Notes under the pieces: generated by a model
Databases searched by the model: none
Told to the model about the DNA's origin: nothing
What the model saw: the letters and a program-made list of their open reading frames with translations, nothing else
Assembly (NCBI GenBank): GCA_035368605.1
Contig: DAOSLF010000002.1
Coordinates: forward strand, 12,023 to 76,022
Reading direction: 5' to 3'
DNA: 64,000 nt
From: Candidatus Omnitrophota bacterium
GTDB taxonomy: Bacteria > Omnitrophota > Omnitrophia > Omnitrophales > Aquincolibacteriaceae
Made by a program: the position numbers and the translations under genes
Part shown: one piece after another, positions 1-64,000 of the stretch
Numbering within the stretch: the stretch's first letter is position 1
How the letters are laid out: the number at the start of each line of letters is the position of its first letter

Positions 1-1
1 T

Positions 2-298
2 GTCCCGGGATGCCCTCCCCGTCCCGAAGCGCTCCTCTACGGACTCATGGAACTTCAGAAAAAGATCGATTCCCAGACGTTCACGAAAGCCGAATGGTAC
101 CAGAAGGGGCTCAAGCGCGAGTTCCCGGTTCCCGAACTTGGCCCGAACGGTCTTATTCCGAAATTCAATCCCGAAATCTGGCAACCGCGGGAGCAGGACG
201 CGCGAAAAACCCGTTACGGGCAGACGGTCCTGACCGGAAAAAAACAGAAAGCCCCGAGACTGGAGCCGGTCGCGGTACCGCCTCCTCCGGCGGCATAG
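2..298 (+). CDS. nuoB: NADH-quinone oxidoreductase subunit B, partial (5' end outside window). The window opens inside the conserved [22 protein letters not shown] motif, followed by a ~75-aa C-terminal tail.
   Basis: Translation of the frame starting at nt 2 gives [11 protein letters not shown]..., the [4Fe-4S] N2 ligand region of NuoB. It is immediately upstream of nuoC and nuoD. Confidence 0.85.
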
Positions 299-304
299 AT
301 TCCA

Positions 305-892
305 ATGGATACTCAGATCAGCGAAGTCAAAACACAGCTGGAAACAGGATTGCCGGACGTAAAACTCCGCACGATCGGAAATTCAATCCTCCTGGAAAAC
401 CCCGAGGATCTTGTCCGCGCCGCATTTTTCCTCAAGGAAGCCCCGGCCTTCCGGCTGGATTATCTTTCCTCGATCACGGCGGCCGATTATCTCGATTATC
501 TCGAATCGGTCTATCATCTTTATTCGATGGAAAAGAAAACCGGGCCGATCGTTCTCCGTGTCCGTGTCAAACGCGAAGCCCCCAGGGTCCCGTCACTCGT
601 TCCGGTCTACCGGAGCGCGGACCTTCAGGAGCGCGAAGCCTACGACACATTCGGCATCGTCTATGAGGGCCATCCCGACCTCCGCCGTCTCTTCCTCTGG
701 GAAGGTTTTGAAGGCTATCCCCTGCGCAAGGATTACCGCCAGGAGGATACCGACGTCCTCGAAATCGCGGACATCGAGTGGCTCGAAAAACACGGGGTGA
801 ACGTCCCCGAAAAGTTCAAAACCCAGGCGCGGGAACTGGCCGCCGCCGGCAAGCGCGCGCTGTCCGAAAAACCGGCACAGCCCCGGAACTAA
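305..892 (+). CDS. nuoC: NADH-quinone oxidoreductase subunit C (30 kDa subunit)
   Basis: 195-aa ORF with NuoC signatures ([36 protein letters not shown]), located between nuoB and nuoD. Confidence 0.9.
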
Positions 893-896
893 GATC

Positions 897-2033
897 ATGA
901 GCGAAACGATCCTGAACGAACCGCAGACACTGGAGATCAACTTCGGCCCCCAGCATCCGTCCACGCATGGCGTCTTCCGCATGCGCGCGGTCCTCGACGG
1001 CGAAACGATCCGCGGCCTCAAGCTCGTGATCGGCTACCTTCACCGGAACCATGAACAGATCGCCGAGAACCTGACGTATCCGGGCGTTTTCGCCTACACG
1101 GACCGTCTGGATTATCTCAACTCCATGCAGAACAATTTCGGGTACGCCCTCGCGGCCGAAAAACTCGCCGGCATCACGGTACCGGAACGCGCGGAGTATA
1201 TCCGCGTCATCATGGCCGAGCTCGCGAGGATCGTGAACCACCTCCTGCTCGTCGGCTTTCTCCTGAACGATCTCGGCGCGTTCTTCACCCCCTGCCTGTA
1301 TGCGGTCCGCGAGCGCGAACGGATCCTCGACATCTTCGAGGACGTTTCGGGCTCGCGCATGATGTGCAATTACTTCCGCTTCGGCGGCGTCAAAAACGAC
1401 CTGACGGAAAATCAGCTCGGGGAGATCAGGAAAGTCGTTTCCCGTCTTCCCGCGTTCCTCGACGAGTTCGAAGCGCTTCTCTCGAAGAACGAGATTCTCT
1501 GCATGCGTTGCCAGAACGTGGGCGGGCTCCCGAAGGACCTCGCCGTGAACGCCGGCATCACGGGCCCGATGCTCCGCGCTTCGGGCATCAACTACGATAT
1601 TCGCAAGACCGACCGCTATTCGATCTATGACCGCTTCGACTTCAAGGTCCCGCTCGGACAAAAAGGCGACGTCTATGACCGTTACTATGTCCGCATTCTC
1701 GAAATGCGCGAAAGCGTGAAAATCGTCGAACAGGCGATTGCCGGGATTCCCCGGGGAGAGTTCCTGAACGCCAAGACGCTTCCGCTCCTCAGGAATCCGC
1801 GGCTCTTCAAACCCGCCGCCGGAGAAGCGTACGGCCGAATCGAGTCTCCCAAGGGCGAGCTCGGCTATTACCTCGTGAGTGACGGGACACCGCAGCCGTG
1901 GCGCTATCACGTGCGCGCCCCTTCCCTCATCAATCTTACGGTGCTTGAGGAGATGTGCGTCGGTCAGAAGATCGCCGACGCAATCGTCATTCTCGGGAGC
2001 ATCGATATCGTGCTCGGGGAGACGGACCGATGA
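897..2033 (+). CDS. nuoD: NADH-quinone oxidoreductase subunit D (49 kDa subunit). It has no NiFe-ligand cysteines, so this is complex I rather than a hydrogenase.
   Basis: 378 aa. N-terminal [19 protein letters not shown]-terminal [18 protein letters not shown] at 897 verified in the sequence. Its stop overlaps the nuoI start (ATGA). Confidence 0.95.
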
Positions 2034-2635
2034 CCCGCCCGCAGATCGCCAAGGAAAAGAACCCCGTCTTCGGGACCGGCATCCTCCAGGGGATGTGGGT
2101 CACGATGAAGAACTTCATCGACTCCTACTTCAAAAAAGCGGACCAGGGCGGCATCTTCACGATCCAGTATCCGGAAGAGCTCTGCAGAATCTCCGAAAAT
2201 TCGCGGAACTTCCCTTTCCTCGTTTACGACGCGGCCCCCGATTCGCCGCGCTGCACGGCCTGCGGCATCTGCGAACGCGAATGCCCCACAAAGTGCATCC
2301 ATGTCGAGATGGCGAAAGACACGGCCGGGAAACCGCTCCGCAAACCCGCGGTCTTCGAAATCGACTACGGGCTTTGCATGAACTGCGGGATGTGCGAGGA
2401 TGTCTGTCCGTTCGACTCGATCTTCATGGACCGTGTTTATGAGATCGCCGGCAGGGACCGGACAAAAGACATGCTGATTGGCAAGGACGCCCTGCTGAAA
2501 CCCAATGCCTATTTCCAGAAGATTCGCCCGAAGGACGCGGCCGATATCGATGCCAGGCGGAAAGCCGCGGAAGCGAAAAAAGCGGCGGCCGCCAGACCGG
2601 CAACCCCGCCCGACGCGGGAGGGACCGCCTCGTGA
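2030..2635 (+). CDS. nuoI: NADH-quinone oxidoreductase subunit I (2x[4Fe-4S] ferredoxin-type) with a Lys/Ala-rich C-terminal tail
   Basis: Two CxxCxxCxxxCP motifs ([24 protein letters not shown]). ATG at 2030-2032 overlaps the nuoD stop. The six-frame ORF 1955..2635 has an upstream in-frame M, but the coupled ATG at 2030 is preferred. Confidence 0.88.
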
Positions 2636-3792
2636 ACCCGGCCATGTCCTTCCTTGATTCGATTTTCGTGAACCTGAAACTCTGGACCCTGAACCTCATC
2701 GGCCATTTCCTGCCGGGTTGGGCGGTGATCCTCGCGTCCATCGTGATAAGCGGCGTCGTGATCCTCTGCCTCGGGCCCGTGATTATGATGTATCTCACAC
2801 TTCTCGAACGGAAGGTTGTCGGTCGCATGCAGAACCGCTACGGCCCGAACCGCGTGGGGCCCTGGGGGCTCCTCCAGCCGATCGCGGACGGCATCAAGAT
2901 GTTCACGAAAGAGGACATCGTCCCGACCAACGCCGACAAGGTCATCCACCTCCTCGCGCCGATTGTGATCGTGGTCCCGGCGCTGATGGTGTTTCTCGTC
3001 GTTCCCTTTGGCCGCGACATGACGGCCGCGGACCTGTCGATCGGTGTCCTTTATTTCATCGCGGTATCTTCCGTGACGACGCTTCCGATCTTCATGGGAA
3101 GCTGGGCGTCCCGGAACAAATATTCCATGATCGGGGGCATGCGTACCGCCGCCCAGATGATCTCCTACGAGGTCCCGATGACGCTTGCGGTCGTCCCGGT
3201 CATCATGATGAGCCAGAGCCTCTCAACCGCGTCGATCGTGAACGCGCAGGAAGGCCTCCGCTGGTTTGTCTTCACGCCGTGGGGTCTTGCGGGCTTCGTG
3301 ATCTTTTTCATCTGCACGGTCGCCGAATGCAACCGCCCGCCGTTCGACCTCCCCGAAGCCGAGTCCGAGCTCGTGGCGGGTTTCCACACCGAATACAGCG
3401 GTATGAAGTTCGCCCTTTTTTATATGGCCGAGTACATGAACGCTTTCACACTTTCCGCGATCGCCGTGACGCTCTTTCTCGGCGGGTGGCAGGGACCGTT
3501 CCTGCCCTCGTGGGTCTGGTTCTTCACGAAGACCTTCGCCCTTATTTTCGCGATGATCTGGTTCCGCGCGACGTTCCCCCGCTTCCGGGTGGATCAGCTG
3601 ATGGGGATCGCGTGGAAACTTCTCCTGCCGCTTACGCTCGTGAACATGCTCGTGGCAGGACTCTGGTATTTCATTCCGGGGATCACCGGCTGGGTCGGCG
3701 CCGCCGTCATCCTGGCCGTTTCGTTCCTCGGGTTGACCGCGTTGAACAAACCGGTCATTCCCGAAAAACGGGTTTATCTGCTGGAAAACTAG
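2632..3792 (+). CDS. nuoH: NADH-quinone oxidoreductase subunit H (membrane subunit)
   Basis: 386 aa with conserved GRMQNRYGPNRVGPWGLLQPIADGIKMF and multiple TM helices. GTG start at 2632 overlaps the nuoI stop; an alternative ATG lies at 2644. Confidence 0.9.
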   Translation: MNPAMSFLDSIFVNLKLWTLNLIGHFLPGWAVILASIVISGVVILCLGPVIMMYLTLLERKVVGRMQNRYGPNRVGPWGLLQPIADGIKMFTKEDIVPTNADKVIHLLAPIVIVVPALMVFLVVPFGRDMTAADLSIGVLYFIAVSSVTTLPIFMGSWASRNKYSMIGGMRTAAQMISYEVPMTLAVVPVIMMSQSLSTASIVNAQEGLRWFVFTPWGLAGFVIFFICTVAECNRPPFDLPEAESELVAGFHTEYSGMKFALFYMAEYMNAFTLSAIAVTLFLGGWQGPFLPSWVWFFTKTFALIFAMIWFRATFPRFRVDQLMGIAWKLLLPLTLVNMLVAGLWYFIPGITGWVGAAVILAVSFLGLTALNKPVIPEKRVYLLEN

Positions 3793-3851
3793 CTCGAAAA
3801 CGCTTTTTTAAAGGAACCGTTTCCGGCAACCGCTGTAAAAGAGAGTTAAAA

Positions 3852-4367
3852 ATGGACATACTGAATTTTGGGATCAAGGTCGGGATTTACGCGCTGATGG
3901 CCGGGACGCTCGTGCTCGCGGTCGGCGTGGTCACACTCAGGAACCTTTTTCATTCGGCGCTCTGTCTCGCCGCCACCCTGATCGGGACCGCGGCACTCTA
4001 TCTGGTTTTCCACGCCGAGTTCCTCGCGGCGGTCCAGATCCTGCTCTACGTCGGCGCAGTCGTCACCGTCATCATCTTCGCGATCATGCTCACCGAACAC
4101 ATCGCGGAGCGATCCGTGGCCCAGCGCAACCGGCAGAGCCTTCCGGCGCTCCTCGGCATTCTCGTGCTTATCGCCGTGACCGGCAGGATTCTCCTCAAGA
4201 CCCCGTGGGCGGTGAACCCGGCAACGGTCGGAGCGAGAGTCACCGTGGCCGACCTCGGCGCCGCGCTCATGGGCACTTACGTGTTCCCCTTCGAACTTGT
4301 TTCGGTCATCCTGATCGCGGCCCTGATCGGCGCCGTGATCGTCGCGAAGAAGGAAAAATCGTCATGA
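3852..4367 (+). CDS. nuoJ: NADH-quinone oxidoreductase subunit J
   Basis: ATG at 3852 (MDILNFGIKVGIYALMAG...) gives a 171-aa hydrophobic NuoJ-like protein. It is the in-frame C-terminal part of the 549-aa track ORF 2718..4367, whose upstream portion is an out-of-frame overlap of nuoH. Confidence 0.85.
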   Translation: MDILNFGIKVGIYALMAGTLVLAVGVVTLRNLFHSALCLAATLIGTAALYLVFHAEFLAAVQILLYVGAVVTVIIFAIMLTEHIAERSVAQRNRQSLPALLGILVLIAVTGRILLKTPWAVNPATVGARVTVADLGAALMGTYVFPFELVSVILIAALIGAVIVAKKEKSS

Positions 4368-4675
4368 TTATTCCTCTTCCGCACGTGCTTCTTTTTTCTC
4401 TCGCGCTCTTCGGGATCGGCGCTTACGGCGTCCTGACGCGACGCAATATCATCGGAATCCTGATCTCGATCGAACTCATGCTGAACGCGGCCGGCATCAA
4501 CCTGATCGCATTCTCCAAAACGACCGCTCTCGCGCCCGAAACGGGGCAAATTTTCGCGGTGTTCGTGATCGCGATCGCCGCAATGACCGCAACCGTGGGC
4601 CTCGCGATCGTCCTGGCCCTTTACCGCGCGCGGAAGACGGTCTTTGCCGATGAGGTCAATTTACTGAAATGGTAA
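4364..4675 (+). CDS. nuoK: NADH-quinone oxidoreductase subunit K
   Basis: ATG at 4364 overlaps the nuoJ stop (ATGA). 103 aa (MIIPLPHVLLFSLALFGIGAYGVLTRRNIIGILISIELMLNAAGINL), typical NuoK. Confidence 0.9.
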   Translation: MIIPLPHVLLFSLALFGIGAYGVLTRRNIIGILISIELMLNAAGINLIAFSKTTALAPETGQIFAVFVIAIAAMTATVGLAIVLALYRARKTVFADEVNLLKW

Positions 4676-4772
4676 CGCCTGTGGACAAGAAATATCTCAC
4701 ATCAAGATCCGGAAACCCCGGGAAGTTTCGTTCGTTATTCGGATTTAAAAATTCGGATTCAGGGAGCTCGTT

Positions 4773-6716
4773 ATGAACCCTGACATGATCTACCTTGTGC
4801 CCCTGCTCCCGTTCACGGCCTTCGTCGTCAACATTCTCCTCGGGGCCCGTTTCCTGAAACACCGCGCTTCCTGGCTTTCGATCGCGACAAGCGCCGCGGC
4901 CTGTGCGATCGCCCTTCCGATCTGCTTCGCAGTGTTCAAGGGCGGCCATTTCGCAGGCGAGTTCTCCTGGCTCCCGGTCGGCGGCGGTACGCTCCGGTTC
5001 GGCTACCTGATAGACCCGCTCTCGGCGTCCCTTCTCTTCATGGTCACGATCGTCGGCACCCTGATTCAGATTTACGCCTCGGGCTACATGGCGGGCGACC
5101 CGCGGTACAGCCGCTTCTTCGCCTACGTTTCCCTTTTTATGGCCGCAATGCTCACGCTCGTCATCTCGAACAACTTCATCCTCTTCTTCATGGCGTGGGA
5201 GATCATGGGGCTGTGTTCGTACCTCCTGATCGGTTTCTATTTTGAAAGGGAATCCGCAGCGAAGGCCTGTTTCAAGGCATTTCTCACGACCCGCGTCGGT
5301 GACGTCGGCTTTCTGATCGGCATGCTGACCCTCTTCACCGCGCTCGGCACCCTGAATTTTTCGGAAATCAATGGTGCGCTCGCGCACGGAAGCGCGCGCG
5401 CCGCCGTTCCGGCCTCGCTGCTTGTGATGTCCGCCCTGTTCATGTTCTGCGGGACGGTCGGGAAATCCGCGCAGTTCCCGCTGCATGTCTGGCTTCCCGA
5501 CGCGATGGAAGGCCCGACGCCCGTCAGTGCGCTTATCCATGCCGCCACGATGGTCGCGGCCGGCGTGTTCCTTGTCGCCCGCGCGTTCGTCATCTTCATG
5601 GCGGTTCCGGAGACGATGCCTGTCGTGACGGCGATCGGCTGCTTCACGGCTTTTATGGCCGCCTTCATCGCCCTCACGCAGACCGATATCAAGCGGATTC
5701 TCGCGTATTCCACGATCTCCCAGCTCGGCTACATGGTCACGGCTCTCGGCATGCAGGGGCTCGGCGCGGGAACGTTCCATCTGATCACGCACGCGTTCTT
5801 CAAGGCCCTGCTCTTCCTCGGAGCGGGGAGCGTGATCCACGGCACCCACGTCCAGGACATCCGCCAGATGGGCGGACTTTTCAGAAAAATGCCGCACACG
5901 GCGATTACGTTCATCATCGCGAGCCTTGCGCTGGCCGGCATCCCCCCGCTTTCGGGCTTCTGGTCGAAAGACGAAATCCTGTTGACGGCATTCGCCTCCG
6001 GCAACATTGTCGTTTTCTGGGTCCTGACGCTTTCGGCTTTCATGACGGCCTTCTATATGTTCCGTCTTGTTTTTATGACCTTCTTCGGGAAGGCGCGCGA
6101 CCCGCACGTGCATGCGCACGAATCGCCCGCCGTCATGACGCTTCCGCTCTGGTGTCTCGCGATCGGCTCCGTCGTGCTCGGCTTTCCCGGCTCGCCTTTC
6201 ATGCACCACTGGTTTCAGCGGTTCCTGGCCCACGCGGTACCTCATCCGGAATATCATCCGTCGGCGTTCGTGATGAGCTGTTCCGTGATCGCGGCGGTCT
6301 CCGGCATCGCGCTCGCGGGGATCATCTACCTGAAGAACGTCCATTGGGCCGAGGCGGTCGCGAAGGCCTTCCGGCCCCTTTATCAGCTTTCGCTCAACAA
6401 GTTCTATGTCGACGAAATCTACTCGCGGTTCGTGATCCGCCCCTTCCTCGCCTTGGGCCGGGTCCTTTTCCACTTCGACGCGACCGTGATCGACGGCGCG
6501 GTGAACGGCGCGGGCACGGGCTCGATGTGGCTCGGCGCGGTCAAGAACTGGTTCGACAAGAACATCGTGGACGGCCTCGTGAACTTCGTGGGCGCGTTCA
6601 CCTGTTTCCTGAATTCGGTCGTCAAACGTCTTCAGACGGGACTCGTTCAGAACTACCTGCTGATCGCGTTCCTGGGTTTTCTTGTTTTCATCATCCGGGA
6701 ACTGAAATTGATCTAA
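4773..6716 (+). CDS. nuoL: NADH-quinone oxidoreductase subunit L (antiporter-like)
   Basis: 647-aa polytopic protein with NuoL/MrpA-like motifs (WLPDAMEGPTPVSALIHAATMVAAGVFL). Confidence 0.95.
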   Translation: MNPDMIYLVPLLPFTAFVVNILLGARFLKHRASWLSIATSAAACAIALPICFAVFKGGHFAGEFSWLPVGGGTLRFGYLIDPLSASLLFMVTIVGTLIQIYASGYMAGDPRYSRFFAYVSLFMAAMLTLVISNNFILFFMAWEIMGLCSYLLIGFYFERESAAKACFKAFLTTRVGDVGFLIGMLTLFTALGTLNFSEINGALAHGSARAAVPASLLVMSALFMFCGTVGKSAQFPLHVWLPDAMEGPTPVSALIHAATMVAAGVFLVARAFVIFMAVPETMPVVTAIGCFTAFMAAFIALTQTDIKRILAYSTISQLGYMVTALGMQGLGAGTFHLITHAFFKALLFLGAGSVIHGTHVQDIRQMGGLFRKMPHTAITFIIASLALAGIPPLSGFWSKDEILLTAFASGNIVVFWVLTLSAFMTAFYMFRLVFMTFFGKARDPHVHAHESPAVMTLPLWCLAIGSVVLGFPGSPFMHHWFQRFLAHAVPHPEYHPSAFVMSCSVIAAVSGIALAGIIYLKNVHWAEAVAKAFRPLYQLSLNKFYVDEIYSRFVIRPFLALGRVLFHFDATVIDGAVNGAGTGSMWLGAVKNWFDKNIVDGLVNFVGAFTCFLNSVVKRLQTGLVQNYLLIAFLGFLVFIIRELKLI

Positions 6717-6777
6717 CGGATTAAGATTCTTCGTCCTGCGGCCGCGGAATGACGCGCCGCACCAAAAAGGAGTTTTT

Positions 6778-8259
6778 ATGACATCGCATTTACTGAGCTG
6801 GATCACCTTCACGCCGCTCCTCGGGGCATTCCTTCTGCTTTGCATACCGAAGCGGGCCCACAACTCGATCCGCTGGATCGCGCTCGCGACGACCGCGATA
6901 ACCGCGGCGCTCGTCGGCCTCGCGTTTTCCCTTTTCCGCGCCTCCGAGGCGGGGTTTCAGCTGGTCGAACGCGCGGTGTGGATTCCCCAGTTCGGCGTCC
7001 AGTACCTCCTCGGCATGGACGGTATCAGCTTCCCGATGGTCGTCCTGACGGCCCTTATCTCGCTCATGGCATGCCTCGGGTCGCTCACCCACATCCGCGT
7101 CAAGGGTGGCCGTGAAAAGGAGTACTACTTCCTGTTCCTCCTCCTCGAGACCGGCATGATGGGCACCTTTCTCGCGCTCGATCTTTTCCTGTTCTACATC
7201 TTCTGGGAGGTCGTCCTCGTACCGATGTACTTCCTGATCGGGATCTGGGGCGGACCGCGGAAAGAATATGCCGCGATCAAGTTTTTCCTCTACACACTGG
7301 CCGGCAGTCTTTTCATGCTGATCGGGATCGTCGCGGTCTACTTCGCTTCGTCGCCGCACACCTTTGACATGACCCTGCTCACAACGATGAAATACGGCCT
7401 CCTCTTCAAGAAGGTCGTGTTCCTCGCGTTCTTCCTCGGTTTTGCGATCAAGGTTCCGGTCTTCCCGTTCCACACATGGCTTCCCGACGCGCACGTCGAG
7501 GCCCCGACGCCGATCTCGGTCATTCTGGCGGGTGTGCTCCTCAAGATGGGCACCTACGGGTTCCTGCGCTTCAGTTACCCGCTTTTTCCGGACGCGGCCC
7601 GCTGGTTTCAGCCGGCCATGGGCGTCCTCGCGGTCGTAGGCATCATCTACGGCGGCTTCATCGCGCTCGCGCAAACGGATTTCAAGAAAATGGTCGCCTA
7701 TTCCAGCGTGAGCCACATGGGGTTCGTCCTGCTCGGTCTCGCCGCCATGAACGCGGACGGCTTCCGGGGAGCCTTGCTTCAGATGTTCAATCACGGGACG
7801 ATCACGGGCGGGCTCTTCCTGCTCGTGGGCGTGCTCTATGACCGCGCGCACACCCGTGACCTGAACGACTTCGGCGGCCTTGGCGCGAAAATGCCGGTCT
7901 ACGCCGGGATTCTGACCTTCTTCTCGCTCGCGTCGCTCGGGCTCCCGGGGCTTTCCGGTTTCATCAGCGAGTTTCTTTCGCTGCTCGGGGCGTACCAGTA
8001 CTCGAAGCTCATCACCGCCCTTTCAGCGATCGGCATCCTCCTCGCGGCGGCGTATCTCCTTTACATGATCCAGAGGGTTCTGCTCGGAAAACTGAATCCG
8101 AAGTGGGCCGCGCTTCCGGACATGAACGCGCTCGAGCTTTCGACGCTTGTCCCGCTCATGGTCTTCATCGTCGCGATCGGTCTTTATCCGAAGATCATTC
8201 TTGAATACATGATCCCGACACTTGACGGACTTCTCGGAACCATCAGGGGGGGCATCTAG
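6778..8259 (+). CDS. nuoM: NADH-quinone oxidoreductase subunit M
   Basis: 493 aa with the NuoM motif (FHTWLPDAHVEAPTPISVILAGVLLKMGTYGFLRF). Confidence 0.95.
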   Translation: MTSHLLSWITFTPLLGAFLLLCIPKRAHNSIRWIALATTAITAALVGLAFSLFRASEAGFQLVERAVWIPQFGVQYLLGMDGISFPMVVLTALISLMACLGSLTHIRVKGGREKEYYFLFLLLETGMMGTFLALDLFLFYIFWEVVLVPMYFLIGIWGGPRKEYAAIKFFLYTLAGSLFMLIGIVAVYFASSPHTFDMTLLTTMKYGLLFKKVVFLAFFLGFAIKVPVFPFHTWLPDAHVEAPTPISVILAGVLLKMGTYGFLRFSYPLFPDAARWFQPAMGVLAVVGIIYGGFIALAQTDFKKMVAYSSVSHMGFVLLGLAAMNADGFRGALLQMFNHGTITGGLFLLVGVLYDRAHTRDLNDFGGLGAKMPVYAGILTFFSLASLGLPGLSGFISEFLSLLGAYQYSKLITALSAIGILLAAAYLLYMIQRVLLGKLNPKWAALPDMNALELSTLVPLMVFIVAIGLYPKIILEYMIPTLDGLLGTIRGGI

Positions 8260-9672
8260 GTGGGACCCGTCGAAAGCCTGCGGCACTTCATTCCCGAACT
8301 TGTCCTTTTAGGCGGCGCCTTTACGGCGTTCTTTCTGGATTTCCTGCTGAAGAACAAGCGCCTCGTGGGATATTTCGCGCTCCTCACGATCGTCGCGGCG
8401 GCCTGTCTCTTGAAGGCGCCCCCGAAAGAGTCCCTCGATCTTTTTTACGGATTTTTCCATCTCGACGGGTTCGCGAACCTGTTCCGGGTCCTGGCCCTGA
8501 TCGCGGTCGCGGCCACGATCCTCATCGCCTTCGGCTTCTCCCCGCTCCGGGACCGTTATGAAGGCGAGTTCTACGGCCTGTTCCTTTTCATGGCGTTCGC
8601 GCTCATCACGGTGGCCGCGGCTAACAATCTGCTCATGATCTTCCTTTCGGTCGAGTTCGTGTCCATTCTTTCCTACCTGCTCGCGGGATTCCTCAAAAAC
8701 GACTTAAAGGCGAAGGAATCGGCGGTGAAATATCTCCTTTTCGGAAGCGTTTGTTCGGCCGTCATGCTCTACGGGATGTCGCTTCTTTTCGGCGCGGCGG
8801 GCTCGATCGACCTGCCCGCGATCGCGCGGGTGGTGGATTCCCCGGCGATGAAACCCCTCGGCATGATCGGGCTCCTTTGTTTTTTTGTGGGGCTCGGCTT
8901 CAAGATTTCGATGGCCCCGTTCCACATGTGGGCGCCGGACGTCTACGAGGGCGCGCCCACCCCGGTCACGGCGTTCCTCACGGTCGCTCCCAAGGCGCTC
9001 GGCTTCGCGGTGCTGATGCGCGTGCTCGCGTCCGTTTTCGGAGAGTCGTATCGGGATTGGCGACAGGTCCTTATGTGGCTCTCGATCCTGACAATGACGC
9101 TCGGGAACCTCACGGCCATCTCGCAAACGAACATCAAGCGCTTCCTCGCCTATTCGAGCATCGCGCAGGCGGGCTATATTCTGATGGGCCTCGCCGTGTT
9201 CCCTTCGCCGCTCGGCAAGGACGGGGTCCTCATATATCTTTTCGCCTATCTTTTCACGAACCTCGGGGCGTTCGCGGTGGTGTCATCCGTCGGCGACCGG
9301 ACCGGGAGCGATGAGATCGCCTCCTATTCGGGGCTTTCCGAGCGCGCACCGGTGTCGGCGGCCCTCATGACCGTCTTCCTGCTCTCCCTGACCGGCATCC
9401 CGCCGCTCGCGGGATTCCTCGCGAAATATTACGTTTTTGCCGCCGCCGTCGAGGCCCGGTTCATCACCCTCGTCGTCGTCGCGGCCGTCAATAGTGCCGT
9501 CGCGGCCTATTACTATTTCCGTGTCATCCGGACCATGTACCTCGTGCCCGCCGATCAGCCCGCGCTCCCGAAACCGCCCGTCTCCGCCGCCGCCGTGACA
9601 TGGCTCATGGCCGCCGGCGTCCTCGGCATCGGCCTTTTCCCCGGTTTCTTCATCAAGCTCATCCTCGGATAA
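8260..9672 (+). CDS. nuoN: NADH-quinone oxidoreductase subunit N
   Basis: 470 aa with the NuoN motif (PFHMWAPDVYEGAPTPVTAFL). GTG start directly abuts the nuoM stop. Confidence 0.9.
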   Translation: MGPVESLRHFIPELVLLGGAFTAFFLDFLLKNKRLVGYFALLTIVAAACLLKAPPKESLDLFYGFFHLDGFANLFRVLALIAVAATILIAFGFSPLRDRYEGEFYGLFLFMAFALITVAAANNLLMIFLSVEFVSILSYLLAGFLKNDLKAKESAVKYLLFGSVCSAVMLYGMSLLFGAAGSIDLPAIARVVDSPAMKPLGMIGLLCFFVGLGFKISMAPFHMWAPDVYEGAPTPVTAFLTVAPKALGFAVLMRVLASVFGESYRDWRQVLMWLSILTMTLGNLTAISQTNIKRFLAYSSIAQAGYILMGLAVFPSPLGKDGVLIYLFAYLFTNLGAFAVVSSVGDRTGSDEIASYSGLSERAPVSAALMTVFLLSLTGIPPLAGFLAKYYVFAAAVEARFITLVVVAAVNSAVAAYYYFRVIRTMYLVPADQPALPKPPVSAAAVTWLMAAGVLGIGLFPGFFIKLILG

Positions 9673-9734
9673 GCCCGGAATTAAAATCGGGGTCACACCC
9701 CGAATTTATTCACCGCCGAAATCTCCGCAAAGCA

Positions 9735-9773
9735 AAAAAGGCCGGGCGCCTGATAAGGGCACCCGGCCTTTTT
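9735..9773. terminator. Bidirectional rho-independent terminator between nuoN and the convergent - strand ORF
   Basis: AAAAAA, then GGCCGGGCGCC (9740-9750), an 8-nt loop, GGCACCCGGCC (9758-9768) and TTTTT. A tract on one side and T tract on the other, with one C/A mismatch in the stem. Confidence 0.6.
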
Positions 9774-9786
9774 ACCCAAACTTCTC

Positions 9787-10251
9787 CTAGAACTCGCGCG
9801 AGCCTCTCGATCCCTTGCGGTGTCCACCGCCTCTTCCGAAACGTTTTTTGCGGAAACTTCCCGCGGCTCCGTGAGAACGGCCGAACGACCTTTCGGGACT
9901 TTCGTGATGCCTGCCGAATCCCCCGTCCTGGTCGTCGCGACGACCGGTATGGAATCCTCCGCCGCCATGACGGGGCTTGAAACCGCCACCCCCGCCGCGG
10001 AACGGACGGCCGAAGGGCTTGCGGTGCTCCCGAAAGCCACGGGAATCTTGTTTGCCTTCCGCGCGGTTCCCAGCGTTCTCTGACCTTTCGATCAGGAAAT
10101 TGAGTTTTTTCTCGAGAATCTCGAGCCGTTCGTTGATCTTCTCGAGGACCTCGGTGATGTCGACCTCTTCCATTTCATCTTCCCGGTCTTCTTCCCGTTC
10201 CCCGAATTCTTCTTCCTGGTTCCCGCCAGCCTGTTCGTTTCCCTTGTTCAT
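9787..10251 (-). CDS. Hypothetical RG/GGF-rich protein: acidic N-terminal coiled-coil segment followed by a low-complexity RGG-type tail
   Basis: 154-aa ORF with a good SD (AAGGGAG 6 nt upstream of the ATG). Co-oriented downstream of the rluA-family gene and ending at the shared terminator. Its composition could partly reflect high GC, so confidence is modest. Confidence 0.4.
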   Translation of the reverse strand: MNKGNEQAGGNQEEEFGEREEDREDEMEEVDITEVLEKINERLEILEKKLNFLIERSENAGNRAEGKQDSRGFREHRKPFGRPFRGGGGGFKPRHGGGGFHTGRRDDQDGGFGRHHESPERSFGRSHGAAGSFRKKRFGRGGGHRKGSRGSREF

Positions 10252-10364
10252 GGATGCTCCCTTGTTCTGTTGAAGTCCTGGATAGTATCGTTCAGATCAA
10301 ACGGACATCTGAATAATGCCTGCGGCGCCGGTAAGTATATACCCTTTTTCCTTCCGAGGGTTTT

Positions 10365-11276
10365 TTAAGTCACTATTTTCTCGAACGCGGCCGGGACCGG
10401 GAGATCGATCTCCGTCTCCTTGCCCGTCACGGGATGCACGAAGGCGAGATAGTGCGAATGGAGCGCGATCCGCTTCGCGGGATCGGTCCTGGCGCCGTAC
10501 TGGCTGTCACCGGCAATCGGATGTCCCATGTCGGAGAGCTGGACGCGAATCTGGTGCTTCCGCCCCGTACCAAGCTCCACCTCGAGGAGCGAGTGCCGGG
10601 GGCTTGAGCGCATCACGCGATAATGCGTCACGGAAAGCTTCGCGCCCTCGGTCGCGGGCGTGCTGTAGACCTTCAGGAACTTGTTCTCCCGCAGATAGCT
10701 TTTGAGAGTCCCCTCCGGCTTTTCTGGAACGCCTTCCACAACGGCATAATAGCGTTTTGTCACGTCCGGCCAGTTCGCCCGCAGGATTTCCTTCATCCCG
10801 GCCGTTTTGGCGAACATCAAAAGGCCCGAGACCTCCTTATCCAGGCGGTGCACGAGAAAGATTTGCTTTCCGCGCTTTACCGGAGCGGTCCCCGGACGCG
10901 GACGGGCAACCTCTACACCCTCCCGGAGGACATGCTCATTCGCGGCAAAAAAAGCCGTGCGGGTCGATACCTTGTCGGTCGAGATCGTCAGAAGTCCCGC
11001 CGGTTTTTCGATCACGAGAATCCGGTCGTCCTCGTAAACAATCCGGATACCGTACTTAAGGGACCCTGCGGCCGCGGCTTCTTTCACGGAAAGAACGCGT
11101 ACCGTATCGCCGGCTTTCAGGGGACGATCGAACCTTTTTTCGACACATCCGTTCACGAGCACCGAACCAAACTTCAGATATTGTCGCACCTTCGTGCGCT
11201 TCGTGTCCGCAAGAAGGCGGAACAGCGTTTCAAGGAGCGGCCCTTCTTTTGCGGGTGTGATCGAAAAATCTCTCAT
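10365..11276 (-). CDS. RluA-family 23S rRNA pseudouridine synthase (RluC/RluD-like, N-terminal S4 domain)
   Basis: S4 domain (TKVRQYLKFGSVLVNGCVEKRFDRPLKAGDTV) and catalytic HRLDKEVSGLLMFAKT motif. Start chosen at the internal ATG (MRDFSITPAKEG), which overlaps the upstream gene's stop by 4 nt (ATGA). The 487-aa track ORF extends upstream in frame over the neighbouring gene. Confidence 0.85.
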   Translation of the reverse strand: MRDFSITPAKEGPLLETLFRLLADTKRTKVRQYLKFGSVLVNGCVEKRFDRPLKAGDTVRVLSVKEAAAAGSLKYGIRIVYEDDRILVIEKPAGLLTISTDKVSTRTAFFAANEHVLREGVEVARPRPGTAPVKRGKQIFLVHRLDKEVSGLLMFAKTAGMKEILRANWPDVTKRYYAVVEGVPEKPEGTLKSYLRENKFLKVYSTPATEGAKLSVTHYRVMRSSPRHSLLEVELGTGRKHQIRVQLSDMGHPIAGDSQYGARTDPAKRIALHSHYLAFVHPVTGKETEIDLPVPAAFEKIVT

Positions 11277-11914
11277 GCTCTTTTTGCCGGCGGATCCCCC
11301 GCCCCAAAGAGTTTTTTCACGAAACGCCAGAGCCAGCGGATGAGGAGAAAAGCGAGGAAAAGAATGCCCAGGACAGTCAGCGTCGCGAGCACCGGGTGTT
11401 TGATAAAGAACCAGAACATCCCGATCACAAGGCCCTGTTCGACCGTACTGACCGCGATATTGGAGAAAGGTTCGGGCGAGGCGTTGATCGCGAGGCGACC
11501 CGCCGCTTTGGCCGTGTGCATGTTGAGCGTCATCGTCCCGGCCAACATCGCGTACGCGGTCTGGACGACAAGACCGTGTTCGGTTCCCGCGAGATAGCCG
11601 ATCCCGATCCCGCCGAGAGGCCGAATGACCGTGTGAACCGAATCCCAAACCGAATCCACATACGGGACCTTGTCTGCGATGAACTCGATCGCGAAAACGA
11701 TGAACGCCAGACTGAAGATGAGGGGGTTCGCGAAAACCGCGAGCTGGCCCGGAAGACCGATCCATCCGAAGAACCCGCAGAGGCCAAGCAGTCCGACCGC
11801 GAGGTACACGCTGATCCCCGCCGCCCACGCCCCGAGAATCACGACGAGGATCTCCCTGGGGGTATGCGCCACAATCCTGGTGATGTTTTCAATCGCGGCG
11901 GTCACGGCATCCAT
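11273..11914 (-). CDS. Polytopic inner-membrane protein, DUF4126-like
   Basis: 213-aa ORF with 5-6 predicted TM helices. Family assignment is from recall only. Confidence 0.5.
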   Translation of the reverse strand: MDAVTAAIENITRIVAHTPREILVVILGAWAAGISVYLAVGLLGLCGFFGWIGLPGQLAVFANPLIFSLAFIVFAIEFIADKVPYVDSVWDSVHTVIRPLGGIGIGYLAGTEHGLVVQTAYAMLAGTMTLNMHTAKAAGRLAINASPEPFSNIAVSTVEQGLVIGMFWFFIKHPVLATLTVLGILFLAFLLIRWLWRFVKKLFGAGDPPAKRA

Positions 11915-12210
11915 CAGTAGTTGAAAAGATCGCGGTGGGCAAACCGCTGGTCTTCCGGAACCGCGTTATGGAGGGCGTTCAGGATTTTGGTCTTCACGTT
12001 CGGCGTGAGGTACCGTCCCTTGCGGCCTTTCTGGACCATCTTGTGGGTCAGCTGTTCTTTCGAGGCCGAGACGAGATCGTGGTTGGAGAGTCCAAGCCGC
12101 GTCATGAGGGCATCGAGCGGTTGCGTTCCGTGTTCTTCCGCCACACATCCTCCCTTTCCCGTCTTAACTCCCGGTATTAGTTGGTGCAGGTTATCCGGCT
12201 TTAAGCTCAC
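11914..12210 (-). CDS. Small hypothetical protein with a helix-extended-helix (Rho_N/SAP-like) motif, directly downstream of rho
   Basis: 98 aa. The segment PLDALMTRLGLSNHDLVSASKEQLTHKMVQ resembles the HeH pattern of the Rho N-terminal helical bundle. Its start overlaps the rho stop region (12191-12210). Confidence 0.4.
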   Translation of the reverse strand: MSLKPDNLHQLIPGVKTGKGGCVAEEHGTQPLDALMTRLGLSNHDLVSASKEQLTHKMVQKGRKGRYLTPNVKTKILNALHNAVPEDQRFAHRDLFNY

Positions 12211-13258
12211 GACTCACGGCCGCGAGAAAATCCCTGTTGGTCGGGTATTTCCTGAGCTGCGTCGTGAGCGCCTGGATCGACTCTATCGGCTTCAGCCCCG
12301 CCAGGGCGCCGCGCATTCTTCGCACCGGTTCGAGTTCCTCGGGGGCCAGAAGCAATTCTTCTTTCCTTGTGCCGCTCCTGGAGATATCGACCGCCGGAAA
12401 GATTCGCTGATTCGATATCTCGCGCGACAGGTAGATCTCCATATTCCCGGTCCCTTTGAACTCTTCGAAAATATACTGATCCATCCGGCTCCCTGTGTCC
12501 ACCAGGATCGTCGCAAGAATCGTGAGCGAACCGCCGTGCTCGATCTTGCGAGCAGACCCGAAGATGCGCCGCGGCACCTCAAGCGCCCGCGCGTCCACGC
12601 CGCCCGAAAGCGTACGCCCGCTCGACATCCGCTCCGCGTTATGCACGCGCGCAAGGCGCGTCAGCGAATCGACCAGCACCATCACATTCGCGCCGTCCAG
12701 AACCTCGCGGTAGACCTGTTTCATCAGCCCGTCTGCCGTCGCGATGTGGTGATCGCAGGATTCGTCCGAAGACGACCAGCGGACCTCCGCCGGAGCGCTC
12801 CGCCTGAAATCCGTGACCTCCTCCGGCCGTTCATCGATCAAGAGGCAGTAGAGCTTCATTTCCGGATGGCTTTTCGCGACGGACCGGCAGACATGTTTTA
12901 AAAAAGTTGTCTTGCCGGTACCGGGGGGCGCGACGATGAGCCCGCGCTGTCCCATCCCGATCGGCGACACGAGGTCCATGACCCGCATCGTCATTTCCGG
13001 GAGGCCGTCCTCGAGACGGAGCCGCGGGGACGGATCGATCGCGACCGAGGCCCTGAATTTCCGGGAGATCTCGTCATCCTGAGAACTGGCCGGCTGCTGC
13101 CGCGCGTAGCCGTTCCGGGCATAGCCGTTCGGCGCGGGATGACGGTAACCCCCGTGTCCCGGCGCATACGGCTTCCGGGGACGCTGCGGCCGGCCGCGCC
13201 GCGGGCGTTCTCCCCCGCTTCCCTTCCCGTGCCGGTTTCCCGGATCAAAAGGTCTCAT
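12191..13258 (-). CDS. rho: Transcription termination factor Rho, atypical: the ATPase/C-terminal domain is complete, but the N-terminal helical bundle and OB-fold (CSD) are replaced by a ~62-aa RG/YG-rich low-complexity segment.
   Basis: Walker A RGLIVAPPGTGKT. Rho-specific motifs VDSLTRLARVHN, GGSLTILATILVDTGSRMDQYIFEEFKGTGNMEIYLSR and ISNQRIFPAVDISRSGTRKEELL. The region PSPRLRLEDG...MRVMDLVSPIG aligns to E. coli Rho residues ~140-170. ATG at 13256-13258 overlaps the ABC-F stop (ATGA). Confidence 0.9.
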   Translation of the reverse strand: MRPFDPGNRHGKGSGGERPRRGRPQRPRKPYAPGHGGYRHPAPNGYARNGYARQQPASSQDDEISRKFRASVAIDPSPRLRLEDGLPEMTMRVMDLVSPIGMGQRGLIVAPPGTGKTTFLKHVCRSVAKSHPEMKLYCLLIDERPEEVTDFRRSAPAEVRWSSSDESCDHHIATADGLMKQVYREVLDGANVMVLVDSLTRLARVHNAERMSSGRTLSGGVDARALEVPRRIFGSARKIEHGGSLTILATILVDTGSRMDQYIFEEFKGTGNMEIYLSREISNQRIFPAVDISRSGTRKEELLLAPEELEPVRRMRGALAGLKPIESIQALTTQLRKYPTNRDFLAAVSRELKAG

Positions 13259-15072
13259 TTTTGCAGCTTATCCATTTTGGTTTGCAGGGAGTACCATTCG
13301 TCCTCGGCTTTTTCGATACTGATCTGGATTTCTTTCAGCTTCAGATTGCGCTCCTTTGAAAAGTGCATGGGATTATCCGCCATCTCTTTCAGGATTTTGT
13401 CGCGCTCCTCGGTGAAATGTTTCATCCGGCCTTCCGCCTTGGCCAGGGCCTTCCTGAGTTTCGCGATCTCGGCGCCCGGCTTCGGCGTTTTCGCCGCAGG
13501 ACCGGCGGGGGCCGCTCTCGCATCACGGACCGGACCTTTCTTTTTCGGCTCCGGCATCTCCCCCGCAACCGTTTCTTCCCGTTCCCCCCGCGCTACCTGT
13601 TCGCGGAAGTAAACATAATCTTCATAGCTCCCCGGATACCTCAGGACCCGCCCGCGTTTTACTTCAAGGATCTTGTCCGCGACCAGGTTCACGAAGGTCC
13701 TGTCGTGGCTGATGAACACGACCGTACCGTTAAAACGTTTCAGGGCCTGGCCGAGCGATTCCACGGTCTCGAAGTCCAGATGGTTCGTCGGTTCGTCGAG
13801 GAGCAGGACGTGGCTTTTTGAGAGGAGGATTCCCGCCAGCACAAGCCTCGCCCGTTCGCCTCCGCTCAGGACCTTCACCTTCTTTTTGACGTCATCTCCC
13901 TTGAAGAGGAAACATCCCGCCATATTGAGGACATCCTGGTTCGTAACGCCGGGATGGCTCTCCCGCACAAGATGCGTATAAATATCATCCTCCGGATCGA
14001 GGGCCGAGAACACGTGCTGGGCATAAAAAGCCGTCTTCAGCCCCGTTCCCCAGCGGAATGTCCCCGCTTTGGGGGCGAGATCACCCGCCATGGTCCTCAG
14101 CAGGGTCGTTTTCCCCTCGCCGTTGTCACCGAGCACGGCGACGCGATCCCCGCGCTCGATCTCGAATTCGATCCCGCGCGCGACATCCTTTTCCGGATAT
14201 CCCACAGTGAGATCTTCGCACGCGAACGCGATCCCCGCTTTCGCTTCGATAGGCGGGATCGGAATCCTGACGTTCGACATCGGATGGCCGATCTCTATCG
14301 TTTTCAGTTTCGCGAGCTGCTTCATTTTCGACTGGGCGCGTGAAGCCGTCGACGCCTTGGCGCGGAACCGGTCGATAAAGGCCTGAAGCTGCTCGCGTTT
14401 TTTTTCAACGCCCCGGTTGTGGGCCTCGGTCTGGGCGGTTCGGACTTCCTTAAACTCGAAATATTCCTCGATGTCCCCCGGATACAACGTCAATTCGCCA
14501 CCTTCAACCTCCAGCGTGTGATCGCAGGTCCGTTTCAGAAACTCGCGGTCGTGGGAAACGACCAGGCATCCGCCTCGGAAATCGATCAGGAAATTCTCGA
14601 GCAGGATCAGCGTGTTGAGGTCCAGGTAATTGCTCGGCTCGTCAAGGATCAGAAAATTGGGATCTCCAAGAAGCATCGCGGCCAGCTTCACGCGCGTCTG
14701 ATAACCGCCCGGAAGACTGCGGACCGTCGCCTCCAGCATGTCATTCGGAATCCTGAAACGGGCGGCCATCTGGCCGCATTCCCAGTGTTCGCTTTCCGTC
14801 GCGCGCATCAGGTAGTCGAGAACGCTTTCACCATCGCGGAAAACATCGTGCTGTTCCAGATAGCTGAGGCGTAACGCCGCGTTCTTCGAGACCGTCCCGC
14901 CGTCAGCGGTCTCGTGGCCCGTGATGATCCGGCAAAGCGTGGACTTCCCGGCGCCATTCCGGCCGATCACGCCGATTTTCTGGTCGTCCTCAAAAGCGGC
15001 CGTGGCGTTCTCAAGGATGACCGAAGCGCCGTAGGCCTTGCAAATGCCGTTGATCTGTAAAAGGACCGTCAT
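13255..15072 (-). CDS. ABC-F family ATPase (two ABC domains plus a C-terminal coiled-coil; Uup/EttA-like ribosome-associated factor)
   Basis: 605 aa. Two Walker A motifs (GRNGAGKST, GDNGEGKTT), two LSGGE signatures, and a C-terminal charged coiled-coil tail. Confidence 0.9.
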   Translation of the reverse strand: MTVLLQINGICKAYGASVILENATAAFEDDQKIGVIGRNGAGKSTLCRIITGHETADGGTVSKNAALRLSYLEQHDVFRDGESVLDYLMRATESEHWECGQMAARFRIPNDMLEATVRSLPGGYQTRVKLAAMLLGDPNFLILDEPSNYLDLNTLILLENFLIDFRGGCLVVSHDREFLKRTCDHTLEVEGGELTLYPGDIEEYFEFKEVRTAQTEAHNRGVEKKREQLQAFIDRFRAKASTASRAQSKMKQLAKLKTIEIGHPMSNVRIPIPPIEAKAGIAFACEDLTVGYPEKDVARGIEFEIERGDRVAVLGDNGEGKTTLLRTMAGDLAPKAGTFRWGTGLKTAFYAQHVFSALDPEDDIYTHLVRESHPGVTNQDVLNMAGCFLFKGDDVKKKVKVLSGGERARLVLAGILLSKSHVLLLDEPTNHLDFETVESLGQALKRFNGTVVFISHDRTFVNLVADKILEVKRGRVLRYPGSYEDYVYFREQVARGEREETVAGEMPEPKKKGPVRDARAAPAGPAAKTPKPGAEIAKLRKALAKAEGRMKHFTEERDKILKEMADNPMHFSKERNLKLKEIQISIEKAEDEWYSLQTKMDKLQK

Positions 15073-15388
15073 GATCGGGATTCGGGGTTTCGGAACCGGA
15101 TCTCGGGAAAGATCACCGGGATCAGCCGTGAAAGATACAAAGACACGCCGTCAGGCGGTCCCGATCGCATAAAACGCGACCGTGTTCGAAATAAAACAAG
15201 GTCAGGCCATCAGGATAACGCTGTTGGCCAGCGCCTTGAGACCGGACTGCCTTTTCCCGTGAACGAAAGCCGCAAATCCGGTGCGGGGAAAAAGAATCCG
15301 GACGAAAAGACCGGACGCGTTCATTCCCTTCCTGTGAAGGACCCGTCCCGGGGATGTGTTCAGCGCGTCCCCCGGAGCGGGACCGGTA

Positions 15389-16825
15389 TCAATACTTGTA
15401 ATGCTCGGGCTTGTAAGGACCCTCGGAAGGCACGCCGAGGTAATCGGCCTGCTTCGGGGTAAGCCTGGTGAGCCTGGCGCCGAGTTTCTCGAGATGGAGC
15501 CGGGCGACTTCTTCGTCGAGTTTCTTGTCGAGCCGGTAAACACCCGGTTTCCTGGGGTTTAGCGCGAGATCAATCTGCGCGAGCGTCTGGTTCGTGAAGG
15601 AATTCGACATCACGAAACTGGGATGCCCCGTCGCGCAGCCGAGGTTCACGAGGCGCCCTTCCGCGAGAAGGATAATCGAGTGCCCGTCGGGAAACACGTA
15701 TTTGTCAACCTGCGGCTTGATGTTGATCTTCTTGATACCGGGCCATTTTTCGAGCTTCGCGACCTGAATCTCGTTGTCGAAATGCCCGATATTACAGACA
15801 ATCGCCTCATCCTTCATTTTGGACATGTGCACGGCGGTGATGACGTCGATATTACCGGTCGTCGTCACGTAGATATCGCCGATATCGAGCACATCCTCGA
15901 GACGCGCGACCTGGTAGCCGGCCATGGACGCCTGAAGGGCGCAGATCGGGTCGATCTCGGTCACGATCACGCGAGCCTTCAATTCCGCGAGGGATTGAGC
16001 GCTGCCTTTGCCCACGTCCCCATAGCCGAGAACAACGGCGACCTTGCCCGCGATCATCACATCGGTCGCGCGTTTGATGCCGTCCACGAGCGATTCGCGG
16101 CAGCCGTACAGGTTGTCAAATTTCGATTTCGTGACGGAATCGTTCACGTTGATCGCGGGAACGAGGAGCCTTCCCTCTTCCTGCATCTTGTAGAGCCGGT
16201 GAACGCCGGTCGTGGTCTCCTCCGAAACGCCTTCCCATTCCGCGACAACGTCGCGCCATTTCTTCGGGGTCTCCTCGAGGCATTGTTTCAGGACCCTGAA
16301 AAGCTCGATCTCATCCTGCGTCTCGACCTTCTTGTCGAGAAGTCTGGGGTTCTTTTCCGCGTCGTATCCGAGATGGACCATAAGCGTCGCGTCCCCGCCG
16401 TCATCGACGATCAGGTTCGGGCCCTTGCCGCCCGGGAAGGTCAGGGCCTGCAACGTACACCACCAGTATTCTTCGAGGGTCTCCCCTTTCCACGCAAACA
16501 CCGGAATCCCGCGCTTCGCGATCGCGGCCGCCGCGTGGTCCTGCGTCGAAAAGATATTGCACGAGCACCACCGGACATCCGCGCCAAGCTCGACGAGTGT
16601 CTCGATCAGCACCGCGGTCTGGATCGTCATGTGGAGGCTCCCCATGATCCGTTTGCCCTTCAGCGGTTTTTTCGGTCCGTATTTTCTGCGGGTGGCCATG
16701 AGGCCGGGCATTTCCTTCTCGGCCATTTCGATCTCTTTACGGCCCCAATCCGCCAGGGAAAGGTCCGCGACCTTGAAGTCCTGGATCTTGTTCTGGGCAG
16801 GCTGTTTCTTTGACTCGGTAGACAT
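15389..16825 (-). CDS. ahcY: Adenosylhomocysteinase (S-adenosyl-L-homocysteine hydrolase)
   Basis: 478 aa with an NAD-binding [15 protein letters not shown] motif and overall AhcY similarity. Confidence 0.95.
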
Positions 16826-16899
16826 GTTTTCCTTTCTTTTTTCGACGGGAGATCACGGCCCCGGGACGCGAGGGTTCACGCCCCGGGAACATGCGATGG

Positions 16900-18123
16900 T
16901 TAAACGGCCGTCGTCACTTTGCAGCAGGCGCAGCCGTCCTTAAGCTTCAGGACTTTGCGGAGCGCGTCAACCTTGTCGGTCTTCTCCCACGTAAAACCGG
17001 CTTCCGAACGGCCGAAATGCCCGTACGCGGCGGTCTTGTTGTAGATCGGACGGAGAAGGTCCAGCGCACTGATGATCCCCCGCGGGGTGAAATCAAAAAC
17101 CTTCGTCACAGCTTCCACGATGGCTTCCTCGCTGATCCTGTTGGTGCCGAAGGTATCCACACGGATCGAAACGGGCTTCGCCACGCCGATCGCATAAGAA
17201 ACCTGTATCTCGCAGCTGCCCGCGAGACCGGCGGCCACGATATTCTTCGCCACATAACGGGCAAAATACGCCGCGGAGCGGTCCACCTTCGACGGATCCT
17301 TGCCGCTGAACGCGCCGCCGCCGTGACGGCCCATGCCGCCGTAGGTGTCGACGATGATCTTGCGGCCGGTAAGCCCGGTGTCCCCGTGGGGACCGCCGAC
17401 CTCGAAACGCCCGGTCGGGTTAATGAAGATTTTCGTGTTTTTGTCCATCAGGTTCGCCGGGATGACTTTCTTGATCACTTTTTCGGTCAGATCCTTCTGG
17501 ATGGTTGAAAGTGTCACATTGCCGTCATGCTGGGAGGAGAGCACCACCGCCTCGACGCGCACCGGCTTTTCGTTCTTGTATTCGACCGTGACCTGGCTCT
17601 TCGAATCCGGACGGAGGTACTTGATCTTGCCGGATTTGCGGACCGCCGTGAGATAGCGGACAAGTTTTTGGGCGAGCATGATCGGGAGCGGCATGAATTC
17701 CGGCGTTTCATCGGTCGCATAGCCGAACATCATGCCCTGGTCTCCGGCACCGCCGGTGTCCACGCCCATCGCGATATCGGGCGACTGGGTGTGAAGCGCG
17801 ACGTCGATCTTGCAGGTCTTGTAGTCAAAACCGATCCTGGAATCCACATAACCGATCTTTTTGATCACGTTACGGGCAACCTTGTCGGCATCGACCTTGC
17901 CTTTACTCGTGATCTCGCCGGCGATCGTCATGCGGTCCGTCGTCGCGAGGCATTCGCAGGCGACGCGGGAGGCCGGATCCTGGGCCAGATAGGCGTCAAG
18001 GATCGCGTCCGAAACCTGGTCACAGACCTTGTCCGGATGTCCCTCAGAAACGGATTCGGAGGTGAAAAAATAATTCCCTTTTTTCATTTTGTTGCTCCTT
18101 TGGTTTATTTTCACTGACTCCAC
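16900..18123 (-). CDS. metK: S-adenosylmethionine synthetase
   Basis: 407 aa. N-terminal [25 protein letters not shown] and a GGGAFSGKD motif. Confidence 0.95.
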
Positions 18124-18144
18124 AGTCCTACGACTAGCGGAAAA

Positions 18145-18882
18145 TCATCCGACGATAGCGTTCGCTTTCTGGTAGGAGGCGATGTCGCCGATATCCAGCC
18201 ATTTCCCTTTGAGAGGGAATGCGTAAAGCCCCGAGATCTCGGCAAGCCACCGCATATAATGTCCAGGTTGGTCCGTATTATGGCCCCCCTTGATATAGGT
18301 GTCAAGGAGGCCCCAGATCTCCTTCGGCAGCCAGTAAATGCCGCACGAAGCAAGCGTTGTCTTCGGCTCCGGAGGCTTTTCCTGGAACTCCAGGACCTTC
18401 CCATCCTCCGAGGTCCGCACGAGGCCGTAGCGCTTTGCGAGCTCTCTATCCCCTACGTCGTAGACCGCGATCAAGCCGTGCGGCCGGACCTTCCCGCCGT
18501 AGTCCGTCAACGCCGTCAGATCAAAATCGAAGAAATTATCCCCCGCAATAATCATCAGGTCATCCGGCCGGAGCGCTTTCGCGCGAATCGTGTAGGCCAG
18601 GTCCCCAATGGCCCCGAGCCTCGTCTCATTCGAGGATGTCCCGTCATCAACAACCTCGACCGGCCAGGGATATTTCGCGGAAGCGGCCCACGCCGCGAAA
18701 TGCCCCGCAAACTTCGCGTTGCTCACGATATAGACGGCCTCGATCCCCGAAACCTTCCCGACCCGGTCCAGAATCCATTCGAGAATGGGTCTGCCGCCCA
18801 CGGGAAGAAGGGGTTTTGGCTGGTTCTCGGTCAAGGGATAAAGGCGGGTCGCGTAGCCCGCGCAAAGAAGGATGACTTTCAT
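18145..18882 (-). CDS. Sugar-phosphate nucleotidyltransferase (NTP_transferase family; mannose/heptose-1-phosphate guanylyltransferase-like)
   Basis: 245 aa. N-terminal MKVILLCAGYATRLYPLTENQPKPLLPVGGRPILEW, typical of this family. Confidence 0.8.
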   Translation of the reverse strand: MKVILLCAGYATRLYPLTENQPKPLLPVGGRPILEWILDRVGKVSGIEAVYIVSNAKFAGHFAAWAASAKYPWPVEVVDDGTSSNETRLGAIGDLAYTIRAKALRPDDLMIIAGDNFFDFDLTALTDYGGKVRPHGLIAVYDVGDRELAKRYGLVRTSEDGKVLEFQEKPPEPKTTLASCGIYWLPKEIWGLLDTYIKGGHNTDQPGHYMRWLAEISGLYAFPLKGKWLDIGDIASYQKANAIVG

Positions 18883-19865
18883 TTGATCCCGGGAACGGCT
18901 TTCTTGATGCGGTCGATCACGCAGATGGACATCGGATCGACGCGATTGAGTTTCGCAAGCTCACAGCCCGCCCAGTCGCCAAGCATCACCATCGAGAAGA
19001 TACGCGAGAGGCATTTTTCCCCTTTCGAACGGAACTCCATGACCTCGGCGCCGTTCTCCCGGATCGCGCGCATCGCAACGCGTTTTTTCTTCACGAGCCA
19101 GTCGGGTTCGTTCCGGTCGGTCAGGAAGATCGCGACCGAGCGCCGGACCTTGAAAGCGGGGTAAAGCCAGCCTTCCACCTCGTGGTGGAACATCTCCGGC
19201 AGGGCTTCACAGGAGGCAAGCGTCTTGGCATTTTCGGCAAACTGTGTCCGCCAGCGCATCGCCACGGGCTGAAGGAGACCGCCTCCGTAAATCGCGATGT
19301 TCTTCTGAAAAAGCCTCTTCGCGAGTCCCCTCGCCTCCGCAGACGGGGCCCGGCGAACGGTCCGAAGGACCTCATCGATCTCTTTCCTGGAAACGGAGAA
19401 CCATCGATAGCGCATGAAAAGGAACAGCAGCGAGAAGGTCGTGTAGCCGATCGCAAAACGGGGCGGATACCCCTGGGGCAGTCTGAAGAACGGGATTTTC
19501 CGGGCGGTCGCCTCCTCCGCAAGCCGTCCTCCCGACGCAACGACCAGGAAATGCGCCTTGCGCGCGATCGCCTGGTTCAGGATCGACTCGACCTCCTGGG
19601 TATTCCCGGAATAGCTTGAAAGGATCACGACGGTTTCGGAATCGACCCATTGGGGAAGGCGCGACGTGCGGTTCACGGTCCAGTGGATACGGGATCGGCT
19701 CTGGGCGATCGTCCCGAGAATATCGCCGCTGATAGCGGAACCACCCATGCCGCAAAAAAGCACTTTCGCCGGACGTTTCACGAACGAGGACGGCAGCTTG
19801 ACCGCGGCCGCGATCCTGCGGGCCTTCTCGATCTGGTTGGCAAAATCCCTGAGATAGATCTCCAT
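18879..19865 (-). CDS. Bifunctional phosphoglucose/phosphomannose isomerase (SIS-domain PGI/PMI family)
   Basis: 328 aa with SIS-domain features (VLFCGMGGSAISGDILG, VVILSSYSGNTQEV). Overlaps the upstream gene by 4 nt. Confidence 0.75.
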   Translation of the reverse strand: MEIYLRDFANQIEKARRIAAAVKLPSSFVKRPAKVLFCGMGGSAISGDILGTIAQSRSRIHWTVNRTSRLPQWVDSETVVILSSYSGNTQEVESILNQAIARKAHFLVVASGGRLAEEATARKIPFFRLPQGYPPRFAIGYTTFSLLFLFMRYRWFSVSRKEIDEVLRTVRRAPSAEARGLAKRLFQKNIAIYGGGLLQPVAMRWRTQFAENAKTLASCEALPEMFHHEVEGWLYPAFKVRRSVAIFLTDRNEPDWLVKKKRVAMRAIRENGAEVMEFRSKGEKCLSRIFSMVMLGDWAGCELAKLNRVDPMSICVIDRIKKAVPGIK

Positions 19866-19868
19866 TGC

Positions 19869-21617
19869 TTATTCCTCCGCGAGTTCCTTGCAAATATTCC
19901 TGAGACGATCCCCGAGGAACTGCTCGATCTCCTTGCCGGTCTGGAACCCGAGCGCTTTGCGGGCGATTTCCTGCGCGTCCGAGTAGCGGATCGAGCGGAT
20001 CGCCTTCTTGATCTTCGGAAGCACAACGGGGCTCACGCTGATCTCGTCGATGCCGAGACCGAGGAGAAGGATCGCGATCTTCGGATCTGCGGACATCTCC
20101 CCGCAACTGCCCACCCGGATCTTCTGCGCGTGACCGTTACGGATGGTCATATCGATCAACCGGAGGATCGCCGGATGCGTCGGTTCATACAGATAGGCGA
20201 CTTTTTCGTTCATGCGGTCGATCGCGAGCACATACTGGATCAGATCGTTCGTCCCGATGGAGAAGAAGCTGACCTCCTTCGCGAGGATATCGCTTGCGAG
20301 CGCCGCGGACGGGATTTCAATCATCGCACCGATCTCGATCTGCTTATTGTACGGGACGCCTTCCTTGTCCAGCTCTGCCATTGCCTCGTTCAGAATCTCC
20401 CGCGAGGCGCGAATCTCGTAAACATTCGATATCATCGGGTACATGATCCTGATGTTCCCGTGAACGCTGGCGCGGAGGACCGCCCGGAGCTGGGTCTTGA
20501 AAATATCCTTCTGGGTCAGACAAAAACGGATTGCGCGCCACCCGAGGTAGGGATTCATCTCGTGCGGAATATCGAGCGTCGAAGCGAATTTGTCACCGCC
20601 GAGGTCAAGCGTACGGATAATCACGGGGTTCGGCCCCGTCGCCTCAGCGACCCTGGCGTAAGCCTGATACTGTTCCTCTTCGGTCGGGAGCGAACTCCGG
20701 TTCATATAGAGGTACTCTGTACGGTAGAGGCCGACGCCTTCGGCGCCGCGGGAGATCACCGAGGCAACCTCGTGATGGAATTCGATGTTCGCGGCAAGTG
20801 TGACGCGCTTGCCGTCGAGCGTCTCGGCGGGAAGTTCGCGGAGCTTGTCAAGCTCGCCGGTCATTTCAATGAACCGGGTCTCGGCGGAGGAGAACCGGTC
20901 GATCGTGGCCTGGTCGGGATCGACGATCACGATACCGTGCGTCCCGTCCACGATGGCCATCGTGCCGTTATCCACTTCGTTCGTGATCTGCTCCGCACCG
21001 ACGATAGCGGGGATTTCGATCGAGCGGCCGAGGATGGCCGTGTGGGAGGTCGGCCCTCCGATCTCCGTGACAAACCCGAGCACCTTGGACTTGTCGAGCG
21101 TCGCAGTATCCGACGGAGAGAGGTCGTGAGAAACGATGACGACCTTATCCTTGAACTCCTCCAGACGTCGCTTCTCTTCCCCGCACAGATTTCCGAGGAG
21201 GCGGCGGCCCACGTCCCGGATATCCGAGATGCGTTCCTTGAGATATTCGTCGTTGATCTGTGAAAAGGCCTGGAAATACCGCTGGATCACGGCCGCGAAG
21301 GCGAACTCGGCGACGACCTTCTCGTTCTTGATGACTTCGATCACATCCTCAATCAGCGTCCGGTCTTCCAGGATCAGCAGATGGGCTGTAAAAATGTCCG
21401 AACTTTCGCGGCCGATCTGGTCGGTAAGCTTGCGCCGGATTCCGAGAATCTCCGTGCGCGTACGCGCGAGCGCATCCTCAAACCGGGCGATCTCGTTCGG
21501 GATCAGATCCTGGGTAATCTCCCGTTTCGGATGATTGAAGGATTCGCCGCTGTGGAGCACGAACACTTTTCCGATCGCGATCCCGGGCGAAACACCGATT
21601 CCCTTGAGTTCTTTCAT
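19869..21617 (-). CDS. ptsI: Phosphoenolpyruvate-protein phosphotransferase (PTS enzyme I)
   Basis: Start set at the internal ATG (MKELKGIGVSPGIAIGKVFVLH), 5 nt after the ptsH stop. The longer 619-aa frame would overlap ptsH by 107 nt. Confidence 0.9.
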   Translation of the reverse strand: MKELKGIGVSPGIAIGKVFVLHSGESFNHPKREITQDLIPNEIARFEDALARTRTEILGIRRKLTDQIGRESSDIFTAHLLILEDRTLIEDVIEVIKNEKVVAEFAFAAVIQRYFQAFSQINDEYLKERISDIRDVGRRLLGNLCGEEKRRLEEFKDKVVIVSHDLSPSDTATLDKSKVLGFVTEIGGPTSHTAILGRSIEIPAIVGAEQITNEVDNGTMAIVDGTHGIVIVDPDQATIDRFSSAETRFIEMTGELDKLRELPAETLDGKRVTLAANIEFHHEVASVISRGAEGVGLYRTEYLYMNRSSLPTEEEQYQAYARVAEATGPNPVIIRTLDLGGDKFASTLDIPHEMNPYLGWRAIRFCLTQKDIFKTQLRAVLRASVHGNIRIMYPMISNVYEIRASREILNEAMAELDKEGVPYNKQIEIGAMIEIPSAALASDILAKEVSFFSIGTNDLIQYVLAIDRMNEKVAYLYEPTHPAILRLIDMTIRNGHAQKIRVGSCGEMSADPKIAILLLGLGIDEISVSPVVLPKIKKAIRSIRYSDAQEIARKALGFQTGKEIEQFLGDRLRNICKELAEE

Positions 21618-21621
21618 GTTT

Positions 21622-21912
21622 TCATTCTCCGAAATTGGATTCGACAAGCCTTGCGAGCGCGCCGAGGGCCTCGTCGGCGTCCTTGCCTGTCGCCGTGACC
21701 CTGATGGCCGATCCCATTTCCGCGGCAAGTGTCATGATCCCCATGATCGATTTGCCGTCCACCGACATATCCTCTTTCCGGATCTCGATCGATGATTCGA
21801 AACGGTTCGCCGTCTGGACAAAAAGCGCCGCCGGCCTCGCGTGGAGACCGAGCTTGTTCGTGATCACAAGGTCCCGCTCAGCCTTCCTGGTCTCCCGCTT
21901 TTTCGTCGGCAT
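21622..21912 (-). CDS. ptsH: Phosphocarrier protein HPr
   Basis: 96 aa with the active-site region NKLGLHARPAALFV and GKSIMGIMTLAA. The N-terminus is 8 aa longer than typical, so the true start may be an alternative codon. Confidence 0.8.
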   Translation of the reverse strand: MPTKKRETRKAERDLVITNKLGLHARPAALFVQTANRFESSIEIRKEDMSVDGKSIMGIMTLAAEMGSAIRVTATGKDADEALGALARLVESNFGE

Positions 21913-21921
21913 CTTGTCACT

Positions 21922-23181
21922 CTAGCTCACTAACTGTTTTTCGCGCCGGGCATAATGCTCCATGATCGACTTCATGATCCGTTCCGCGTCATGGCGAACC
22001 TGTCCGTCGACCTTCAGGACATCATCGGTCACCACCTCATACCCCTTATCACGGATCGTATCGAGATCCAGTTTCACCGGCAACGCTCCCGCCTCACGAT
22101 AACGGTTGAAGACCGGCTCCGGGATCCGGCCTGTATTGACGAAGACCGCGTCCACGATCCGGGGATCCGTATGTTCGATGATGACATTCAGGTGGTCCCA
22201 CGCGCTGAAACCCGCCGTTTCGCCCGGTTGCGTCATGGCGTTGCAGATATAGACCTTGTAGGCATCCGAATTCAGGATCGCATTCCGGATCTCTTCGATC
22301 AGGAGATTCGGCAGGATGCTGGTGTAAAGACTTCCGGGGCCCATGATGATGAGGTCCGCGGTCGAAAGCGCGTCAAGGGCTTCCGGGCACGCGGCGCAAT
22401 TGTCCGGACGCAAATGAATGCTCCGGAGCGGCTTGCGTTCGTCCGTGATATTGGTCTCACCCTCCCTGGACGTACCATCCATAAATTCACCCACAAGCGT
22501 CACTTTTTCGAGCGTGGAGGGAAGCACCCGCCCCCGGATCGCGAGGACTTTGCTTGACTCGGCGATCGCTTTTTCGAAATCCCCCGTGACCATGGAAAGG
22601 GCCGTGATGAAAAGATTGCCGAAACTGTGCCCTTTCAGACCTTCTCCCGTTTTGAAACGAAACTGGAAAAGATTGCGGATCAGCGGCCCCGCGTCCGCGA
22701 GCGCCACCAGGCAGTTGCGGATATCGCCCGGGGGCAGAACGTCCATCTCATCGCGCAGGCGCCCCGAACTCCCGCCGGTATCAGTGACGGTCACGATCGC
22801 AGTGATGTTGCTTGTGAACTGTTTGATACCGGAAAGCATCGTGCTCAGGCCCGTTCCGCCGCCGATCGCCACGACCCGCGGCCCGCGCAGCAGCGACTCG
22901 GACTGCCGGCTCTGATAAACGATATCCACGAGAGGTCCGTTCTGGTGGAGCGGCATAAGGGCGCGCACAAAAATACGGACCATGTGCTTGATCGACGTAT
23001 AGATCAGGAAGATTCCGAAAATAAGGATCGCCGTCGCGAAAGCGGCAAGCATGACGCTGGACTTCGCGATGGTCTTCACCGTGAGGAGTGCGACCACCAC
23101 AAGCAGCGTCAGGCCGATCACGCAGAGCATGATCCAGCGTTTGATGCCGATGCCGGGATAGAACCACTTGAAGAACTGCAT
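21922..23181 (-). CDS. yvcK: YvcK/CofD-like gluconeogenesis factor (UPF0052) with an N-terminal two-TM membrane anchor
   Basis: VVAIGGGTGLSTMLSGIKQFTSNITAIVTVTDTGGSSGRLR, preceded by ~90 aa of hydrophobic helices. Confidence 0.85.
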   Translation of the reverse strand: MQFFKWFYPGIGIKRWIMLCVIGLTLLVVVALLTVKTIAKSSVMLAAFATAILIFGIFLIYTSIKHMVRIFVRALMPLHQNGPLVDIVYQSRQSESLLRGPRVVAIGGGTGLSTMLSGIKQFTSNITAIVTVTDTGGSSGRLRDEMDVLPPGDIRNCLVALADAGPLIRNLFQFRFKTGEGLKGHSFGNLFITALSMVTGDFEKAIAESSKVLAIRGRVLPSTLEKVTLVGEFMDGTSREGETNITDERKPLRSIHLRPDNCAACPEALDALSTADLIIMGPGSLYTSILPNLLIEEIRNAILNSDAYKVYICNAMTQPGETAGFSAWDHLNVIIEHTDPRIVDAVFVNTGRIPEPVFNRYREAGALPVKLDLDTIRDKGYEVVTDDVLKVDGQVRHDAERIMKSIMEHYARREKQLVS

Positions 23182-23204
23182 TCGCGATGCGCCTTTCCCG
23201 GGCC

Positions 23205-23669
23205 TTAAACCTTGCGGCTCTCTTCCTTGGCGATCAGGTCAAAAACCTCCTTCGGGGTCTTGCAGCGGCGCAGGAGCTCGCAGAAATAGGAGTCGCGGAG
23301 CAGCCGGGAGATCTGCGCGAGGGCCTTGAGGTGCGGGCCCGCGGTATCCTTCGGGGCTACAAGGAGAAACAGGATGTAAACCGGCTCCCCGTCGAGCGCC
23401 TCAAAATTCACGCCCTTTTTGCTGACACCGAGCACCGCGAAAAGTCCGTCGACCTTGTCGGTCTTTCCATGCGGGATGGCGATGCCCTGCCCGATCCCCG
23501 TAGACCCGAGATTCTCGCGCTCGATCAGCGCCTTCAGAATGGCCTTTTTATCGCCGACACTCTTGACCTCGGCAAGAAGGTCGACCATTTCCTGCAGGAC
23601 GCCCTCCTTGTCCGTGGCTTCAAGGTCCAGCTTGATGCCTTTGACGCTAAGAAAATCCGTTGTTTTCAT
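23205..23669 (-). CDS. ptsN: PTS IIA-like nitrogen regulatory protein (EIIA-Ntr)
   Basis: 154 aa. GIGQGIAIPHGKTD, a fructose-type IIA domain with the active-site His. Confidence 0.85.
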   Translation of the reverse strand: MKTTDFLSVKGIKLDLEATDKEGVLQEMVDLLAEVKSVGDKKAILKALIERENLGSTGIGQGIAIPHGKTDKVDGLFAVLGVSKKGVNFEALDGEPVYILFLLVAPKDTAGPHLKALAQISRLLRDSYFCELLRRCKTPKEVFDLIAKEESRKV

Positions 23670-23700
23670 ACTGACTCCCTCCTCACGTGAGAGTGGTGGA

Positions 23701-24255
23701 TTAGAATTGCGGTTCGATAAGCCCGTGATCCCCGTCCTTTCGCTGATAAAGGACGTTCACGCGGTTCGTGCTGGAATTCAGGAACACCAGAAAAGACTCT
23801 TTGGAGATTTCGAGCTGAAGGCTCGCTTCCTCGGGAGACATCGGTTTCACGGCAAAATCCGACGTCCCGACAATCTTCGGCCGCCGGCTGCCGAGCGCGG
23901 CCTCCGCCTTGACCAACTCTTCCCCGCGGGACGCGGCGCGCAGCGTGCTCTTGCCGCCCTTCTGGTAATGGTCTTTTTTCCGGGCGCAGTGTTTCTTGAG
24001 CTGTTTAAGGACGCGGTCATAAGCGTTATCCATCGACGCGAAGATGTTCTCCTTGGAACGGCCCGCGCCGAACGCGTGAAGCCCCTTCGCGAGAACCGTG
24101 ATCTCGGCCACAAAAAAGTATTTCTCTTTTTTGAGGCACACATGCGCTTCCACGATGCGGGGGACGTATTTCTCGAACTTGGGGAGCTTTCCTTCGATGT
24201 GCTCCTTCATGCCCGTCGTGATCTTGAGATTCTGGCCCGTAAAACGGATATCCAT
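23701..24255 (-). CDS. hpf: Ribosome hibernation promoting factor (long form)
   Basis: MDIRFTGQNLKITTGMKEHIEGKLPKFEKY..., with an SD GGAGG 6 nt upstream of the ATG at 24253-24255. The 210-aa track ORF carries a spurious N-terminal extension. Confidence 0.9.
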   Translation of the reverse strand: MDIRFTGQNLKITTGMKEHIEGKLPKFEKYVPRIVEAHVCLKKEKYFFVAEITVLAKGLHAFGAGRSKENIFASMDNAYDRVLKQLKKHCARKKDHYQKGGKSTLRAASRGEELVKAEAALGSRRPKIVGTSDFAVKPMSPEEASLQLEISKESFLVFLNSSTNRVNVLYQRKDGDHGLIEPQF

Positions 24256-24295
24256 CGATTGCCTCCTTGAATGGTAAAAAGGAACAGTAAAAAAG

Positions 24296-25021
24296 TTACG
24301 CGAGCGAAAACCTTTCGCCGAGGTAGAGTTCACGGGCTTTCGCGTCGTTCGCGAGAAACTCCGAGGTCCCTGACACCTCGACCTTGCCCTCGTAAAGCAG
24401 GTAGGAACGGTCCGTGATCGAGAGGGTTTCCCGCACGCTGTGGTCGGTCAACAGAATGCTGAGTCCCTGCGCCTTGAGCTTCTGGAGGATCTTCTGAACT
24501 TCGAATACGGCGATCGGATCGACACCGCTGAATGGTTCGTCGAGAAGGATGAGCGAGGGGTTCGTTACGAGGGCCCGCGTGATTTCGAGACGGCGCCGCT
24601 CGCCGCCCGAAAGGGTGTAGGCCTTGTTCTTCGCGAGATAAGCGATATCGAGGTCGTTCAGAAGGCGTTTCAGCCGGCGGTCCCTCTCGTCCTGCGAGAT
24701 CTCAAGCGTTTCGAGGATCGCCATGATATTCTCTTCCACCGTGAGCTTGCGGAAGATCGATGGCTCCTGCGAGAGATAGCCGATCCCGAGCCTCGCGCGT
24801 TCAAACATCGGGAGCCTCGTGATGTCCTCTCCGCGAAAGTAGATGCTCCCGGCCTCGGGACGGATCACCCCAACCACCATGTAAAAGGTTGTGGTCTTCC
24901 CGGCGCCGTTCGGCCCGAGCAGGCCGACGATCTCGCCGCGGGAGATATGGATGTCAACGCCCTTGACGACCGTGCGCCCTTTGTAACTTTTGACCAACTG
25001 CTTTGTTTCAAGGAGATTCAT
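24296..25021 (-). CDS. lptB: LPS export ABC transporter ATP-binding protein LptB
   Basis: 241 aa with Walker A GPNGAGKTTTFYM and an LSGGE signature. Sits in the lptC/A-lptB-hpf-ptsN context. Confidence 0.9.
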   Translation of the reverse strand: MNLLETKQLVKSYKGRTVVKGVDIHISRGEIVGLLGPNGAGKTTTFYMVVGVIRPEAGSIYFRGEDITRLPMFERARLGIGYLSQEPSIFRKLTVEENIMAILETLEISQDERDRRLKRLLNDLDIAYLAKNKAYTLSGGERRRLEITRALVTNPSLILLDEPFSGVDPIAVFEVQKILQKLKAQGLSILLTDHSVRETLSITDRSYLLYEGKVEVSGTSEFLANDAKARELYLGERFSLA

Positions 25022-25023
25022 GG

Positions 25024-25908
25024 TTAAAAGATCCCTTTCCCGAGGCTTTCCGCCTCCTCGCCGCCGTAGTAGAGAGCCTCGGTGTCGCCGCCAAGAATGA
25101 TGCGGCCTTCCTCAGCCAGGTAGATGACACTGTCGGAGAACGTCTGATTACCGTCGGGATTCTCGATCACGACATCCCCCGCCGCAACAATCTTGGAAAC
25201 ACGCCGGCTGACGCGGTTGTAATAAACGTCCATCGTATTGGCCGAAAGCTTGCCGCGGTTGTCACGGGCGATAACATTATCCTTAAAATGCGCGATGTTC
25301 TTGTCATAATCCACCACCAGCGGACCGTCGCAGGTGATCGTGGTGGGGCCGGCTTCCTTGTCATCGGGGTTCTGGACGACCACGGTAACGTTCTTCTTGA
25401 ATCTCACTTTTTTGAGCCGCGTGTCGGCCTTCGCGCCAAGGCCTTCGACGTTGATATTGTCCTTTTTGACCTGGGTGTTGACCTCATTCTCGATAACATG
25501 CTCACCCGGGTGCATATCGAGTTCCTCGGTCATGAGACGGGTTCCATCCTCCGTCGTGGCCACGACATTCTGCTCAATGTGAATCTTGTTCTTCGTCTTG
25601 TCGTAGTTTCCCTTGTCGGCCGTAACGGTCACAGGGACCTCTTCGGCGTAGGCCTTGGCCATCACGTTCATGAGCTGGACCGTGTCAGCCAGAATGTCGG
25701 CCGAATCCCCTTCGATCTCGATCTCTTTCCGTCCTTCAGGAGTGTATTTTGCGAACTGGAATGAAAAGACCTTGTGAACGGTGTCATCCTTCTTTGTCCC
25801 GGCCGTCTGCCTGGACCGGGCCTGACGGGTGATGACGACCTGGACCTGAACGAACGCAACATAAAATGCCACAAGCGCAATAAAGCCGATTATCAGTTTT
25901 CTGATCAT
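25024..25908 (-). CDS. Membrane-anchored OstA-like LPS transport protein (LptC/LptA family, possibly an LptC-LptA fusion)
   Basis: N-terminal TM (MIRKLIIGFIALVAFYVAFV) followed by OstA-like beta-jellyroll repeats. Start chosen at the internal ATG abutting the upstream stop. Confidence 0.6.
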   Translation of the reverse strand: MIRKLIIGFIALVAFYVAFVQVQVVITRQARSRQTAGTKKDDTVHKVFSFQFAKYTPEGRKEIEIEGDSADILADTVQLMNVMAKAYAEEVPVTVTADKGNYDKTKNKIHIEQNVVATTEDGTRLMTEELDMHPGEHVIENEVNTQVKKDNINVEGLGAKADTRLKKVRFKKNVTVVVQNPDDKEAGPTTITCDGPLVVDYDKNIAHFKDNVIARDNRGKLSANTMDVYYNRVSRRVSKIVAAGDVVIENPDGNQTFSDSVIYLAEEGRIILGGDTEALYYGGEEAESLGKGIF

Positions 25909-26840
25909 TTCCGTACTGCCTCTCTTTTCCTTGATTCGATCATTTCCGGAGTCGTTCTCCACCGGTTATGCATCCAGCCCCATTGCTCGGGGTGCTCGCG
26001 GACCATCTTCTCAAAGCTCTTCATCCATACCGCCGTATACCGTTTCACGGAGGCGTCACGGTCGGCGCCCGCCACGGGACGGATCACTTCGCCGAGGATC
26101 AACTTGTAACGGTCACCCGGCTGTCGCACCATAAAGGCCGGAAGGATCGGAGCGCCGCTCGCCATCGCGAATTTCACCGGCGCCACCAGGGTATACGCGG
26201 GCTTTCCGAAGAAATCAACGAACACCCCGCGGACCCGGTCGATATCCTGGTCCGGCAGAAGCCCGACAATCTCTCCCCGCTTCAGATGATAATGAACCTG
26301 CCGGACCGCTTCGGTCTGGTAGATCGTTTCGACGCCCACCGATCGCCGGAGCCCGACGATCCAGTCATTGTAAGGCGCGTAATAGATACGACGACCGACC
26401 ACCGCCCCCCGGAACCCCTGGAGACCGAAGACCCCGGCCAATAATTCCCAATTTCCGAAGTGGGGTGTCATTATAATGAGCCCCTTTCCTTCTTGCAAAA
26501 TATCTTTGCACCGGTCGTAAGCGTCACCGGCATCGATAAACCGGGAGGCCTTTTCCCTCGTCAGCTTGGCAAACCGCAGGAAATCCACAAAGGTCTCAAG
26601 CAGGTTCCCCATAACGCGAGCCGCAATCCGCCGGATCTCCTCCGGGGACTTTTCATCCCCGTAGGCAAACCCGAGATTTTGGATCATTCTCTTCCGCTGA
26701 CGGGGGATCATGACATATCCCAGCCACCCCGCCGCTCTCGCGAACGCAAGGGCCCAGCTTCGCGGCACAAGAAGAGGCAACGCCGCCGCAGCCCTTGCCA
26801 ACAAATACAACGGATAACGGTATGGTTTATATCTGGCCAT
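25905..26840 (-). CDS. Lipid A biosynthesis late acyltransferase (LpxL/HtrB family)
   Basis: 311 aa with an HFGNWE-type motif (IMTPHFGNWELLAGVFG). Confidence 0.8.
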   Translation of the reverse strand: MARYKPYRYPLYLLARAAAALPLLVPRSWALAFARAAGWLGYVMIPRQRKRMIQNLGFAYGDEKSPEEIRRIAARVMGNLLETFVDFLRFAKLTREKASRFIDAGDAYDRCKDILQEGKGLIIMTPHFGNWELLAGVFGLQGFRGAVVGRRIYYAPYNDWIVGLRRSVGVETIYQTEAVRQVHYHLKRGEIVGLLPDQDIDRVRGVFVDFFGKPAYTLVAPVKFAMASGAPILPAFMVRQPGDRYKLILGEVIRPVAGADRDASVKRYTAVWMKSFEKMVREHPEQWGWMHNRWRTTPEMIESRKREAVRK

Positions 26841-26971
26841 TCAGATCCAAAGTTTTTTGTCCGGCGTTCGAAACAAATCCAAAACCCGAACACTCAATTT
26901 TCCCGAACAATCCCTCGGGAACTTTCCTCGCCTTCCTTGTGCTGTTATTCCGGGTTCCGCGCTTGATCTTG

Positions 26972-27937
26972 CTAGACGATCCCCGCCCTCATGAGATCCT
27001 GAACATCCAAAAGCCCGACCACGCGGGACTTTTCATCCACCACCGGAATCTCGTCGATCCTGAGGGACTCAAGAATATGGAAGGCCTCTTCCGCAAGCTT
27101 GTCCCTGGCGATGACGCGCGGTTTCGGGGTCGCCACGGTTTCGATCGGGAGACTGAGAAGCGCCTCCCCCTTTTCGCGCAAATGCCGCCGGAGGTCGCCG
27201 TCCGTAAAAATCCCGACAACCTTCCCCTTCGGGTCCACGACCGTACAGCTTCCCGCGCGCGCGGCGGTGATCCTGAGCAGGGCCTCGCGCACCGAGGTCC
27301 CCTTGCGGACCAGCGGATTCGCTTTTCCTTTCCGCATGATGTCCCCGACCCTGAGGAGCCTTTTCCCGAGACTCCCGCCGGGGTGCAATGCCGCGAAATC
27401 CTCCGGGCGGAACTTTTTGATCTTGAGAAGCGTGAGCGCCAGCGCATCCCCCATCGCGAGCGCCGCCGTCGTCGACGCCGAAGGCGCGAGATTGAGAGGA
27501 CAAGCCTCTTTCGTAACGCCGAGATCGAGCACGACCTCCGCGTGCCTGGCCAGCGTGGATTTCGGCATGCTCGTCATCGCAATGAGCGGCACGCCTTTTT
27601 TCTTGAGGATCGGCAGGAGCCTCACGATCTCCGCGGTCTCTCCGCTCTGGGAGATCGCGATGATGAGGTCCTGGGACGTGACCATACCGAGATCGCCGTG
27701 AACGGCTTCCGCGGGATGAAGGTAAAGGCTCGGTGTGCCGGTCGAAGCGAGCGTGGCGGAAAGTTTCCGCGCGATGAGCCCCGGTTTTCCCATCCCGGTC
27801 ATAATGACGCGGTTCTTGCAATTCGCCATCATGCGGACCGCTTTCTCGAAATTCTTCCCGATCTTTGGCCGGAGCCGCAAAAGCGCCTTCGTCTCGATAT
27901 CGAGAATCTCCCGGCCGATTTTCCGGATATTTTTCAT
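26972..27937 (-). CDS. kdsD: Arabinose-5-phosphate isomerase KdsD/KpsF (SIS plus tandem CBS domains)
   Basis: Start at the internal ATG ([15 protein letters not shown]), which overlaps the kdsA stop (TGATG). Contains an SIS domain and two CBS domains. Confidence 0.9.
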   Translation of the reverse strand: MKNIRKIGREILDIETKALLRLRPKIGKNFEKAVRMMANCKNRVIMTGMGKPGLIARKLSATLASTGTPSLYLHPAEAVHGDLGMVTSQDLIIAISQSGETAEIVRLLPILKKKGVPLIAMTSMPKSTLARHAEVVLDLGVTKEACPLNLAPSASTTAALAMGDALALTLLKIKKFRPEDFAALHPGGSLGKRLLRVGDIMRKGKANPLVRKGTSVREALLRITAARAGSCTVVDPKGKVVGIFTDGDLRRHLREKGEALLSLPIETVATPKPRVIARDKLAEEAFHILESLRIDEIPVVDEKSRVVGLLDVQDLMRAGIV

Positions 27938-28767
27938 CACACCATCCCTCCCGCCGTAACGGTTCTTTTGAGAGCGATCAGATCCGTGAGAAGCCGCTTC
28001 AGATTCTTGAGCGCGATCGTGTTCGCTCCGTCCGAAAGCGCCCGCGACGGGTCCCGGTGGATTTCCATGAACACGGCGTCCGCACCCGCAACGACCGCGC
28101 AACGCGCGAGCGTCGGGATGAACTGGGGCGCACCGCCCGACGAGGCCCCCTGACCGCCGGGAATCTGCACCGAGTGCGTCGCGTCAAAAATGACCGGATA
28201 TCCGAACCCGCGCATCACCGGAATCGCCCGGAAATCACTGACAAGATTGTTGTACCCGAAGCTCGATCCGCGGTCAGTGAGGAGAATCTTCCTCGTCCCG
28301 CACTCCTCGAGCTTTTGGACGATATTCTTCGTATCCCACGGCGAGAGGAACTGCCCTTTTTTCACGTTCACAACGCGTCCGGTCCGGGCGGCTGCGACCA
28401 GAAGATCGGTCTGCCGGCAAAGGAACGCCGGAATCTGGAGGATGTCCGCTATCTCCGCCACGGGTTCCGCCTGATCGGGAGTATGGATGTCAGTCAATAC
28501 GGAAAGCCCGAACTCTTTTTTGATCTTCGCGAGCGTCCTGAGTCCCTTTTGAATGCCGGGACCGCGGAAGGACCGGATCGACGAGCGGTTCGCCTTGTCG
28601 AAACTCGCCTTGAAAACATACGGCATTCTGAGCCCCGCGGCAAGTTTCCGGATCGCGGCGGCGAGCTTCATCGTTCCGGGCTCGTCTTCGATCACGCAAG
28701 GCCCTCCGATCAGGACCAGTTTTTTCGGATCTCCAAAAACGATCTTGCCGGCAGTGACTTTATTCAT
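27937..28767 (-). CDS. kdsA: 3-deoxy-8-phosphooctulonate synthase (KDO-8-P synthase)
   Basis: [29 protein letters not shown]..., typical of KdsA. Start at the internal ATG (28765-28767), 2 nt after the pyrG stop. Confidence 0.9.
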
Positions 28768-30439
28768 GGGCAGCTGTTTTTTCCTCGACTTCCGTCGGTG
28801 CGGGAACGGGTTTAAGGGCAGATTTCGGAAAATTCGATTTCTGGAATTCCAGGGCGCTCGCGATGAAATCACGGAAAAGCGGATGCGCGAGGTCCGGCTT
28901 GGATTTGAACTCGGGATGAAACTGGCAAGCGACGAACCACGGATGGCTTTCCAGCTCGACCATCTCGACCAGCTTTCCGTTCGGGGAAATGCCCGAGAAC
29001 TTCATGCCGCCTTTCTGGAACCTCTCGCGGTATTCGTTATTGAACTCATAACGGTGGCGGTGCCGCTCGGAGATCTGCTCGGCTTTATAGGCCCTGTACG
29101 CCTTCGTATCCTTCCTGACGTCGCAGGGATAGGCCCCGAGACGCATCGTGCCTCCGGGGTCCTTCGCCTTTTCCTGCTCCCCGGAAAGGCTGATGACGGG
29201 GAACGGGGATTTCTTGTTGAACTCGGTCGAGTTGGCGCCCTTCATGCCGAGGACGTTGCGGGCGAACTCGATCACCGCACACTGCATCCCGAGACAGATC
29301 CCGAAGAACGGGACCTTTTTCTCGCGGGCGTACCGGATCGCGAGCAGTTTCCCTTCGATCCCGCGCTCGTCGAACGCGCCGGGGACGAGAATACCGGAAA
29401 CATCTTTCAACTGGCTGAGCGAACGCGCCGTCCCGGGTTTGTCCGAGTTGACGCGCTTGATGATGACCTGGCTGTCGTTGGCGATACCGCCGTGTTTCAG
29501 CGATTCATAGACCGACTTGTAAGCGTCCTGAATCTCCGTGTGTTTCCCGACCACGGCAACCTTCACGGAAAACCGGGGACGAAGCGCGATATCCACGACC
29601 TCTTTTTTCCAGGCATGCAGGCTCCCGGATTTATATTCGATCCGGAGCTTCCGGCAGATCACCTTGTCGATCCCCTCGGCCTTGAACATGAGGGGGCATT
29701 CGTAGATCGATGTCACATCCCGGGCCTCGATAACAGCCTCAGGCTCGACATTGCAGAAAAGCGCGATCTTCGCCTTCATCGGCTGATCGATCTTCTTTTC
29801 CGTGCGGCAGATGAGGATATCCGGCTGGATACCGATCTCGCGGAGTGTGCCGACCGAATGCTGCGTCGGTTTTGTCTTGAGCTCGCCCGCGGCCCGGATA
29901 TAGGGCACGAGCGTGAGATGGACAAAAAGGGAGTTTTCGCGGCCGACCTCATGACGGAACTGACGGATCGCCTCAAGAAACGGCAGTGATTCGATATCAC
30001 CGACCGTGCCGCCGATCTCGGTGATCACGACGTCATAGCGCTTGTTCTTCGAGACCCCGCGGATTCCCTCCTTGATCGTATCGGTGATATGCGGGACAAC
30101 CTGCACGGTGCCGCCGAGGTAATCGCCGCGACGCTCTTTCGTGATGACCTTGAAATAGACCTGCCCGCTCGTGAGGTTGTTCTCGCGTCCGTAGGTCGAG
30201 TGCGTGTAGCGCTCGTAGTGGCCGAGGTCGAGGTCCGTCTCGGCGCCGTCATCCGTCACATAGACCTCGCCGTGCTGGCACGGGCTCATCGTGCCCGGAT
30301 CCACATTCAGGTACGGGTCAAGCTTCTGCATCGCAACCTTCAGGCCTTTCGCCTCCAGGATCTTCGCGATCGAAGCCGAGGCGATCCCCTTGCCGAGCGA
30401 AGACACCACACCGCCTGTCACAAAAATATGTTTCGGCAT
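28760..30439 (-). CDS. pyrG: CTP synthase
   Basis: 559 aa. N-terminal [35 protein letters not shown] and a C-terminal GATase domain. Confidence 0.95.
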
Positions 30440-30459
30440 ATCACCATTCCCTCACGGGG

Positions 30460-31230
30460 TTATACATCCTCCGCGGAGCCCCCCTGGCTGCGGGCCCGTG
30501 CCAGACGCGACTCAACCTCCCGGAGGTCCTCTTCCGTATCCACGCTGATGAAATCAAAATCGGTCTCGATCACGCGAATCTTCCGGCCCCTTTCGAGGAC
30601 CCTGAGCTGCTCCAGTTTCTCGGTCATTTCCAGGACACCGGGTTTCCACGCGACGAATTCCAGAAGGAACCCGCGGCGGTATCCGTAAACACCGAGGTGC
30701 TTCAAAAAGCTGAACTCGCGGTCCTGCTGCCCCTGCGCGTACGGAACCGGGGACCGCGTAAAATAAAGCGCGCATCCGCCTTCATCGCAGACGATCTTGA
30801 CGACATTCGGGTTGGCGAACGCGGCGCGGTCCGTCATGCGGAGGGCGAGCGTCAGCATTTCGGGGACGCGCGAGACCCGGAAAAGCGCCACCATTTCATC
30901 GAGGGCTTTCGGGTCCACAAGCGGCTGGTCGCCCTGGATATTAATCACGATCTCGTGATCGAATTTTCGCATGACCTCCGCGATACGCGAAGTTCCGTTC
31001 GGGTGATCACGTCGGGTCATGACGGCCATGCCGCCGAACCCCCGGACACAGCGCTCGATCCGTTCGTCGTCGCAGGCCACGATCACATCTTCAAGCGACC
31101 GGGCCTTGCGGGCATTCTCCCAGACGTGCTGGATCATGGGTTTGCCGGCGATCGTCCGGAGAATCTTTTCGGGAAGGCGCGTCGAACCAAGACGCGCGGG
31201 AATGACACCGATCGCTTTCATCGCATTCAT
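30460..31230 (-). CDS. kdsB: 3-deoxy-manno-octulosonate cytidylyltransferase (CMP-Kdo synthetase)
   Basis: 256 aa. AIGVIPARLGSTRLPEKILRTIAGKPMIQHV. Confidence 0.9.
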   Translation of the reverse strand: MNAMKAIGVIPARLGSTRLPEKILRTIAGKPMIQHVWENARKARSLEDVIVACDDERIERCVRGFGGMAVMTRRDHPNGTSRIAEVMRKFDHEIVINIQGDQPLVDPKALDEMVALFRVSRVPEMLTLALRMTDRAAFANPNVVKIVCDEGGCALYFTRSPVPYAQGQQDREFSFLKHLGVYGYRRGFLLEFVAWKPGVLEMTEKLEQLRVLERGRKIRVIETDFDFISVDTEEDLREVESRLARARSQGGSAEDV

Positions 31231-32279
31231 GCCTGGCGGATCGCTTCCCTGAGCTCCGCGGGGGAGGCCGTTGCCGTTCCGAGCTTTCCGACCACAATGC
31301 CGGCCGCCATATTGGCAATCTTCGCGGCCTCCTGCATCCTGGCACCCGCCGCGAGCGAGAGCGCGAGCGTTGCGATCACCGTGTCACCGGCACCGGACAC
31401 ATCGTAAACCTCACGGGCCGCGGTCGGAACCTTCGTGATCTTGCCGCCCCTCTCGAAAAGGGCCATACCGTCCTCGCCAAGCGTGATCAGAACGGACCCG
31501 AGCCTGAGCTTTTTTATAAGCGCCCAGCCGACCTGTTCAAGGTCCGGCATTTTACGCCGGTATCCGACCATCCTTTCATATCCCCCGTACGCTTCCTTGC
31601 GGTTCGGAGTGATACAGGTCACGCCGGTATAATAATCGAAATGTTTCTCCTTGGGGTCCACCAAGACGGGCTTTTTGAGCTTTTTGCAGAGTTTCACGAC
31701 TTCGCGCAGGAGAAAGGGTTGCATGACGCCCTTGCCGTAATCTTCGAGGATCACGACATCGATCTCCCGGATCTTCTGCTTCACAAATTTAAGAATCTTG
31801 TCGAGATTCGAACGCGACACATCCCCGGTCCTTTCGCGGTCGAAGCGGACCATTTGCTGGGAGTGCGCGATCACACGCGTTTTGAGCGTCGTGGGCCGGG
31901 TGGGGTCATAAACGATGCCGCCGGTCTCGATCCCCTGCTGGCGTATGGCCTTGAGCAACATCCGCCCGTACAGATCACGACCGACCACCCCGCAGGGATA
32001 CGCCTTCCCCGAAAGGGACCTGATGTTGTGAGCGACATTCAGCGACCCTCCGGGCATGTAGGATTCGCGCTTAACGTCAACGACAGGAACGGGGGCCTCG
32101 GGAGAAATCCGGGAAACACTCCCCCAGACGAACTGGTCAAGGATGAAATCCCCGATCACAAGAACATGCGCCGCATGGAATCCCGCCACAATACCGAGGA
32201 AGCGCCTTTTTTCTGCCGGAGTAAGCATATTGCCCATTGGTTGTCCCGTCATCTCCGCCCAAGCGGAGACCTTCATCAT
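31227..32279 (-). CDS. hldE: D-glycero-beta-D-manno-heptose-7-phosphate kinase (HldE/RfaE kinase domain only; PfkB family)
   Basis: 350 aa. HVLVIGDFILDQFVWGSVSRISPEAPVPVVDV closely matches RfaE domain I. No adenylyltransferase domain is attached. Confidence 0.85.
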   Translation of the reverse strand: MMKVSAWAEMTGQPMGNMLTPAEKRRFLGIVAGFHAAHVLVIGDFILDQFVWGSVSRISPEAPVPVVDVKRESYMPGGSLNVAHNIRSLSGKAYPCGVVGRDLYGRMLLKAIRQQGIETGGIVYDPTRPTTLKTRVIAHSQQMVRFDRERTGDVSRSNLDKILKFVKQKIREIDVVILEDYGKGVMQPFLLREVVKLCKKLKKPVLVDPKEKHFDYYTGVTCITPNRKEAYGGYERMVGYRRKMPDLEQVGWALIKKLRLGSVLITLGEDGMALFERGGKITKVPTAAREVYDVSGAGDTVIATLALSLAAGARMQEAAKIANMAAGIVVGKLGTATASPAELREAIRQA

Positions 32280-32352
32280 GGATCCCCGGAAAAAGACCGG
32301 GGCTGAACCTGGAAAGAAATCGTGCGCTAACTACCTGCCGGATGAAGGGTTT

Positions 32353-32382
32353 ATAGTAACATCCCGGGAGGGAGATTGTCAA
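32353..32382 (-). promoter_or_regulatory. Candidate sigma70-type promoter (TTGACA-N18-TACTAT) for the hldE-kdsB-pyrG-kdsA-kdsD unit
   Basis: On the - strand, a perfect -35 TTGACA (32377-32382) and a -10 TACTAT (32353-32358) lie in the 151-bp gap upstream of hldE. A CCCCGG/CCGGGG hairpin sits immediately 5' of the ATG. Confidence 0.35.
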
Positions 32383-32430
32383 TCAAAGGAACCTTCCTTA
32401 ACCCATTATTTTAAAATGAGTTAGGTGATA

Positions 32431-33957
32431 TCAACCGTCAAAAAGGTTCGCCGTCGCGAATTCCGGATCGCTCGTAAAGTGGATCCGGAGCTTCCGGAGC
32501 GCTTTTTCATCGCCGGGAGTCGGGATATGCGTGATATGCATTTCGCAATCCCTCAGGGTCTTGAGGCTTTCCAGGGCCTTCTGCGCGGTGGGATTGGTCG
32601 TCGCGCTCATGCTGAGGGCGATGAGAATTTCCTCGAGATCGAGGCTGACCGACTTATTCCCGAACACATGCTCCTTGAGTCCCCCGATGGACCGTATGAC
32701 GTTCGGTGACAGGATATGGATGTCCTCCGGGAGACAGGCGATCTGCTTAACGGCATTCAGCACGGCGCTCGAGGCGGCGTGCATGAGAGGGGTGTTTTTC
32801 CCTGTGACGATCGTGCCGTCGGGCAGTTCGATCGCAGCCCCGCAGTAAATCCCCTGGTTCCCCTTGCCGGCCTTTTGCGCCTCTTTCGCCGCATCGCGCG
32901 CCGGTGTGACCACCACGCGGTCCTCCGGTTTCACTTCGAGGTCGTCCATCAAAAGCTCCGACTTTTCGACGGCTTCTTTTTCGACATACCCCATCCGGTA
33001 ATCGCGGGCGCACTGAAAATACCTCGCGATCACCTCCTGCACGGCGGCCCGGCTCACGACCGGGTCGTCCACGATCCCGAACCCCGCGCGATTCACTCCC
33101 ATGTCGGTCGGCGATTCATAATGAGCCTCTCCGCCCGTGATCTTCTTGAGAATCCTCCTCAGGACCGGGAACACCTCGACATCGCGGTTGTAATTGACCG
33201 CGGTGACCTTGTATTTCTCGAGGTGGAACGGGTCGATCATGTTGCTGTCGAGCAGGTCCGTTGTCGCGGCCTCATAGGCGATGTTCACGGGATGGTTGAG
33301 CGGGATGTTCCAGATCGGGAAGGTCTCGAACTTCGCGTAGCCGCTCGTGTGCCCCTGCTTGTGGTCATGATAAAGCTGCGACAGGCAGGTCGCGAGCTTG
33401 CCGCTTCCCGGGCCGGGTGCCGTCACGACGACCAGCGGTTTTTTTGTGACGATATATTCGTTCGCGCCGTAGCCTTCATCGCTCACGATCGTGTCAACAT
33501 CCGTCGGATAACCCTTCGTGAACCGGTGCGTGTAGGTCCGGATCCCGCGGCGTTCGAGCTTGTTTTTGAAGATCTTCGCGGCCGGCTGGTCGGCGAACCG
33601 CGTGATGACGACCGCCGCGACGTCCAGTTCCCAGCTGCGGTATTCGTCAATCATGCGGAAGATGTCCACATCGTAGGTGATGCCGAAATCCGCGCGCATC
33701 TTGCGCCGTTCGATGTCCCCCGCGTGAATGCACATGACGATCTCGGCCTTGTCGCGGAGCTTGTGGAGGAGGCGCATCTTGACGTTGGGGTCGAAGCCGG
33801 GAAGGACACGCATGGCGTGATAGTCGGCGACGATCTTTCCTCCGAATTCGAGGTAAAGCTTGTCGCTGAACCGTTCGACACGTTCAAGAATGGCCGCGGT
33901 CTGTTCGTTCAGATATTTGTGATTATCGAACCCGACCTTCCTGACTGTGGCCAGCAT
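32431..33957 (-). CDS. DUF1846/UPF0371-family protein (function unknown)
   Basis: 508 aa. The N-terminus (MLATVRKVGFDNHKYLNEQTAAILERVERFSDKLYLEFGGKIVADYHAMRVLPGFDP) matches my recollection of the UPF0371 family; not verified. Confidence 0.5.
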   Translation of the reverse strand: MLATVRKVGFDNHKYLNEQTAAILERVERFSDKLYLEFGGKIVADYHAMRVLPGFDPNVKMRLLHKLRDKAEIVMCIHAGDIERRKMRADFGITYDVDIFRMIDEYRSWELDVAAVVITRFADQPAAKIFKNKLERRGIRTYTHRFTKGYPTDVDTIVSDEGYGANEYIVTKKPLVVVTAPGPGSGKLATCLSQLYHDHKQGHTSGYAKFETFPIWNIPLNHPVNIAYEAATTDLLDSNMIDPFHLEKYKVTAVNYNRDVEVFPVLRRILKKITGGEAHYESPTDMGVNRAGFGIVDDPVVSRAAVQEVIARYFQCARDYRMGYVEKEAVEKSELLMDDLEVKPEDRVVVTPARDAAKEAQKAGKGNQGIYCGAAIELPDGTIVTGKNTPLMHAASSAVLNAVKQIACLPEDIHILSPNVIRSIGGLKEHVFGNKSVSLDLEEILIALSMSATTNPTAQKALESLKTLRDCEMHITHIPTPGDEKALRKLRIHFTSDPEFATANLFDG

Positions 33958-34097
33958 ACCGCCCCCTGAGCTTTTGAGATCAAGAATGAAACGTCGAAAG
34001 TGAGGGCCCGCGTCAGTCGAAACACGTCCCTCTTCATTTCCGGCTTTTAACCGCCCGTTCCGGCACCCCTTTCAGAACGGCTTTCTCCGGGCATAAC

Positions 34098-34361
34098 TTA
34101 CTTGCCGCCCGGACAACTCTTGCAATCGCCAACGCACGACGGTGGTTTATCGTTTTTTGCGGCGGACTTGTAGCTTGAGGAACGATAGTCCGTCTGATAA
34201 AAACCGGAGCCCTTGAAGAGCACCCCCGCGCCGCCGTGGATCTGGCGCCGGACCTCCGGTTTTCCGCACTCGGGACATTTCCGGACGGGCTTGTCGCTCA
34301 TGGACTGGAATTTCTCGAACTGATGCCCGCAGGCATCGCATTCATATCCGTAAGTAGGCAT
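34098..34361 (-). CDS. FmdB-family zinc-ribbon putative regulatory protein
   Basis: MPTYGYECDACGHQFEKFQSMSDKPVRKCPECG... has the characteristic CxxC...CxxC zinc ribbon, plus a Cys-containing C-terminal tail. Confidence 0.6.
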   Translation of the reverse strand: MPTYGYECDACGHQFEKFQSMSDKPVRKCPECGKPEVRRQIHGGAGVLFKGSGFYQTDYRSSSYKSAAKNDKPPSCVGDCKSCPGGK

Positions 34362-34451
34362 GGCTGTTTCCCCCTTCGATATTTCGGAATGGCGGGTATT
34401 ATAAAACAACGGTCGCGGCTTTCAATCCATGTTTTGCGTGAAAAACCGGCG

Positions 34452-35492
34452 TTAAACCCCGATTGGCCGGTGTTCTTCCGCGACGCCGGGCTGGTACTCG
34501 ATCAATGTCGCGGTCACGTCGCCAAGAACGGGAATTTTCACCTTCAGGACAAGCGGGACGCGGCGGTCGTCCAGGCTCATCCATCCGCGGACCTTTCCGC
34601 GGCGGACGAAGAAACCTTCGAACAGGATGACGGGCTCGACTTCGACCGCCTCGAAGACGCCGATCCCCCCGATCGTCATCTCCTTCGTCCCGTGCGCCAG
34701 CACCTCAAGGTCCCAGTTCTTCTCGTCGGCATTGACCGGAATCGAGGCCTTCGTGCCCGGTTTCACGTCGAGCGTCCGGTAATAATAACCGCAGGAGATC
34801 TGGTCCTGGACATTCTTCGGGATGAACATCTCCTTGCGGCTGTTATCTTTTTTCGAGAAAAACCGGCCAAGATGCTCCGCCTGGTCATACTCCATCACCT
34901 CGTCGGTCCAGTACCGCCCCTCATGCACGGTCTTCTCATACCGGAGCGAGCAAAGGTTTTGGACATCAACATAGGAGTGGTGCGTGTCCCGGACCTTATA
35001 GATCCAGTCAAGAACGGGTTTTGACCGGATATTGATCTCGATGTGGTAAGCGTCACGCCCGTTGACCGCGACGATTTCTTTGACAACGGACTCAGCTTCG
35101 CCGACCGTGATTCCGGCGTAGGTCACCTTGAACTTCAGTTTCTCTCCGACAAAAAACCGCGCCGGCGGTTTCCCGGAGGGAGGGAAAATCTTTTCCGGCT
35201 TGGCGGCATGGACATTCGCGGAAAGAAACATCGCCAGGAACAACGCCCCCCACCGGCGGCCGGTGTTCGCCGGGGATGAGCGCCGGACGCCGGCGGGATA
35301 CGCGGCTTTCATAGACGGATAGCTCCTTCTCGTTCCCCCGCACGCGCCCATCCCGTCGCGGAAGATCTCTTGCGCGAGCGCCGCTCCCTTGCCCTGATCG
35401 GGGACCAGCGTCCCTTCCGCGCCGGACGTGGCACAAAGTCCGCGTCCGTTGTGTTTTTTTCTGTCGATTTCGATGACCTTTCGTTTCGCCAT
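34452..35492 (-). CDS. DUF3108-like periplasmic or membrane-anchored protein; start codon ambiguous
   Basis: An in-frame ORF with no stop back to 35564. A plausible ATG at 35490-35492 lies 4 nt after the upstream GT9 stop. A hydrophobic Tat-like signal or anchor (TGRRWGALFLAMFLSANVHA) sits ~95 aa in, so an alternative start at MKAAYPAG (~35309) is possible. DUF3108 assignment is from recall. Confidence 0.4.
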   Translation of the reverse strand: MAKRKVIEIDRKKHNGRGLCATSGAEGTLVPDQGKGAALAQEIFRDGMGACGGTRRSYPSMKAAYPAGVRRSSPANTGRRWGALFLAMFLSANVHAAKPEKIFPPSGKPPARFFVGEKLKFKVTYAGITVGEAESVVKEIVAVNGRDAYHIEINIRSKPVLDWIYKVRDTHHSYVDVQNLCSLRYEKTVHEGRYWTDEVMEYDQAEHLGRFFSKKDNSRKEMFIPKNVQDQISCGYYYRTLDVKPGTKASIPVNADEKNWDLEVLAHGTKEMTIGGIGVFEAVEVEPVILFEGFFVRRGKVRGWMSLDDRRVPLVLKVKIPVLGDVTATLIEYQPGVAEEHRPIGV

Positions 35493-35496
35493 GATC

Positions 35497-36597
35497 TCAA
35501 CCCTTTTGCGGGAACCCCCCGCTAAATACCCGCTCGATCTGTTCAAGCGCTTCTTCGGGGGCAAGCGTTTTCAGGCAAGCAATGGTCGGACAATCCTTTT
35601 TGAAACGGAATTTATAATAGCAGGGACGGCAGGCAAGGTCCTGTTTAAAGACCGCCGCCGCATCCGGGGAAACGGGATAAGGTCCGTACACCTCGGGCGG
35701 CACGGGACCGTAAAAAGCGACCAGGGGCACCTCAAGGGCGCGGGCCAGATGGACCAGCCCGCCGTCGTTCCCGACAAAAAGCGAGGACTTTTGAAGGAGG
35801 ACCGCTGTTTCCGCGATCGTCGTCTCCCCCGCCAGGACGACAACCGGCAGACCGAGCGCATTCTTGAGCTGTCCGCACAATTCGGTCTCAGCCTTGCTTC
35901 CCACAATGCACACACCCTCAAATCCGTACTTTTTCTGCATCATCCCGATCAGGACCGCATAATTCCCGACAGGCCACCGCTTGAAATCCGCTTCCCGCCC
36001 CCATGAGTCGCCTCCGCCGGGACTGACCGTGATGAATTTGCGGCCAAGCGCGGCCGTCCGTTGCGCCATTTTCTTTTCAAGCTCCGCCTTCTCCGGCGGA
36101 AAATAATATTCAAGGAACCGGTCCGCGACCGGGATTCCCGCCGCTTCCGCGAGACCCGCGTAAAAATCCGCGGCATGCTGTTTCCAATAACCTTCGGGAA
36201 GCGGATAGCGAACATTATGAAAAACCGCGCGGCGCTTGTACGCAAACCCCGCGCGCTTCGGAATACCGAGGAAGGCGAGAGACCAAAAAGCGTTTTCAGG
36301 CCTCAGCGAAAAATCGAGCAGGAGGTCATACCGTTTCGCCCGAAGCTTCATCCCGAGGTCCAGGAGCTCCCGGAATTTCCGGGTACGGGTCTGGCGGCGG
36401 AGCTTGTCCTTGTCGAGCACGAAGATCCCGTTCACGTGCGGGTTGTGCTCCACCACTTCGAGGGTCCGGGACCCGATCAGGAGATCGACAGTCTCGACCG
36501 CCGGGAGCAGTCGGAGGGCGCGCAGGACCGGCGTCACGAACAAAAGGTCCCCGATCCCGTACGGGTGAACGACCAGAACGCGCCGCAGGGTCCTCAT
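35497..36597 (-). CDS. Glycosyltransferase family 9 (LPS heptosyltransferase-like), copy 1
   Basis: MRTLRRVLVVHPYGIGDLLFVTPVLRALR..., a typical GT9 N-terminus. ATG at 36595-36597 overlaps the upstream GT9 stop (ATGA). Confidence 0.85.
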   Translation of the reverse strand: MRTLRRVLVVHPYGIGDLLFVTPVLRALRLLPAVETVDLLIGSRTLEVVEHNPHVNGIFVLDKDKLRRQTRTRKFRELLDLGMKLRAKRYDLLLDFSLRPENAFWSLAFLGIPKRAGFAYKRRAVFHNVRYPLPEGYWKQHAADFYAGLAEAAGIPVADRFLEYYFPPEKAELEKKMAQRTAALGRKFITVSPGGGDSWGREADFKRWPVGNYAVLIGMMQKKYGFEGVCIVGSKAETELCGQLKNALGLPVVVLAGETTIAETAVLLQKSSLFVGNDGGLVHLARALEVPLVAFYGPVPPEVYGPYPVSPDAAAVFKQDLACRPCYYKFRFKKDCPTIACLKTLAPEEALEQIERVFSGGFPQKG

Positions 36598-37697
36598 TTC
36601 AGACCTCCGCCTTCCACACCCCTCCACCCCCGGGAGCTAGACCCGGGGTCTAGCTCCCGGGGGTGGAGCAGGTCGGAAACGGCACGATGAACTTCGTCCA
36701 CAGTGATGTCTTCGATGTAAGTGTATTTTCTTTCGGACGCGGGAATATCGCTCACATCTTTCGCCACAACCCTGCATTTTGTACCGAGAGGTTTCCAGCG
36801 GTCGGGCCCAAGACCGGGTTCATGGCGCCCGAAGATCGAGACGACGGGACAACCGACCGCCGTCGCGATATGGACGGGCCCGGAATCATTGGAAACAAGC
36901 AGCGCGGCCCTCTTCAGGAGCGCCCCGAGCATCCCAAGGGTCAGCTTCCCCCCCAGATCCACGATGGGCACCGCACTCTTCTCCCGAAGACTTTCAACGA
37001 CCGGCTTGTCCTTGAGCGATCCGACCGCCAGAAGAACGGCCCCCGCTTCTTTCTGAAGCCGCGCGGCCAGCTCCGCAAATTTCGCGGCAGGCCACATCTT
37101 GGTCCTGTCGCTCGCCGAGGGACTGAGAACTATCAGTTTTTTGTCCGCGGGAACTTTTAAATGAAACAGGAGGTTCTCAAGGGAGCGCGCGGCGCTTCCG
37201 GACACCGGGAAACAGGCCTCGATCTTCCCGGGACAGGCGATCCCGAGCGGCGCGAGAAGGTCGAAGAGATATTCGGTCTCCCGCTTCTCGCCGAGTTTTT
37301 TGTCGTAGGCATGCGCGTGCGTGAGCGCCCACGGAGCGCGGCGATCATACCCGAGACGGACGGGAACGCCGGCAAGCCATCCCGCAAGATGCATCCGGTT
37401 CGTGCCATGGCAGTGGATCACAAGATCGAACTTCTTCGCGCGGAGCCGCACGGAAAAACAGAATTGTCCCCAGAGACCTTTTTCGCTTCCCTTTTTATCG
37501 TAAAGGATCACCTCATCAAGATACGGATTGTCCTTCACGATGTCCCGATGCTCGATAAAAACAAGCGCGGCGATCCACGCCTTCGGGAACCGTTCCCGGA
37601 GCGCCTGAAAGACCGGCGTCGTGAGCACAAGGTCCCCGATCCGGTCCGTCCGCGTGACAAGGATCTTTGGATTTACAGGAAGATGAACCGGTTTCAT
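36594..37697 (-). CDS. Glycosyltransferase family 9 (heptosyltransferase-like), copy 2, with a 22-aa C-terminal tail encoded through a 47-bp palindrome
   Basis: ILVTRTDRIGDLVLTTPVFQALRERFP GT9 motif. The canonical C-terminus (VDEVHRAVSDLL) is followed by HPRELDPGSSSRGWRGVEGGGLK, which spans the palindrome. Confidence 0.85.
   Translation of the reverse strand: MKPVHLPVNPKILVTRTDRIGDLVLTTPVFQALRERFPKAWIAALVFIEHRDIVKDNPYLDEVILYDKKGSEKGLWGQFCFSVRLRAKKFDLVIHCHGTNRMHLAGWLAGVPVRLGYDRRAPWALTHAHAYDKKLGEKRETEYLFDLLAPLGIACPGKIEACFPVSGSAARSLENLLFHLKVPADKKLIVLSPSASDRTKMWPAAKFAELAARLQKEAGAVLLAVGSLKDKPVVESLREKSAVPIVDLGGKLTLGMLGALLKRAALLVSNDSGPVHIATAVGCPVVSIFGRHEPGLGPDRWKPLGTKCRVVAKDVSDIPASERKYTYIEDITVDEVHRAVSDLLHPRELDPGSSSRGWRGVEGGGLK
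36622..36668. repeat. Near-perfect 47-bp palindrome (23-bp arms, 1-nt spacer): CTCCACCCCCGGGAGCTAGACCC g GGGTCTAGCTCCCGGGGGTGGAG
   Basis: Verified base by base. It lies inside the 3' coding end of GT9 copy 2, about 30 nt upstream of the GT9 copy 1 start. Both strands therefore encode the peptide HPRELDPGSSSRGW. Confidence 0.8.
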
Positions 37698-38671
37698 GGG
37701 ATCAAAAGCTCCCTGCAGAGTTTCAGAACCGCCCCGGAATCCAATCCGTGGAAGCAACTGCGTTCAGCGTAGGGCAGGAGATGTGACTGACAGGCGCAAT
37801 TCGCCGCGTCTCCCGTTGCGATCCTGAAACCAGGGCCTTCGTGACCGTATTTTTCATGGTCCGTCGGGCCAAAAAGTCCTATCGTCGGCGTCCCGGTTTC
37901 GTAACCGAGATGCATGATCGCGCTGTCGTTCGCGATCACAAGCGCCGCTTTCGAAATAAGACAGGCGGTCCCGGAAAGGGTCATATCGCCGGAAAGGATT
38001 TTCACGGACGCGGGCATCCCTTTCGCGACCGCCTCCGCGATCGGCCGTTCGTCTCCGGAACCGATCAGACAGATCGTTTTCCCGGTCTTCAAGGCCAGAT
38101 CACGCACCACCTCCCGGAAGGATTCCGCGGGCCATCGTTTTCGACTGCTCGCGGCGCCGGGCGCGACCAGAATCCAGCCCGACCTCTCCCGGATTCCGAG
38201 CGCTTCGAGTTTTTCGGCGACGGATGTCTCGTCAGCGGTGTCAAAGAAACGGAACGGAACGGGCGACGCGGCCGGGAGCCCCATCATCGAAAGAACCTCG
38301 AGATGCCGGTCCCGCATGTTGACCTTTCGGTACTTCCGGAACAAGGGACTGCGGCGCGGGGCAAGCACGAGGAACGGGATCGCGGTGTTACGGAGATCAA
38401 CCGCCATGTCATAGCGGTCCTTCCGGAGCTCCCGCAGGAACGCCCACTTGCCGCGAAGATTTGCCTTCTTGTCATAAACGACGACACGGCGGAGGTCCGG
38501 GCTTTTTTCAAGAATGCTTTTCGCCTTCGGCCCGACAACCACCGTGATCCGCGCGGCCGGGAACCTTGCGCGAAGTGCCATGATCACCGGTGTCGTCAAC
38601 ACGACATCGCCGATATTGCTGAGCGTCACAACAAGGATGCTTTCAGGATCCTGAGCCATCGGGGAAAGCAC
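37694..38671 (-). CDS. Glycosyltransferase family 9 (heptosyltransferase-like), copy 3
   Basis: ILVVTLSNIGDVVLTTPVIMALRARFP. Its stop overlaps the copy 2 start (ATGA). The start is either the GTG at 38671 or the ATG at 38659. Confidence 0.85.
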   Translation of the reverse strand: MLSPMAQDPESILVVTLSNIGDVVLTTPVIMALRARFPAARITVVVGPKAKSILEKSPDLRRVVVYDKKANLRGKWAFLRELRKDRYDMAVDLRNTAIPFLVLAPRRSPLFRKYRKVNMRDRHLEVLSMMGLPAASPVPFRFFDTADETSVAEKLEALGIRERSGWILVAPGAASSRKRWPAESFREVVRDLALKTGKTICLIGSGDERPIAEAVAKGMPASVKILSGDMTLSGTACLISKAALVIANDSAIMHLGYETGTPTIGLFGPTDHEKYGHEGPGFRIATGDAANCACQSHLLPYAERSCFHGLDSGAVLKLCRELLIP

Positions 38672-39704
38672 CTAATTGTTGGACCGCTTCAAAGACCTCA
38701 TCGGGCGTGATCCCGGAAAGCCAGCCATCCCCGGGGAGGTCCTTGCCGAAGAACGGGATCGAATAACCCGGCGGGACATACTGCAGGACGATCGATTCGC
38801 CGACACCGCGCGGTCCGGTAAGATCGGGGTCCGTGGGACCGAAGATCGCGGCCACGCGCGCCCCGACACCGGAAGCGATATGCATCGGCCCGGAATCCCC
38901 CGTCACAAGACATGTCGCGTGTTTGTAAATACAGGCGGAGACCCGGAGCGGCGTCTTTCCGACCAGATCGATCACGCGCAATTCGTCAGCCCCGGGCGCT
39001 CCCAGGCGGCGAAGTGATTTCAGAAAATCCATGAAAAGGGTTCGGTCCCCCGCGGAACCCGTCACCACAATCGGGATCTTCCACTTCGCGTGAACCATGG
39101 AGGCAAGTACCGCAAAATGCTCCACCGGCCAGCGTTTTGGCTTCCAGTTCGCTCCAAGATGGAAACAGACATACCGCGCGCCGTCCGTGAGCCCGTTCTG
39201 CCGGAGGACCTCGCGGGCCTCCCGGTCGTCTCCGGGTGTGAAATAAAAGCGGGACTTCGGCTCGATGGGCGTTTCATAACCGGCGCCCTTCATGAGGGTC
39301 ATAAAGTAGTCCAGCTGATGGAGCTTCCCGTCCGGCTCCCGGACCGCCGTCGTGAGGAAAAGGCTCCGCCCTTTTCCGTAGCCGGTGCGTTTTTTCACCC
39401 CCGCGAGACAAAGCATGACAGCCCGCGAACGGGAACGGTGGAAAAGATAACCTTCATCCCAGGGGCCGAGTTTCCGGAGCCGGAAAACGAAACCAGCCCG
39501 GGAGAACCAGGAGCGATGCGTGGATTTTTCGTCGAATGGAAGGAATCCGGCGACCGCCGGATGCGCTTCGAGAATCGCGCGGCAACGTTCCGGCGCGACG
39601 CAGAAAATCTCAGCCCCGGGATAGCGGCTCTTGATCACCTCAAGCGCCGGCATCTGGAAAAGCAGATCGCCGAGCCAGTTCTTCATCACGACAAGTATTT
39701 TCAC
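38643..39704 (-). CDS. Glycosyltransferase family 9 (heptosyltransferase-like), copy 4
   Basis: MKILVVMKNWLGDLLFQMPALEVIKSRYP. GTG start at 39702-39704. Confidence 0.85.
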   Translation of the reverse strand: MKILVVMKNWLGDLLFQMPALEVIKSRYPGAEIFCVAPERCRAILEAHPAVAGFLPFDEKSTHRSWFSRAGFVFRLRKLGPWDEGYLFHRSRSRAVMLCLAGVKKRTGYGKGRSLFLTTAVREPDGKLHQLDYFMTLMKGAGYETPIEPKSRFYFTPGDDREAREVLRQNGLTDGARYVCFHLGANWKPKRWPVEHFAVLASMVHAKWKIPIVVTGSAGDRTLFMDFLKSLRRLGAPGADELRVIDLVGKTPLRVSACIYKHATCLVTGDSGPMHIASGVGARVAAIFGPTDPDLTGPRGVGESIVLQYVPPGYSIPFFGKDLPGDGWLSGITPDEVFEAVQQLGAFPDGSGS

Positions 39705-39822
39705 ACTGTCAGAGATGCTTCAAGACATCTCTCCTCCGTTTTAAAACCGTTAAAATCTTTCTCAAACAAACCCGCCCGCAAGATCACGGCCCCGCCAAAG
39801 GCGTGACCTGACCCGAACGGGG

Positions 39823-41919
39823 TCATGCCTCAAGAAACCTTTTGGCGGTGTCAAAAACCTCATCCACCGAAATGTGGGCCAGGCATCCCATCGTCTCCTT
39901 TTCCTTGCAGACCCCGCTGTAGCAGGGCTGGCATGGGAGGTTCCGCATGAACACGGCGATCTTTTTCGCCGGCGGGACATGACGCTTCGGGTCCGTCGGG
40001 CCGAAGATCGCGGCGATCGGGACATGCATCGCGGCCGCGACATGGAGAAGGGCCGTGTCCCCGGAGACTACGAAATGCAGCTTTTGGAAGAACGCGGGCA
40101 GGTCCTCGATCCCGGTCTTCCCGATCAGGTTCACGACCCGGTCCGGGTCGAAGTCGCGGAATTCATTCGCAAGCTCCGCTTCGCCGGGCGAACCGAAAAG
40201 AAGAATCCGCGCGTCGTAGCGGTCAAAGATCCGTTCCGCGAGCTTCCGGTAATGCGCCGCCGGCCACCGCTTGGTCGGCCACTTGGGACTCGATCCCATC
40301 ACGAAACCGATGACCTTCGTATCGGCCTTGAGATCGAGCGAAAGAAGGACACGCTCCGCCTTTTCGACCTGCTCCTTGCCGGGCCAGAGCTCCAGCGTAT
40401 CATCATAGTCCTGGACTCCGGCCTTGGAGATCACCCGGAACTGGTGGCGGACCGGTTCTGCCGCGATCCGGAACGTCTTGTCGGGACGGTTCAGGAGTGA
40501 GCCCCAAAACCCGCGCGCGAACCCGTACCGCCGGATCGCGCCGCCGAGATACGCAAGGAGATACGTGTACTTGTTATTGTGAAGATCGACCGAAACGTCG
40601 AAGTTTTCCCGCCGCACGCGACGGGCTGTCTTCAGAAGATAGAGAGGGTTCGGAAACTTCTTCCGGTCGACCAGGATCATGTCGTCGAGGTAGGGGCAAT
40701 CCGCCATGATCCGCGAAAGCCGTTTATCGACGAGAAGCGTGATCGATGCGTCGGGGTACCGTTCCTTCAGCATCCGGAGGCTCGGCACCACAAGGACGAG
40801 GTCCCCCATCGCTCCCAGTTTGATTACGAGAATCTTTTTCTTCTTCCGGACCTCCTGGTAGACCTCGACGGTCTTCCGGACCATCTGCCCGAGCGCGAAC
40901 TTCTCCTCGATCTTCTTCCGCAGGGCAGTCGCGTATTCCCTTGCCTTTGCGCGATCCGTCAGCATCTCATACATGGCCTCCGCCATCGCGGTCACGCTTT
41001 TCGGCGGAAAGAGGAAACCGTTCACGCCGTGGTCGATGATGTCCGTGACACCCCCGAGCCACGTCGCGGCCACGGGCGTGCCGACCGCGCCGGCCTCGAT
41101 GATGACGCGACCGAAGGGTTCCGGAAGCGTGGAGGAGAGTACGAGCAGGTCGGACTGCGCGAGCAATCCCGGCACATCCCGTGACGGACCGGGCAGTTGA
41201 ACGCAGGACTCAAGGGCAAATTGCTGGATTGTCTTCCGGATCAGTTTCGTGTACTGGGTCCGGCCGCGGTTCTCGGCGCCGACCAGCCACACCTCGAAGT
41301 TCGGGAGGCGGCTCCGCAGGAGGTGGATCGCTTTCAGGAACTCGACCTGCCCCTTGTTCGGCGAGAAACGACCGACATGGATGATCCGGAATTTCCGGGG
41401 TTTTTCGTCGAAACGCTTGAGGGAAAAATGAAACTGGGAAAGATCGACGCCCCGCGGGATCAGGCGAATGCGGTCCTGGGGGACGCCGAACTCGTCGATC
41501 ATCCGCCGGCCGATCGCATTGGAAACAACGATCACGCGTTTCCCATACCCCATGACAAAGCTGAGCGGCTGCAGCGAATAATAGCCGTGACAGGTCGTGA
41601 CAAAGGGAACGCCGGTCTTCCGCGACGCGAGCCAGCCGATCCACCCCGGGACACGGCTGCGCGCGTGGATAATGTCGATCCGTTCGCGTTCGATGATCTT
41701 CACGATCTGGTCCACGAGGAGCAATGACGCGAGCGATTTCTGATGCACGGGAAGGCCGTAATGCGGGACGCCCATGCGGTGGAGTTCCGACACAAGCGAA
41801 CCGCCGGAAGAAACGACGACCGCTTCGTGCCCTTCTTTTTTCAGCGCGCGGGCGAGGTCCACCACCCCGCGTTCGACGCCTCCGACTTCAAGACTCGGCA
41901 ACAACTGGAGGATCTTCAT
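39823..41919 (-). CDS. Bifunctional glycosyltransferase: N-terminal GT4 domain fused to a C-terminal GT9 heptosyltransferase-like domain
   Basis: 698 aa. The N-terminus (MKILQLLPSLEVGGVERGVVDLARAL, ending in EAGAVGTPVAATWLGG) is GT4. Residues ~380-698 (KKILVIKLGAMGDLVLVVPSLRMLKERYP...) are GT9. Confidence 0.8.
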   Translation of the reverse strand: MKILQLLPSLEVGGVERGVVDLARALKKEGHEAVVVSSGGSLVSELHRMGVPHYGLPVHQKSLASLLLVDQIVKIIERERIDIIHARSRVPGWIGWLASRKTGVPFVTTCHGYYSLQPLSFVMGYGKRVIVVSNAIGRRMIDEFGVPQDRIRLIPRGVDLSQFHFSLKRFDEKPRKFRIIHVGRFSPNKGQVEFLKAIHLLRSRLPNFEVWLVGAENRGRTQYTKLIRKTIQQFALESCVQLPGPSRDVPGLLAQSDLLVLSSTLPEPFGRVIIEAGAVGTPVAATWLGGVTDIIDHGVNGFLFPPKSVTAMAEAMYEMLTDRAKAREYATALRKKIEEKFALGQMVRKTVEVYQEVRKKKKILVIKLGAMGDLVLVVPSLRMLKERYPDASITLLVDKRLSRIMADCPYLDDMILVDRKKFPNPLYLLKTARRVRRENFDVSVDLHNNKYTYLLAYLGGAIRRYGFARGFWGSLLNRPDKTFRIAAEPVRHQFRVISKAGVQDYDDTLELWPGKEQVEKAERVLLSLDLKADTKVIGFVMGSSPKWPTKRWPAAHYRKLAERIFDRYDARILLFGSPGEAELANEFRDFDPDRVVNLIGKTGIEDLPAFFQKLHFVVSGDTALLHVAAAMHVPIAAIFGPTDPKRHVPPAKKIAVFMRNLPCQPCYSGVCKEKETMGCLAHISVDEVFDTAKRFLEA

Positions 41920-42019
41920 CTGTTCAGAGACACGTCAGCGCATCTCTCCTCTTTTTTGAACGGCCGGTATTTTCAAGCAACATAAATCCTGCGGCGGTCC
42001 TGCGGACGGCAGGACCTGT

Positions 42020-43969
42020 TTATAACAATTCGCCCAGTTTCTGCAACAGGGCATTCTTTTCCCGGTCGATCACCGGGGAGGCTGCCTTGTTCAGAAGTTC
42101 CGCGACGGTCCTCTCCAGGTCCTCGAGACAGCAAAGCGTGACGAGACCCCGCTGGCTCAGCGTCTGGTGAAAGCGGTAATGTTTCGCCGGAAGATCGCCT
42201 TGCCCCGCCACAAGCACGATGACCCTCTTTCCGCTTCCGACCGCCTCCGAGATCATCGCGAGGCTGTCCTCCGTCACGATGATGAGGTCCGCGAGCCCCA
42301 TCATCCCTCCCGCCGCATATGGCGGGTTCTCTTCGTTCGCGACCACAAGATAGCGGCACGCGGGGTCCCGGGAAAGCACGTTTTTCAGAAACTGTTCGAC
42401 GTTTTTGGTCGTCCGCCGCGACGTCGTCACCATGTATTCCAGACCGGAGCGGGACAGGCGCCGCAGGATCATCGCGATTTTTTCGGCGTCCGGGGCCATG
42501 ATGTCATACCCGCGTGTTTTGCCGCCGAGGAAGACCGCGATCCGGATCCGGGAGATATCCCCCACCTTCGCCTTGAGGGCCGCAATGTCACCGGAACGGT
42601 CCACGGCCCGATAGCCGCTCGGCATAATCACGGACCGGAAAGTCCTTTTCGGGACCGGCCCCTCGTCGTGCGCGGGGACAACCGCAAGATCGTAAGGCAT
42701 CAGGGCATACGGGAACGGCGGCTTCATGATAACGACCGTCTTCGCGCCGGTCTCCCTCGCAAGAAGCTGCTGAACCGGGGCAAGACTCGATCCCGCGGTC
42801 ACGATGAAATCCGCGCGGGCGTTCTCGATCGCCCGGTAACTTTCCTCCGTAAGGAACGGCGCGAGCCAGTTCAGCCTCCCCTGGATCCACGGTCTCATCA
42901 GCGGGGCCAGCGCAAAAAGCAGGCTCCGATGACCCGCGGAACGGTATTCGATATGGGCTTTCACAGTCTCGAACTCCAGACCGGGACGGTCGTGGAACTC
43001 CGTGAGCGAGCTCATCATCCCGGCGACAACATCGGACTGCTTGAAGTGCCCGGCCTTGCCGTCCGAGAGGATCAGGATCCTCCGCGACCAGCTGTACTTC
43101 CACCGCTTGTTCTCCCAGAGCCACTGGCCGGGATATTTCGAAATAAACTCCTCGAGCGAGGCCAGGTACTGCCGCGCGACGGACTCGATGCGCTCTTCGT
43201 TCGTGGCGGACGGATCGTCCCTGAGGACATCCCCGACGAAGATCTCATGCCGGGCATGTTCCACCCGGACCATGTAGCACGGCATCAGAAGCGAGCCGGT
43301 CCTCACGGCAAGCTCGAAGGCCCCCGTCGGGACCGATGTTTTTATGCCGAAGAAAGGAAGGATGATCCCTTCCGTTTTCCCCGCCGACTGGTCGGCGAGC
43401 ACGCCGATCAGTTTACCTTCCTTGAGGGCCCGTACAAGACTGCGGATACCCGCGCCGCGGCTGACCGCGACCGAACCGTGCGTTTCCCGGAGCTTGTTCA
43501 AGAGCTCGTTCAACCTCGGGTATTTCTGGTCGCGCGCAAGCACATGGATCGGTGTTCCCCGGAGCCCGGCGACAACCTGCAAAAGTTCCCAGTTCCCGAA
43601 GTGTCCCGTCAGGAGCACGCCCCCCTTGCCGGATTTCGCCAACGCCTCGAACTTTTCGAGACCGTGAATCCGGATGTTCTGCCCGATATGCGCCGGTGTC
43701 AGTTTCGGAAAGCTCATGATCTCGACGATGTTTTGGGCCATGAGTCCGTAGTGATCGCGCACGGCCTTCCACCGGGCGCGCGGGGTCAAACGCTCACCGA
43801 GCGCGTTTCGGAGGTTCACGTAAGCAACGCGCCGTTTCCCGGAAAGATAAAAAACGCCTTTTCCGAACGCGTCACCGATCCGGAGGCTGGTCGCGAGAGG
43901 AAGGCGCGCGAAGCAGGCGATCAGGACGCGGGCGATCCCGTAAGCGATCAGATCGAGGGCTTTTTCCAT
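42020..43969 (-). CDS. Fusion protein: N-terminal LpxL/HtrB-family lipid A acyltransferase plus a C-terminal ELM1/GtrOC1-like (PF06258-type) putative glycosyltransferase domain
   Basis: 649 aa. Residues 1-300 carry the GHFGNWELLQVVAG acyltransferase motif; residues ~300-649 resemble the DUF1022/ELM1 family. The ELM1 call is from recall. Confidence 0.7.
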   Translation of the reverse strand: MEKALDLIAYGIARVLIACFARLPLATSLRIGDAFGKGVFYLSGKRRVAYVNLRNALGERLTPRARWKAVRDHYGLMAQNIVEIMSFPKLTPAHIGQNIRIHGLEKFEALAKSGKGGVLLTGHFGNWELLQVVAGLRGTPIHVLARDQKYPRLNELLNKLRETHGSVAVSRGAGIRSLVRALKEGKLIGVLADQSAGKTEGIILPFFGIKTSVPTGAFELAVRTGSLLMPCYMVRVEHARHEIFVGDVLRDDPSATNEERIESVARQYLASLEEFISKYPGQWLWENKRWKYSWSRRILILSDGKAGHFKQSDVVAGMMSSLTEFHDRPGLEFETVKAHIEYRSAGHRSLLFALAPLMRPWIQGRLNWLAPFLTEESYRAIENARADFIVTAGSSLAPVQQLLARETGAKTVVIMKPPFPYALMPYDLAVVPAHDEGPVPKRTFRSVIMPSGYRAVDRSGDIAALKAKVGDISRIRIAVFLGGKTRGYDIMAPDAEKIAMILRRLSRSGLEYMVTTSRRTTKNVEQFLKNVLSRDPACRYLVVANEENPPYAAGGMMGLADLIIVTEDSLAMISEAVGSGKRVIVLVAGQGDLPAKHYRFHQTLSQRGLVTLCCLEDLERTVAELLNKAASPVIDREKNALLQKLGELL

Positions 43970-45015
43970 TATCGTTTGATCCCCAGGAGCCGCAGCAGAC
44001 GGTCGGTCAGGATTTCTTCTCCCGAACGGACCCGGATGCGCGCCGCGAGCACGAGCGGGTTCAGAACCCTGGAGATCAGATCCCGCGAACGGTAAAAATC
44101 TTTCTCGGTGGTAATCACTTCCTCCACTCCCGCGGAACGGCTGATCTCCCTGATCTCGGCGAGCTCGTTCTCGATGTATTCGTGATGATCGAGGAACTCG
44201 AAATTGCGGACGGTCTTGACGCTTGCGCGCTGGAGTACCAGCTGGAAGGATCGCGGCGTCCCGACGGCCGCGAACGTCGCTACCTTTTTGCTCTGAAGCT
44301 TGTCGAGCGACATACGGGCGCGGTTCCTCGCCCGATAAAAAAAGAGCGGCTCCATGTAAGCTTCCACGAACTGCGCCTGCGGCGAGAACTTCTGGATCTT
44401 CGCGCGAATCGCCTTCAGGGTATCCGAGGCTACGAGGTTCACGTGCGTGAGAACAACGATATGGGCCTTTTTCAGGACAGACAGCGGCTCACGGAGAATT
44501 CCCCTTGGGATGAGCTTTTCATTACCGAACGGGTTGAGCGAATTCACCACGACGATCTCGCAGTCGCGTTCGACCGAGGTATGCTGGAGCCCGTCATCGA
44601 GGATCGCGATATCGATCGGCTTTTCCTTATGGAGCCGGAGCGCCGCGGCGGCGCGGTCCTTGCCGACCCCGATCACCACGGTGGGCATATGGTGCCGGAA
44701 CTCCTCGACCTCATCGTGATTATAACCGCGGGTCAGGATCAAGGGGGTCTTGCGGATCGACGCGATCTTCCGCGCGATGAACTCCACAAGCGGCGTCTTG
44801 CCGGTGCCGCCCCACGTGAGATTGCCGACGCTTATGACCGGGAACGGCAGTTTCGCGCGTTTGAGAATCCGGCTCTCATGACCCCACCGGGAAAGGCGGG
44901 CGCCCGCCCCGTAAAAAAGGGACGCGAAACCGAGGATCGGGCCGAGGGCCCGCGACGCCGCGTCATGACATTTTCCCTCCGCAACCAGCCGAAAATAGTT
45001 TTTCAGATTTTCCAT
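43969..45015 (-). CDS. lpxK: Tetraacyldisaccharide 4'-kinase
   Basis: 348 aa with a P-loop (VISVGNLTWGGTGKTPLVEF). Confidence 0.85.
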   Translation of the reverse strand: MENLKNYFRLVAEGKCHDAASRALGPILGFASLFYGAGARLSRWGHESRILKRAKLPFPVISVGNLTWGGTGKTPLVEFIARKIASIRKTPLILTRGYNHDEVEEFRHHMPTVVIGVGKDRAAAALRLHKEKPIDIAILDDGLQHTSVERDCEIVVVNSLNPFGNEKLIPRGILREPLSVLKKAHIVVLTHVNLVASDTLKAIRAKIQKFSPQAQFVEAYMEPLFFYRARNRARMSLDKLQSKKVATFAAVGTPRSFQLVLQRASVKTVRNFEFLDHHEYIENELAEIREISRSAGVEEVITTEKDFYRSRDLISRVLNPLVLAARIRVRSGEEILTDRLLRLLGIKR

Positions 45016-46333
45016 CGACCTTGGTCCTTTCTATCCCCCTCCGGGCCGCGAGAAAGGTCAGGACCCATCCGGCCTGACGTTTGCTCGCCCCCCGAAGGCG
45101 GCTGACGATCTGGTTCGCTTTGATGCCCGCCTCGCGGCGCAGGGCCGGATCCGACAGGAACTTCTCTGACAATGCCGTTAGGTCCCCCGGTTCCCGAACA
45201 AGAAAAGCCCCGCCGCCCCGATCGAGCTCGCGGTAGATCAAGTTAAAATTAAAAACATGCGGCCCGTGCATCACGGCCCGATCGAAGCGCGCGGCCTCGA
45301 CCGGATTTTGTCCGCCGTGCGGAATAAAGCTTCCGCCCATGAACACGAGATCCGCGGTCCGGTAAAGATATTTCAGTACTCCAAGCTGGTTAAGGATCAA
45401 AACATCAAAACTTCCCGCGACGGGCGCCGGCACCGAAAGCGCGGTGCGGCATCCGGCCGACGCAAGCTTTCCCGCAAGGTCTTCCGAACGCTCGATATGA
45501 CGCGGCGCGATGACCATCTTCAGCGCCGGGAACTTCACTTTGAGCTGTCGAAAAACCTCCGCGAGAATCTCCTCCTCACCGGGGTGCGTGCTGCCGGCCA
45601 CGAACACCGGATCTGTCATCCCGAACCCGAAGCGCTTCCTCAGTTCTTCCGGCGAGGGTCCGTCCTTCCCCTCCGCCGCCACCTGATCAAATTTCATGTT
45701 CCCCATCTCACGGACGGCTTCCCGGGGGACGCCGAGCGCCCGAAACCGGCCGGCATCTTCTTCCGTCTGAGCCAGGACAAAACCGATCCCGGCCCAGATA
45801 TTTTTCAGAAAAAATCCGGCCGCTCGGTAACGGCCGAAGGATTTTTCGGAAAGACGCCCGTTCACGATCCCGACAGGGATATTCCGCCGTTTCGCCTCGC
45901 TCAAAAGGTTCGGCCAGACCTCCGTTTCGGCAAGCAGCACGGCCTCCGGACAAATCGTGTCAAAACACCTCCGCACCGCGAACGTCAGATCGAACGGAAA
46001 ATATCCGACGCGGACCCGCCGGCCCGCGAGCTTCTGCGCGATCTTCTGCCCCGTCGGGGTTACCGTTGTCAGAACGATATCAAGGCGCGGGTCCTGTTCC
46101 AGGAGTTCCGTGACGAACCTTTCGACGGCGTTCACTTCCCCCACGCTCACCGCGTGGAGCCACACCGTCCGTTGCCCTTCCGTTCGGACCTTCCAGGAAT
46201 CCGGGAGACGCCCCCACCGTTCGCGCCAGAGCCGATCGGGATCGTCCGCGAGCTTGATTTTCACGAGAAAGACGGGAAGATAAAAGATCCCGAAGACCGC
46301 GAACGCCAGATTGTAGAAAATCGAGCTTAACAT
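44963..46333 (-). CDS. waaA: 3-deoxy-D-manno-octulosonic acid (Kdo) transferase
   Basis: 456 aa. WLHAVSVGEVNAVERFV and overall KdtA/WaaA similarity. Overlaps lpxK by 53 nt. Confidence 0.85.
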   Translation of the reverse strand: MLSSIFYNLAFAVFGIFYLPVFLVKIKLADDPDRLWRERWGRLPDSWKVRTEGQRTVWLHAVSVGEVNAVERFVTELLEQDPRLDIVLTTVTPTGQKIAQKLAGRRVRVGYFPFDLTFAVRRCFDTICPEAVLLAETEVWPNLLSEAKRRNIPVGIVNGRLSEKSFGRYRAAGFFLKNIWAGIGFVLAQTEEDAGRFRALGVPREAVREMGNMKFDQVAAEGKDGPSPEELRKRFGFGMTDPVFVAGSTHPGEEEILAEVFRQLKVKFPALKMVIAPRHIERSEDLAGKLASAGCRTALSVPAPVAGSFDVLILNQLGVLKYLYRTADLVFMGGSFIPHGGQNPVEAARFDRAVMHGPHVFNFNLIYRELDRGGGAFLVREPGDLTALSEKFLSDPALRREAGIKANQIVSRLRGASKRQAGWVLTFLAARRGIERTKVDGKSEKLFSAGCGGKMS

Positions 46334-46424
46334 CCCTGAACCCTTTGTTAACTTGCCTCATGCCACAGAAACCGGAACCGGTTCCTCATCGATCCCATGG
46401 TCCCGCGTTACAAACCCCTGTTTT

Positions 46425-47303
46425 TTACGCCCTCGGGTGCGCCGCCGTGTAGGCATCCTTCAAACGCTGCGTCGTCACATGCGTATAGATCTGCGTCGTT
46501 GAGAGACTCGCGTGGCCGAGGAGTTCCTGTACGCTCCTCAGGTCCGCGCCGCGGTCCAGCATGTGAGTCGCGAACGAATGGCGGAACATGTGGGGCGACA
46601 CTTCTTTTCCGAGTCCCGTCCGTTTCACATATTTCAGGATCATGCGCCGGACGCTCCGGTCCGTCAGCCGTCCGCCGAGGCGGCTCACAAAAAGCGGTTT
46701 CTTGAACGCGGGCGCGAGATCCTTCGGCGGTTTTTCATCCAGATAGCTTTTGAGACAATTCAGCGCAACCTGCCCGACCGGGACGATTCTCTCTTTTTTC
46801 CCCTTGCCGCGGACCCGCAGAACGCCGCCGAAAAGATCGCAGTCGTCGTGGTTCAGCCCGACCAGCTCACTCACGCGAAGCCCCGAACTATAAAGCATCT
46901 CGAGAATCGACTTGTCCCGTTTCTCCTCCCACGTCGGCTTGTTGGGGGCATCCAGGAGCTTCGTAACCTCGTCGGGATTCAGAAAATCGGGAAGGCGCTT
47001 CTCCTTCCTGGGGGTCGAGATTCCCACGGCGGGGTTCTGGGTCATGACGTTCTCGCGGGCAAGATATTTGAAAAAAGACCGGAGACAGGCCAATTTCCTC
47101 GCGACGGAGCTTTTGCTGTAATCGCGTGATTTCAGAAAAGAAAGAAAGGCGCGGATATCAATGTAGGTGACATCCTTCAGAGGTTTCTCCCCGAGGAACT
47201 TCCGGAACTCGCGGAGGTCGATCGAATAATTCTTCGTCGTGTGTATCGACGCGCCTTTTTCGGTAATCAGGAACTGCAAAAAATCATCGACTTCTTTTTC
47301 CAT
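46425..47303 (-). CDS. xerC: Tyrosine recombinase XerC/XerD family
   Basis: 292 aa with an N-terminal SAM-like domain and C-terminal catalytic residues (HMFRHSFATHML, LLGHASLSTTQIYTHV). Confidence 0.85.
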   Translation of the reverse strand: MEKEVDDFLQFLITEKGASIHTTKNYSIDLREFRKFLGEKPLKDVTYIDIRAFLSFLKSRDYSKSSVARKLACLRSFFKYLARENVMTQNPAVGISTPRKEKRLPDFLNPDEVTKLLDAPNKPTWEEKRDKSILEMLYSSGLRVSELVGLNHDDCDLFGGVLRVRGKGKKERIVPVGQVALNCLKSYLDEKPPKDLAPAFKKPLFVSRLGGRLTDRSVRRMILKYVKRTGLGKEVSPHMFRHSFATHMLDRGADLRSVQELLGHASLSTTQIYTHVTTQRLKDAYTAAHPRA

Positions 47304-47422
47304 CCCTTGCCCCTTGCCCCGTCACGGACCCGCGGGCCGGACCCAAGGTCTGTCCGCACTCCGCGATTCTCATTCTGGATCGATCCGGGTTCACGCCGCA
47401 CTGCCGACGCATTCCCGTTCCT

Positions 47423-49543
47423 TTACTGGGGTGAAGCTTCAGGCGCTCCGGCCGGCGAAGGGTTCTCCCCTTCCTTGTCCTCTTTTTTGGGGAGGCTCGC
47501 CGTCGTGTAGGTGCACTTGGGATAATTCGAGCAGCCGTAGAAAGCGCGGCGGCCTTTGGCCTTGCGCTTCACCAGTTCCCCGCCGCAGCCCGACTCGGGA
47601 CAATAGAATCCGGTCGGAATCGAACGGGTGTATTTGCATTCCGGAAAACCGGAACAGGCGAGAAACTGCCCGAACCGGCCGAACTTTATCAGGAGCTGTT
47701 TCCCGCACAGACCGCATTTATGGTCCGTGGGGATCGGCTCCCTTTTGAAACTTTTCATCTCTTCCCTGGCTTTCTCAAGCAGGGCACTGAACGGTCCGTT
47801 GAAATCCCGCAGGACCTGTTTCCATTCCATCTTGCCTTCTTCGATCTCGTCGAATTCCTCTTCCATGAACGCCGTAAATTCCGTCTCGAGCACCTTCGGG
47901 AAATGCTGCACAAGGAGGTCGGTCACGATCTCACCAAGCTCCGTCGGGATCAGCGCCCCGCTTTTCTTTTCGCAATAATCGCGGTCCAGCAGGGTCGAGA
48001 TCGTCGGCGCGTAGGTGCTCGGCCGTCCGATCCCTTTTTCCTCGAGCATACGGACAAGGCTCGCGTCGTTGAAACGCGCCGGCGGTTTCGTGAAATGCTG
48101 ATCACCCGCGAGCTCATGAAGTTTCAACTTCTGTCCGACCCGCAAGTCGGGCACTTCCACCGCCTCGGGCTCTTCTTCCCCGTTTTTCGCGGTATCCCTT
48201 TCTGTCCTGATCTCGCCGAACGCGGCCGTGAACCCCGGGAACAGGTTCTTTGTCCCGCTCGTCTTGAACCAGTATTTGTCCCCCGCAAGGATCGCAACCG
48301 ACGTGACTTCGTCCACGGCGGGGACCATCTGCGATGCGACAAATTTCCGCCAGATCAACTCATAGAGTTTCAGTTCATCTTCGGCGAGATACGCCTTCAC
48401 GAGCTCCGGCGTACGGTACACGGATGTGGGACGCACCGCCTCGTGCGCTTCCTGGGCCCCCTTGCGGGACTTGTAGACCGGCGGCGCATCGGGGAGATAA
48501 TCCGCCCCGAATTTTTCCTTGATGAACTGGATGGCCTCCTGCTGGGCGGCCGCGGCGACATTCACGGAATCCGTGCGCATGTAGGTAATCAGACCCACGC
48601 TCCCCTCCTCGCCAAGCTCAATACCTTCATAGAGCCGCTGGGCGATGCGCATCGTGTTTGCGGAGGAGAATCCGATGCGGGTGTACGATTCCTGCTGCAG
48701 CTTGCTCGTCGTGTAGGGCGCCTGGGGCTTGCGGCGTTTCTCGGTCTTGTCGATTCTGGAGACCTCAAACGGAAGATTTATCAGCTCCTGCTTGATCGCT
48801 TCGGTGGCCTGGAGGTCCACCAGAACGGGTTTTTCGGACCCGATCCTGTCGAGCCGCGAAAGGAAGATTTTATCCTGCGCCTCTTCGGGGGAAAGACGCG
48901 CGTCGAGCGTCCAGTATTCCTGCGGAACGAACTTCCGGATCTCGCGTTCGCGGTCCACAATAAAACGGAGCGCCACGGATTGCACCCGTCCCGCACTGAG
49001 CCCCTTGCCAACCTTCTTCCAGAGAAGCGGACTAAGCTGATAGCCGACAATCCGGTCCAGGATGCGTCGGGCCTGCTGCGCGTTCACGAGGTTGATGTCG
49101 ATATCACGGGGATGTTCGAACGCGCGCAGTACGGCCTCCTTCGTGATCTCATGGAATTCGACGCGTTGTATCCGGAGGTCCTTGTTCGCTTCGCGGAAAA
49201 CATACGCCAAATGCCAGCTGATGGCCTCCCCCTCCCGGTCAGGGTCGGTCGCAAGATACACGGAGACTTTGCCCGCGGCGGAGGCCTTGAGGTGTTTGGC
49301 CGTCTTGATATTCTTCGGAGAAATGATGTACTCGGGCGTGAAATCGTTCGCGAGGTCCACACCCATCCGGCTCTTGGGAAGGTCCCGGACGTGGCCCATG
49401 GAGGCTTCAACCTGGTAATCCTTGCCGAGGAATTTATTGATGGTCCTGGCTTTGGCGGGAGATTCGACGATGACGAGATGTCTCGCGCTCGATATCCTGG
49501 CGGATTCCTTCTTTTTACCTGACGCCTTCTTCACTTTTGCCAC
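47423..49543 (-). CDS. topA: DNA topoisomerase I with C-terminal zinc ribbons
   Basis: 706 aa. Toprim N-terminus (LVIVESPAKARTINKFLGKDY), an active-site Tyr region, and three C-terminal C4 zinc-ribbon motifs. GTG start. Confidence 0.95.
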   Translation of the reverse strand: MAKVKKASGKKKESARISSARHLVIVESPAKARTINKFLGKDYQVEASMGHVRDLPKSRMGVDLANDFTPEYIISPKNIKTAKHLKASAAGKVSVYLATDPDREGEAISWHLAYVFREANKDLRIQRVEFHEITKEAVLRAFEHPRDIDINLVNAQQARRILDRIVGYQLSPLLWKKVGKGLSAGRVQSVALRFIVDREREIRKFVPQEYWTLDARLSPEEAQDKIFLSRLDRIGSEKPVLVDLQATEAIKQELINLPFEVSRIDKTEKRRKPQAPYTTSKLQQESYTRIGFSSANTMRIAQRLYEGIELGEEGSVGLITYMRTDSVNVAAAAQQEAIQFIKEKFGADYLPDAPPVYKSRKGAQEAHEAVRPTSVYRTPELVKAYLAEDELKLYELIWRKFVASQMVPAVDEVTSVAILAGDKYWFKTSGTKNLFPGFTAAFGEIRTERDTAKNGEEEPEAVEVPDLRVGQKLKLHELAGDQHFTKPPARFNDASLVRMLEEKGIGRPSTYAPTISTLLDRDYCEKKSGALIPTELGEIVTDLLVQHFPKVLETEFTAFMEEEFDEIEEGKMEWKQVLRDFNGPFSALLEKAREEMKSFKREPIPTDHKCGLCGKQLLIKFGRFGQFLACSGFPECKYTRSIPTGFYCPESGCGGELVKRKAKGRRAFYGCSNYPKCTYTTASLPKKEDKEGENPSPAGAPEASPQ

Positions 49544-49608
49544 AAAAACCCCTTTAAAAAACGTCCTGAACCATTCTGTTAAACGCGGGCAGGCTTTTAA
49601 AGGGAGCG

Positions 49609-49637
49609 ATTCTAATCAAAAGGCATGGGATTGTAAA
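49609..49637 (-). promoter_or_regulatory. Candidate sigma70 promoter for topA (TTTACA-N17-TAGAAT)
   Basis: On the - strand: -35 TTTACA at 49632-49637, -10 TAGAAT at 49609-49614, spacer exactly 17 nt, about 60 nt upstream of the topA GTG. Confidence 0.4.
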
Positions 49638-49681
49638 TCCGATTTTATCGGACTTTGCATAACCTGTTCAGCAGCAACGGA

Positions 49682-50065
49682 TTACGATATCTGATCCCAA
49701 GGATCTCTTTTAATATCGCCCGAAAGAGGATTCTTTTTTTTGAGGGGTTCTTTGGAAAGATTATACAAAATTTCCAGCTCCAGAATCTGAGAGTCCCGAA
49801 CCGCTTCTTTCTCGATCCGGCGAACCAGACGTTTCAAGGTTCCGATCCTCATCCCGAACCTTTCAACGCAAAGGGTGGTGAGCAAACGGGTTAGCAGGCT
49901 AACGTGGACTTCGAGGTCCGTGAGGCGTCCCTCGTCTCGCCCCCTGCTCTCCGAAGCTTCTTTCACCTGCTTTTTCAGTTCGGCCACTTGCGAATAGAGC
50001 AGCAGAGCTTCCTTGAGAGAGGTCTCGGCCGAGGAACTTTTGCGCGCTTTTTTCGTTTTTTTCAT
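49682..50065 (-). CDS. Hypothetical Lys-rich, coiled-coil-containing protein
   Basis: 127-aa ORF lying between the RDD-gene terminator and the topA promoter region. No family was recognised. Confidence 0.35.
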   Translation of the reverse strand: MKKTKKARKSSSAETSLKEALLLYSQVAELKKQVKEASESRGRDEGRLTDLEVHVSLLTRLLTTLCVERFGMRIGTLKRLVRRIEKEAVRDSQILELEILYNLSKEPLKKKNPLSGDIKRDPWDQIS

Positions 50066-50142
50066 AATCCGTCCACCTTATTAATTATACCACACACCTC
50101 ATCCGGGGCAGGATAAGCCACGGGACCTCCGGAGACAAAAAA

Positions 50143-50179
50143 ATCCTCCTCTATGGTTCGCACAGAGGAGGATTTTTTT
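50143..50179. terminator. Rho-independent terminator (bidirectional architecture) downstream of the RDD gene
   Basis: AAAAAAA, then ATCCTCCTCT (50143-50152), an 11-nt loop, AGAGGAGGAT (50164-50173) and TTTTTTT. Perfect 10-bp stem. Confidence 0.65.
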
Positions 50180-50187
50180 GAAAAAAG

Positions 50188-50739
50188 TTACGCTTCAACC
50201 ACCTGGGTTTTGGCCCAGATATCCGCCAAACGACCGGACGCCACCGGTTCCTTATCGAGGACCAGAAAGACAATCGGCGCGATGAGGGCTAGGAGAAGCC
50301 CGACCACAGCCAGCGGACCACCCGCGATCACAGCCGGGAAAAAGGCCAGCACGAGGACGAGTGTGATTCCGTAAGCGATCCGGCGCCCGAGCAGTGAACC
50401 GCTGATCAGAAGCCTCGCGATCTCGCACACATAACCGGTCGACAGCACAAAGGGAACAATCAAAAAGATGTTCCGGACGAAAGACTGGAGCAGGGTCACC
50501 TTTCCTCCGAGCAAGCTGATGACGCGCGTCTTGATCATCGCGCGACCGGGGGCCCAAACGGCGTCGCGAAAAATCAGCCAGGCGACGTTGATGAAGATGA
50601 GCACGATATTGCGAACCGCATCTGACGCCATGAAGAGGGCCAACGCGATAACAACACCGAGAACGATCGGAACGACAACAAGATCGATAATCCCGGCCGC
50701 GAACCTTTTACCTTTGCCTGCTGGAACCAGTCCTTCCAT
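50188..50739 (-). CDS. RDD-family membrane protein
   Basis: 183 aa. N-terminal KRFAAGIIDLVVVPIVLGVVIALALFM plus three TM helices. Confidence 0.6.
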   Translation of the reverse strand: MEGLVPAGKGKRFAAGIIDLVVVPIVLGVVIALALFMASDAVRNIVLIFINVAWLIFRDAVWAPGRAMIKTRVISLLGGKVTLLQSFVRNIFLIVPFVLSTGYVCEIARLLISGSLLGRRIAYGITLVLVLAFFPAVIAGGPLAVVGLLLALIAPIVFLVLDKEPVASGRLADIWAKTQVVEA

Positions 50740-50882
50740 TGCGAATCTCCTTTCGTTTATACAGCCCGAAGCCCTAAAAAGACGTCACACCCCACTGGAA
50801 TCTAGCCCTTCGGAACGAGGCTGTCAAAAACTTTTTCTGACAAGAACGCCCCGATAACCTAAGCATCGGCAGCCTCCGGATT

Positions 50883-52100
50883 TCATTTAGTCATAAAATA
50901 CCTGCCGTCCGGAGTTTTCCGGATCCGCCCCCCAAGCTCCAGCATAAACAGCAGCGTCGCGACCCTTGCCGCATCCAGTCCCGTCATTTCAAGAATCTCA
51001 TCAACCGTCATGCCGCTCTCCTCACGCAGGGCTTCGAGCAGGATCGCCGACTCCTCATCCTTCTCTTCTCCCGGGAGTGTCTCTTCATTGACGACCACCG
51101 ACGCTTCCTCCTCCTTGTTTACCGGCACGGGTTGTATCGGTACACCGGTAGCGGATTCCTCGGCCGTGGCGCTCACGAAAGATTCGGGAGGAGCAACGGA
51201 CCGCCAGCGGTCAGCAAGGGCTTCAAAGATCTCCTCCGGGCTTTCGATCAAGGCCGCTCCCTCCCTGATCAGTTGATGGGTGCCGCGCGACGTCAGCTGA
51301 TCGACCGGCCCCGGGAGCGCGAACACCTCCCTGCCCTGGTCGAGCGCCTCGTGGGCGGTAATCAGCGAACCGCTCCGCGAATGGGCTTCGATCACAAGCA
51401 CGCCGTGACTGAGCCCGGAGATGATCCGGTTCCGCCTCGGGAAATTTTCAGCAAGCGGCGGGGTCCCGAGCGGATATTCGCTGATCAGCGCCCCCCGCTC
51501 CGTGATCTTCCCGGACAGTTTTTCATTCTCTTTGGGATAGACAACATCGATACCGCATCCAAGCACCGCGATCGTCCTGCCGTAGGGAATCCCGAGGGCC
51601 GCCTCGTGCGCCGCCTGGTCAACGCCGCGGGCGAGACCGGAGATGATCGTGATCCCTTTCGCGGCAAGCTCTCCCGAAAAACGCCTGGCTTGCGTTCTGC
51701 CATAAAAACTCGGATGCCGCGTCCCGACCACCGCAACGGCATTGGCATCACCGGTCTCAAGCATCCCTTTCATGTAAAAAAGAAGCGGAGGATCGGGGAT
51801 CTCCTTCAACGCGGCCGGGTACTCCGCGTCGAGGACTGTGCATAACGCGACCCCTTCCCTCCGGCACTCATCGAGCTCCTTTAACGGATCGAACGGCTCT
51901 TTCGTTCCCTCCTCATTCAGGACTTCGAGGACCTCGCCGGGATATTGTCCTTCGCGTAAAAGCTCCACCGCCCGCCGCCTTTCCCGGATCCCAAGGCGAT
52001 TTAAAACAAGCATGGAGGCAAGGTCCCGGTCGGACATGGAGTTCATAGATGATATCCTGCCGGTCGTCTTTCCCGGAGGTTCCCCGGGTCTGCGGAACAA
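50883..52100 (-). CDS. dprA: DNA processing protein DprA (Smf)
   Basis: Rossmann-like DprA core (VAVVGTRHPSFYGRTQARRFSGELAAKGITIISGLARGVDQAAHEAAL) plus a C-terminal winged helix. Alternative start at the internal MNSMSDRD (52046). Adjacent to topA, as in many bacteria. Confidence 0.85.
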   Translation of the reverse strand: MFRRPGEPPGKTTGRISSMNSMSDRDLASMLVLNRLGIRERRRAVELLREGQYPGEVLEVLNEEGTKEPFDPLKELDECRREGVALCTVLDAEYPAALKEIPDPPLLFYMKGMLETGDANAVAVVGTRHPSFYGRTQARRFSGELAAKGITIISGLARGVDQAAHEAALGIPYGRTIAVLGCGIDVVYPKENEKLSGKITERGALISEYPLGTPPLAENFPRRNRIISGLSHGVLVIEAHSRSGSLITAHEALDQGREVFALPGPVDQLTSRGTHQLIREGAALIESPEEIFEALADRWRSVAPPESFVSATAEESATGVPIQPVPVNKEEEASVVVNEETLPGEEKDEESAILLEALREESGMTVDEILEMTGLDAARVATLLFMLELGGRIRKTPDGRYFMTK

Positions 52101-52212
52101 CGGACCGTATCAGCCATCATCTTTCGTCCGCAAAAGAAAACAATGGTCCGGAAGATCCGCCTGTGTGGTATGGGGGTGCGCCTGCTCCTCATGCGGCAAG
52201 CCTAACATGATT

Positions 52213-52249
52213 TTTGCTATAAATCAATAATATATTGATTTATAGCAAA
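52213..52249. promoter_or_regulatory. AT-rich perfect inverted repeat (16-17-bp arms, 3-bp spacer; core 52214-52248 TTGCTATAAATCAATA ata TATTGATTTATAGCAA) in the aroB-dprA intergenic region
   Basis: Verified base by base. It is strikingly AT-rich in a ~62% GC genome and lies ~115-150 nt upstream of the candidate dprA start codons and 37 nt downstream of the aroB stop. Confidence 0.5.
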
Positions 52250-52285
52250 TGTTTGAGCGCCGCCTTCCTCTCTCTGAAAAAGCGG

Positions 52286-53383
52286 TTATCGGGCGCCGAA
52301 AAGGCGGAGAATATTGCGGAGTTCGCCGGCAGAGATACCGGTCTTGATCGTAACCTTGCCGATCCGTTCGGGGAGAACGAAGCGGAGACGGCCCCCCGCT
52401 TTCTTTTTGTCCCGCATCATGGCCTTCAGGACCGTCGCGGACCGGATCTTCAGGTTGTCAACGGCAACGGGCAGGCCGAGCCTCTTTAAAAGCGCGAGCT
52501 GGCGTCTCACAAATTCCGGCGAGCATATCCCGATCTCGGCGGCAAGGTGCGCCGCCATCGCCATGCCGATCCCAATCGCTTCGCCGTGAACGATTTTTCT
52601 GTATTTTGCCGCGTTCTCGATCCCGTGACCGAATGTATGCCCGTAGTTCAGGATCATTCGTTCACCCTTCGTCTCGTATTCGTCCCGGCTCACGACACCG
52701 GCCTTGATACACGCGGAGTCGGTTACAATCCGCTCAAGCGCCGCCGCGTTCTTTTCAAGAATCCTCCCCGCGTTCCTTTCGAGGAACCGGAACAGCCGCG
52801 CGTCGCGGATCACGCCGTATTTCACAACTTCCGCGAGCGACGCGCAAAGTTCTTTCGCGGGAAGCGAATCCAGGACACCGACATCGGAGATCACAAGCGC
52901 CGGGGGATGGAACGCGCCCATCAGGTTCTTCCCTTCGGGAAGGTTGATCCCCGTCTTGCCGCCAATCGAACTGTCGACCTGGGCAAGCAAGGTTGTCGCG
53001 ACATTCACATAACGGATCCCGCGAAGATACACGGAGGCCGCGAAACCGGAAAGATCGCTGACGACACCTCCGCCGACCGCGACAATGCCGTCCTTTCGTT
53101 CAAAACCTTTCGCGAGCAGCACGTGGAGCAGCCGGAAAAGCTCTTTTCCGGATTTGGCGCGCTCCCCGTCAGGCAGGGTGTGGAAAGAGACCTTGAACCC
53201 TTTTCGGGTGATCGCTTCCGCGACCGTTCGCGCGTAACGGCTTATTCCGGTCTGGGAGACCACCAGAATCCGGGCGCCCGGCCGGAAGAGCCCGGAAAGC
53301 AGGCTCCCGCTCCGGGCAAGAATCCCTTTCCCGACCACGATCTTATAGGCGCCTTTGATGCTTTTGACAGGAATGGTCTTCAT
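52286..53383 (-). CDS. aroB: 3-dehydroquinate synthase
   Basis: 365 aa. GGGVVSDLSGFAASVYLRGIRYVNVATTLLAQVDSSIGGKTGIN. Confidence 0.9.
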   Translation of the reverse strand: MKTIPVKSIKGAYKIVVGKGILARSGSLLSGLFRPGARILVVSQTGISRYARTVAEAITRKGFKVSFHTLPDGERAKSGKELFRLLHVLLAKGFERKDGIVAVGGGVVSDLSGFAASVYLRGIRYVNVATTLLAQVDSSIGGKTGINLPEGKNLMGAFHPPALVISDVGVLDSLPAKELCASLAEVVKYGVIRDARLFRFLERNAGRILEKNAAALERIVTDSACIKAGVVSRDEYETKGERMILNYGHTFGHGIENAAKYRKIVHGEAIGIGMAMAAHLAAEIGICSPEFVRRQLALLKRLGLPVAVDNLKIRSATVLKAMMRDKKKAGGRLRFVLPERIGKVTIKTGISAGELRNILRLFGAR

Positions 53384-53387
53384 TGTT

Positions 53388-53888
53388 TTATTTCATCAAT
53401 GCCTTGATCTGTTGAGCAGTCGCTTCCGCGGTCAGGCCGTCCGTCATCACCGCGTGATCGCAGGTTGCGCGATAGCGGGCCTTCCGCACCTCATAAATCC
53501 CTTCGAGGGCGTCCATGGGATCCGGCGTGTTGAGAAGCGGCCGATCCCGGTTCCGGCATACCCGTTCCCACAAAACCGGAAGCGTCGCCTCGAGCAGGAT
53601 GATCTTTCCCGTCCTCTTCATGAGATCCACATTCTCGTCCCGCAAGATAATCCCGCCGCCCGTCGCGAAAACGCGCCGGGCTTCGGCCGAGATTTTTTTC
53701 AGGACCGCCGTTTCCACATCCCGGAAATACGACTCACCGTCCGTCGCGAAGATCTCAACGATCGGCCGCCCCTCCTGTTTCTCGATCTCGGAGTCGATGT
53801 CCGTAAACTGATACCCGGTCAGGGCCGCCAGAGCCTTCCCGGTCACGCTCTTTCCCGACCCCATCATCCCCGTAAGATAGATGTTCAT
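53388..53888 (-). CDS. aroK: Shikimate kinase
   Basis: MNIYLTGMMGSGKSVTGKALAALTGYQFTDIDSEIE. Start at the internal ATG (53886-53888), 14 nt after the aroC stop. Confidence 0.8.
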   Translation of the reverse strand: MNIYLTGMMGSGKSVTGKALAALTGYQFTDIDSEIEKQEGRPIVEIFATDGESYFRDVETAVLKKISAEARRVFATGGGIILRDENVDLMKRTGKIILLEATLPVLWERVCRNRDRPLLNTPDPMDALEGIYEVRKARYRATCDHAVMTDGLTAEATAQQIKALMK

Positions 53889-53902
53889 CGCTCTCCCGCT
53901 TC

Positions 53903-55021
53903 TCAGCCGCGAATTTGCCTCCGGTACCCGTCGTAATTCCGCCGGATCTCCCGCATGGAATCTCCGCCGAATTTTTCGAGGAAGGCGTCCGCGAGCACAT
54001 ACGCCACGAGCGCCTCGCCGATCACGCTGCCCGCCGGAACCGCGCAAAAATCACTGCGTTCGAAATCCGCCTTTTCGGTCCGCTTTGTGCGCATGTTAAC
54101 CGAGGCGAGCGGGCGAGCGAGGGTCGCGATCGGTTTCATCGTCACCCGGACCACCACATCCTCCCCGTTCGTCATGCCGCCTTCGATACCACCCGCGCGG
54201 TTCGTCCGGTGATAATAGCCGCGGGATTTTGAATAAAAGATCTCATCGTGGGCCCCGGAACCGTAGAGGGACCCGAGACGGTCCCCCTCGCCGATCTCCA
54301 CGGCCTTCACGGATTGTTTACTCATCAGCATTCCCGCGAGTCGTCCATCGAGTTTTCTCGCGTGATGGACACAGGAACCCAGCCCGGCCGGAAGTCCCGC
54401 CGCGCGGACCTCGTATTTTCCGCCGACCGTATCCGATTGTTTCCGGGCCTTCTCGATCACCCGGATCATGGCCCGGGCCGTTTTCGGACAAACACAGTTG
54501 ACGGGCGAATCTTTCGTGAGCGCCCGGATCTCTTTGACGGTCAGCGACCGCTCCGGGAGCGAGGCCGGGCCGATCCGAACCACGTGGGACGCGATCTCGA
54601 TCCCGAATTCACGGAGAAACAATTTGCAGGCGGCGCCGGCCGCGACACGCATCGAGGTCTCGCGCGCGCTCGAGCGTTCGAGGATCGCGCGGATGCTCTG
54701 GTGATACTTGAGCGCCCCGGCGAGGTCCGCGTGTCCCGGCCTCGGCCGTTCGAGGTCCGGCAACGCGTCCACCGTATTGTCCCTGTTCTTGAGAATCAGC
54801 CCGAGCGGCGCCCCCGTCGTCTTGCCCCGGATCACGCCCCCCATGATCTCGACACAGTCGGTCTCGATCTTTTGCCGCCCGCCGCGCCCGAAGCCTCCCT
54901 GGCGCCGGCGCAGTTCGGCGTTCACGAAATCAAGGTCGAACGCAAGACCGCTCGGCAATCCCTCGAGGATCGTCGCAAGGTACTTTCCATGTGATTCTCC
55001 GGTCGTGATGTAATTCAGCAT
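53903..55021 (-). CDS. aroC: Chorismate synthase
   Basis: 372 aa. MLNYITTGESHGKYLATILEGLPSGL and overall AroC similarity. Confidence 0.95.
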   Translation of the reverse strand: MLNYITTGESHGKYLATILEGLPSGLAFDLDFVNAELRRRQGGFGRGGRQKIETDCVEIMGGVIRGKTTGAPLGLILKNRDNTVDALPDLERPRPGHADLAGALKYHQSIRAILERSSARETSMRVAAGAACKLFLREFGIEIASHVVRIGPASLPERSLTVKEIRALTKDSPVNCVCPKTARAMIRVIEKARKQSDTVGGKYEVRAAGLPAGLGSCVHHARKLDGRLAGMLMSKQSVKAVEIGEGDRLGSLYGSGAHDEIFYSKSRGYYHRTNRAGGIEGGMTNGEDVVVRVTMKPIATLARPLASVNMRTKRTEKADFERSDFCAVPAGSVIGEALVAYVLADAFLEKFGGDSMREIRRNYDGYRRQIRG

Positions 55022-55024
55022 GTG

Positions 55025-56185
55025 TCAGACTCCGTATAGTGTTGAAAAAAGGTCCAGAATCTCCGGCCCCGCGAAATAGAAAATGACCGCCATCACGGCC
55101 AGGAAAGGACCATACGGGATCGTTTCCTGTTTTTTCGCGAACCGGCAAAAAAGCGCGTACGGCAATGCGATAAAAGGCGCAAACATGAAAACAAGGACCG
55201 TCAGCCAAGGCCCGAGAAACGTCCCGATCATCGCCATCAGGCACAGGTCGCCGAACCCCATCGCCTCGCGCGAAAGGACCATCGCCTCGGCTCTCCCCTC
55301 AATCACGCCCGCGTCCGCAAGCGCGTGTTCCTTGCCGGCGACACGGAAGCTTTTTTCGGAGATCTCGACCTCTACGTCCTTGAAATTCCCGCCCGCGAAC
55401 CTCAACGTCGCGGCGCGAAAAACGATCCGGTCCGAAGACCGGTTAAAGATATCGTCCCACGCGATCGAGCTGCAGGACGGATCCAGATATTGCCCGCGCG
55501 TCAGAGTGTCCGCCAGGCGCTGAAAAAAACCGGAAACTCCGCCGGCGCGCGACGCGAGAGGGGCCCCAGGCTGGTCGATCAGCAAACGGTTGTCCTTGAT
55601 AGTAATGACGGTCCCCGGGGCCAGACGGACTTTCCGTTTTCCAAAGAGCAGTTTCCCCAGTTCCGCAACGGCAAAAATGGTCGCGGCGCCCGTCACAAGA
55701 CCGAGCACGCTCGCGAGCAACTTATGATACCACAAGCCCTGAGGCACCAGGCGCGCGTTCACAACGCTCACGCAGACCCCGAAGATCATCCCCGTCCACG
55801 TGACGCCATGAGGGATGAATCCCGTTTCCAGGTCCGTCAGCGTCACCACGATCATCATCGACACAAAGACCGCGGCGATCGCGAACGCCGCCGAAAGACC
55901 GCAGCTCCGCCAGATCAGGAGCCAGCTCACGGCGTTCAGAAGTTCCACGAAAAAATACCGGAACGAAATGGGACGCCTGCAGCGGAAGCACTTGCCGCGG
56001 AGAATGAGATAGCTCAGGAGCGGAATATTCTCGTACCACGGGATCGGGATCTTGCATTTCGGACAGAACGACCCCGGCCAAACGATCGAAAGCTCCCGCG
56101 GCATCCGGTGAATGCAAACATTCAGAAAACTCCCCGCGATCGCGCCGAACACGAAGATGATAACGGGGTAGAACATTTCAATCAT
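55025..56185 (-). CDS. pilD: Type IV prepilin peptidase (A24 family, PilD-like) with a ~110-aa insertion in a cytoplasmic loop
   Basis: N-terminal Zn-finger (CPKC...CFRC), TM helices, and the catalytic-loop context ELGKLLFGK ... EAMGFGDLCLMAM. The two motifs are separated by ~110 extra residues; total length is 386 aa versus a typical 250-290. Confidence 0.85.
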   Translation of the reverse strand: MIEMFYPVIIFVFGAIAGSFLNVCIHRMPRELSIVWPGSFCPKCKIPIPWYENIPLLSYLILRGKCFRCRRPISFRYFFVELLNAVSWLLIWRSCGLSAAFAIAAVFVSMMIVVTLTDLETGFIPHGVTWTGMIFGVCVSVVNARLVPQGLWYHKLLASVLGLVTGAATIFAVAELGKLLFGKRKVRLAPGTVITIKDNRLLIDQPGAPLASRAGGVSGFFQRLADTLTRGQYLDPSCSSIAWDDIFNRSSDRIVFRAATLRFAGGNFKDVEVEISEKSFRVAGKEHALADAGVIEGRAEAMVLSREAMGFGDLCLMAMIGTFLGPWLTVLVFMFAPFIALPYALFCRFAKKQETIPYGPFLAVMAVIFYFAGPEILDLFSTLYGV

Positions 56186-57087
56186 GGCTTGCCTTTTGTC
56201 CTGAGCGCCTCGAGGAGCGCGTTACGCATCACACTCACCGGAGCCTTTCCCCCGGTCCAGCATTCGAACGCCCGAACGCCCTGATAAAAAAGCATCCCGA
56301 GACCGTTCAGGGTCCGGTGACCGCGTTTCCGGGCCAACGCGAGAAAACGGGTCTCGGCCGGATTATAGATCAGGTCCATGAAAAGCTTCGGGCCGGCGTC
56401 CGCCTTCGGGATCCACTCCGAAGGGACGGCCATCGGGTCCGTTTTCTTGAGACCGAGCGGCGTGGCATTCACAACAAGATCAGCCTTCCCGATCAGTTCG
56501 CGGATGCGAAGGTCCCCCGACCGGAGGGCCTCAAAAGCGGTCCCGCGGAATACCCGCCCCAGATCGCGGGCGATCTTTTCCGCTTTCTCGGGGAACATGT
56601 CCACCACCGTGACCGCACGGGCTTTTTTCCTGGAAAGACCGTAGACGACCGCCCGCGACGCCCCTCCCGCACCAAGGATGACCGCGCGCTTCCCTTCCGG
56701 CCGATACTTCCCTTCCCTGCCCAACGAGAGCAGGAACCCTTCCATATCGGTGTTCGCGCCGAACCAGCGCGTGCCTTTTTGATAGACCGTGTTGACCGCG
56801 CCGATCTCCCGGGCCTCGCGTGAAATACCGTCAAGGTATTTCAGCACGGTCTCTTTATACGGCACCGTGACATTGAAACCGGAAAGGAGGGAACGTCTGA
56901 GACCGCGCATTGCCTCACGGAATCCCGCGGCATCCTGTTCGAGGACAATATAGTTCGCATCGATCCCGAGGGCGCGAAATCCGGCTTCATGCATGTGGGG
57001 GGAAAGGGTGTGTTCGAGGGGGTAACCGAAGATCCCGAAAAGCCTGAATCCCGTATGACGTTTCACCGATCTCATCGAGCGCTCCAA
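56182..57087 (-). CDS. aroE: Shikimate dehydrogenase
   Basis: 301 aa. FGIFGYPLEHTLSPHMHEAGFRALGIDANY and an NADP-binding GAGGASRAV motif. Confidence 0.85.
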   Translation of the reverse strand: MERSMRSVKRHTGFRLFGIFGYPLEHTLSPHMHEAGFRALGIDANYIVLEQDAAGFREAMRGLRRSLLSGFNVTVPYKETVLKYLDGISREAREIGAVNTVYQKGTRWFGANTDMEGFLLSLGREGKYRPEGKRAVILGAGGASRAVVYGLSRKKARAVTVVDMFPEKAEKIARDLGRVFRGTAFEALRSGDLRIRELIGKADLVVNATPLGLKKTDPMAVPSEWIPKADAGPKLFMDLIYNPAETRFLALARKRGHRTLNGLGMLFYQGVRAFECWTGGKAPVSVMRNALLEALRTKGKP

Positions 57088-57159
57088 AATTCCGGACGTT
57101 TGACATCCTCGCCGCGGGTCATCCCGTGAGCGATCCGGATGCCGGGCGGGCCTGATCCC

Positions 57160-58773
57160 TCAAAGACGGACGTCTATTTTCCTTCGGGACGCGGACGCCG
57201 AACCCCGTTTCGGTTCCTGACACAGTTTGTTCAGGGCAAAAAGATATGCGCGGACGCTCGCCTCGATGACGTCGGTGCTCGTACCGCGGCCGGAAACTTC
57301 TTTCGTCCCGACCACGAGCTTCACCACCACATCGCCGAGCGCGTCCTTGCCGCCCGTCACGGACTGCAGGCCATAGTGGGCAACCTGGGCGCCGGAGCGG
57401 ACGACCGTTTCGATCGCCTTATAACACGCTTCGACGGGACCGTCCCCGGTGGAACTCGCCTCGCTCACCTGTCCCTGATAGGAAAGCCGGATCGTGGCGG
57501 ATGGTTTCTGCCCCGTTTCGGAGACGACCTTCATGGAAACGAGCTTCCACGTCTCCGGGACCTGGGCGATCTGGTTCTGCAGGATCGCTTCGATGTCCTC
57601 GTCAAAAATATACTTTTTCTTGTCCGCGAGCGTCTTGAACTTCACGAAGGCGGCATCGATCTCCGCCGCGGACAGATTAAACCCGAGTTTTTTCACGCGC
57701 ACCGCGAACGCGTGCTTCCCGGAAAGCTTGCCCAGCATCAGCTGATTTCCCGAGAGACCGATCTTCTTCGGATTCATGATCTCGTAGGTCTGGCGCTTCT
57801 TGAGAATCCCGTCCTGATGGATACCGGAGGCGTGCCAGAAGGCGTTCCTCCCGACGATCGCCTTGTTCGGCTGGACGACCATGCCCGTCAGATGCGACAC
57901 AAGACGCGAGGACTTCGTAATCTCGGACAGCTTGATATCCGTGTAACAACCCATGAAATCCCGGCGCGTGTTGAGGATCATCGCGATCTCTTCGACCGAC
58001 GCGTTGCCGGCCCGCTCGCCGATCCCGTTCACGGTGCACTCGATCTGGTTCGCGCCGGCCAGCACGGCGGCGATCGAGTTCGCGGTCGCAAGACCGAGAT
58101 CGTTGTGGCAGTGGACCGAAAGCACGATCTGCTTGCCAAGCGCGGGGTTCTTCCTGATCAGGAGCCGGATGAGGTCCGAGAACTCCTCGGGGATCGCGTA
58201 GCCGACGGTATCGGGGATATTGATCGAGGTTGCTCCCGCGTCGATCGCGGCGCGGACGACATCGACGAGAAAATCCCGTTCCGTGCGCGATGCGTCCTCG
58301 GGAGAGAACTCGACCTGACGGAAATCCTTCCTGGCGGAGCGGATGTTCTTCACCGCCATCTCGATGATCTCGCGTTTGCCCTTCTTGAGCTTGAATTCCC
58401 GGTGAATCTGCGATGTCGCGAGGAAGACATGAATCCGTTTTTTCGCCGCCCCTTCGAGTGCACTCCGGCAGGCGTCGATATCCCGCGGAATCATGCGGGA
58501 AAGACCGCAGATCACGGGTTTCCTCACGTGCTCCGCGATCATGGCGACCGCCCTCATCTCACCTTCCGAGGAGGCGGGGAACCCCGCCTCGATCACATCG
58601 ACGTTCAGGCACTCGAGCTGCTTCGCGATCTTGAGCTTCTCTTCGGGCAGGAGGGACGCGCCCGGCGATTGCTCGCCGTCCCGGAGCGTCGTGTCGAATA
58701 TGTATATTTTCCGTTCTGGTTTCATGACGTCAGGCCGTACTGTTCCGGATACACGCCGCAAGCCGCGGACCAC
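57160..58773 (-). CDS. leuA: 2-isopropylmalate synthase / (R)-citramalate synthase family (LeuA/CimA)
   Basis: 537 aa. IFDTTLRDGEQSPGASL HMGL-like catalytic motif and a C-terminal LeuA dimerisation/regulatory domain. Confidence 0.8.
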   Translation of the reverse strand: MVRGLRRVSGTVRPDVMKPERKIYIFDTTLRDGEQSPGASLLPEEKLKIAKQLECLNVDVIEAGFPASSEGEMRAVAMIAEHVRKPVICGLSRMIPRDIDACRSALEGAAKKRIHVFLATSQIHREFKLKKGKREIIEMAVKNIRSARKDFRQVEFSPEDASRTERDFLVDVVRAAIDAGATSINIPDTVGYAIPEEFSDLIRLLIRKNPALGKQIVLSVHCHNDLGLATANSIAAVLAGANQIECTVNGIGERAGNASVEEIAMILNTRRDFMGCYTDIKLSEITKSSRLVSHLTGMVVQPNKAIVGRNAFWHASGIHQDGILKKRQTYEIMNPKKIGLSGNQLMLGKLSGKHAFAVRVKKLGFNLSAAEIDAAFVKFKTLADKKKYIFDEDIEAILQNQIAQVPETWKLVSMKVVSETGQKPSATIRLSYQGQVSEASSTGDGPVEACYKAIETVVRSGAQVAHYGLQSVTGGKDALGDVVVKLVVGTKEVSGRGTSTDVIEASVRAYLFALNKLCQEPKRGSASASRRKIDVRL

Positions 58774-58828
58774 ACGAAATTCGTCCTGTCTCTCTTGTGG
58801 CCTTGCGGCTTTGCGGCTCGGTTATCTG

Positions 58829-59827
58829 TTACTTCTTGTTGATGAAATCCATCATTTTGCGGAGGCGTTCTCCGACATTTTCGATCTTGTGCTTTTCGCA
58901 GGTCGCACGCATTTTCTTGAAGTTCGGACGGCCCTTCCGGTTCTCGCCGATCCATTCCTTCGCGAACTTTCCGTTCACGACCTCCTTGAGGATCTTCTTC
59001 ATCTCCTTGCGCGTGGATTTCGTGATCACGCGGGGGCCGCGGCTGTAACCGCCGTACTCGGCCGTGTCGGAAACGCGTTTGTACATACCGCTGATCCCGG
59101 ACACAAACATCGCGTCCACGATCAGCTTCACTTCGTGGAGACATTCGAAATACGCCATCTCGGGCTGATAGCCGGCTTCCACGAGCGTGTCGAACCCCGC
59201 CGTGATGAGCTCGCTCAGGCCGCCGCAGAGAACCGCCTGTTCTCCGAAGAGGTCCGTTTCGGTCTCTTCCTTGAATGTTGTTTCAATCACGCCGGCGCGC
59301 GTCCCGCCGATCGCCTTCGCGTACGCAAGTCCGATCTTGAGCGCTTTACCGCTCGGGTTCTGCTGGACCGCCACGAGACACGGCACGCCGCCGCCTTCGA
59401 CGAACTGGGAGCGCACGAGCGAACCCGGGCCCTTCGGGGCGACCATAAACACGTCGATATTCGACGCGGGCTTGATGTACTTGAAATGGATGTTGAACCC
59501 GTGCGAGAAACAAAGCGCCTTGCCGGCCTTCAGATTCGGGGCAATGTGTTTCTCATAGATCTCGGCCTGAAGGTGGTCCTGGGTCAGGATCTGGATGATA
59601 TCGGCCTGCTTCGCCGCGTCGGCCGCGGAGACCGGCTTGAAACCGTCCTTGATCGCCATGTCATAGTTGGGCGTCCCCTGGAGCTCCGAGACGAGAACAT
59701 CGACGCCCGAGTCCCTGAGGTTCAGCCCCTGTCCGCGGCCCTGGATGCCGTAGCCAATGATGGCGACTTTCTTGCCTTTGAGAAGATTGAGGTCCGCATC
59801 CTTGTCGTAATAAATCTTGACTGCCAT
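58829..59827 (-). CDS. ilvC: Ketol-acid reductoisomerase
   Basis: [41 protein letters not shown]. Start at the internal ATG (59825-59827); the longer frame would overlap ilvH. Confidence 0.9.
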
Positions 59828-59861
59828 GTCTGTTTTCCTTTCTGGTTGTGAATAAAAAGCG

Positions 59862-60404
59862 TTACTTTTTCCCGGAAGCTTTTTTCGACCGGGATTTGCC
59901 CGCGGCTTTCTTGGACGGCGCCTTGAGCTCATGACGCCGCGCCATCGCGATCTGTCCCGTCCGCACCACTTCGCGAAGATCGAACGGTTTCAGAAGCTCG
60001 AGCATCGCGTCGATCTTGCCTTCGCTGCCCGTCACCTCAATCGTCATGGTCTCGGGGCTCACGTCCACGATCTTCCCGCGGAACGTGTTCACGACGTGCA
60101 TGATGTCGTTCCGGTTCGTCGCGTTGGCGCTGAGCTTGATCAACACGAGCTCGCGTTCGATCACATCCTTGTCGGTGACATCCTCGACGCAAATCACATC
60201 AACAAGCTTGCTGAGCTGTTTCATGATCTGGTCGATCACGCGGGCGTCTCCCTGCGCAATCACGGTCATCCGCGAAACCTCGGGATCGTGGGTCTCCCCG
60301 ACCGCGAGGCTGTCGATGTTGAAGCCGCGCGCGGAAAAAAGCCCCGCGACGCGCGCGAGCACGCCGAAATGGTTTTCCACGAGAACCGAAATAGTGTGTT
60401 TCAT
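59862..60404 (-). CDS. ilvH: Acetolactate synthase small (regulatory) subunit
   Basis: [35 protein letters not shown], an ACT domain. Confidence 0.9.
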
Positions 60405-60488
60405 GTTCGTTATCCTTTCAGTGATAGGGGACAAGCGGCAACGGCAAGTTTTTACTTACCACTTATAACTTACCGCCCACAACTGCAT

Positions 60489-62174
60489 TCAGGCCATATC
60501 CATGATCTGGTCGAGCGCGTTGCCGGCCGGCACCATCGGATAAACGTTCGATTCCGGCACCACCTTGCAATGCACCACAGCGGGCCCCTTGTGTTTGAGG
60601 GCCTTTTGGATCACGGGGATCACGTCTTTTTTCTTCCTCACCTCCAGGGCAAGGATCCCGTACGCCTTCACGAGCTTCACGAAATCGGGATTCGTCGGAC
60701 CGATCACGGACCCCGAATAGCGGCGTTTGTAAAAAAGTTCCTGCCACTGCCGAACCATCCCGTAATAACCGTTGTCCATCACGAACACCTTCACGGGGAC
60801 CTTGTTGTAGGCCGCGGTCGCGAGCTCCGTCATCGTCATCTGGAACGAACCGTCCCCTTCGATGCAAACCACGTTCGCCCCGGGGCACGCGATCTGCGCG
60901 CCGATCGAGGCAGGGAACCCGTACCCCATCGTGCCAAGGCCGCCGGAGGTGAGCATCGTGCGGGGCCGCTTGAACTTGTACCACTGGGCCGTCCACATCT
61001 GATGCTGACCGACCCCCGTGACCACGATCGCCTCGTGGCGCGTCTGCTCGCCGAGCTGTTCAATCACGTATTCCTGCAACACCTTCGAACTATCACGGTT
61101 GTATTTCATCGGATACTTCCGCTTCCACTCCGCGACCTGATCGAGCCACGGTTTTATCCTTGCGCGTTTATCGCCCACAAGCTTCAGCAGTCGCATCATC
61201 GCCGTCTTCACGTCGCTCACGACCGGCACGTGCGCGCGCACGGTCTTCGAGATCGACGACGGATCAATGTCGATATGAATGATCTTTGCGTTCGGGGCGA
61301 ACTTCGAGACATTCCCCGTCACGCGGTCGTCAAAACGCGCGCCCACACCGACCAGGACATCCGCGTTCTGCACCGCGTAGTTCGCGTAGTGCGTCCCGTG
61401 CATGCCAAGCATCCGGAGCGAGAGCGGGTGCGTCTCCGGAAAGATACCGAGCCCGAGGATCGTCGTCGTGATCGGAATTCCGGTCTTTTCGACGAACGCG
61501 CGGACCTCTTTCGAAGCCCCCGAAATGATCGCGCCGCCGCCGACGTACAGAACCGGCCGCTTGCTGTGGCGGATCAGTTCCGCCGCCTTGCGGAGTTGTT
61601 TCGGCGCGTCCGGATCCGTCAGATCGGGACGATAGGCGCGGATGAAGACCTTTTCCGGCCATTTGAATTCCGCGCGCGCGCGGCTCACGTCCACGGGAAA
61701 ATCGATCAGCACGGGGCCGGGGCGCCCGGTTGTCGCGATATAGAATGCCTCCCGCACCGTCCGTGCGATATCCTTGACGTCCTTGATCAAAAAATTATGC
61801 TTCGTGATCGGACGCGTGATGCCAACAATGTCGACCTCCTGGAAGGCATCGCTCCCGATCGCGTTGGACACAACCTGCCCGGTAATGCAGACCATCGGCA
61901 CGCAGTCCATGTACGCGGTCGCGAGGCCCGTGACCGTGTTCGTTGCCGCGGGACCGGACGTCACGACACAGACGCCGGGGCGACCGCTCGCGCGGGCGTA
62001 ACCGTCCGCCATGTGCGCGGCGCCCTGCTCGTGCTTCGTGAGGATCAGTTTGATCTTCGAGTCGTAGAGAACGTCGTAGGTCGGGAGAATCACTCCGCCG
62101 GGAAGACCGAAGATGTGTTTCACGCCTTCCATTTCAAGGCTTTTAACGAGTATCTGCGCGCCAGTGAGTTCCAT
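60489..62174 (-). CDS. ilvB: Acetolactate synthase large subunit
   Basis: 561 aa, a ThDP-dependent enzyme with typical IlvB motifs (GLPGGVILPTYD, IEGDGSFQMT). Confidence 0.95.
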   Translation of the reverse strand: MELTGAQILVKSLEMEGVKHIFGLPGGVILPTYDVLYDSKIKLILTKHEQGAAHMADGYARASGRPGVCVVTSGPAATNTVTGLATAYMDCVPMVCITGQVVSNAIGSDAFQEVDIVGITRPITKHNFLIKDVKDIARTVREAFYIATTGRPGPVLIDFPVDVSRARAEFKWPEKVFIRAYRPDLTDPDAPKQLRKAAELIRHSKRPVLYVGGGAIISGASKEVRAFVEKTGIPITTTILGLGIFPETHPLSLRMLGMHGTHYANYAVQNADVLVGVGARFDDRVTGNVSKFAPNAKIIHIDIDPSSISKTVRAHVPVVSDVKTAMMRLLKLVGDKRARIKPWLDQVAEWKRKYPMKYNRDSSKVLQEYVIEQLGEQTRHEAIVVTGVGQHQMWTAQWYKFKRPRTMLTSGGLGTMGYGFPASIGAQIACPGANVVCIEGDGSFQMTMTELATAAYNKVPVKVFVMDNGYYGMVRQWQELFYKRRYSGSVIGPTNPDFVKLVKAYGILALEVRKKKDVIPVIQKALKHKGPAVVHCKVVPESNVYPMVPAGNALDQIMDMA

Positions 62175-62197
62175 AATCGCCTGTTTTTCCGGGATGG

Positions 62198-63088
62198 TTA
62201 AACCGTGAAGAAATCCTTTATGCCTTTTTTGAGCTTCGACTTGAAACCTTTTTTGCCCTTTTCGACAACAGCCCCGAAACGCTGGCTGGTGGTTTCAAGC
62301 CACGCGTACGTCTCTTTCTTGAATTCGGACGTATTGAAACCCGCCGCGTCGGGGACATCCACGACCTTGAGCGGATACCCTTTCATCTGAAGCTTGTCGA
62401 GCCATTCCTGGTTCTTCGCCTTCACCTCGGCCTGGTCGGCCCGGAACGCCGCGATAAACGGAACCTGTTTTTCCGGATTCGGGCTCGGACGCATCAGTAT
62501 CGCGAATGAACTGGACCACGCCTGTCCGATCAGAGCGGCCCCCGAAAATTCGGCCGGGTACCGCATGGCCAGATAAGCGGCATATTGGGCGCCTGAATCC
62601 CGCCCGACGAGGAAGACTCTCTTTTGGTCGACAGGGAACCGGGCGAGAACATCCTTCTTGATCTGCAGCAGCCAGACATCGAGGTTCGTCGGCACGTCAT
62701 CGTCCTCCGTCCACAGCCCCTCGGTCGAAAGCACAAAAAACATCTCGCGGTCCGCAAGCCCCCTGAAGTATTCGATCCCCTCCTCTGCTTTCGCGCCTTC
62801 GGACGGCGCAACCATTATCATCGCGTAAGAACGGTCCGCCCGGTATCCTTTCGGCGCGTAGAGATAAACCGGGTATTTGTAGTCCGCAATCGCAAGAAGC
62901 CCCGAAGGAAACGGATCGCTGGCCTCGCCTGCAGACACATTCGCGGACACGGCCTGCCCCTGCCCGGGAGCATTCGCTTGGTCCGGGGTGGAAAATTCCA
63001 CCAGTTCCCGCGAAAATGCGGGTACCGGATTCAAAACACAGCAAACGATAAAAAACGGGACAAAAAATCTCTTTTGCATACGCCACAT
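62198..63088 (-). CDS. Secreted alpha/beta-hydrolase (esterase-like), first gene of the ilv transcription unit
   Basis: 296 aa with an N-terminal signal peptide (MQKRFFVPFFIVCCVLNPVPAFS). An esterase/dienelactone-hydrolase-like core with a GRDSG serine-nucleophile elbow. Confidence 0.5.
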   Translation of the reverse strand: MWRMQKRFFVPFFIVCCVLNPVPAFSRELVEFSTPDQANAPGQGQAVSANVSAGEASDPFPSGLLAIADYKYPVYLYAPKGYRADRSYAMIMVAPSEGAKAEEGIEYFRGLADREMFFVLSTEGLWTEDDDVPTNLDVWLLQIKKDVLARFPVDQKRVFLVGRDSGAQYAAYLAMRYPAEFSGAALIGQAWSSSFAILMRPSPNPEKQVPFIAAFRADQAEVKAKNQEWLDKLQMKGYPLKVVDVPDAAGFNTSEFKKETYAWLETTSQRFGAVVEKGKKGFKSKLKKGIKDFFTV

Positions 63089-63152
63089 AAGAATAGCCTT
63101 TGATCTCGCGGAGGTTTAGGTGATGTAAGTGCCTGAAACCAAAGAAGTTATT

Positions 63153-63180
63153 ATTATATCGATTCAATTTATGATGTCAA
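63153..63180 (-). promoter_or_regulatory. Near-consensus sigma70 promoter (TTGACA-N16-TATAAT) driving the hydrolase-ilvBHC-leuA unit
   Basis: On the - strand: -35 TTGACA (63175-63180) and -10 TATAAT (63153-63158), within an AT-rich island ~65 nt upstream of the hydrolase ATG. Confidence 0.45.
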
Positions 63181-63197
63181 AGGCAGAGTACCCTGAA

Positions 63198-63230
63198 ATC
63201 CCGGGTATATTGAGACCCGGGATGCTTTTT
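63198..63230 (+). terminator. Hairpin with a T-tract, terminator-like on the + strand (ATCCCGGGT-loop-ACCCGGGAT-GCTTTTT); it lies immediately upstream of the -35 element on the - strand
   Basis: Perfect 9-bp stem with an 8-nt loop (verified). The U tract follows only in the + orientation. On the - strand it would act as a stem-loop after ftsB without a U tract. Confidence 0.35.
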
Positions 63231-63296
63231 CGCAACCTGTTGACCGGACACAAGTTGCAATGGCCACACGCAACACGCAAGCACTCCGATAGAGGC

Positions 63297-63742
63297 TCAG
63301 GTCCGTTTGGCGGATGTGTTCCTGGATGACGGGGCCCGGACTTTTCGGGAACTTCCGGATTTCGAAGTCGCGGTCGGCGTCCTGGTATCGGGAGCGGGGG
63401 CGGTTACAGCAACGGTTGTCGTCGCGGGTTTGGGATCTTCCGCGACCGCGACGGGGCCAGTTGAGTTTTTCCGGGTCACGAGATCGTAGATGACCTCACC
63501 CGGTTTCACGAAACCGAGCTCCTCGCGGATGACCTTTTCCAGATACGCGACATCGTTCTGGAGAAGGTATTTTTCATCCGTGAGCAACTTGATCTGGGAA
63601 TCGATTTCCCCGATCCGTCTGGAAAGCCTCTCCTCTTCCTGCTTCAGTTCGTGGTACCGCGAAAAAGACGGCAGGTAAATCCAGCACAGGACCAGCAGGA
63701 CCGCCAGGGCCGCCGCAAAAAAAACGAGGAAACGCTTCAGCA

Positions 63743-63743
<1 letters not shown>
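63297..63743 (-). CDS. ftsB: Cell division protein FtsB (septum formation initiator family) with a Pro/Thr-rich C-terminal tail
   Basis: N-terminal TM, a coiled-coil, and a conserved segment (NDVAYLEKVIREELGFVKPGEVIY). ATG overlaps the eno stop by 1 nt. Confidence 0.7.

Positions 63744-64000
<257 letters not shown>

Follow-up and report, generated by a model that had tools for sequence, protein, structure and literature searches.

The 64-kb window analyzed here (the whole stretch of 64,000 nucleotides from an Omnitrophota bacterium) encodes a Rho protein in which the ATPase motor is intact and the N-terminal RNA-binding domain is missing altogether, its place being taken by a short, basic, disordered tail. 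What the data establish is the architecture and how widely it is kept, a tail that is disordered and positively charged, and catalytic and channel residues that are intact. Judged from the sequences compared, the short form is the standard for a large, monophyletic, and mostly Omnitrophota family and is under selection across the lineage. We lean toward the view that the window protein is an Omnitrophota-type Rho, that is, a ring ATPase and RNA translocase that would serve as a termination factor and be loaded via its basic tails and/or NusG.

An intact Rho motor behind a disordered tail

The short rho gene (12191..13258, minus strand) was read from the ORF list and the sequence as an ATG-initiated frame of 355 aa plus the stop codon. 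Its C-terminal, RecA-type motor domain spans aa 66 to 347 (12218..13063, minus strand), as delimited by alignment to the Rho model NF006886 and by Foldseek. With NF006886 the protein scored 369 bits (cutoff, 315), aligning to model positions 131 to 412 of 413, and the similarity to Rho begins at query residue 66, which corresponds to position 131. The score with TIGR00767 stayed below threshold (354.9 bits versus a cutoff of 509.45) because the N-terminal third of that model is unmatched. PF00006 was the sole domain found with Pfam (E = 1e-19), and the top phmmer matches among PDB chains were Rho chains (E of ~1e-85). Identity to E. coli Rho residues 133 to 418 was 48.6% (tblastn), and the AlphaFold2 (AF2) model superimposed on Rho chains with an rmsd of 1.4 to 1.6 Å over 283 to 286 columns (Foldseek). 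The first aligned E. coli residue was 133 by tblastn and 139 by phmmer against PDB chains; the initial annotation had placed this start at about residue 125, essentially right, if a few residues early. Assignment to the FliI, T3SS, or F1-type ATPases was rejected, with scores of at most 74 bits versus 369 for Rho and PDB E values of ~1e-14 versus 1e-85.

The motor shares with canonical Rho (E. coli; “Type 1” of Moreira; NF006886/TIGR00767) the Walker A and B motifs, the catalytic Glu, the arginine finger, and the Q- and R-loops. Across 80 aligned sequences the functional residues (Walker A Lys, Glu/Arg, Walker B Asp, loops, and finger) were invariant or changed only from Lys to Arg, and K116, E143, D197, and R298, which make up the RecA-type ATPase core in the definition of Rho, were all aligned and invariant. 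The Walker A motif or P-loop, APPGTGKTT (aa 110 to 118; 12905..12931, minus strand), aligns K116 with E. coli K184, and in the same 80 sequences P111, P112, G113, K116, T117, and T118 did not vary. In the alignment, G113 occupies the place of E. coli K181, which we take to be a residue of the bicyclomycin pocket. Catalytic Glu143 and Arg144 (E. coli E211 and R212), invariant in the family, lie in DERPEE (12818..12835, minus strand), while the Walker B segment VLVDSLTR (12656..12679, minus strand) brings D197 and R201 into register with E. coli D265 and R269; here D197, S198, L199, T200, and R201 are invariant. Both elements of the secondary (channel) RNA-binding site are also conserved. The Q-loop, RMSSGRTLSGGVD (12593..12631, minus strand), with its SGRTLSGGVD motif, has G214, R215, T216, S218, G219, G220, and D222 invariant in the 80 sequences, and the R-loop, TGSRMD (12479..12496, minus strand), has T255, G256, and S257 invariant and R258 conserved in at least 90%. 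E. coli K283 and K326 are both replaced by Arg (R215 and R258), a conservative change. The arginine finger R298 (E. coli R366) is found in SGTRKEE (aa 295 to 301; 12356..12376, minus strand), where T297 and R298 are invariant, and the motif FEEFKGTGNME lies at aa 264 to 274. All the hallmark motifs of the Rho ATPase/C-terminal domain that had been quoted initially, FEEFKGTGNME and SGTRKEE included, as well as the quoted tail segment, were recovered.

Canonical Rho has, ahead of this motor, the equivalent of E. coli residues 1 to 130, formed by the helix bundle (PF07498) and the OB-fold primary site (PF07497); both are absent from the short form, which has a basic disordered tail instead. Neither PF07497 nor PF07498 matched the protein in Pfam at E ≤ 1, and when E. 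coli Rho 1 to 130 was run by tblastn against the entire 64-kb window in six frames, no match was better than E = 2.6, on which grounds a hidden or frame-shifted N-terminal domain (NTD) was rejected. A custom OB-fold HMM, which picks up the domain in 133 of the 150 Rho representatives outside the family, matched 0 of 120 family members at E ≤ 10. In the AF2 model, built from the 80-sequence alignment, residues 1 to 55 had pLDDT < 50 and no secondary structure, with a confident core thereafter. [quoted passage not shown] The loss of helix bundle and OB fold that the initial annotation had read from the sequence is hence borne out by Pfam, NF006886, tblastn, AF2, and the custom HMM; the two checks it had proposed for this claim, the Rho_N and Rho_RNA_bind HMM search and the AlphaFold prediction, returned neither domain and nothing folded before residue 56.

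The tail itself (aa 1 to 62; 13073..13258, minus strand), delimited by composition and by the AF2 disorder of aa 1 to 55, contains 11 Arg, 2 Lys, 3 His, 11 Gly, 10 Pro, and 4 Tyr, with a net charge of +9. It includes the segment GGERPRRGRPQRPRKPYAPGHGGYRHPAPNGYARNGYAR (aa 15 to 53), which ends in a tandem NGYAR-NGYAR repeat (aa 44 to 53; 13100..13129, minus strand). The segment had been described as an RG/YG-rich, low-complexity replacement of the domain; its basic, low-complexity nature stands, and the “RG-rich/RGG-type” label is overstated, since there are 0 RGG triplets and a single RG dipeptide. While the tail of the window protein is rich in Arg, Gly, Pro, and Tyr, the family as a whole favors Arg, His, Pro, and Ser, and the tail sequence is poorly conserved except for its charge and its start motif. 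All 99 family tails of at least 20 aa are net positive (median, +6). The start motif, MRPFD in the window protein (13244..13258, minus strand), was recognized by family conservation (family pattern, M-[RK]-x-[FY]-[DNS]), and a strict pattern of it occurs in 57 of the 97 tails of at least 25 aa. Very short tails (0 to 17 aa), which may be mis-called starts, are present in some members of the family.

The family and its relation to known Rho forms

The survey of homologues suggested by the initial annotation showed that the architecture is shared by at least 120 protein clusters, almost all labeled Omnitrophota, and by 17 genome loci. The best 120 clusters comprise proteins of 261 to 380 aa with Pfam matches to P-loop ATPases only and no Rho_N or Rho_RNA_bind. 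Family members are 63 to 88% identical to the window protein and formed a monophyletic group in 38 of 40 bootstraps. The replacement of the domain had been put forward as something not recognized before, a claim that needs qualifying: public annotation of the short-form proteins already reads Rho, a “Rho-like” bin exists in the literature (see below), and a few other lineages have comparable forms without the OB fold, e.g., the P0129 cluster in genomes of 4.4 to 4.9 Mb, where they may be extra paralogues. Our literature search for Omnitrophica/Omnitrophota together with Rho, or for Rho without an RNA-binding domain, found nothing relevant.

Among described variants, “Rho, short form (paralog_Rho2)” (NF041509) and “Type 4” of Moreira (“Group B” of D’Heygere) are, like the window protein, ca. 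360 aa long and without the helix bundle, but they keep the OB domain that the window protein lacks. NF041509 scored 337 bits with the window protein against a cutoff of 628 and aligned over model positions 77 to 359 only; with the N-terminal positions 1 to 76 unmatched, membership was rejected. “Type 4” was likewise rejected, as it lacks Rho_N only and the window protein is also without the RNA-binding domain. By comparison, NF041509 aligns over the OB-like segment of P0126, from the nearest OB-bearing Rho lineage, from model position 21. According to the survey by Moreira et al., short OB-keeping Rho proteins are often second copies in genomes of the PVC group and of actinobacteria (PMC11347177).

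“Type 2” Rho (M. tuberculosis with its NID, Micrococcus luteus, Bacteroides with its IDR, and Clostridium with its prion-like domain) resembles the short form in having N-terminal disorder of basic or low-complexity composition. The 62-aa tail exceeds the 25 aa of disorder by which that type is defined; however, the definition has the disorder accompany a Rho RNA-binding domain, and the window protein has none. In “Type 2” the disorder is added to a complete, OB-containing NTD, whereas in the short form the tail alone precedes the motor. In M. tuberculosis, experiments show that productive recruitment of RNA requires the basic disordered region of Rho, on which recruitment to Rut sites hinges (1,759 versus 47 sites; PMC13650167), and the Bacteroides IDR drives the formation of condensates (PMC12360218). 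Moreira et al. (2024) file ATPase-only proteins as “Rho-like,” outside the functional Rho types (PMC11347177), and the window protein belongs, under the definition given there (detection of only one Rho domain), to this bin, which is heterogeneous and is detailed in the supplement rather than analyzed in the main text. The latter contains no “Omnitroph*” and no phylum-wide OB-less family.

Proposed loading and termination, and alternative roles

According to the Omnitrophota-type reading that we lean toward, the whole NTD would have been lost in an ancestor of the lineage, leaving in its place a basic, intrinsically disordered tail of 25 to 65 residues. [quoted passage not shown] These tails would capture exposed untranslated RNA electrostatically, without sequence preference, and pass it to the central channel, where contact with the Q- and R-loops would lead to ring closure and ATP-driven 5′-to-3′ translocation, possibly with the help of the NusG KOW domain. 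Termination would then come about by docking of the CTD face on RNA polymerase at its RNA exit site. In the DEAD-box proteins Mss116p and CYT-19, a disordered, Arg-rich extension holds the conserved helicase core on RNA in a non-specific manner, and the mode of tethering proposed for the short-Rho tail would be the same; these proteins, however, are monomeric SF2 helicases with a C-terminal tail, whereas the short Rho is a RecA-type ring protein, predicted to be hexameric, with an N-terminal tail.

We infer hexamer formation, RNA binding by the tails, termination activity, and the status of sole Rho. Occupancy of the PBS normally promotes closure of the Rho ring. In E. coli Rho, deletion of N-terminal residues abolishes RNA binding, as cited in PMC11347177. 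Because of this deletion effect and of the PBS-driven ring closure, a PBS-less Rho may by itself be a poor terminator. On the other hand, hexamer cohesion and productive engagement of RNA polymerase are functions of the CTD, and bulky insertions in the NTD leave RNA release unimpaired (PMC9908020; PMC12360218), while NusG-KOW, which binds the Rho CTD, brings about ring closure even when the RNA is C-less (PMC7819879). It is plausible, although we hold it only tentatively, that Omnitrophota cells have no Rho other than the short protein and that this protein is a working terminator, loaded via six His/Arg-rich tails and/or NusG. Such tails, with His making up about 9% of their residues, would possibly be pH-tunable, in parallel to the R109H result for E. 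coli.

The status of sole Rho would not apply if the short protein were an auxiliary paralogue, with a canonical Rho encoded elsewhere and the short copy taking part in mixed hexamers (the PBS acting in trans) or having a specialized or regulatory role. Two rho genes are present in 116 of 2,730 genomes, notably those of the PVC group, according to the survey, in which the proposal of hetero-hexamers is also found (PMC11347177); paralogy is also plausible for OB-less relatives such as the P0129 cluster, given its genomes of several megabases. However, the family is large and monophyletic, its identities remain at the level given above, and all catalytic residues are invariant, and it is therefore unlike a decaying copy. 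No second rho was found in the 64-kb window or in some 330 kb of sequence flanking 19 related loci, and the genome of at least one carrier is small (P0002, on a 1.78-Mb contig). The closest OB-bearing lineage lies outside Omnitrophota: a search with P0126 returned only names of Phycisphaerae (Planctomycetota), another phylum, and no sign of a canonical Omnitrophota Rho among the matches. The contigs carrying the P0129-cluster protein and the P0126-type Rho come from different assemblies. We thus consider an auxiliary paralogue unlikely.

The genomic neighborhood bears on a second alternative, a repurposed motor, still a hexameric RNA translocase and no longer a terminator, that would act in RNA remodeling or decay, in R-loop removal, or in ribosome or translation quality control linked to ABC-F. 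Upstream of rho lies a gene for an ABC-F family ATPase of 605 aa (13255..15072, minus strand; Pfam ABC_tran twice plus ABC_tran_Xtn, and NCBIfam ABC-F), and the rho start codon overlaps its stop codon as ATGA (13255..13258, minus strand). This overlap, claimed in the initial annotation and confirmed by direct reading, suggests translational coupling of rho to ABC-F, and the gene calls of the relative L001 have the identical 4-nt overlap. In the close subclade the order ahcY–ABC-F–rho–small ORF–DUF4126 is kept. The loss of the rut-recognizing PBS, which targets Rho to nascent untranslated transcripts, would also fit a change of role. But among the related loci compared, the ABC-F/rho synteny is present in L001 to L012 and lost in the more divergent L013 to L019, which therefore argues against family-wide functional coupling; ABC-F as an obligatory partner was rejected for the family, the synteny being confined to a subclade at ≥72% identity. 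The protein has acquired no additional domain, there is no obvious other terminator factor, and the CTD, on which the face contacting RNA polymerase and NusG lies, is as conserved as in bona fide Rho, all of which makes a repurposed motor decidedly improbable. Rfam, a promoter/terminator scan, and the GC profile of the rho region yielded nothing bearing on the finding.

Just downstream of rho there is a conserved ORF of 76 aa (11914..12144, minus strand) with a GTG start and a GGGAGG Shine-Dalgarno sequence, its family being unassigned after searches of Pfam and NCBIfam without a match. It could be the partner in a third scenario, in which NusG, a free cold-shock/OB protein, or this ORF recognizes the RNA and the tail serves mainly for docking or regulation. 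The ORF adjoins rho in 12 loci (L001 to L012), the conserved M-R/K-x-F-D/N start is what would be expected of a short linear interaction motif, and it persists in L013 to L019, where the ABC-F gene is not upstream; moreover, C-rich RNA is not needed for NusG to be able to close the Rho ring (PMC7819879). However, the ORF is not adjacent to rho in L013 to L019 (in L015 it lies 3 kb away), and it has no profile similarity to Rho_N or to the OB fold (hhalign probabilities of 2% and 0.9%, respectively), so that a split-off Rho_N/OB module was rejected at profile level. For the positive charge that all the tails share, nucleic acid binding is the simpler explanation. We regard loading by a partner as very doubtful and the ORF as a context feature with only a putative link to the rho system.

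Finally, the source is probably a metagenome-assembled genome, and frameshifts, mis-assemblies, and wrong start codons do arise in these. The idea that one of them masks a normal NTD is nevertheless effectively refuted, since the in-frame upstream sequence is the conserved ABC-F C terminus (leaving, as had been noted initially, no space for a missed upstream coding part), no frame has NTD-like coding potential (tblastn), and the layout recurs in the at least 120 clusters and in 17 independent assemblies, with in-frame stops 0 to 77 codons before the conserved Met, which rules out the frameshift or assembly error that had been named as a possible refutation.

Significance of a Rho without a primary site

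In both a 2025 review and the 2024 survey of 2,730 genomes, a functional Rho is taken to include the N-terminal primary RNA-binding site, and the short form questions the assumption that Rho needs an RNA-recognition domain. If the short form does terminate transcription, surveys with that domain as a requirement would score lineages such as this one as having no functional Rho. The “tethered tracking” model relies on the NTD staying bound to the Rut site, and in the “stand-by” structures RNA polymerase is contacted via the NTD face; a conserved motor-plus-tail Rho across a phylum amounts to a natural deletion experiment. The protein is small and can be produced recombinantly, making these questions directly testable although the organisms are uncultured. 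If it terminates transcription, rut recognition and NTD contacts would be inessential, and a cationic disordered tail (or NusG) would be enough for loading. As a natural PBS-less Rho, it would make tethered tracking and NTD-mediated contacts with RNA polymerase dispensable for Rho-type termination, and, if it is the sole working Rho, a whole phylum would carry out factor-dependent termination without the primary, rut/YC-recognizing site.

Domain content of the short Rho protein

The rho gene (12191..13258, minus strand, in the ORF listing) encodes a product of 355 aa, and its ATG overlaps, as ATGA, the TGA that ends the 605-aa ABC-F gene upstream, confirming the start-codon overlap noted in the initial annotation. 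The sole Pfam match of the protein was PF00006, a generic ATPase domain, at residues 91 to 295, with neither Rho_N (PF07498) nor Rho_RNA_bind (PF07497) detected even at E ≤ 1. The NCBIfam Rho model NF006886 scored 369 bits (cutoff, 315), its positions 131 to 412 of 413 aligning with residues 66 to 347, while TIGR00767 scored 355 against a cutoff of 509, which was missed because the match is likewise restricted to the C-terminal part of the model. Rho chains among PDB sequences were matched at E values of ~1e-85 (phmmer), with the alignment starting at query residue 74 or 75. Using full E. coli Rho as the tblastn query, residues 133 to 418 aligned with positions 13057-12209 at 48.6% identity, and all frames of the 64-kb window were without a match to its N-terminal domain (NTD, residues 1 to 130; best E = 2.6). 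In an AlphaFold2 model built on an 80-sequence alignment (mean pLDDT of 86.9), residues 1 to 55 had a pLDDT of <50 and no secondary structure, followed by a helix at 56 to 70 and a confident core that superposed on Rho chains over 283 to 286 columns at 1.4 to 1.6 Å (Foldseek). The absence of the N-terminal RNA-binding domain, as first claimed, was thus borne out by Pfam, NF006886 coverage, six-frame tblastn, and AlphaFold2, and the original observation holds firmly. [quoted passage not shown]

Spread of the architecture within and beyond Omnitrophota

The best 120 matches from a database of 5.8 billion protein clusters were all 261 to 380 aa long and carried only P-loop ATPase families in Pfam (PF00006 always), with Rho_N or Rho_RNA_bind in none. 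Nearly all the named clusters among them were “transcription termination factor Rho” of Candidatus Omnitrophota/Omnitrophica; databases already annotate members of this family as Rho. With one genome scanned for each GTDB species, 20 loci were recovered, 17 of them with a short Rho (63 to 84% identity, mostly MAGs labeled Omnitrophota). The frame was closed by a stop 0 to 77 codons upstream of the conserved start in all 19 short-Rho loci examined (these 17, the close relative L001, and its sequence-identical duplicate entry). Of the 150 nearest representatives clustered at 50% identity, 133 were positive for the Rho RNA-binding domain with a custom OB-fold HMM, which matched 0 of 120 family members at E ≤ 10. 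The architecture initially described therefore stands, while its supposed peculiarity to this one gene does not, since the best 120 clusters and the 17 scanned loci are alike.

The NCBIfam model NF041509 (“Rho, short form”) describes something different, as the window protein covers only its positions 77 to 359 (337 versus a cutoff of 628). From model position 21, its N-terminal part aligns with the OB-like segment of the Phycisphaerae Rho P0126, indicating that the NF041509 family retains the OB fold. According to the main text of Moreira et al. (PMC11347177), “Type 4” and the older “Group B” keep the OB fold, unlike the window protein, a functional Rho comprises an RNA-binding and an ATPase domain, and single-domain proteins are put apart as “Rho-like” and described in the supplement only; the string “Omnitroph” is absent from that main text. 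In the searchable literature we found OB-less Omnitrophota Rho nowhere treated as a class of its own.

In an exhaustive HMMER search over 1.84 billion representatives, the family collapsed to ~2 representatives at 50% identity, and the other top matches were mostly long, OB-bearing Rho proteins. Seven further representatives beyond the family had the layout of a basic tail plus the C-terminal motor domain (CTD). OB-less examples include P0140 (Hydrogenedentes MAG), P0133 (Sericytochromatia MAG), and P0129 (a cluster on 4.4- to 4.9-Mb contigs). The basic-tail-only proteins recorded were P0129/P0273/P0274 (loci L023-L024 and L026-L033), P0140, P0133, P0124, P0130, and P0185; the P0129-cluster neighborhood was non-housekeeping (peptidase S9, RidA, and NnrU). 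In a neighbor-joining CTD tree (40 bootstraps), the Omnitrophota family was monophyletic (38/40), with P0121 and P0133 as exclusive OB-less sisters (40/40), and P0130 and P0185 fell amid OB-bearing sequences. This scatter implies that the OB fold was lost more than once, the tree suggesting two or three separate events as a minimum. Among OB-bearing lineages the closest, P0126, comes from Phycisphaerae, not Omnitrophota; together with 120 homologs it forms a large Phycisphaerae (Planctomycetota) clade with a Rho of ~364 aa, whose OB-like segment is too divergent for PF07497 and aligns partially with NF041509 and the custom OB HMM. P0211 (690 aa, partial Rho OB fold and ATPase fused to a GT2 glycosyltransferase) and P0123 (400 aa, Rho C-terminal half in duplicate) are probably gene-call or assembly artifacts from short metagenomic contigs. 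At locus L022 (10001-10841), the tblastn match to a Type-4-like rho (OB fold, without the helix bundle) was in two pieces, pointing to a frameshift or an error in sequencing.

Tail, motor domain, and gene neighborhood

The tail (residues 1 to 62) contains 11 Arg, 2 Lys, 3 His, 11 Gly, 10 Pro, and 4 Tyr, with a net charge of +9. It is basic and, as initially annotated, Arg/Gly/Pro/Tyr-rich, but not RGG-type, with no RGG triplet and a single RG dipeptide. Across the family the tail is ~40 aa long at the median, with a pooled composition of R 19%, P 13%, H 10%, S 10%, G 7%, N 7%, K 2%, and D+E 7%; every one of the 99 tails that reach 20 aa carries a net positive charge (median, +6). The conserved family start, M-[RK]-x-[FY]-[DNS], persists in loci L013-L019, where the upstream gene is not the ABC-F, and therefore reflects a protein-level constraint and not a gene-overlap by-product.

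Across 80 sequences, the motor residues Walker A K116 (E. coli K184; window numbering + 68), catalytic E143/R144 (E211/R212), Walker B D197 (D265), R201 (R269), R285 (R353), and arginine finger R298 (R366) were invariant, and the Q-loop (R215 for K283) and R-loop (R258 for K326) invariant or almost so. A family-specific change lies in the P-loop, where G113 (codon 12923-12925, minus strand) replaces E. coli K181, with Gly in 80/80 aligned members (PPGxGKT versus PPKAGKT). K181 is a residue of the bicyclomycin pocket, so that Gly113 may alter the response to the drug and the handling of nucleotide.

The minus-strand gene string begins with ahcY (15389-16825) and the ABC-F ATPase (13255-15072), whose overlap with rho recurs in the gene calls of L001. 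Directly downstream of rho is a 76-aa ORF (11914-12144; GTG start, GGGAGG Shine-Dalgarno), then DUF4126 (11273-11914), an ORF related to the pseudouridine-synthase-like neighbor in L003/L004, and finally a 154-aa acidic/RGG-rich protein (9787-10251). A perfect GC-rich hairpin at 9687-9703 (TCGGGGT...ACCCCGA), followed by T-runs on each strand, is likely a bidirectional intrinsic terminator ending the string. The region has a uniform GC of ~0.59 and no Rfam match. The order ahcY-ABC-F-rho-small ORF-DUF4126 is kept in L001-L012 (≥72% Rho identity) and lost in more divergent members, so that the ABC-F and the small ORF are not family-wide partners. The 76-aa ORF is the immediate neighbor of rho in L001-L012, and in L015 the two are 3 kb apart; its core is strongly conserved (HKMVQKGRKGRRLTP...KILNAL...F.HRDLFNY), it matches no model in Pfam or NCBIfam, and hhalign shows no relation of its profile to either Rho_N (2%) or the OB fold of Rho (0.9%). 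The N-terminal half of the 154-aa protein, which has no family match, is acidic and resembles a coiled coil, and its C-terminal half is rich in Gly and Arg (FRGGGGGFKPRHGGGGFH...GRGGGHRKGSRGS); the protein is a second basic low-complexity one in the string that holds the short Rho.

Possible mode of action

The intact motor, the lack of a PBS, and the conserved cationic disordered tail lead us to favor, by a little, a model in which six basic tails in the position of the PBS crown would form a collar that captures RNA non-specifically, the ring would close through channel contacts, perhaps helped by NusG, and translocation plus CTD-RNA polymerase contact would then free the transcript. Cohesion of the hexamer, ATPase activity, and translocation all reside in the CTD (PMC12360218). 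Rho of T. thermophilus, in the productive complex, docks on the RNA exit site with its CTD face, the PBS is without visible RNA, and RNA release tolerates bulky insertions in the NTD (PMC9908020). Binding of NusG-KOW to the CTD favors ring closure even with C-less RNA (PMC7819879), and in M. tuberculosis Rho the disordered NID is decisive for Rut-site recruitment (PMC13650167). An Arg-to-His change in the E. coli PBS yields a pH-sensitive Rho (PMC11441560), notable here because the tails are ~9% His.

An auxiliary paralog beside an undetected canonical Rho is unlikely, as the motor conservation is unlike that of a decaying, pseudogene-like copy. We consider a repurposed RNA translocase rather improbable, and partner-dependent loading slightly more so, as neither the ABC-F nor the small ORF is a family-wide neighbor and the latter has no Rho_N or OB similarity. 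An artifact is all but ruled out by the layout shared with the best 120 clusters and 17 scanned loci and by the upstream in-frame stops of the short-Rho loci. Returning to the tail-collar model, the short protein may be the sole Rho of the Omnitrophota cell, given the family size, its conservation, no second rho in ~0.4 Mb of sampled sequence, and nearest OB-bearing relatives outside Omnitrophota. Should it prove to be the sole, active terminator of a phylum, the finding would gain in interest.

Follow-up and report, generated by a model that had tools for sequence, protein, structure and literature searches.

In classic translationally coupled gene pairs, both genes lie on the same strand, the stop codon of the first overlaps the start codon of the second as ATGA or TGATG, and the downstream gene lacks a Shine-Dalgarno (SD) sequence. 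The trp operon of E. coli is the textbook case of such overlapping genes, whose products belong to one pathway or complex. To our knowledge, no ABC-F gene of E. coli adjoins rho, and a search of one literature library found no paper on an ABC-F gene and rho in one operon, no mention of Rho in Omnitrophota, and nothing relevant on domain-less Rho paralogues. The ABC-F proteins YbiT, YheS, and Uup of E. coli (EttA is more distant) have tandem ABC ATPase domains, a PtIM linker, and no membrane domain, and YheS and Uup also carry a C-terminal coiled-coil extension. The C-terminal domains of Uup and YheS have been described as nucleic-acid-binding or tRNA-binding-like coiled coils, and Omnitrophica are among the taxa listed for the ABC-F subfamily DAF2 of Murina et al. 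(PMC6723617). Canonical Rho, as in E. coli, Thermus, and Mycobacterium, has Rho_N and OB-fold RNA-binding subdomains in addition to its ATPase/translocase domain. Moreira et al. (2024) defined a Type 4 Rho in which only the N-terminal domain is missing and called proteins with a single Rho domain "Rho-like", in an analysis that did not include Omnitrophota (PMC11347177).

The locus described here lies in a 64,000-nt stretch of a Candidatus Omnitrophota genome (GCA_035368605.1, contig DAOSLF010000002.1; hereafter the window), where a complete ABC-F gene directly precedes rho on the same strand. The two genes head a run of five, in the order ABC-F, rho, a gene for a 76-aa Xre-like protein, DUF4126, and RluA, with junctions of -4, +46, -1, and -4 nt. 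The features are as follows.

15073..15388, minus strand: 316-bp gap between ahcY and the ABC-F gene, not a conserved leader
13255..15072, minus strand: gene for an ABC-F ribosome-associated ATPase (ORF of 605 aa: NBD1, PtIM linker, NBD2, spacer, C-terminal helical hairpin)
13261..13479, minus strand: C-terminal two-helix (coiled-coil) hairpin of the ABC-F protein, residues 532-604, from the AlphaFold2 model and orthologs
13255..13258, minus strand: ATGA overlap of the ABC-F stop codon (TGA, 13257-13255) and the rho start codon (ATG, 13258-13256), read from the sequence
12191..13258, minus strand: short rho gene, 355 aa, with the ATPase/translocase domain at residues 66-350 and neither a Rho_N nor an OB domain
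11914..12144, minus strand: gene for a conserved small protein of 76 aa, with a GTG start and a GGGAGG SD sequence
11273..11914, minus strand: gene for a DUF4126 membrane protein (Pfam DUF4126, E 4.4e-41)
10365..11276, minus strand: gene for an RluA-family pseudouridine synthase (Pfam PseudoU_synth_2, E 3.6e-30), the end of the compact run

The original prediction was of a dedicated ABC-F-rho operon, a description that does not fit a pair heading a five-gene run with two more overlaps further downstream, where the ATG of the DUF4126 gene overlaps the stop codon of the 76-aa gene by 1 nt (TGATG) and the RluA ATG overlaps the DUF4126 stop codon as ATGA. The run is probably ordinary, lineage-specific compact-operon architecture, an explanation to which, taken as a whole, we assign a probability of about 0.68. 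The 76-aa protein has no Pfam domain; its predicted five-helix fold (AlphaFold2 pLDDT 86) is Xre/Cro-like, with weak Foldseek matches to C-proteins and to Cro and Xre repressors (TM 0.5-0.67). Every one of its 221 homologues that carries a source name comes from Omnitrophota, and its gene keeps a constant position just 3' of rho in the clade of the window.

Judged from sequence and structural model, the 605-aa protein is a housekeeping ABC-F translation factor, arm-less and YbiT/YheS/Uup-like, predicted to act at the ribosomal E site. Like the E. coli proteins, it combines a tandem pair of ABC nucleotide-binding domains in a single polypeptide that has no transmembrane domain (two Pfam ABC_tran matches and the AlphaFold2 model, pLDDT 80); a PtIM linker joins the pair (ABC_tran_Xtn, PF12848, residues 187-260, E 7.3e-22; model helices 201-255). 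Walker A, Walker B, and H-loop motifs can be read intact in both halves, and all Foldseek matches of the model are ribosome-bound ABC-F proteins. The NCBIfam model NF000355 ("ribosomal protection-like ABC-F") is passed with 394.4 bits against a cut-off of 380, and among PDB sequences YbiT (E 5e-89) and YheS (E 6e-86) come closest. Nevertheless, none of the four E. coli factors is orthologous to this protein, as its subfamily scores of 327-380 bits stay far below cut-offs of 762-917 (380/806.75 for EttA, 330/900 for Uup, 328/917 for YheS, and 370/762 for YbiT). It further differs from them in its NBD1 signature motif, LPGGY instead of LSGG, and in a disordered, low-complexity spacer of ~35 residues (~495-531; disordered in the AlphaFold2 model at 503-529) before the hairpin. 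The hairpin itself, part of what had been foreseen for this complete two-domain protein and, as in YheS and Uup, a C-terminal coiled-coil extension, consists of long antiparallel helices (532-566 and 573-604, pLDDT 72-88) whose helix-NPxxFSxxRN-helix pattern is kept in 24 orthologs.

Over its full length, the ATPase/translocase domain of the rho product can be aligned to solved structures of canonical Rho (query residues 75-349 to chain residues 151-426, E 1e-85), and the Rho model NF006886 is matched with 369 bits (cut-off 315), but over model positions 131-412 only. The catalytic LLIDERPEEV, Q-loop-like GRTLSGG, R-loop-like TGSRMD, and the SGTRKEE arginine-finger region presumably correspond to those of E. 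coli Rho. The N-terminal primary RNA-binding site (Rho_N helix bundle and OB-fold Rho_RNA_bind), by contrast, is absent: Pfam finds ATP-synt_ab as the sole domain of the whole protein and nothing in residues 1-90 even at E<=10, and the 355-aa protein falls below the cut-offs of TIGR00767 and of the short-form Rho2 model (337 vs 628 bits). It also differs from Type 4 Rho, since both N-terminal subdomains are missing rather than the N-terminal domain alone. What remains ahead of the core is an MRPFD motif followed by a disordered stretch that is basic and rich in Gly, Pro, and Tyr (residues 1-65, nt 13064-13258). Alignments with Rho homologues of 340-350 aa start at residue 1, and the protein is, as far as sequence comparison goes, the typical rho product of the phylum, without the N-terminal domain and with predicted terminator activity.

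The overlap at the ABC-F/rho junction is equally well defined. The sequence reads ...CAA AAA TGA / ATG AGA CCT, with the four bases ATGA (13258-13255) common to both genes. Between residue 2 of Rho and the conserved core, which starts at residue 66, no codon for Val, Leu, or Met occurs; the ATG at 13258 is therefore the sole ATG, GTG, or TTG start ahead of the core, which bears out the predicted overlap of the ABC-F end with the rho start. No SD sequence precedes rho, although many genes in the window have one, and a consensus scan, covering sigma-70-like sites as promoters, found no promoter-like or terminator-like site between the two genes. With both genes complete and on one strand, a conserved ATGA, no intergenic promoter or terminator site, and no SD sequence for rho, co-transcription and termination-reinitiation coupling are the natural reading of the junction and plausible on this evidence. 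The comparison of SD sequences between coupled and uncoupled rho genes was uninformative as a clue to coupling, as most of both kinds lack a clear one. Structural coupling usually depends on a hairpin that covers the downstream start; no such conserved hairpin was found at rho, and the consensus energy around the junction (-0.65 kcal/mol) indicates no conserved RNA structure.

The same bases could in principle serve a programmed -1 frameshift at CAA AAA TGA yielding an ABC-F-Rho fusion protein, given that rho lies in the -1 frame relative to ABC-F in the window and that AAA, the final sense codon, could re-pair in that frame. We rejected this reading and regard it as having a negligible chance of being correct: the slippery run is not conserved (relatives have AAA CAA TGA, AAA ACA TGA, CAC AAA TGA, and similar), the junction offers no stimulatory structure, and fused homologues are lacking, with Rho matches of 261-380 aa and ABC-F matches of 524-629 aa.

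The arrangement is shared with other Omnitrophota. In 10 of the 17 species-level Omnitrophota-type loci, the gene directly before rho is ABC-F, and judging from this recurrence the adjacency is more than chance. Eight of the ten junctions are ATGA, one is TAAtcATG, and in one (L005) the genes are separated by ~630 bp of inserted sequence with an ORF for a small membrane protein. Across 66-84% ABC-F identity the exact ATGA persists, metagenome loci show the same pairing pattern, and in the lists of ABC-F and Rho homologues ~20 cluster pairs share one longest contig. Of all adjacencies in the block, ABC-F-rho is the one that persists most, and in L025 and L026 an ATGA-joined pair stands amid entirely different neighbours. 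This conservation, also in the company of other genes, makes co-expression and termination-reinitiation coupling of the two genes plausible, and the survival of the pair in L025 together with the exact ATGA at such ABC-F identities suggests that there may be selection for coupled expression.

Elsewhere in the phylum the two genes are separate. At least 16 other Omnitrophota rho loci and six loci with the same ABC-F ortholog are unpaired. Rho has no link to ABC-F in L011-L017, L043-L049, and L055-L058, and ABC-F orthologs with 61-68% identity lie away from rho in L021-L024 and L027-L030. In other lineages, rho is found beside pseudouridine synthases and DEAD-box helicases, in a neighbourhood generally made up of RNA-metabolism genes. 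In neighbor-joining trees of both proteins, all coupled loci group into a single clade, L025 branches close by, and uncoupled lineages are interspersed; these trees are simple and without support values, and do not separate one gain of the pairing from two. No sequence feature in ABC-F or Rho distinguishes coupled from uncoupled lineages. The synteny extends beyond this genome to 10 of 17 species-level relatives and is absent from most other sampled Omnitrophota lineages; on the loci compared, the pairing is lineage-restricted and not obligatory.

This distribution also bears on the possibility that rho and the genes downstream of it are expressed independently, from a promoter in the 3' end of ABC-F, with the overlap incidental to genome compaction and to the ATGAGA start. 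The Met-Arg start of Rho is encoded as ATG AGA, in uncoupled lineages as well, and since this conserved start contains TGA in the neighbouring frame, the overlap arises easily. Uncoupled rho genes also lack SD sequences, which implies that initiation is possible without an upstream terminating ribosome; the junction is unstructured, and L005 tolerates its insertion between the two genes. Against this, the minus strand between 11000 and 17000 shows no promoter-like site in a scan for the sigma-70 consensus only, and the exact ATGA recurs in eight of ten species-level syntenic loci and in L025. We consider independent expression unlikely. As the scan covered sigma-70-like consensus sites only, a rho promoter inside the 3' end of ABC-F is possible, an observation that counts against the compact-operon reading.

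The 316-bp gap upstream of ABC-F had been proposed to hold an autoregulatory leader of the type found at rho, a suggestion with which its sequence does not agree. Two thirds of the gap (positions 15115-15324, 210 bp) are what is left of an ORF for a small membrane peptide, now interrupted by two in-frame TGA codons, as revealed by a tblastn search of the window with the intact L005 peptide (E 2.5e-13, two stops). Beyond this decayed ORF the gap does not align to relatives, in which a Fe-alcohol dehydrogenase-like and/or a pyruvate-kinase-like ORF takes its place, ending 7-70 nt before ABC-F; a tblastn search of the window with these genes found no trace of them, so the gap is not their remnant. 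There is no Rfam match in 15073-15388, no unusual folding (z-score -1.42), and no C-over-G bias (C/G 1.11). The Rfam search, alignment, and folding rule out a conserved leader or riboswitch, and neither the conserved rut-like composition nor the structure of a Rho-type leader or attenuator is present. The likeness to the rhoL attenuator of E. coli is confined to the idea of an untranslated stretch upstream of a rho-containing operon: the gap in the window precedes ABC-F and not rho, is not conserved, consists mostly of the decayed ORF, and has neither a C-over-G bias nor an Rfam match.

Whether the two proteins work together is a separate question. The overlap had been taken to indicate a functional link between translation and termination, but further 4-nt overlaps occur in the window at 11273-11276, 18879-18882, 31227-31230, and 56182-56185, and such overlaps also join unrelated genes (shikimate dehydrogenase and prepilin peptidase; DUF4126 and RluA), a difference from the classic coupled pairs with products in one pathway or complex. 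In a dedicated module, an E-site ABC-F protein and a Rho without the primary RNA-binding site would cooperate, with the ATGA selected for stoichiometry; one way would be for ABC-F, or the basic hairpin at its C-terminus, to tag stalled or idle ribosomes or mRNAs and assist in loading Rho. This would accord with the loss of the OB-fold RNA-binding domain from Rho, with the properties described for the Uup and YheS C-terminal domains (PMC6723617), with the stability of the adjacency relative to the rest of the block, and with L025, where the overlapping pair is retained in an otherwise unrelated neighbourhood and the N-terminal extension of Rho is almost absent, so that another loading route would be needed. 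However, in most sampled Omnitrophota lineages this short Rho and this ABC-F ortholog, hairpin included, are both present but unlinked; neither protein differs in sequence features between coupled and uncoupled lineages; overlaps of this kind join unrelated genes here; and the literature search found no paper tying ABC-F proteins to Rho. A dedicated module is in our view improbable, and a true ABC-F-Rho partnership is possible but unsupported. More doubtful again is a stronger form, in which a Rho that lost its primary RNA-binding domain in one Omnitrophota lineage would depend on the co-translated ABC-F for its targets, with ABC-F sensing ribosomes with an empty E site, the basic hairpin bringing the RNA, and the ATGA setting the protein ratio.

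Under the compact-operon explanation, one promoter upstream of ABC-F would drive transcription of all five genes together, and ribosomes terminating at the ABC-F TGA would reinitiate at the overlapping rho ATG, which lies in an A-rich, unstructured stretch without an SD sequence. Such reinitiation would tie Rho output to the translation of ABC-F. The rough trees suggest that the common ancestor of a single Omnitrophota subclade may have gained the pairing, with several lineages losing it afterwards. The arrangement would then serve the co-expression of RNA and translation housekeeping genes, with no obligatory partnership between ABC-F and Rho. The persistence of the pair in L025, where every other neighbour differs, is an observation that counts against this explanation.

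For compact genomes in general, the locus is a reminder that a 4-nt overlap signals co-expression and not shared function. The more unusual feature is the Rho without an N-terminal domain across the sampled Omnitrophota loci, with its conserved MRxF[N/D] N-terminus and hypervariable basic tail. Were a dependence of Rho on ABC-F true, it would connect translation status to Rho-dependent termination directly, at the level of proteins, and if the pairing is functional, it would offer a testable handle on how a Rho without RNA-binding domains chooses untranslated RNA and on crosstalk between translation factors and termination.

We found the ABC-F and rho genes at the head of a longer run of minus-strand genes in the window, since three further same-strand genes follow rho:

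13255..15072, minus strand: ABC-F gene, 605 aa
12191..13258, minus strand: rho, 355 aa
12144..11914, minus strand: 76-aa ORF, 46 nt past rho, with the Shine-Dalgarno sequence GGGAGG
downstream of the 76-aa ORF, minus strand: DUF4126 gene, 1-nt TGATG overlap
10365-11276, minus strand: RluA-family pseudouridine synthase gene, after DUF4126, ATGA overlap

As described in the original prediction, the ABC-F stop codon overlaps the rho start codon. The junction reads CAA AAA TGA / ATG AGA CCT, and the ATGA at 13258-13255 is common to both genes. Val, Leu, and Met codons are absent from Rho residues 2-65, so that the ATG at 13258 is the sole ATG, GTG, or TTG start that includes the conserved core. 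In uncoupled lineages, i.e. those with no ABC-F gene directly upstream of rho, rho likewise opens with ATGAGA (Met-Arg), indicating that the TGA of ABC-F comes from the conserved N-terminus of Rho itself (MRxF[N/D]). Many window genes have a GGAG-like Shine-Dalgarno sequence and neither ABC-F nor rho does, but this comparison is non-discriminating because rho lacks one in most uncoupled lineages too. The junction is A-rich, and no conserved RNA structure was seen there. In a consensus scan, which overall returned no more sites than in shuffled sequence, nothing resembling a promoter or terminator turned up between the two genes. We infer that ABC-F and rho are most likely co-transcribed, with rho translated by termination-reinitiation.

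The 605-aa protein contains two ABC_tran domains and the ABC-F-specific linker ABC_tran_Xtn (residues 187-260; Pfam), and scores 394 bits against the NCBIfam model "ribosomal protection-like ABC-F family protein" (cut-off 380). As it falls far under the NCBIfam cut-offs for EttA, Uup, YheS, and the YbiT-like PRK15064, its sequence places it in the ABC-F family, outside every named E. coli subfamily; among proteins of solved structure, E. coli YbiT (E 5e-89) and YheS (E 6e-86) are nearest in sequence. An AlphaFold2 model built from 24 orthologs (pLDDT 80, pTM 0.68) predicts two nucleotide-binding domains, linker helices at 201-255, a disordered spacer (503-529), and a pair of long helices spanning 532-566 and 573-604. 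These helices form a C-terminal hairpin, the "coiled coil" of the original prediction, which correctly called a complete ABC-F protein. In this predicted ending, the protein resembles Uup and YheS, whose C-terminal extensions have been described as coiled-coil (PMC6723617). The top Foldseek matches of the model are all ribosome-bound ABC-F proteins (VmlR2, PoxtA, YbiT, EttA, and YheS). The signature of ABC domain 1 (residues ~120-125) is LPGGY, with Pro replacing the usual Ser (LPGG, LSGG, or LAGG in orthologs), and that of domain 2 is the canonical LSGGE, a difference which hints that the two ATP sites may be asymmetric.

The Rho protein has the ATPase domain and lacks the N-terminal RNA-binding domain. 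Residues 66-350 align both to solved Rho structures and to the Rho model (model positions 131-412), and residues 1-65 are basic, rich in Gly, Pro, and Tyr, and without a Pfam match down to E<=10. The best 120 matches are all short (261-380 aa). Against the NCBIfam model "Rho, short form", the protein reaches 337 bits, below the 628 cut-off. The scheme of Moreira et al. 2024 (PMC11347177), whose data set does not include Omnitrophota, would class such a protein as "Rho-like"; in their Type 4, only the N-terminal helix bundle is missing, whereas here the N-terminal RNA-binding domain is absent. Our literature search found no paper describing Rho in Omnitrophota. Rho proteins of 296-366 aa without this domain occur across the sampled Omnitrophota loci (window, L011-L017, L025, and L055-L058), where the conserved MRxF[N/D], encoded by ATGAGA, is followed by a basic His/Arg/Pro/Gly-rich stretch of 0 to about 60 residues.

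The closest relatives of both proteins are from Candidatus Omnitrophota metagenome-assembled genomes. Of the 17 loci with a window-type rho in a one-genome-per-species collection, 10 (L001-L010; rho identity 72-88%) have the ABC-F ortholog immediately ahead of that gene. The block order is metK, ahcY, one or two more genes, ABC-F, rho, and a small ORF, in most cases closed by DUF4126. The exact ATGA is kept in eight of the ten; the L010 junction is TAAtcATG, and in L005 the genes are ~630 bp apart, the insertion (5371-5997) carrying a small membrane-protein ORF, which indicates that the overlap can break without loss of either gene. In L005 and metagenome contig L035, the inserted gene encodes a multi-helix membrane protein and has its own strong Shine-Dalgarno sequence. 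Further ABC-F-rho cases were found on metagenome contigs (L031-L038, L041, and L053), and ~20 cluster pairs shared the same longest contig in both homologue lists, some contigs being just 4-5 kb.

The synteny thus holds in part of the relatives only, and the pairing is not obligatory. A short rho without ABC-F upstream is found in L011-L017, L043-L049, and L055-L058, and in L021-L024 and L027-L030, unrelated genes come after the full-length ABC-F ortholog (61-68% identity, C-terminal hairpin kept). In rough NJ trees of both proteins, every coupled locus falls in one clade, with L025 nearby and uncoupled lineages interleaved, for which a single origin followed by several losses would be the simplest reading. 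One lineage, L025/L026 (ABC-F 66-67% identical), retains the ATGA pair in a completely different gene neighbourhood, with NrdR and a zinc-ribbon ORF before it and MsrB and GIY-YIG after it. The Rho of this lineage (296 aa) has almost no N-terminal extension. The persistence of the L025 pair is the only evidence pointing past neutral inheritance.

A functional link cannot be read from the overlap, because genes of unrelated function in the window share 4-nt overlaps too, such as those for shikimate dehydrogenase and an A24 prepilin peptidase (overlap at 56182-56185, genes within 55025-57087, minus strand). Others join SIS-domain sugar isomerase and nucleotidyl-transferase ORFs, and PfkB kinase and cytidylyltransferase genes. 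No paper linking ABC-F genes to rho was found in our literature search, and we consider it very improbable that ABC-F helps a Rho without primary binding site to locate untranslated RNA.

The 316-bp gap between ahcY and ABC-F (15073-15388), proposed as a possible site of a rho-style autoregulatory leader, matches no Rfam family; its C/G ratio is 1.11 and its folding z-score -1.42. Its segment 15324-15115 (minus strand) matches, from end to end, a 69-aa two-helix membrane-peptide ORF that L005 carries uninterrupted at this position (1724-1930); the match has E 2.5e-13 and two in-frame TGA codons, indicating that a decayed small gene makes up two thirds of the proposed leader. Relatives carry an Fe-alcohol-dehydrogenase-like and/or pyruvate-kinase-like ORF here, ending 7-70 nt before ABC-F; the gap is thus particular to the window genome. 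While the observed ABC-F, ATGA, and short rho are confirmed, and co-expression of ABC-F and rho is plausible and conserved within one subclade, the regulatory leader, the dedicated operon, and the overlap-based functional link are not supported.

The 76-aa protein, whose gene always directly follows rho in the ABC-F-rho clade, belongs to a small family (221 homologues, named sources all Omnitrophota) without a Pfam domain. Its AlphaFold2 model is a confident five-helix fold (pLDDT 86) weakly resembling Xre/Cro/C-protein DNA-binding domains, and it may be an operon regulator. A 154-aa ORF (9787-10251, minus strand) 113 nt past the RluA gene has a good Shine-Dalgarno sequence and no Pfam match; its product is acidic at the N-terminus, probably helical in the middle, and Arg/Gly-rich (RGG-like) throughout the C-terminal half.

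In uncoupled L012, L013, and L015-L017, rho adjoins pseudouridine synthase genes (RluE/RsuA-like or S4-domain RluA-like), with DEAD-box helicase genes nearby. Together with the RluA gene of the window run, this places rho repeatedly among RNA-metabolism genes in the phylum.

Follow-up and report, generated by a model that had tools for sequence, protein, structure and literature searches.

Five glycosyltransferase family 9 (GT9) domains are encoded in tandem on the minus strand at positions 41919-35497 of the 64,000-nucleotide stretch of Omnitrophota DNA analyzed here (the window), the first as part of a 698-aa GT4::GT9 fusion and the others as four stand-alone genes. This arrangement, which an earlier note on the same DNA had described, is borne out by matches to the Pfam family PF01075, with which all five domains scored 86.8-116.8 bits (gathering score, 22). 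The region probably represents the core-oligosaccharide section of a lipopolysaccharide (LPS) pathway, in which the five GT9 enzymes and the GT4 enzyme would extend the core, with ADP-heptose as the most likely GT9 donor.

The Omnitrophota, a phylum that is widespread and uncultivated, include cells of very small size that may depend on a host, and to our knowledge nothing is known experimentally of their cell envelope. No account of Omnitrophota LPS chemistry was found in the literature searched, where LPS or heptose in this phylum received one passing mention. The phylum-wide conservation of the operon leads to a testable prediction of an LPS that contains Kdo and is probably rich in heptose. 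Furthermore, the natural gene fusions hint at which glycosyltransferases work side by side, and the predicted bifunctional GT4::GT9 protein is a candidate enzyme for expression and assay. For LPS biochemistry in general, a known theme is extended and nothing is overturned.

Organization of the Locus

The glycosyltransferase block is flanked by waaA-lpxK-lpxL::ELM1 on one side and by DUF3108, the hldE kinase gene, kdsB and pyrG on the other, within a series of genes on the same strand (waaA-lpxK-lpxL...hldE(kinase)-kdsB-pyrG-kdsA-kdsD-lpxL2-lptC-lptB). These surrounding waaA, lpxK, lpxL, hldE-kinase, kds and lpt genes support the earlier assignment of the block to synthesis of the LPS core. The first gene of the conserved block, waaA, encodes a Kdo transferase (44963-46333; this and all coordinates below refer to the minus strand) that matched NCBIfam NF004388 at 318.9 bits (E 3.7e-95), short of the equivalog cut-off of 438, and its position upstream of lpxK is kept in related loci. 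The lipid A 4'-kinase gene lpxK (43969-45015; PF02606, 219.4 bits) is separated from the GT4::GT9 gene by a gene for a 649-aa protein (42020-43969), in which an LpxL-type late acyltransferase (PF03279, 142.4 bits) is fused to an ELM1 domain (PF06258, 138.2 bits). A fusion of this kind, ∼650 aa in length, is present in nearly all related loci. The ELM1 domain had no match in a PDB sequence search, and a literature search on GtrOC1/ELM1 yielded yeast kinase papers only. A weak profile alignment (hhalign probability of 22%) pairs the C-terminal half of ELM1 with the donor-binding lobe of GT9.

On the other side of the block, the interval between the last GT9 gene and the hldE kinase gene holds genes for a DUF3108 protein, an FmdB-type zinc-ribbon protein and DUF1846. 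In the earlier note, the block was placed after waaA-lpxK and before the hldE kinase; LpxL::ELM1 intervenes on one side and these three genes on the other. The DUF3108 gene (34452-35492, start uncertain; PF11306, 126.3 bits) comes after the GT9 block in the majority of related loci; its relatives are mostly ∼250-300 aa long (range of 249-382), and none with a solved structure was found in a PDB sequence search. The hldE gene (31227-32279) encodes a heptose-7-phosphate kinase whose TIGR02198 score (388.4 bits) exceeds the cut-off of 345, and only residues 8-313 were matched in a tblastn comparison with E. coli HldE.

The stand-alone genes encode GT9b (38643-39704, 353 aa from a GTG start; PF01075, 86.8 bits), GT9c (37694-38659, 321 aa from the ATG at 38659; 95.1 bits), GT9d (36594-37697, 367 aa from the ATG at 37697; 116.8 bits) and GT9e (35497-36597, 366 aa from the ATG at 36597; 107.9 bits). 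All four had been thought to be joined by ATGA overlaps. Such overlaps are present at the c/d (37697/37694) and d/e (36597/36594) junctions only, whereas GT9b and GT9c overlap by 17 nucleotides when the most plausible GT9c start (ATG 38659) is used. The fusion gene and GT9b are 118 nucleotides apart, and this spacer (39705-39822) carries a diverged copy of an ∼120-nucleotide intergenic cassette. The spacer ahead of the fusion gene (41920-42019) carries another diverged copy, comprising a GC hairpin and then GGAG with a start-proximal hairpin. No convincing internal terminator was detected on the coding strand of the block in a scan for consensus promoters and terminators, and an Rfam scan of the window returned no family.

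The GT4::GT9 Fusion and the GT9 Paralogues

The N-terminal half of the fusion protein (gene 41919-39823) is a complete GT4 module of the retaining, GT-B type. This module spans residues 1-359 (40843-41919), matches both the N- and C-domain profiles (PF13439, 119.8 bits; PF00534, 112.5 bits) and has the EX7E motif, whose glutamates, E267 and E275, are invariant among 60 homologues. The closest chains in the PDB were 7MI0 (sequence E value of 2.3e-51; TM score of 0.84 on target), HepE and BshA, and fold matches to GT4 structures overall gave TM scores of 0.82-0.86 on target. The GT9 module occupies residues 360-698 (39823-40842; PF01075, 114.3 bits over residues 430-675) and includes an invariant cysteine motif, C663/C666/C671/C679. 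An AlphaFold2 model of the fusion had a mean pLDDT of 90.2 and a pTM of 0.82, with no low-confidence linker. In this model, the GT4 helix of residues 343-359 continues directly into the GT9 strand of residues 362-366, and the junction is thus predicted to be rigid. No solved chain spans both halves (TM score on query of ≤0.47). In a representative-library search for the fusion beyond the Omnitrophota, full-length matches in one stretch extended down to about 25-30% identity, and the gene for one homologue of 27% identity (P0190) is found in the same dprA-topA-xerC-waaA-lpxK-lpxL::ELM1 context. Two other proteins considered as reversed or three-module relatives (P0152 and P0197) were rejected, being GT4-GT4 proteins from unrelated polysaccharide loci.

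The five GT9 paralogues share only 22-28% identity with one another. Each forms a monophyletic group across Omnitrophota genomes (bootstrap values of 95, 77, 87, 100 and 84), with 24-28% identity from one group to another, and the paralogy is therefore ancient. Gene order is common to 80 Omnitrophota loci at 40-82% identity and extends to the surroundings of the 27%-identical homologue; the layout is accordingly a signature of the lineage and not a novel type of system. Among 55 complete loci, five GT9 domains are the commonest complement (34 loci), followed by four (17 loci) and two (4 loci). GT9b and the GT9 domain of the fusion are the only GT9 domains present in all 55, and GT9e is the paralogue most often missing.

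Judged by the residues kept, all five GT9 enzymes are catalytically intact. They retain the equivalents of Asp-13, Lys-192, Asp-261 and His-266 of E. coli HepI, residues of documented importance in that enzyme (PMC5713226), and these positions are ∼100% conserved in every group (40-79 orthologues per group); with that of Trp-194 added, they are kept in 59-79 of 60-79 orthologues in each. The N-terminal motif common to all five is xGDxxxxxP. The form proposed earlier, R..IGD..L/TPV, holds as IGD..TPV in GT9c, GT9d and GT9e, but GT9b has LGD..MPA, and the version in the fusion is MGD..VPS. The heptosyltransferase signature D(T/S)(G/A)xxH (PMC3559599) fits the fusion (DTALLH), GT9b (DSGPMH), GT9c (DSAIMH) and GT9d (DSGPVH). 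By contrast, GT9e has DGGLVH, in which the glycine at position 2 is specific to its clade (39 of 40 orthologues). This departure may reflect use of another donor. In WahF of Actinobacillus pleuropneumoniae, the signature takes the form S(T/S)(G/A)xxH (PMC3559599), indicating that drift in the signature occurs in active enzymes.

Only the GT9 module of the fusion exceeded an NCBIfam heptosyltransferase equivalog cut-off (TIGR02195, HepII; 149.4 bits, cut-off of 134.6). With the same model, which was the best NCBIfam match of GT9b, scores of 117.6, 110.7 and 120.4 bits were obtained for GT9b, GT9c and GT9e, respectively; the best match of GT9d was to TIGR02201 (HepIII; 134.4 vs 170.2 bits), and none of the five domains came near the HepI cut-off (TIGR02193, 185.3 bits). 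In a neighbor-joining tree with E. coli WaaC, WaaF, WaaQ and WaaU, none of the five paired with any of these enzymes (bootstrap <10%). Given that a single domain passed an equivalog cut-off and no pairing in the tree was supported, HepI, HepII and HepIII roles are not assignable to individual copies.

Proposed Pathway, Donor, and Acceptor

We infer that the acceptor is LPS and that all five GT9 enzymes use a heptose donor, and we likewise infer the order in which the enzymes act and the sugar handled by GT4, as follows. WaaA would add Kdo to a precursor of lipid A formed with the help of LpxK and LpxL. The five GT9 enzymes (inverting, GT-B) and the one GT4 enzyme (retaining, GT-B) would then extend the core stepwise on the cytoplasmic side of the inner membrane, and the Lpt machinery, whose genes lie farther along on this strand, would export the finished product. 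The GT9 donor is most likely ADP-L-glycero-β-D-manno-heptose, which would be supplied in part via the kinase whose gene lies 3 kb downstream. An α-linked hexose would most likely be added by the GT4 half of the fusion beside a heptose placed by the GT9 half; these two steps would then parallel the consecutive reactions of WaaF and WaaG in E. coli.

ADP-heptose as the GT9 donor is, on sequence grounds, supported only in part, and a heptose-rich core is plausible. Within the window, the ADP-heptose pathway is represented by its kinase step only. In one related cluster (L054), a gene for ADP-glyceromanno-heptose 6-epimerase (TIGR02197, 391.8 bits vs 274.6) is situated after the GT9 block, ahead of the kinase gene. 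The kinase in the operon and this epimerase are in line with such a pathway, but searches of the window and of 80 related loci (∼20 kb each) detected none of gmhA, gmhB and the heptose-1-phosphate adenylyltransferase gene, which the earlier note had suggested be sought.

These data may also be read as indicating mixed donors, with an LPS core still being built but heptose moved by only two or three of the GT9 enzymes, the others, GT9e above all, having shifted to another nucleotide sugar; the core would then be branched rather than heptose-rich. We regard this as possible but doubtful. CAZy lists GlcNAc-transferase activity within GT9, and four of the five domains here fall below every heptosyltransferase equivalog cut-off. 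The minimal clusters (4 loci) consist of the fusion GT9 and GT9b, which fits a HepI/HepII pair to which GT9c, GT9d and GT9e are add-ons, and GT9e has its clade-specific glycine where described heptosyltransferases have threonine or serine (PMC3559599). However, the donor-lobe residues equivalent to Lys-192, Asp-261 and His-266 are conserved in all five groups, and heptose and Kdo are the only sugars with activation genes tied to the cluster.

It is improbable that the GT9 block acts on a non-LPS acceptor (for example, a surface glycoprotein or a different membrane glycolipid) and only shares an operon with lipid A genes. The assignment of the acceptor is indirect, and DUF3108, encoded after the block, is a domain of unknown function, both of which leave room for such a role. 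Against it stand the tight and ancient linkage to waaA, lpxK and lpxL, in which genes overlap or are translationally coupled throughout the phylum, and the fact that every structurally or biochemically defined non-BAHT GT9 enzyme matched here is an LPS enzyme.

It had also been suggested that some copies are BAHT-type protein O-heptosyltransferases, which, like TibC or Aah, would hyperglycosylate an autotransporter. Such enzymes have a distantly related, ADP-heptose-using catalytic core, and a Cys4 metal-type motif is found in the C-lobe region of both sets; late in the C-lobe of the fusion GT9 and GT9e, this four-cysteine motif loosely recalls the iron finger of TibC (PMC4358343). GT9e also gave a faint match to TIGR04414 (21 bits, E 1.4e-4), but the cut-off of this model is 200 bits, and GT9e was the sole domain to match. 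In addition, the cysteine spacing is unlike that of TibC, and no TibC chain was present among the PDB sequence matches (E ≤ 0.001) for the fusion, GT9d and GT9e. In BAHT enzymes, an N-terminal β-barrel of about 97 residues precedes the catalytic domain (PMC4358343). The catalytic aspartate is at residue 12-45 in the stand-alone GT9 proteins and at Asp-373, directly after the GT4 module, in the fusion, leaving no room for such a barrel. Lacking the barrel, a family-level match and an autotransporter gene in the cluster as partner, the window proteins differ from BAHT enzymes to an extent that led us to reject this suggestion as very improbable.

Recent tandem duplication followed by decay, which the tandem arrangement alone might suggest and which the earlier note had named as fatal to its proposal, was rejected as having a negligible chance of being correct, in view of the 22-28% identity, five separate phylum-wide orthologue clades, intact reading frames and retained catalytic residues.

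Returning to the preferred reading, in which an LPS core is extended largely with heptose, fusions of neighboring GT9 genes (b::c, c::d and d::e) occur, each in different lineages, which argues that the GT9 enzymes act together on one acceptor. That different lineages have fused different neighbors (GT4::GT9, b::c, c::d, d::e and LpxL::ELM1) leads us to a more speculative proposal, held only tentatively, of a phylum-specific heptose-rich core, bearing up to five heptoses and a hexose, constructed by glycosyltransferases that are physically coupled into an assembly line. Here, GT4::GT9 would be a rigid bifunctional enzyme performing inverting heptosyl and retaining hexosyl transfer at adjacent positions.

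Comparison with Known Systems

By sequence, the best solved relatives of the GT9 enzymes are a Veillonella parvula GT9 protein (PDB 3TOV) and E. coli WaaF (PDB 1PSW), both of which, unlike the fusion, are single-domain proteins. Sequence matches to 3TOV had E values of 2.8e-27 for the fusion, 1e-26 for GT9d and 1.1e-16 for GT9e, and fold comparisons gave TM scores on target of 0.83-0.86 for 3TOV and 0.80 for 1PSW.

Five GT9 domains had been considered unusual against a typical two or three. The number is high, exceeding the “up to four” stated in a review (PMC5713226), but it is not unprecedented. A. pleuropneumoniae has six predicted heptosyltransferases and a heptose-rich core (PMC3559599), and five or more are thus within the known range. 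The activities of that set were tested experimentally, and it is not described as a tandem block or as including fusions (PMC3559599); the activities of the Omnitrophota set are predictions from sequence.

In E. coli K-12, the waa (rfa) locus includes four genes of family GT9, compared with five domains here. Its WaaC, WaaF, WaaQ and WaaU (GT9) and WaaG (GT4) belong to the same two families, with the GT-B fold and the catalytic residues in common, and the D(T/S)(G/A)xxH signature is shared with four of the five domains described here. No homologue of the heptose kinases WaaP and WaaY was found in the window. Although the genes adjoin waaA in both organisms, identity is only 15-25%, without one-to-one orthology. 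In contrast to E. coli, the five domains here are contiguous and co-directional, GT4 and one GT9 form a single polypeptide, and the late acyltransferase is fused to ELM1.

Organization of the locus and its relatives

The five GT9 domains proposed in the earlier note were borne out by Pfam (86.8-116.8 bits versus a gathering score of 22) and lie within a long co-directional run of envelope genes on the minus strand of the window. Upstream of waaA (46333-44963) are xerC, topA and dprA. Downstream are lpxK (45015-43969), genes encoding a 649-residue LpxL-type acyltransferase::ELM1 (PF06258) fusion (43969-42020; "::" denotes fusion) and a 698-residue GT4::GT9 fusion (41919-39823), and four stand-alone GT9 genes, designated GT9b (39704-38643), GT9c (38659-37694), GT9d (37697-36594) and GT9e (36597-35497). 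These are followed by a DUF3108 gene (35492-34452), an FmdB-type zinc-ribbon gene, DUF1846, a stand-alone heptose-7-phosphate kinase gene corresponding to HldE domain I only (32279-31227) and then, in order, kdsB, pyrG, kdsA, kdsD, a second lpxL, lptC/A and lptB, all on the minus strand. The ATGA overlaps said to link the GT9 genes are present at the c/d and d/e junctions, but not at b/c, where the overlap is 17 nt, or between the fusion and GT9b, which are 118 nt apart. Past pyrG, the run continues as kdsA-kdsD-lpxL2-lptC-lptB-hpf-ptsN-yvcK-ptsI.

At least 120 full-length homologues of the GT4::GT9 protein (52-82% identity) were found, and those named all derive from Candidatus Omnitrophota/Omnitrophica, bar one unclassified "bacterium." Scanning a single genome for each species yielded 80 loci, all from Omnitrophota MAGs (related loci are labelled here with L numbers), in which best-hit ORF assignment revealed a nearly constant order: waaA-lpxK-lpxL::ELM1-GT4::GT9-b-c-d-e-DUF3108-(DUF1846)-hldE kinase-kdsB-pyrG. 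In the 55 loci with the entire glycosyltransferase block on the contig, five GT9 domains were observed in 34, four in 17 (16 of them without GT9e, the paralogue most often missing) and two, the fusion's GT9 and GT9b, in 4. A distant homologue (locus L084), with just 27% identity to the fusion of the window, lies in the context dprA-topA-xerC-waaA-lpxK-lpxL::ELM1-GT4::GT9-GT4-deacetylase-GT9-GT9::GT9 and shares with the window (24296-52100) the order dprA-topA-xerC-waaA-lpxK-...-hldE kinase-kdsB-pyrG. This synteny is unusually deep. Records titled "uncultured Planctomycetia" (L062, L064, L068, L069, L070, L072, L076 and L080) contain the Omnitrophota-type cluster in full synteny, and these taxonomic labels may be wrong.

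The strongest argument from sequence that the enzymes would act consecutively on one acceptor is provided by alternative neighbor fusions. Single ORFs of ∼620-830 residues join different adjacent GT9 genes, depending on the Omnitrophota lineage: b::c in seven loci (L023, L024, L027, L029, L030, L032 and L035), c::d in eight (L059, L061, L064, L070, L071, L072, L077 and L080) and d::e in two (L009 and L034). Individual cases may be assembly frameshifts, but their recurrence across independent MAGs disfavors such an origin. An extra stand-alone GT4 gene follows the GT4::GT9 gene in one deep clade (L054-L080).

The fusion of an LpxL-family late lipid A acyltransferase to ELM1 (∼650 residues) is kept phylum-wide. 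The ELM1 sequence TEDSxSMISEA aligns, in a weak profile alignment (probability 22%), with the GT9 donor-lobe motif DSGxxHxAAA, and ELM1 may be a further GT-B-like module of the same pathway. The DUF3108 gene, for which a sequence search gave no solved relative, comes after the glycosyltransferase block in most loci, frequently as tandem duplicates; DUF1846 and the zinc-ribbon gene occupy the post-block position only in closer relatives of the window.

A cassette of ∼120 nt fills gaps exactly from stop codon to next start codon, at 39705-39822 and 41920-42019 (minus strand) in the window and in related loci L003 (9879-10000), L008 (3113-3235, 5334-5458 and 9721-9840) and L011 (9876-10000). Its ends are the inverted repeats CCCGTTAGAGAC...GTCTCTAACGGG, enclosing a GC hairpin, GGAGG and a start-proximal hairpin. 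In the predicted fold of intact copies in relatives, the repeats close a 14-bp stem that juxtaposes stop and start (z = −5.6); both window copies have diverged (z about −2). A 26-nt 3′ part is common to these two copies and recurs at no other site in the 64 kb (chance expectation 0), and the small stem still pairs despite changed bases (AGAGATG/CATCTCT versus GAGACG/CGTCTC). The cassette had no Rfam match; it may be a mobile or repeated element of the MITE/REP type or act as an RNA device that maintains translational coupling.

Divergence and integrity of the GT9 domains

The five window domains were aligned with Escherichia coli WaaC, WaaF, WaaQ and WaaU (NC_000913.3). All retain G12-D13, K192 within K(R/M)WP, an acidic residue at E222, D261 and H266 (E. 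coli HepI numbering). Mutation of D13, K192 or D261, residues common to all E. coli heptosyltransferases, cripples HepI (PMC5713226). Across 305 GT9 segments from the 80 loci, D13, K192, W194, D261 and H266 are kept in essentially every orthologue of each group. Pairwise identity among the window domains is only 22-28%, and they are about as divergent from each other as from the E. coli enzymes. In a bootstrapped neighbor-joining tree of 81 sequences, each positional group was monophyletic (bootstrap 95 for the fusion GT9 and 77, 87, 100 and 84 for b, c, d and e, respectively), and none paired with WaaC, WaaF, WaaQ or WaaU (<10% support). Taken together, the low identity, the separate clades and the conserved residues indicate that the duplications are older than the phylum's radiation and that purifying selection acts on all copies; recent decaying duplicates, named in the earlier note as what would refute its reading, are rejected on the same grounds. 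The copies are ancient and look active.

The AlphaFold2 model of the GT4::GT9 protein (60 homologues; mean pLDDT 90.2, pTM 0.82) has no disordered linker, the final GT4 helix (343-359) being followed immediately by the initial GT9 strand (362-366). Foldseek matched the GT4 half to 7MI0, HepE and BshA and the GT9 half to 3TOV and WaaF (1PSW), and found no solved chain spanning both. The EX7E glutamates of the GT4 half, E267 and E275, are invariant. We infer that the fusion would place a heptose and then an α-linked hexose at neighboring positions, as do WaaF and then WaaG in E. coli.

A CxxC...C...C motif follows FGPTDP in the fusion GT9 (39823-40842; C663/C666/C671/C679) and GT9e (35497-36597). 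Among orthologues, 78 of 79 for the fusion and 37 of 40 for GT9e have this motif, which is variable in c and d, matches no GT9b orthologue and is missing from E. coli WaaC, WaaF, WaaQ and WaaU. The motif probably forms a structural metal site.

Heptose supply and donor specificity

The ADP-heptose pathway is represented in part. The window kinase, which covers E. coli HldE residues 8-313 only, scored above the equivalog-domain cut-off (388.4 versus 345). Locus L054 encodes an ADP-glyceromanno-heptose 6-epimerase (16499-17467; TIGR02197, 391.8 versus 274.6) between the GT9 block and the kinase gene, a position occupied in the window by DUF3108, the zinc-ribbon gene and DUF1846. No match to gmhA, gmhB or the adenylyltransferase domain was found in the window or the 80 loci, which says little because ∼20 kb per genome was covered. 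At 19865-18145 (minus strand), a SIS-domain isomerase gene (328 residues; PGI/PMI-like below cut-offs, weak GmhA similarity, E 7e-5) adjoins one for a sugar-1-phosphate nucleotidyltransferase (245 residues, without equivalog assignment); the pair are possible sugar-nucleotide suppliers.

Only the fusion GT9 passed an NCBIfam equivalog threshold (HepII, 149.4 versus 134.6), the other four domains falling under every heptosyltransferase cut-off. The published heptosyltransferase signature is D(T/S)(G/A)xxH (PMC3559599). In GT9e it reads DGGLVH (D-G-G-x-x-H), and this clade-specific Gly replaces Thr/Ser in 39 of 40 orthologues. On these two counts, some of the five domains may not transfer heptose. 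A heptose-rich core is a reasonable hypothesis that we regard as possible rather than probable.

Comparison with known systems

Assignment to the TibC/Aah-type protein heptosyltransferases of autotransporters, also raised in the earlier note, is excluded: the family model matches GT9e only (21 bits versus a cut-off of 200), PDB sequence searches with the fusion, GT9d and GT9e returned no TibC chain at E ≤ 0.001, the N-terminal barrel does not fit ahead of the catalytic Asp, and no autotransporter gene lies near the GT9 block. The lipopolysaccharide-core interpretation is sound, with intact domains embedded among waaA, lpxK, kds and lpt genes. Public databases already list the proteins, with automatically assigned names such as "lipopolysaccharide heptosyltransferase II," and no study of this cluster was found in the literature searched. 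The earlier note set the five copies against the two or three GT9 enzymes of typical pathways. The E. coli K-12 waa locus has four GT9 genes, compared with five contiguous domains here, and six predicted heptosyltransferases have been studied in Actinobacillus pleuropneumoniae (PMC3559599). Thus, five is a high number but still within the range known from other bacteria, and the cluster represents a familiar kind of system in a form specific to its lineage.

Follow-up and report, generated by a model that had tools for sequence, protein, structure and literature searches.

Why does a gene for a type IV prepilin peptidase, lying among genes for shikimate pathway enzymes, encode a long additional segment ahead of the second of its two catalytic aspartates, and what might that segment do? 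The question arises from a window of 64,000 nucleotides (the whole stretch of DNA analysed here), in which a reading of the sequence alone had picked out an A24 prepilin peptidase with an insertion. By combining open reading frame listings, Pfam, homologue alignments and AlphaFold2 models, we conclude with high confidence that the protein belongs to the long-form prepilin peptidases and that it carries a conserved domain. The positions of the gene, its functional sites and its neighbours are collected in Table 1.

Table 1 Features of the prepilin peptidase locus (positions in the window; residue numbers refer to the 386-residue protein).
Feature	Position	Strand	Basis
pilD-like gene, long-form type IV prepilin peptidase/N-methyltransferase (A24A), 386 aa	55025..56185	(-)	ORF listing, Pfam, homologues, AlphaFold2
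A24_N_bact domain, residues 12-92	55910..56152	(-)	Pfam E 1.6e-31
Zinc site CXXC-X21-CXXC, C41/C44/C66/C69	codons 55979-56065	(-)	within A24_N_bact
First catalytic aspartate D118 (LTDLETG), codon gac	55832..55834	(-)	invariant alignment column
Inserted β-rich domain, residues 184-304 (predicted)	55274..55636	(-)	without counterpart in short relatives; Pfam positions 62/63
33-residue sub-insert, about G207-S239, β2-β3 loop, ending LDPSC	55469..55567	(-)	alignments
GxGD motif G310-F-G-D313, second catalytic aspartate	55247..55258	(-)	codons read; alignments
aroE (shikimate dehydrogenase), directly upstream of pilD	56182..57087	(-)	Pfam Shikimate_dh_N, SDH_C
aroC (chorismate synthase)	53903..55021	(-)	Pfam Chorismate_synt E 1.1e-105
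aroK (shikimate kinase) and aroB (3-dehydroquinate synthase, 52286-53383)	52286..53888	(-)	Pfam

The core enzyme has the hallmarks of an A24A prepilin peptidase

The gene is a continuous reading frame, and a protein search with its product returned 2900 homologues at E ≤ 1e-5 that bear the name prepilin peptidase in their source. In addition to the A24_N_bact domain, Pfam analysis of the whole protein revealed a Peptidase_A24 match (39.6 bits against a cutoff of 26.5) that was split into two stretches, while NCBIfam gave no family match for the whole protein at E ≤ 0.01. The four cysteines of the zinc site are invariant across an alignment of 74 long-form proteins, and their spacing is identical to that of Pseudomonas aeruginosa PilD, in which the CXXC-X21-CXXC arrangement binds zinc and is needed for N-methylation (PMC3584216). 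D118, G310, G312 and D313 are likewise invariant, both in this alignment and in a second one of 16 sequences. With the two Pfam domains present and the catalytic and zinc residues intact, the identity proposed in the sequence-only reading was borne out.

An AlphaFold2 model of the full-length protein, built from the 74-sequence long-form alignment, reached a mean pLDDT of 90.6 and a pTM of 0.84. Long helices are predicted at residues 2–30, 75–95, 99–121, 126–139, 152–181, 311–324, 326–349 and 358–384, a pattern that would fit an eight-TM enzyme of the A24A type, with the sidedness of the helices predicted from the distribution of lysine and arginine residues. Every A24A feature that can be checked in a sequence was found, and the protein therefore looks like a functional type IV prepilin peptidase/N-methyltransferase of the PilD/GspO type. 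If catalysis follows the standard scheme, D118 and D313 would cleave the leaders of class III signal peptides at the cytoplasmic face of the membrane, and the zinc-bound CXXC-X21-CXXC domain would support N-methylation.

A predicted β-rich domain separates the two halves of the peptidase

The split in the Peptidase_A24 match marks the site of the additional segment. When the two halves of the protein were scanned separately, profile positions 2–62 fell on residues 106–173 and positions 63–104 on residues 304–345, so that about 130 residues separate positions 62 and 63, which are neighbours in the family model. The short relative P0006, by comparison, matches the entire profile contiguously over residues 106–222. 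Alignments with short and long relatives delimit the extra segment to about R184 to S305, between ...LGKLLFGK and REAMGFGD, and thus to the loop, predicted to be cytoplasmic, that separates the TM5 helix (152–181) from the GxGD helix (311–324). Short forms have just two or three residues at this site, and the protein is 123–124 residues longer than its closest relatives, which measure 262–263 amino acids. The insertion reported from the sequence alone is thus real, although its size, given there as about 110 residues, is closer to 120.

The insert is made up of a conserved β-rich domain of about 88 residues and a 33-residue sub-insert. In the AlphaFold2 model it comprises eight β strands (184–197, 200–204, 240–242, 254–263, 266–275, 279–282, 285–288 and 295–304) and two one-turn helices, with pLDDT values of at least 88 outside the sub-insert, and when the insert was modelled alone it adopted the same secondary structure (pLDDT 81.6). 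The β-rich character suspected earlier is therefore supported by the models. The sub-insert is predicted to be partly helical (217–228), with pLDDT values of 67–79.

Across the long forms, R249 and D252 of the insert are invariant, and W243, F247, S251, A258, L261, V273, E277 and L289 are conserved in at least 90% of sequences. The long forms have in common the motifs FGKRKVxLxxGT, WxDLFxRxSDRIxFxAAxL and IExxTDxxxIPREAMGxGD, and the window protein carries the motif residues W243, F247, R249, S251, D252 and R253 as well as REAMGFGD. Because the segment aligns between Omnitrophota-type and Verrucomicrobiota long forms, and because the AlphaFold2 models are confident, it is predicted to be a folded, conserved domain rather than a variable loop. 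A normal variable loop, which would be of similar length in close homologues, is contradicted from both sides: the closest homologues do not have the segment, and distant ones have it as a conserved domain.

The window protein departs from the long-form consensus in several respects. It deviates at three near-invariant positions (P305S, K315C and A297G), one of which is the residue after the GxGD motif, a lysine in 97% of long forms, and its insert has a net charge of 0, as against a mean of −6.9 in Verrucomicrobiota. These substitutions could mean relaxed constraint, and together with the neutral charge they caution against firm claims of function for this particular protein.

As for its location, the insert is predicted to be cytoplasmic. 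It is flanked by lysine- and arginine-rich sequence (FGKRKVR ... SRE), which points to the cytoplasm by the positive-inside rule, and the predicted helices place it on the same side of the membrane as the four-cysteine loop, which is cytoplasmic in PilD (PMC3584216).

The insert resembles no known fold or family in the searches performed

We looked for relatives of the insert at the level of sequence and of structure. Pfam analysis of 38 insert sequences at E ≤ 5 yielded scattered single matches and no family, and a profile of the insert found no relative among PDB sequences (best E 0.083). A phmmer search of the PDB recovered no prepilin peptidase structure, and neither sequence nor fold searches turned up a solved structure of a bacterial prepilin peptidase. 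Using Foldseek, the full-length model had no PDB match below E 0.16. The best PDB match of the insert-only model was malectin (E 0.19, TM 0.22) and its best match in BFVD had an E value of 0.077. We take all of these Foldseek matches to be noise.

Two candidate identities were considered specifically and rejected. There was no Pfam PilZ match among the 38 insert sequences at E ≤ 5 and no PilZ structure among the 50 Foldseek PDB matches listed, which argues against the insert being a PilZ domain. In the same way, the junctions FGK|RKV and LSR|EAM are without splice residues and no Hint or intein family was matched in Pfam, which argues against an intein.

These results bear on the idea that the insert is a sensor of a small molecule or second messenger, for example of the c-di-GMP type, through which prepilin processing would be switched allosterically. 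Such a role would suit a domain that adjoins the catalytic GxGD helix and is cytoplasmic by inference, and the invariant polar residues R249, S251, D252 and E277 could form a binding site. Yet neither PilZ nor any other known family or fold of sensors came up at any of the thresholds used, the alignment is without the RxxxR...D/NxSxxG pattern, and the conserved polar residues might just as well have a structural part, forming salt bridges to the core. We consider a sensor improbable.

The domain is widespread in Verrucomicrobiota and appears only in prepilin peptidases

Turning to its distribution, wider searches showed that many other genes encode the insert as well. Among the best 120 of the 2900 homologues, lengths fall into two classes, one of 259–265 amino acids, several members of which are named Candidatus Omnitrophota in NCBI, and the other of 349–404 amino acids, with several members named Verrucomicrobiota. 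When a profile of the insert, which included the window protein's own insert, was searched against 1.84 billion representative proteins, 191 clusters were found at E ≤ 1e-3, with the long-form relatives P0003 and P0048 retrieved at about E 5e-30. The matches sit at approximately residues 180–300 of prepilin peptidases of 355–500 amino acids; the exceptions are gene fragments and one false positive in a repeat protein (P0259). Judging from these matches, the domain appears only in this context and would be specific to prepilin peptidases.

A genome scan that covered each species with one genome, and took an alignment of the C-terminal part of the insert plus the GxGD motif as the query, identified at least 421 species-level genomes that encode the domain. 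Almost all of the best 80 are labelled Verrucomicrobiota, among them Prosthecobacter, Luteolibacter, Haloferula, Rubritalea, Akkermansiaceae, Chthoniobacter, Pedosphaera and Limisphaerales, and going by such titles the genomes with the domain are mostly from this phylum. In the Verrucomicrobiota genomes examined the domain is the rule; in the Omnitrophota-type clade it is rare. The open-access literature, as far as we searched it, describes neither the insert nor an aroE–pilD linkage. The long-form subfamily, typified by the Verrucomicrobiota enzymes, is thus apparently undescribed although common in another phylum, and the gene in the window is one rare Omnitrophota-type member of it, which makes the result a modest one.

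This distribution also bears on whether the extra segment might be an artefact or a selfish element, such as an assembly chimera, an intein or a mobile insertion. Errors do occur at the locus, as illustrated by a near-identical public contig with a frame-shifted, fused gene call for aroE–pilD (P0059). On the other side, the identical 386-residue protein was found independently (P0001: 8 member sequences, 2 contigs), hundreds of genomes encode homologous inserts, the reading frame is unbroken, the GC content across the gene is unremarkable, and neither splice-junction residues of an intein nor endonuclease motifs are seen in the alignments. An artefact or selfish element is barely credible in light of these data, and we regard it as effectively excluded.

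The position among shikimate genes is common to forms with and without the insert

Pfam analysis confirmed that the gene lies in a shikimate cluster, in the order aroE–pilD–aroC–aroK–aroB, followed by dprA and a gene of the RDD family; leuA, ilvC, ilvN and ilvB lie upstream of aroE. The aroB product matches DHQ_synthase and DHQS_C. For aroK, the Pfam SKI match begins at residue 62 of the listed open reading frame, and the ATG at 53888 is the probable start, not the listed TTG at 54047. The sequence-only reading had the peptidase gene overlapping both neighbours by 4 nucleotides. This holds for the upstream side, where the stop of aroE and the start of pilD overlap in ATGA, and fails on the downstream side, where the TGA stop of pilD (55025–55027) is followed by 3 nucleotides (cac) before the ATG of aroC at 55021.

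The wider window offers no substrate for the enzyme. About 50 of its open reading frames were scanned with Pfam; they include genes for NADH dehydrogenase subunits, enzymes of the S-adenosylmethionine cycle, many LPS and lipid A genes, CTP synthase, topoisomerase I and a recombinase of the XerC/D type, and, in agreement with the earlier reading, no component of a type IV pilus or type II secretion system was found among them. Similarly, a six-frame search of the 64 kb for class III signal-peptide motifs gave no candidate pilin, just two chance matches in unrelated reading frames. Because there is no substrate gene in the 64 kb, pilin processing is not tied to any gene of the window.

The block ilvBNC–leuA–aroE–pilD–aroC–aroK–aroB–dprA–RDD is found again at the loci of P0002, a long form, and of P0017, a short form. 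In the Verrucomicrobiota loci L001 and L002, aroE–pilD–aroC lies downstream of the nuo operon, and of 80 Verrucomicrobiota loci 37 have aroE directly upstream of pilD and about five have aroC downstream. The aroE–pilD–aroC arrangement is therefore conserved between short and long forms, so that the synteny, which the earlier reading had proposed to check, is uninformative about the insert. From these gene orders, the placement in the aro cluster is old and independent of the insert, and it points to co-expression of housekeeping genes more than to any link in function. Pilus genes have long been known to adjoin aroK–aroB in Proteobacteria (pilMNOPQ/hofMNOPQ–aroK–aroB), and an association of aro and pilus genes as such is not new.

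The same comparison decides whether the insert might dock one of the flanking shikimate enzymes, for example AroE or AroC, at the membrane and so explain the position of the gene. The tight spacing to both neighbours and the frequency of aroE–pilD adjacency in Verrucomicrobiota would suit such docking. However, short forms without any insert occupy the same aroE–pilD–aroC–aroK–aroB–dprA position, and many long-form genes adjoin neither aroE nor aroC. Docking of shikimate enzymes is thus very improbable, and we count it, too, as effectively excluded.

The insert may be ancestral and repeatedly lost

We next compared the history of the peptidase core with that of the insert. Excluding the insert and its immediate flanks, the window protein is 72% and 71% identical to the short forms P0005 and P0006, as against 58% to the long Omnitrophota-type protein P0002 and a mean of 42% to the Verrucomicrobiota long forms. 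Over the insert, it is 43% identical to P0002 and on average 39% to Verrucomicrobiota. In a neighbour-joining tree of the core, a distance method applied to about 240 columns and hence a weak instrument for tracing the history of the insert, the window protein groups with the short P0005 and P0006 in 90 of 100 bootstraps, and in none of the 100 do the four long Omnitrophota-type proteins form a clade. Such a topology would imply that the presence of the insert is polyphyletic within the Omnitrophota-type clade, and hence that there has been repeated loss or transfer.

The sub-insert is found in just four proteins, namely the window protein and P0002, P0003 and P0004 (381–386 amino acids, 51–54% identical to the window protein), and is a gap in all long forms of the Verrucomicrobiota type. 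Other proteins have unrelated sub-inserts at the same loop, and among further members there are a tandem duplication of the insert and a proline/alanine-rich spacer. Since the core and the insert have diverged from Verrucomicrobiota to a similar extent, and since the sub-insert is common to the four proteins, we favour a history in which the insert was ancestral to the peptidase lineage of Omnitrophota and Verrucomicrobiota and was cleanly lost several times. Transfer of the insert segment between lineages is the alternative. Under either history, sister lineages in the same genomic context do without the insert, which is therefore not required for the chemistry; the comparison suggests that it is dispensable for catalysis.

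Repeated loss is also what would be expected of a nearly neutral decoration. On this explanation, the insert occupies a permissive loop, and it would be kept by inertia in Verrucomicrobiota and be subject to decay and loss in the Omnitrophota lineage. It accounts for the polyphyletic presence of the insert among close relatives, for a loop that also accepts sub-inserts, a proline/alanine-rich spacer and tandem duplications, and for the state of the window protein, whose sequence differs at three near-invariant positions and whose insert is no longer acidic. Against this, the domain is retained in at least 421 species-level genomes and, as far as record titles show, throughout an entire phylum; some of its polar residues are invariant, and its fold is predicted with confidence; and the similar divergence of core and insert (42% versus 39% identity) argues for purifying selection on the insert. 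We therefore think neutrality unlikely.

A possible role at the entrance to the active site

Taken together, the most likely role of the insert, to which we assign a probability of about one half, is that of an accessory cytoplasmic module that gates or selects prepilin leaders or tethers a partner. The module is adjacent in sequence to the GxGD motif and should thus lie near the active site, at its entrance; being cytoplasmic by prediction, it would sit at the point of contact between the basic prepilin leader and the active site. There it could tune which prepilin leaders reach the active site, or how they do so. Another possibility is that it anchors the peptidase to a partner within the pilus or secretion machinery, either in the cytoplasm or in the inner membrane. 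Only tentatively do we put forward the more specific proposal of an undescribed fold, exclusive to prepilin peptidases, that gates or selects leaders or else holds the enzyme to the assembly platform.

One simple version of leader selection was discarded. An acidic insert acting as bait for basic leaders would fit the charge of the Verrucomicrobiota inserts (−6.9) and does not fit that of the window protein (0).

If the insert is such a gate, selector or tether, Verrucomicrobiota and some Omnitrophota would have a regulated step in the maturation of pilins and pseudopilins that is missing from canonical PilD, and the repeated loss of the insert in Omnitrophota would mark lineages with a simplified pilin repertoire. 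Prepilin peptidases are the maturation enzyme common to type IV pili, type II secretion and competence pseudopili, and a conserved, foldable domain ahead of the catalytic GxGD helix would offer a handle on the control of substrate access or of partner coupling. Some close relatives have the domain and others do without it while the genomic context stays the same, which provides a natural deletion series.

Comparison with known systems

The window protein has in common with the bacterial A24A enzymes (PilD, GspO/PulO, TcpJ/VcpD) the A24_N_bact domain, the CXXC-X21-CXXC motif and two catalytic aspartates, including that of the GxGD motif. It differs from them in the loop between TM5 and the GxGD helix, which measures a few residues in the canonical enzymes and has about 120 extra residues here, and in the cysteine that replaces K315 after GD. 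Its gene also differs in setting from those of PilD and GspO systems, as its neighbours are aro genes and not pilBCD or gsp genes.

The closest parallel to the insert is provided by the long forms of Verrucomicrobiota (353–404 amino acids; P0081, P0102, P0114 and the loci L001–L082), in which a homologous insert occupies exactly this site and aroE lies upstream in about half of the loci. In contrast to these, the window protein combines a core of the Omnitrophota type with a neutral insert and the 33-residue sub-insert.

Archaeal FlaK is a GxGD aspartyl membrane protease that has a cytoplasmic aqueous loop or domain and is without the four-cysteine domain (PMC3584216). It belongs to the same superfamily as the window protein, which also has a predicted cytoplasmic soluble part. 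The crystal structure of FlaK was reportedly determined by Hu et al. in 2011. Its cytoplasmic soluble domain consists of four β strands and is located after, not before, the GxGD helix. FlaK was absent among the 50 matches listed of the 86 that Foldseek returned for our full-length model at E ≤ 10, all of those listed having E > 0.1. It is thus most likely that the insertions of FlaK and of the window protein arose independently, and that the two enzymes are alike in principle rather than by descent.

Residue departures around the GxGD motif

Three positions that are near-invariant among the long-form peptidases, in which an insert domain separates TM5 from GxGD, are substituted in the window protein (K315C, P305S and A297G). 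Immediately after the GxGD motif the window protein reads GDLCL, where the long forms read GDVKL, and P0002, a long-form relative of Omnitrophota type, likewise lacks a lysine here (GDLYF).

Gene neighbourhood and gene calls

At two Verrucomicrobiota loci (L001 and L002; positions 1-10214), recovered among the best 80 of at least 421 species-representative genomes, nuoJ-K-L-M-N is followed directly by aroE-pilD-aroC. The window also carries nuo genes, about 45 kb from the peptidase gene. In the window the aro genes are followed by dprA, and the order dprA, RDD protein, topoisomerase I and XerC/D-type recombinase is common to related contigs with long and with short peptidases. dprA encodes a natural-transformation DNA-processing protein, and the closeness of this competence gene to the prepilin peptidase may have some significance or none.

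The window also contains a large LPS and lipid A gene cluster, with three heptosyltransferase-family genes, a GT4-GT9 fusion protein (698 aa), a lipid A acyltransferase-ELM1-like fusion protein (649 aa), lpxK, a Kdo transferase, kdsB, and lptC/lptA-like and lptB-like genes.

Features of the window
Feature	Position	Strand	Remark
nuo genes	897-9672
LPS and lipid A cluster	24296-26840 and 35497-46333	-
dprA, RDD protein, topoisomerase I and XerC/D-type recombinase	46425-49543 and 50883-52100	-	downstream of the aro genes
aroK ORF, as mechanically listed	53388-54047	-	TTG start
aroK, likely true start	53888		ATG
GxGD codons	55247-55258		with the next codons, residues 310-316
Counterpart of P0059	~55830-56700

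The listed TTG start of aroK would have the gene overlap aroC by 145 nt, and the Pfam match to shikimate kinase begins only at residue 62 of this ORF; the true start is likely the ATG (MNIYLTGMMGSGKS) 14 nt past the aroC stop. In the homologue P0059 (318 aa), a gene call on a 99%-identical 23 kb ENA contig, the C-terminal portion of aroE is fused to the N-terminal ~120 residues of the peptidase, and its ends are divergent. This is most likely the product of frameshift errors in that public assembly rather than a genuine fusion. Among the same best 80 genomes, several species-representative MAG records titled as unrelated taxa contain a Verrucomicrobiota-type long peptidase, often with upstream aroE: Klebsiella (L017, L030, L042 and L059), Proteobacteria (L054 and L065) and Sulfotelmatobacter (L046). 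These records are probably mislabelled or contaminated bins, and the two with the title Akkermansia muciniphila may be unreliable in the same way.

Insert architecture in other prepilin peptidases

In the representative search, the insert domain turned up as a tandem duplicate between TM5 and GxGD in two prepilin peptidases from outside the window, P0122 (458 aa) and P0137 (500 aa). The beta2-beta3 loop, which holds the 33-residue sub-insert of the window protein, accommodates other sub-inserts in some prepilin peptidases: P0123 has a basic, helical segment there, and P0143 a Pro/Ala-rich spacer.
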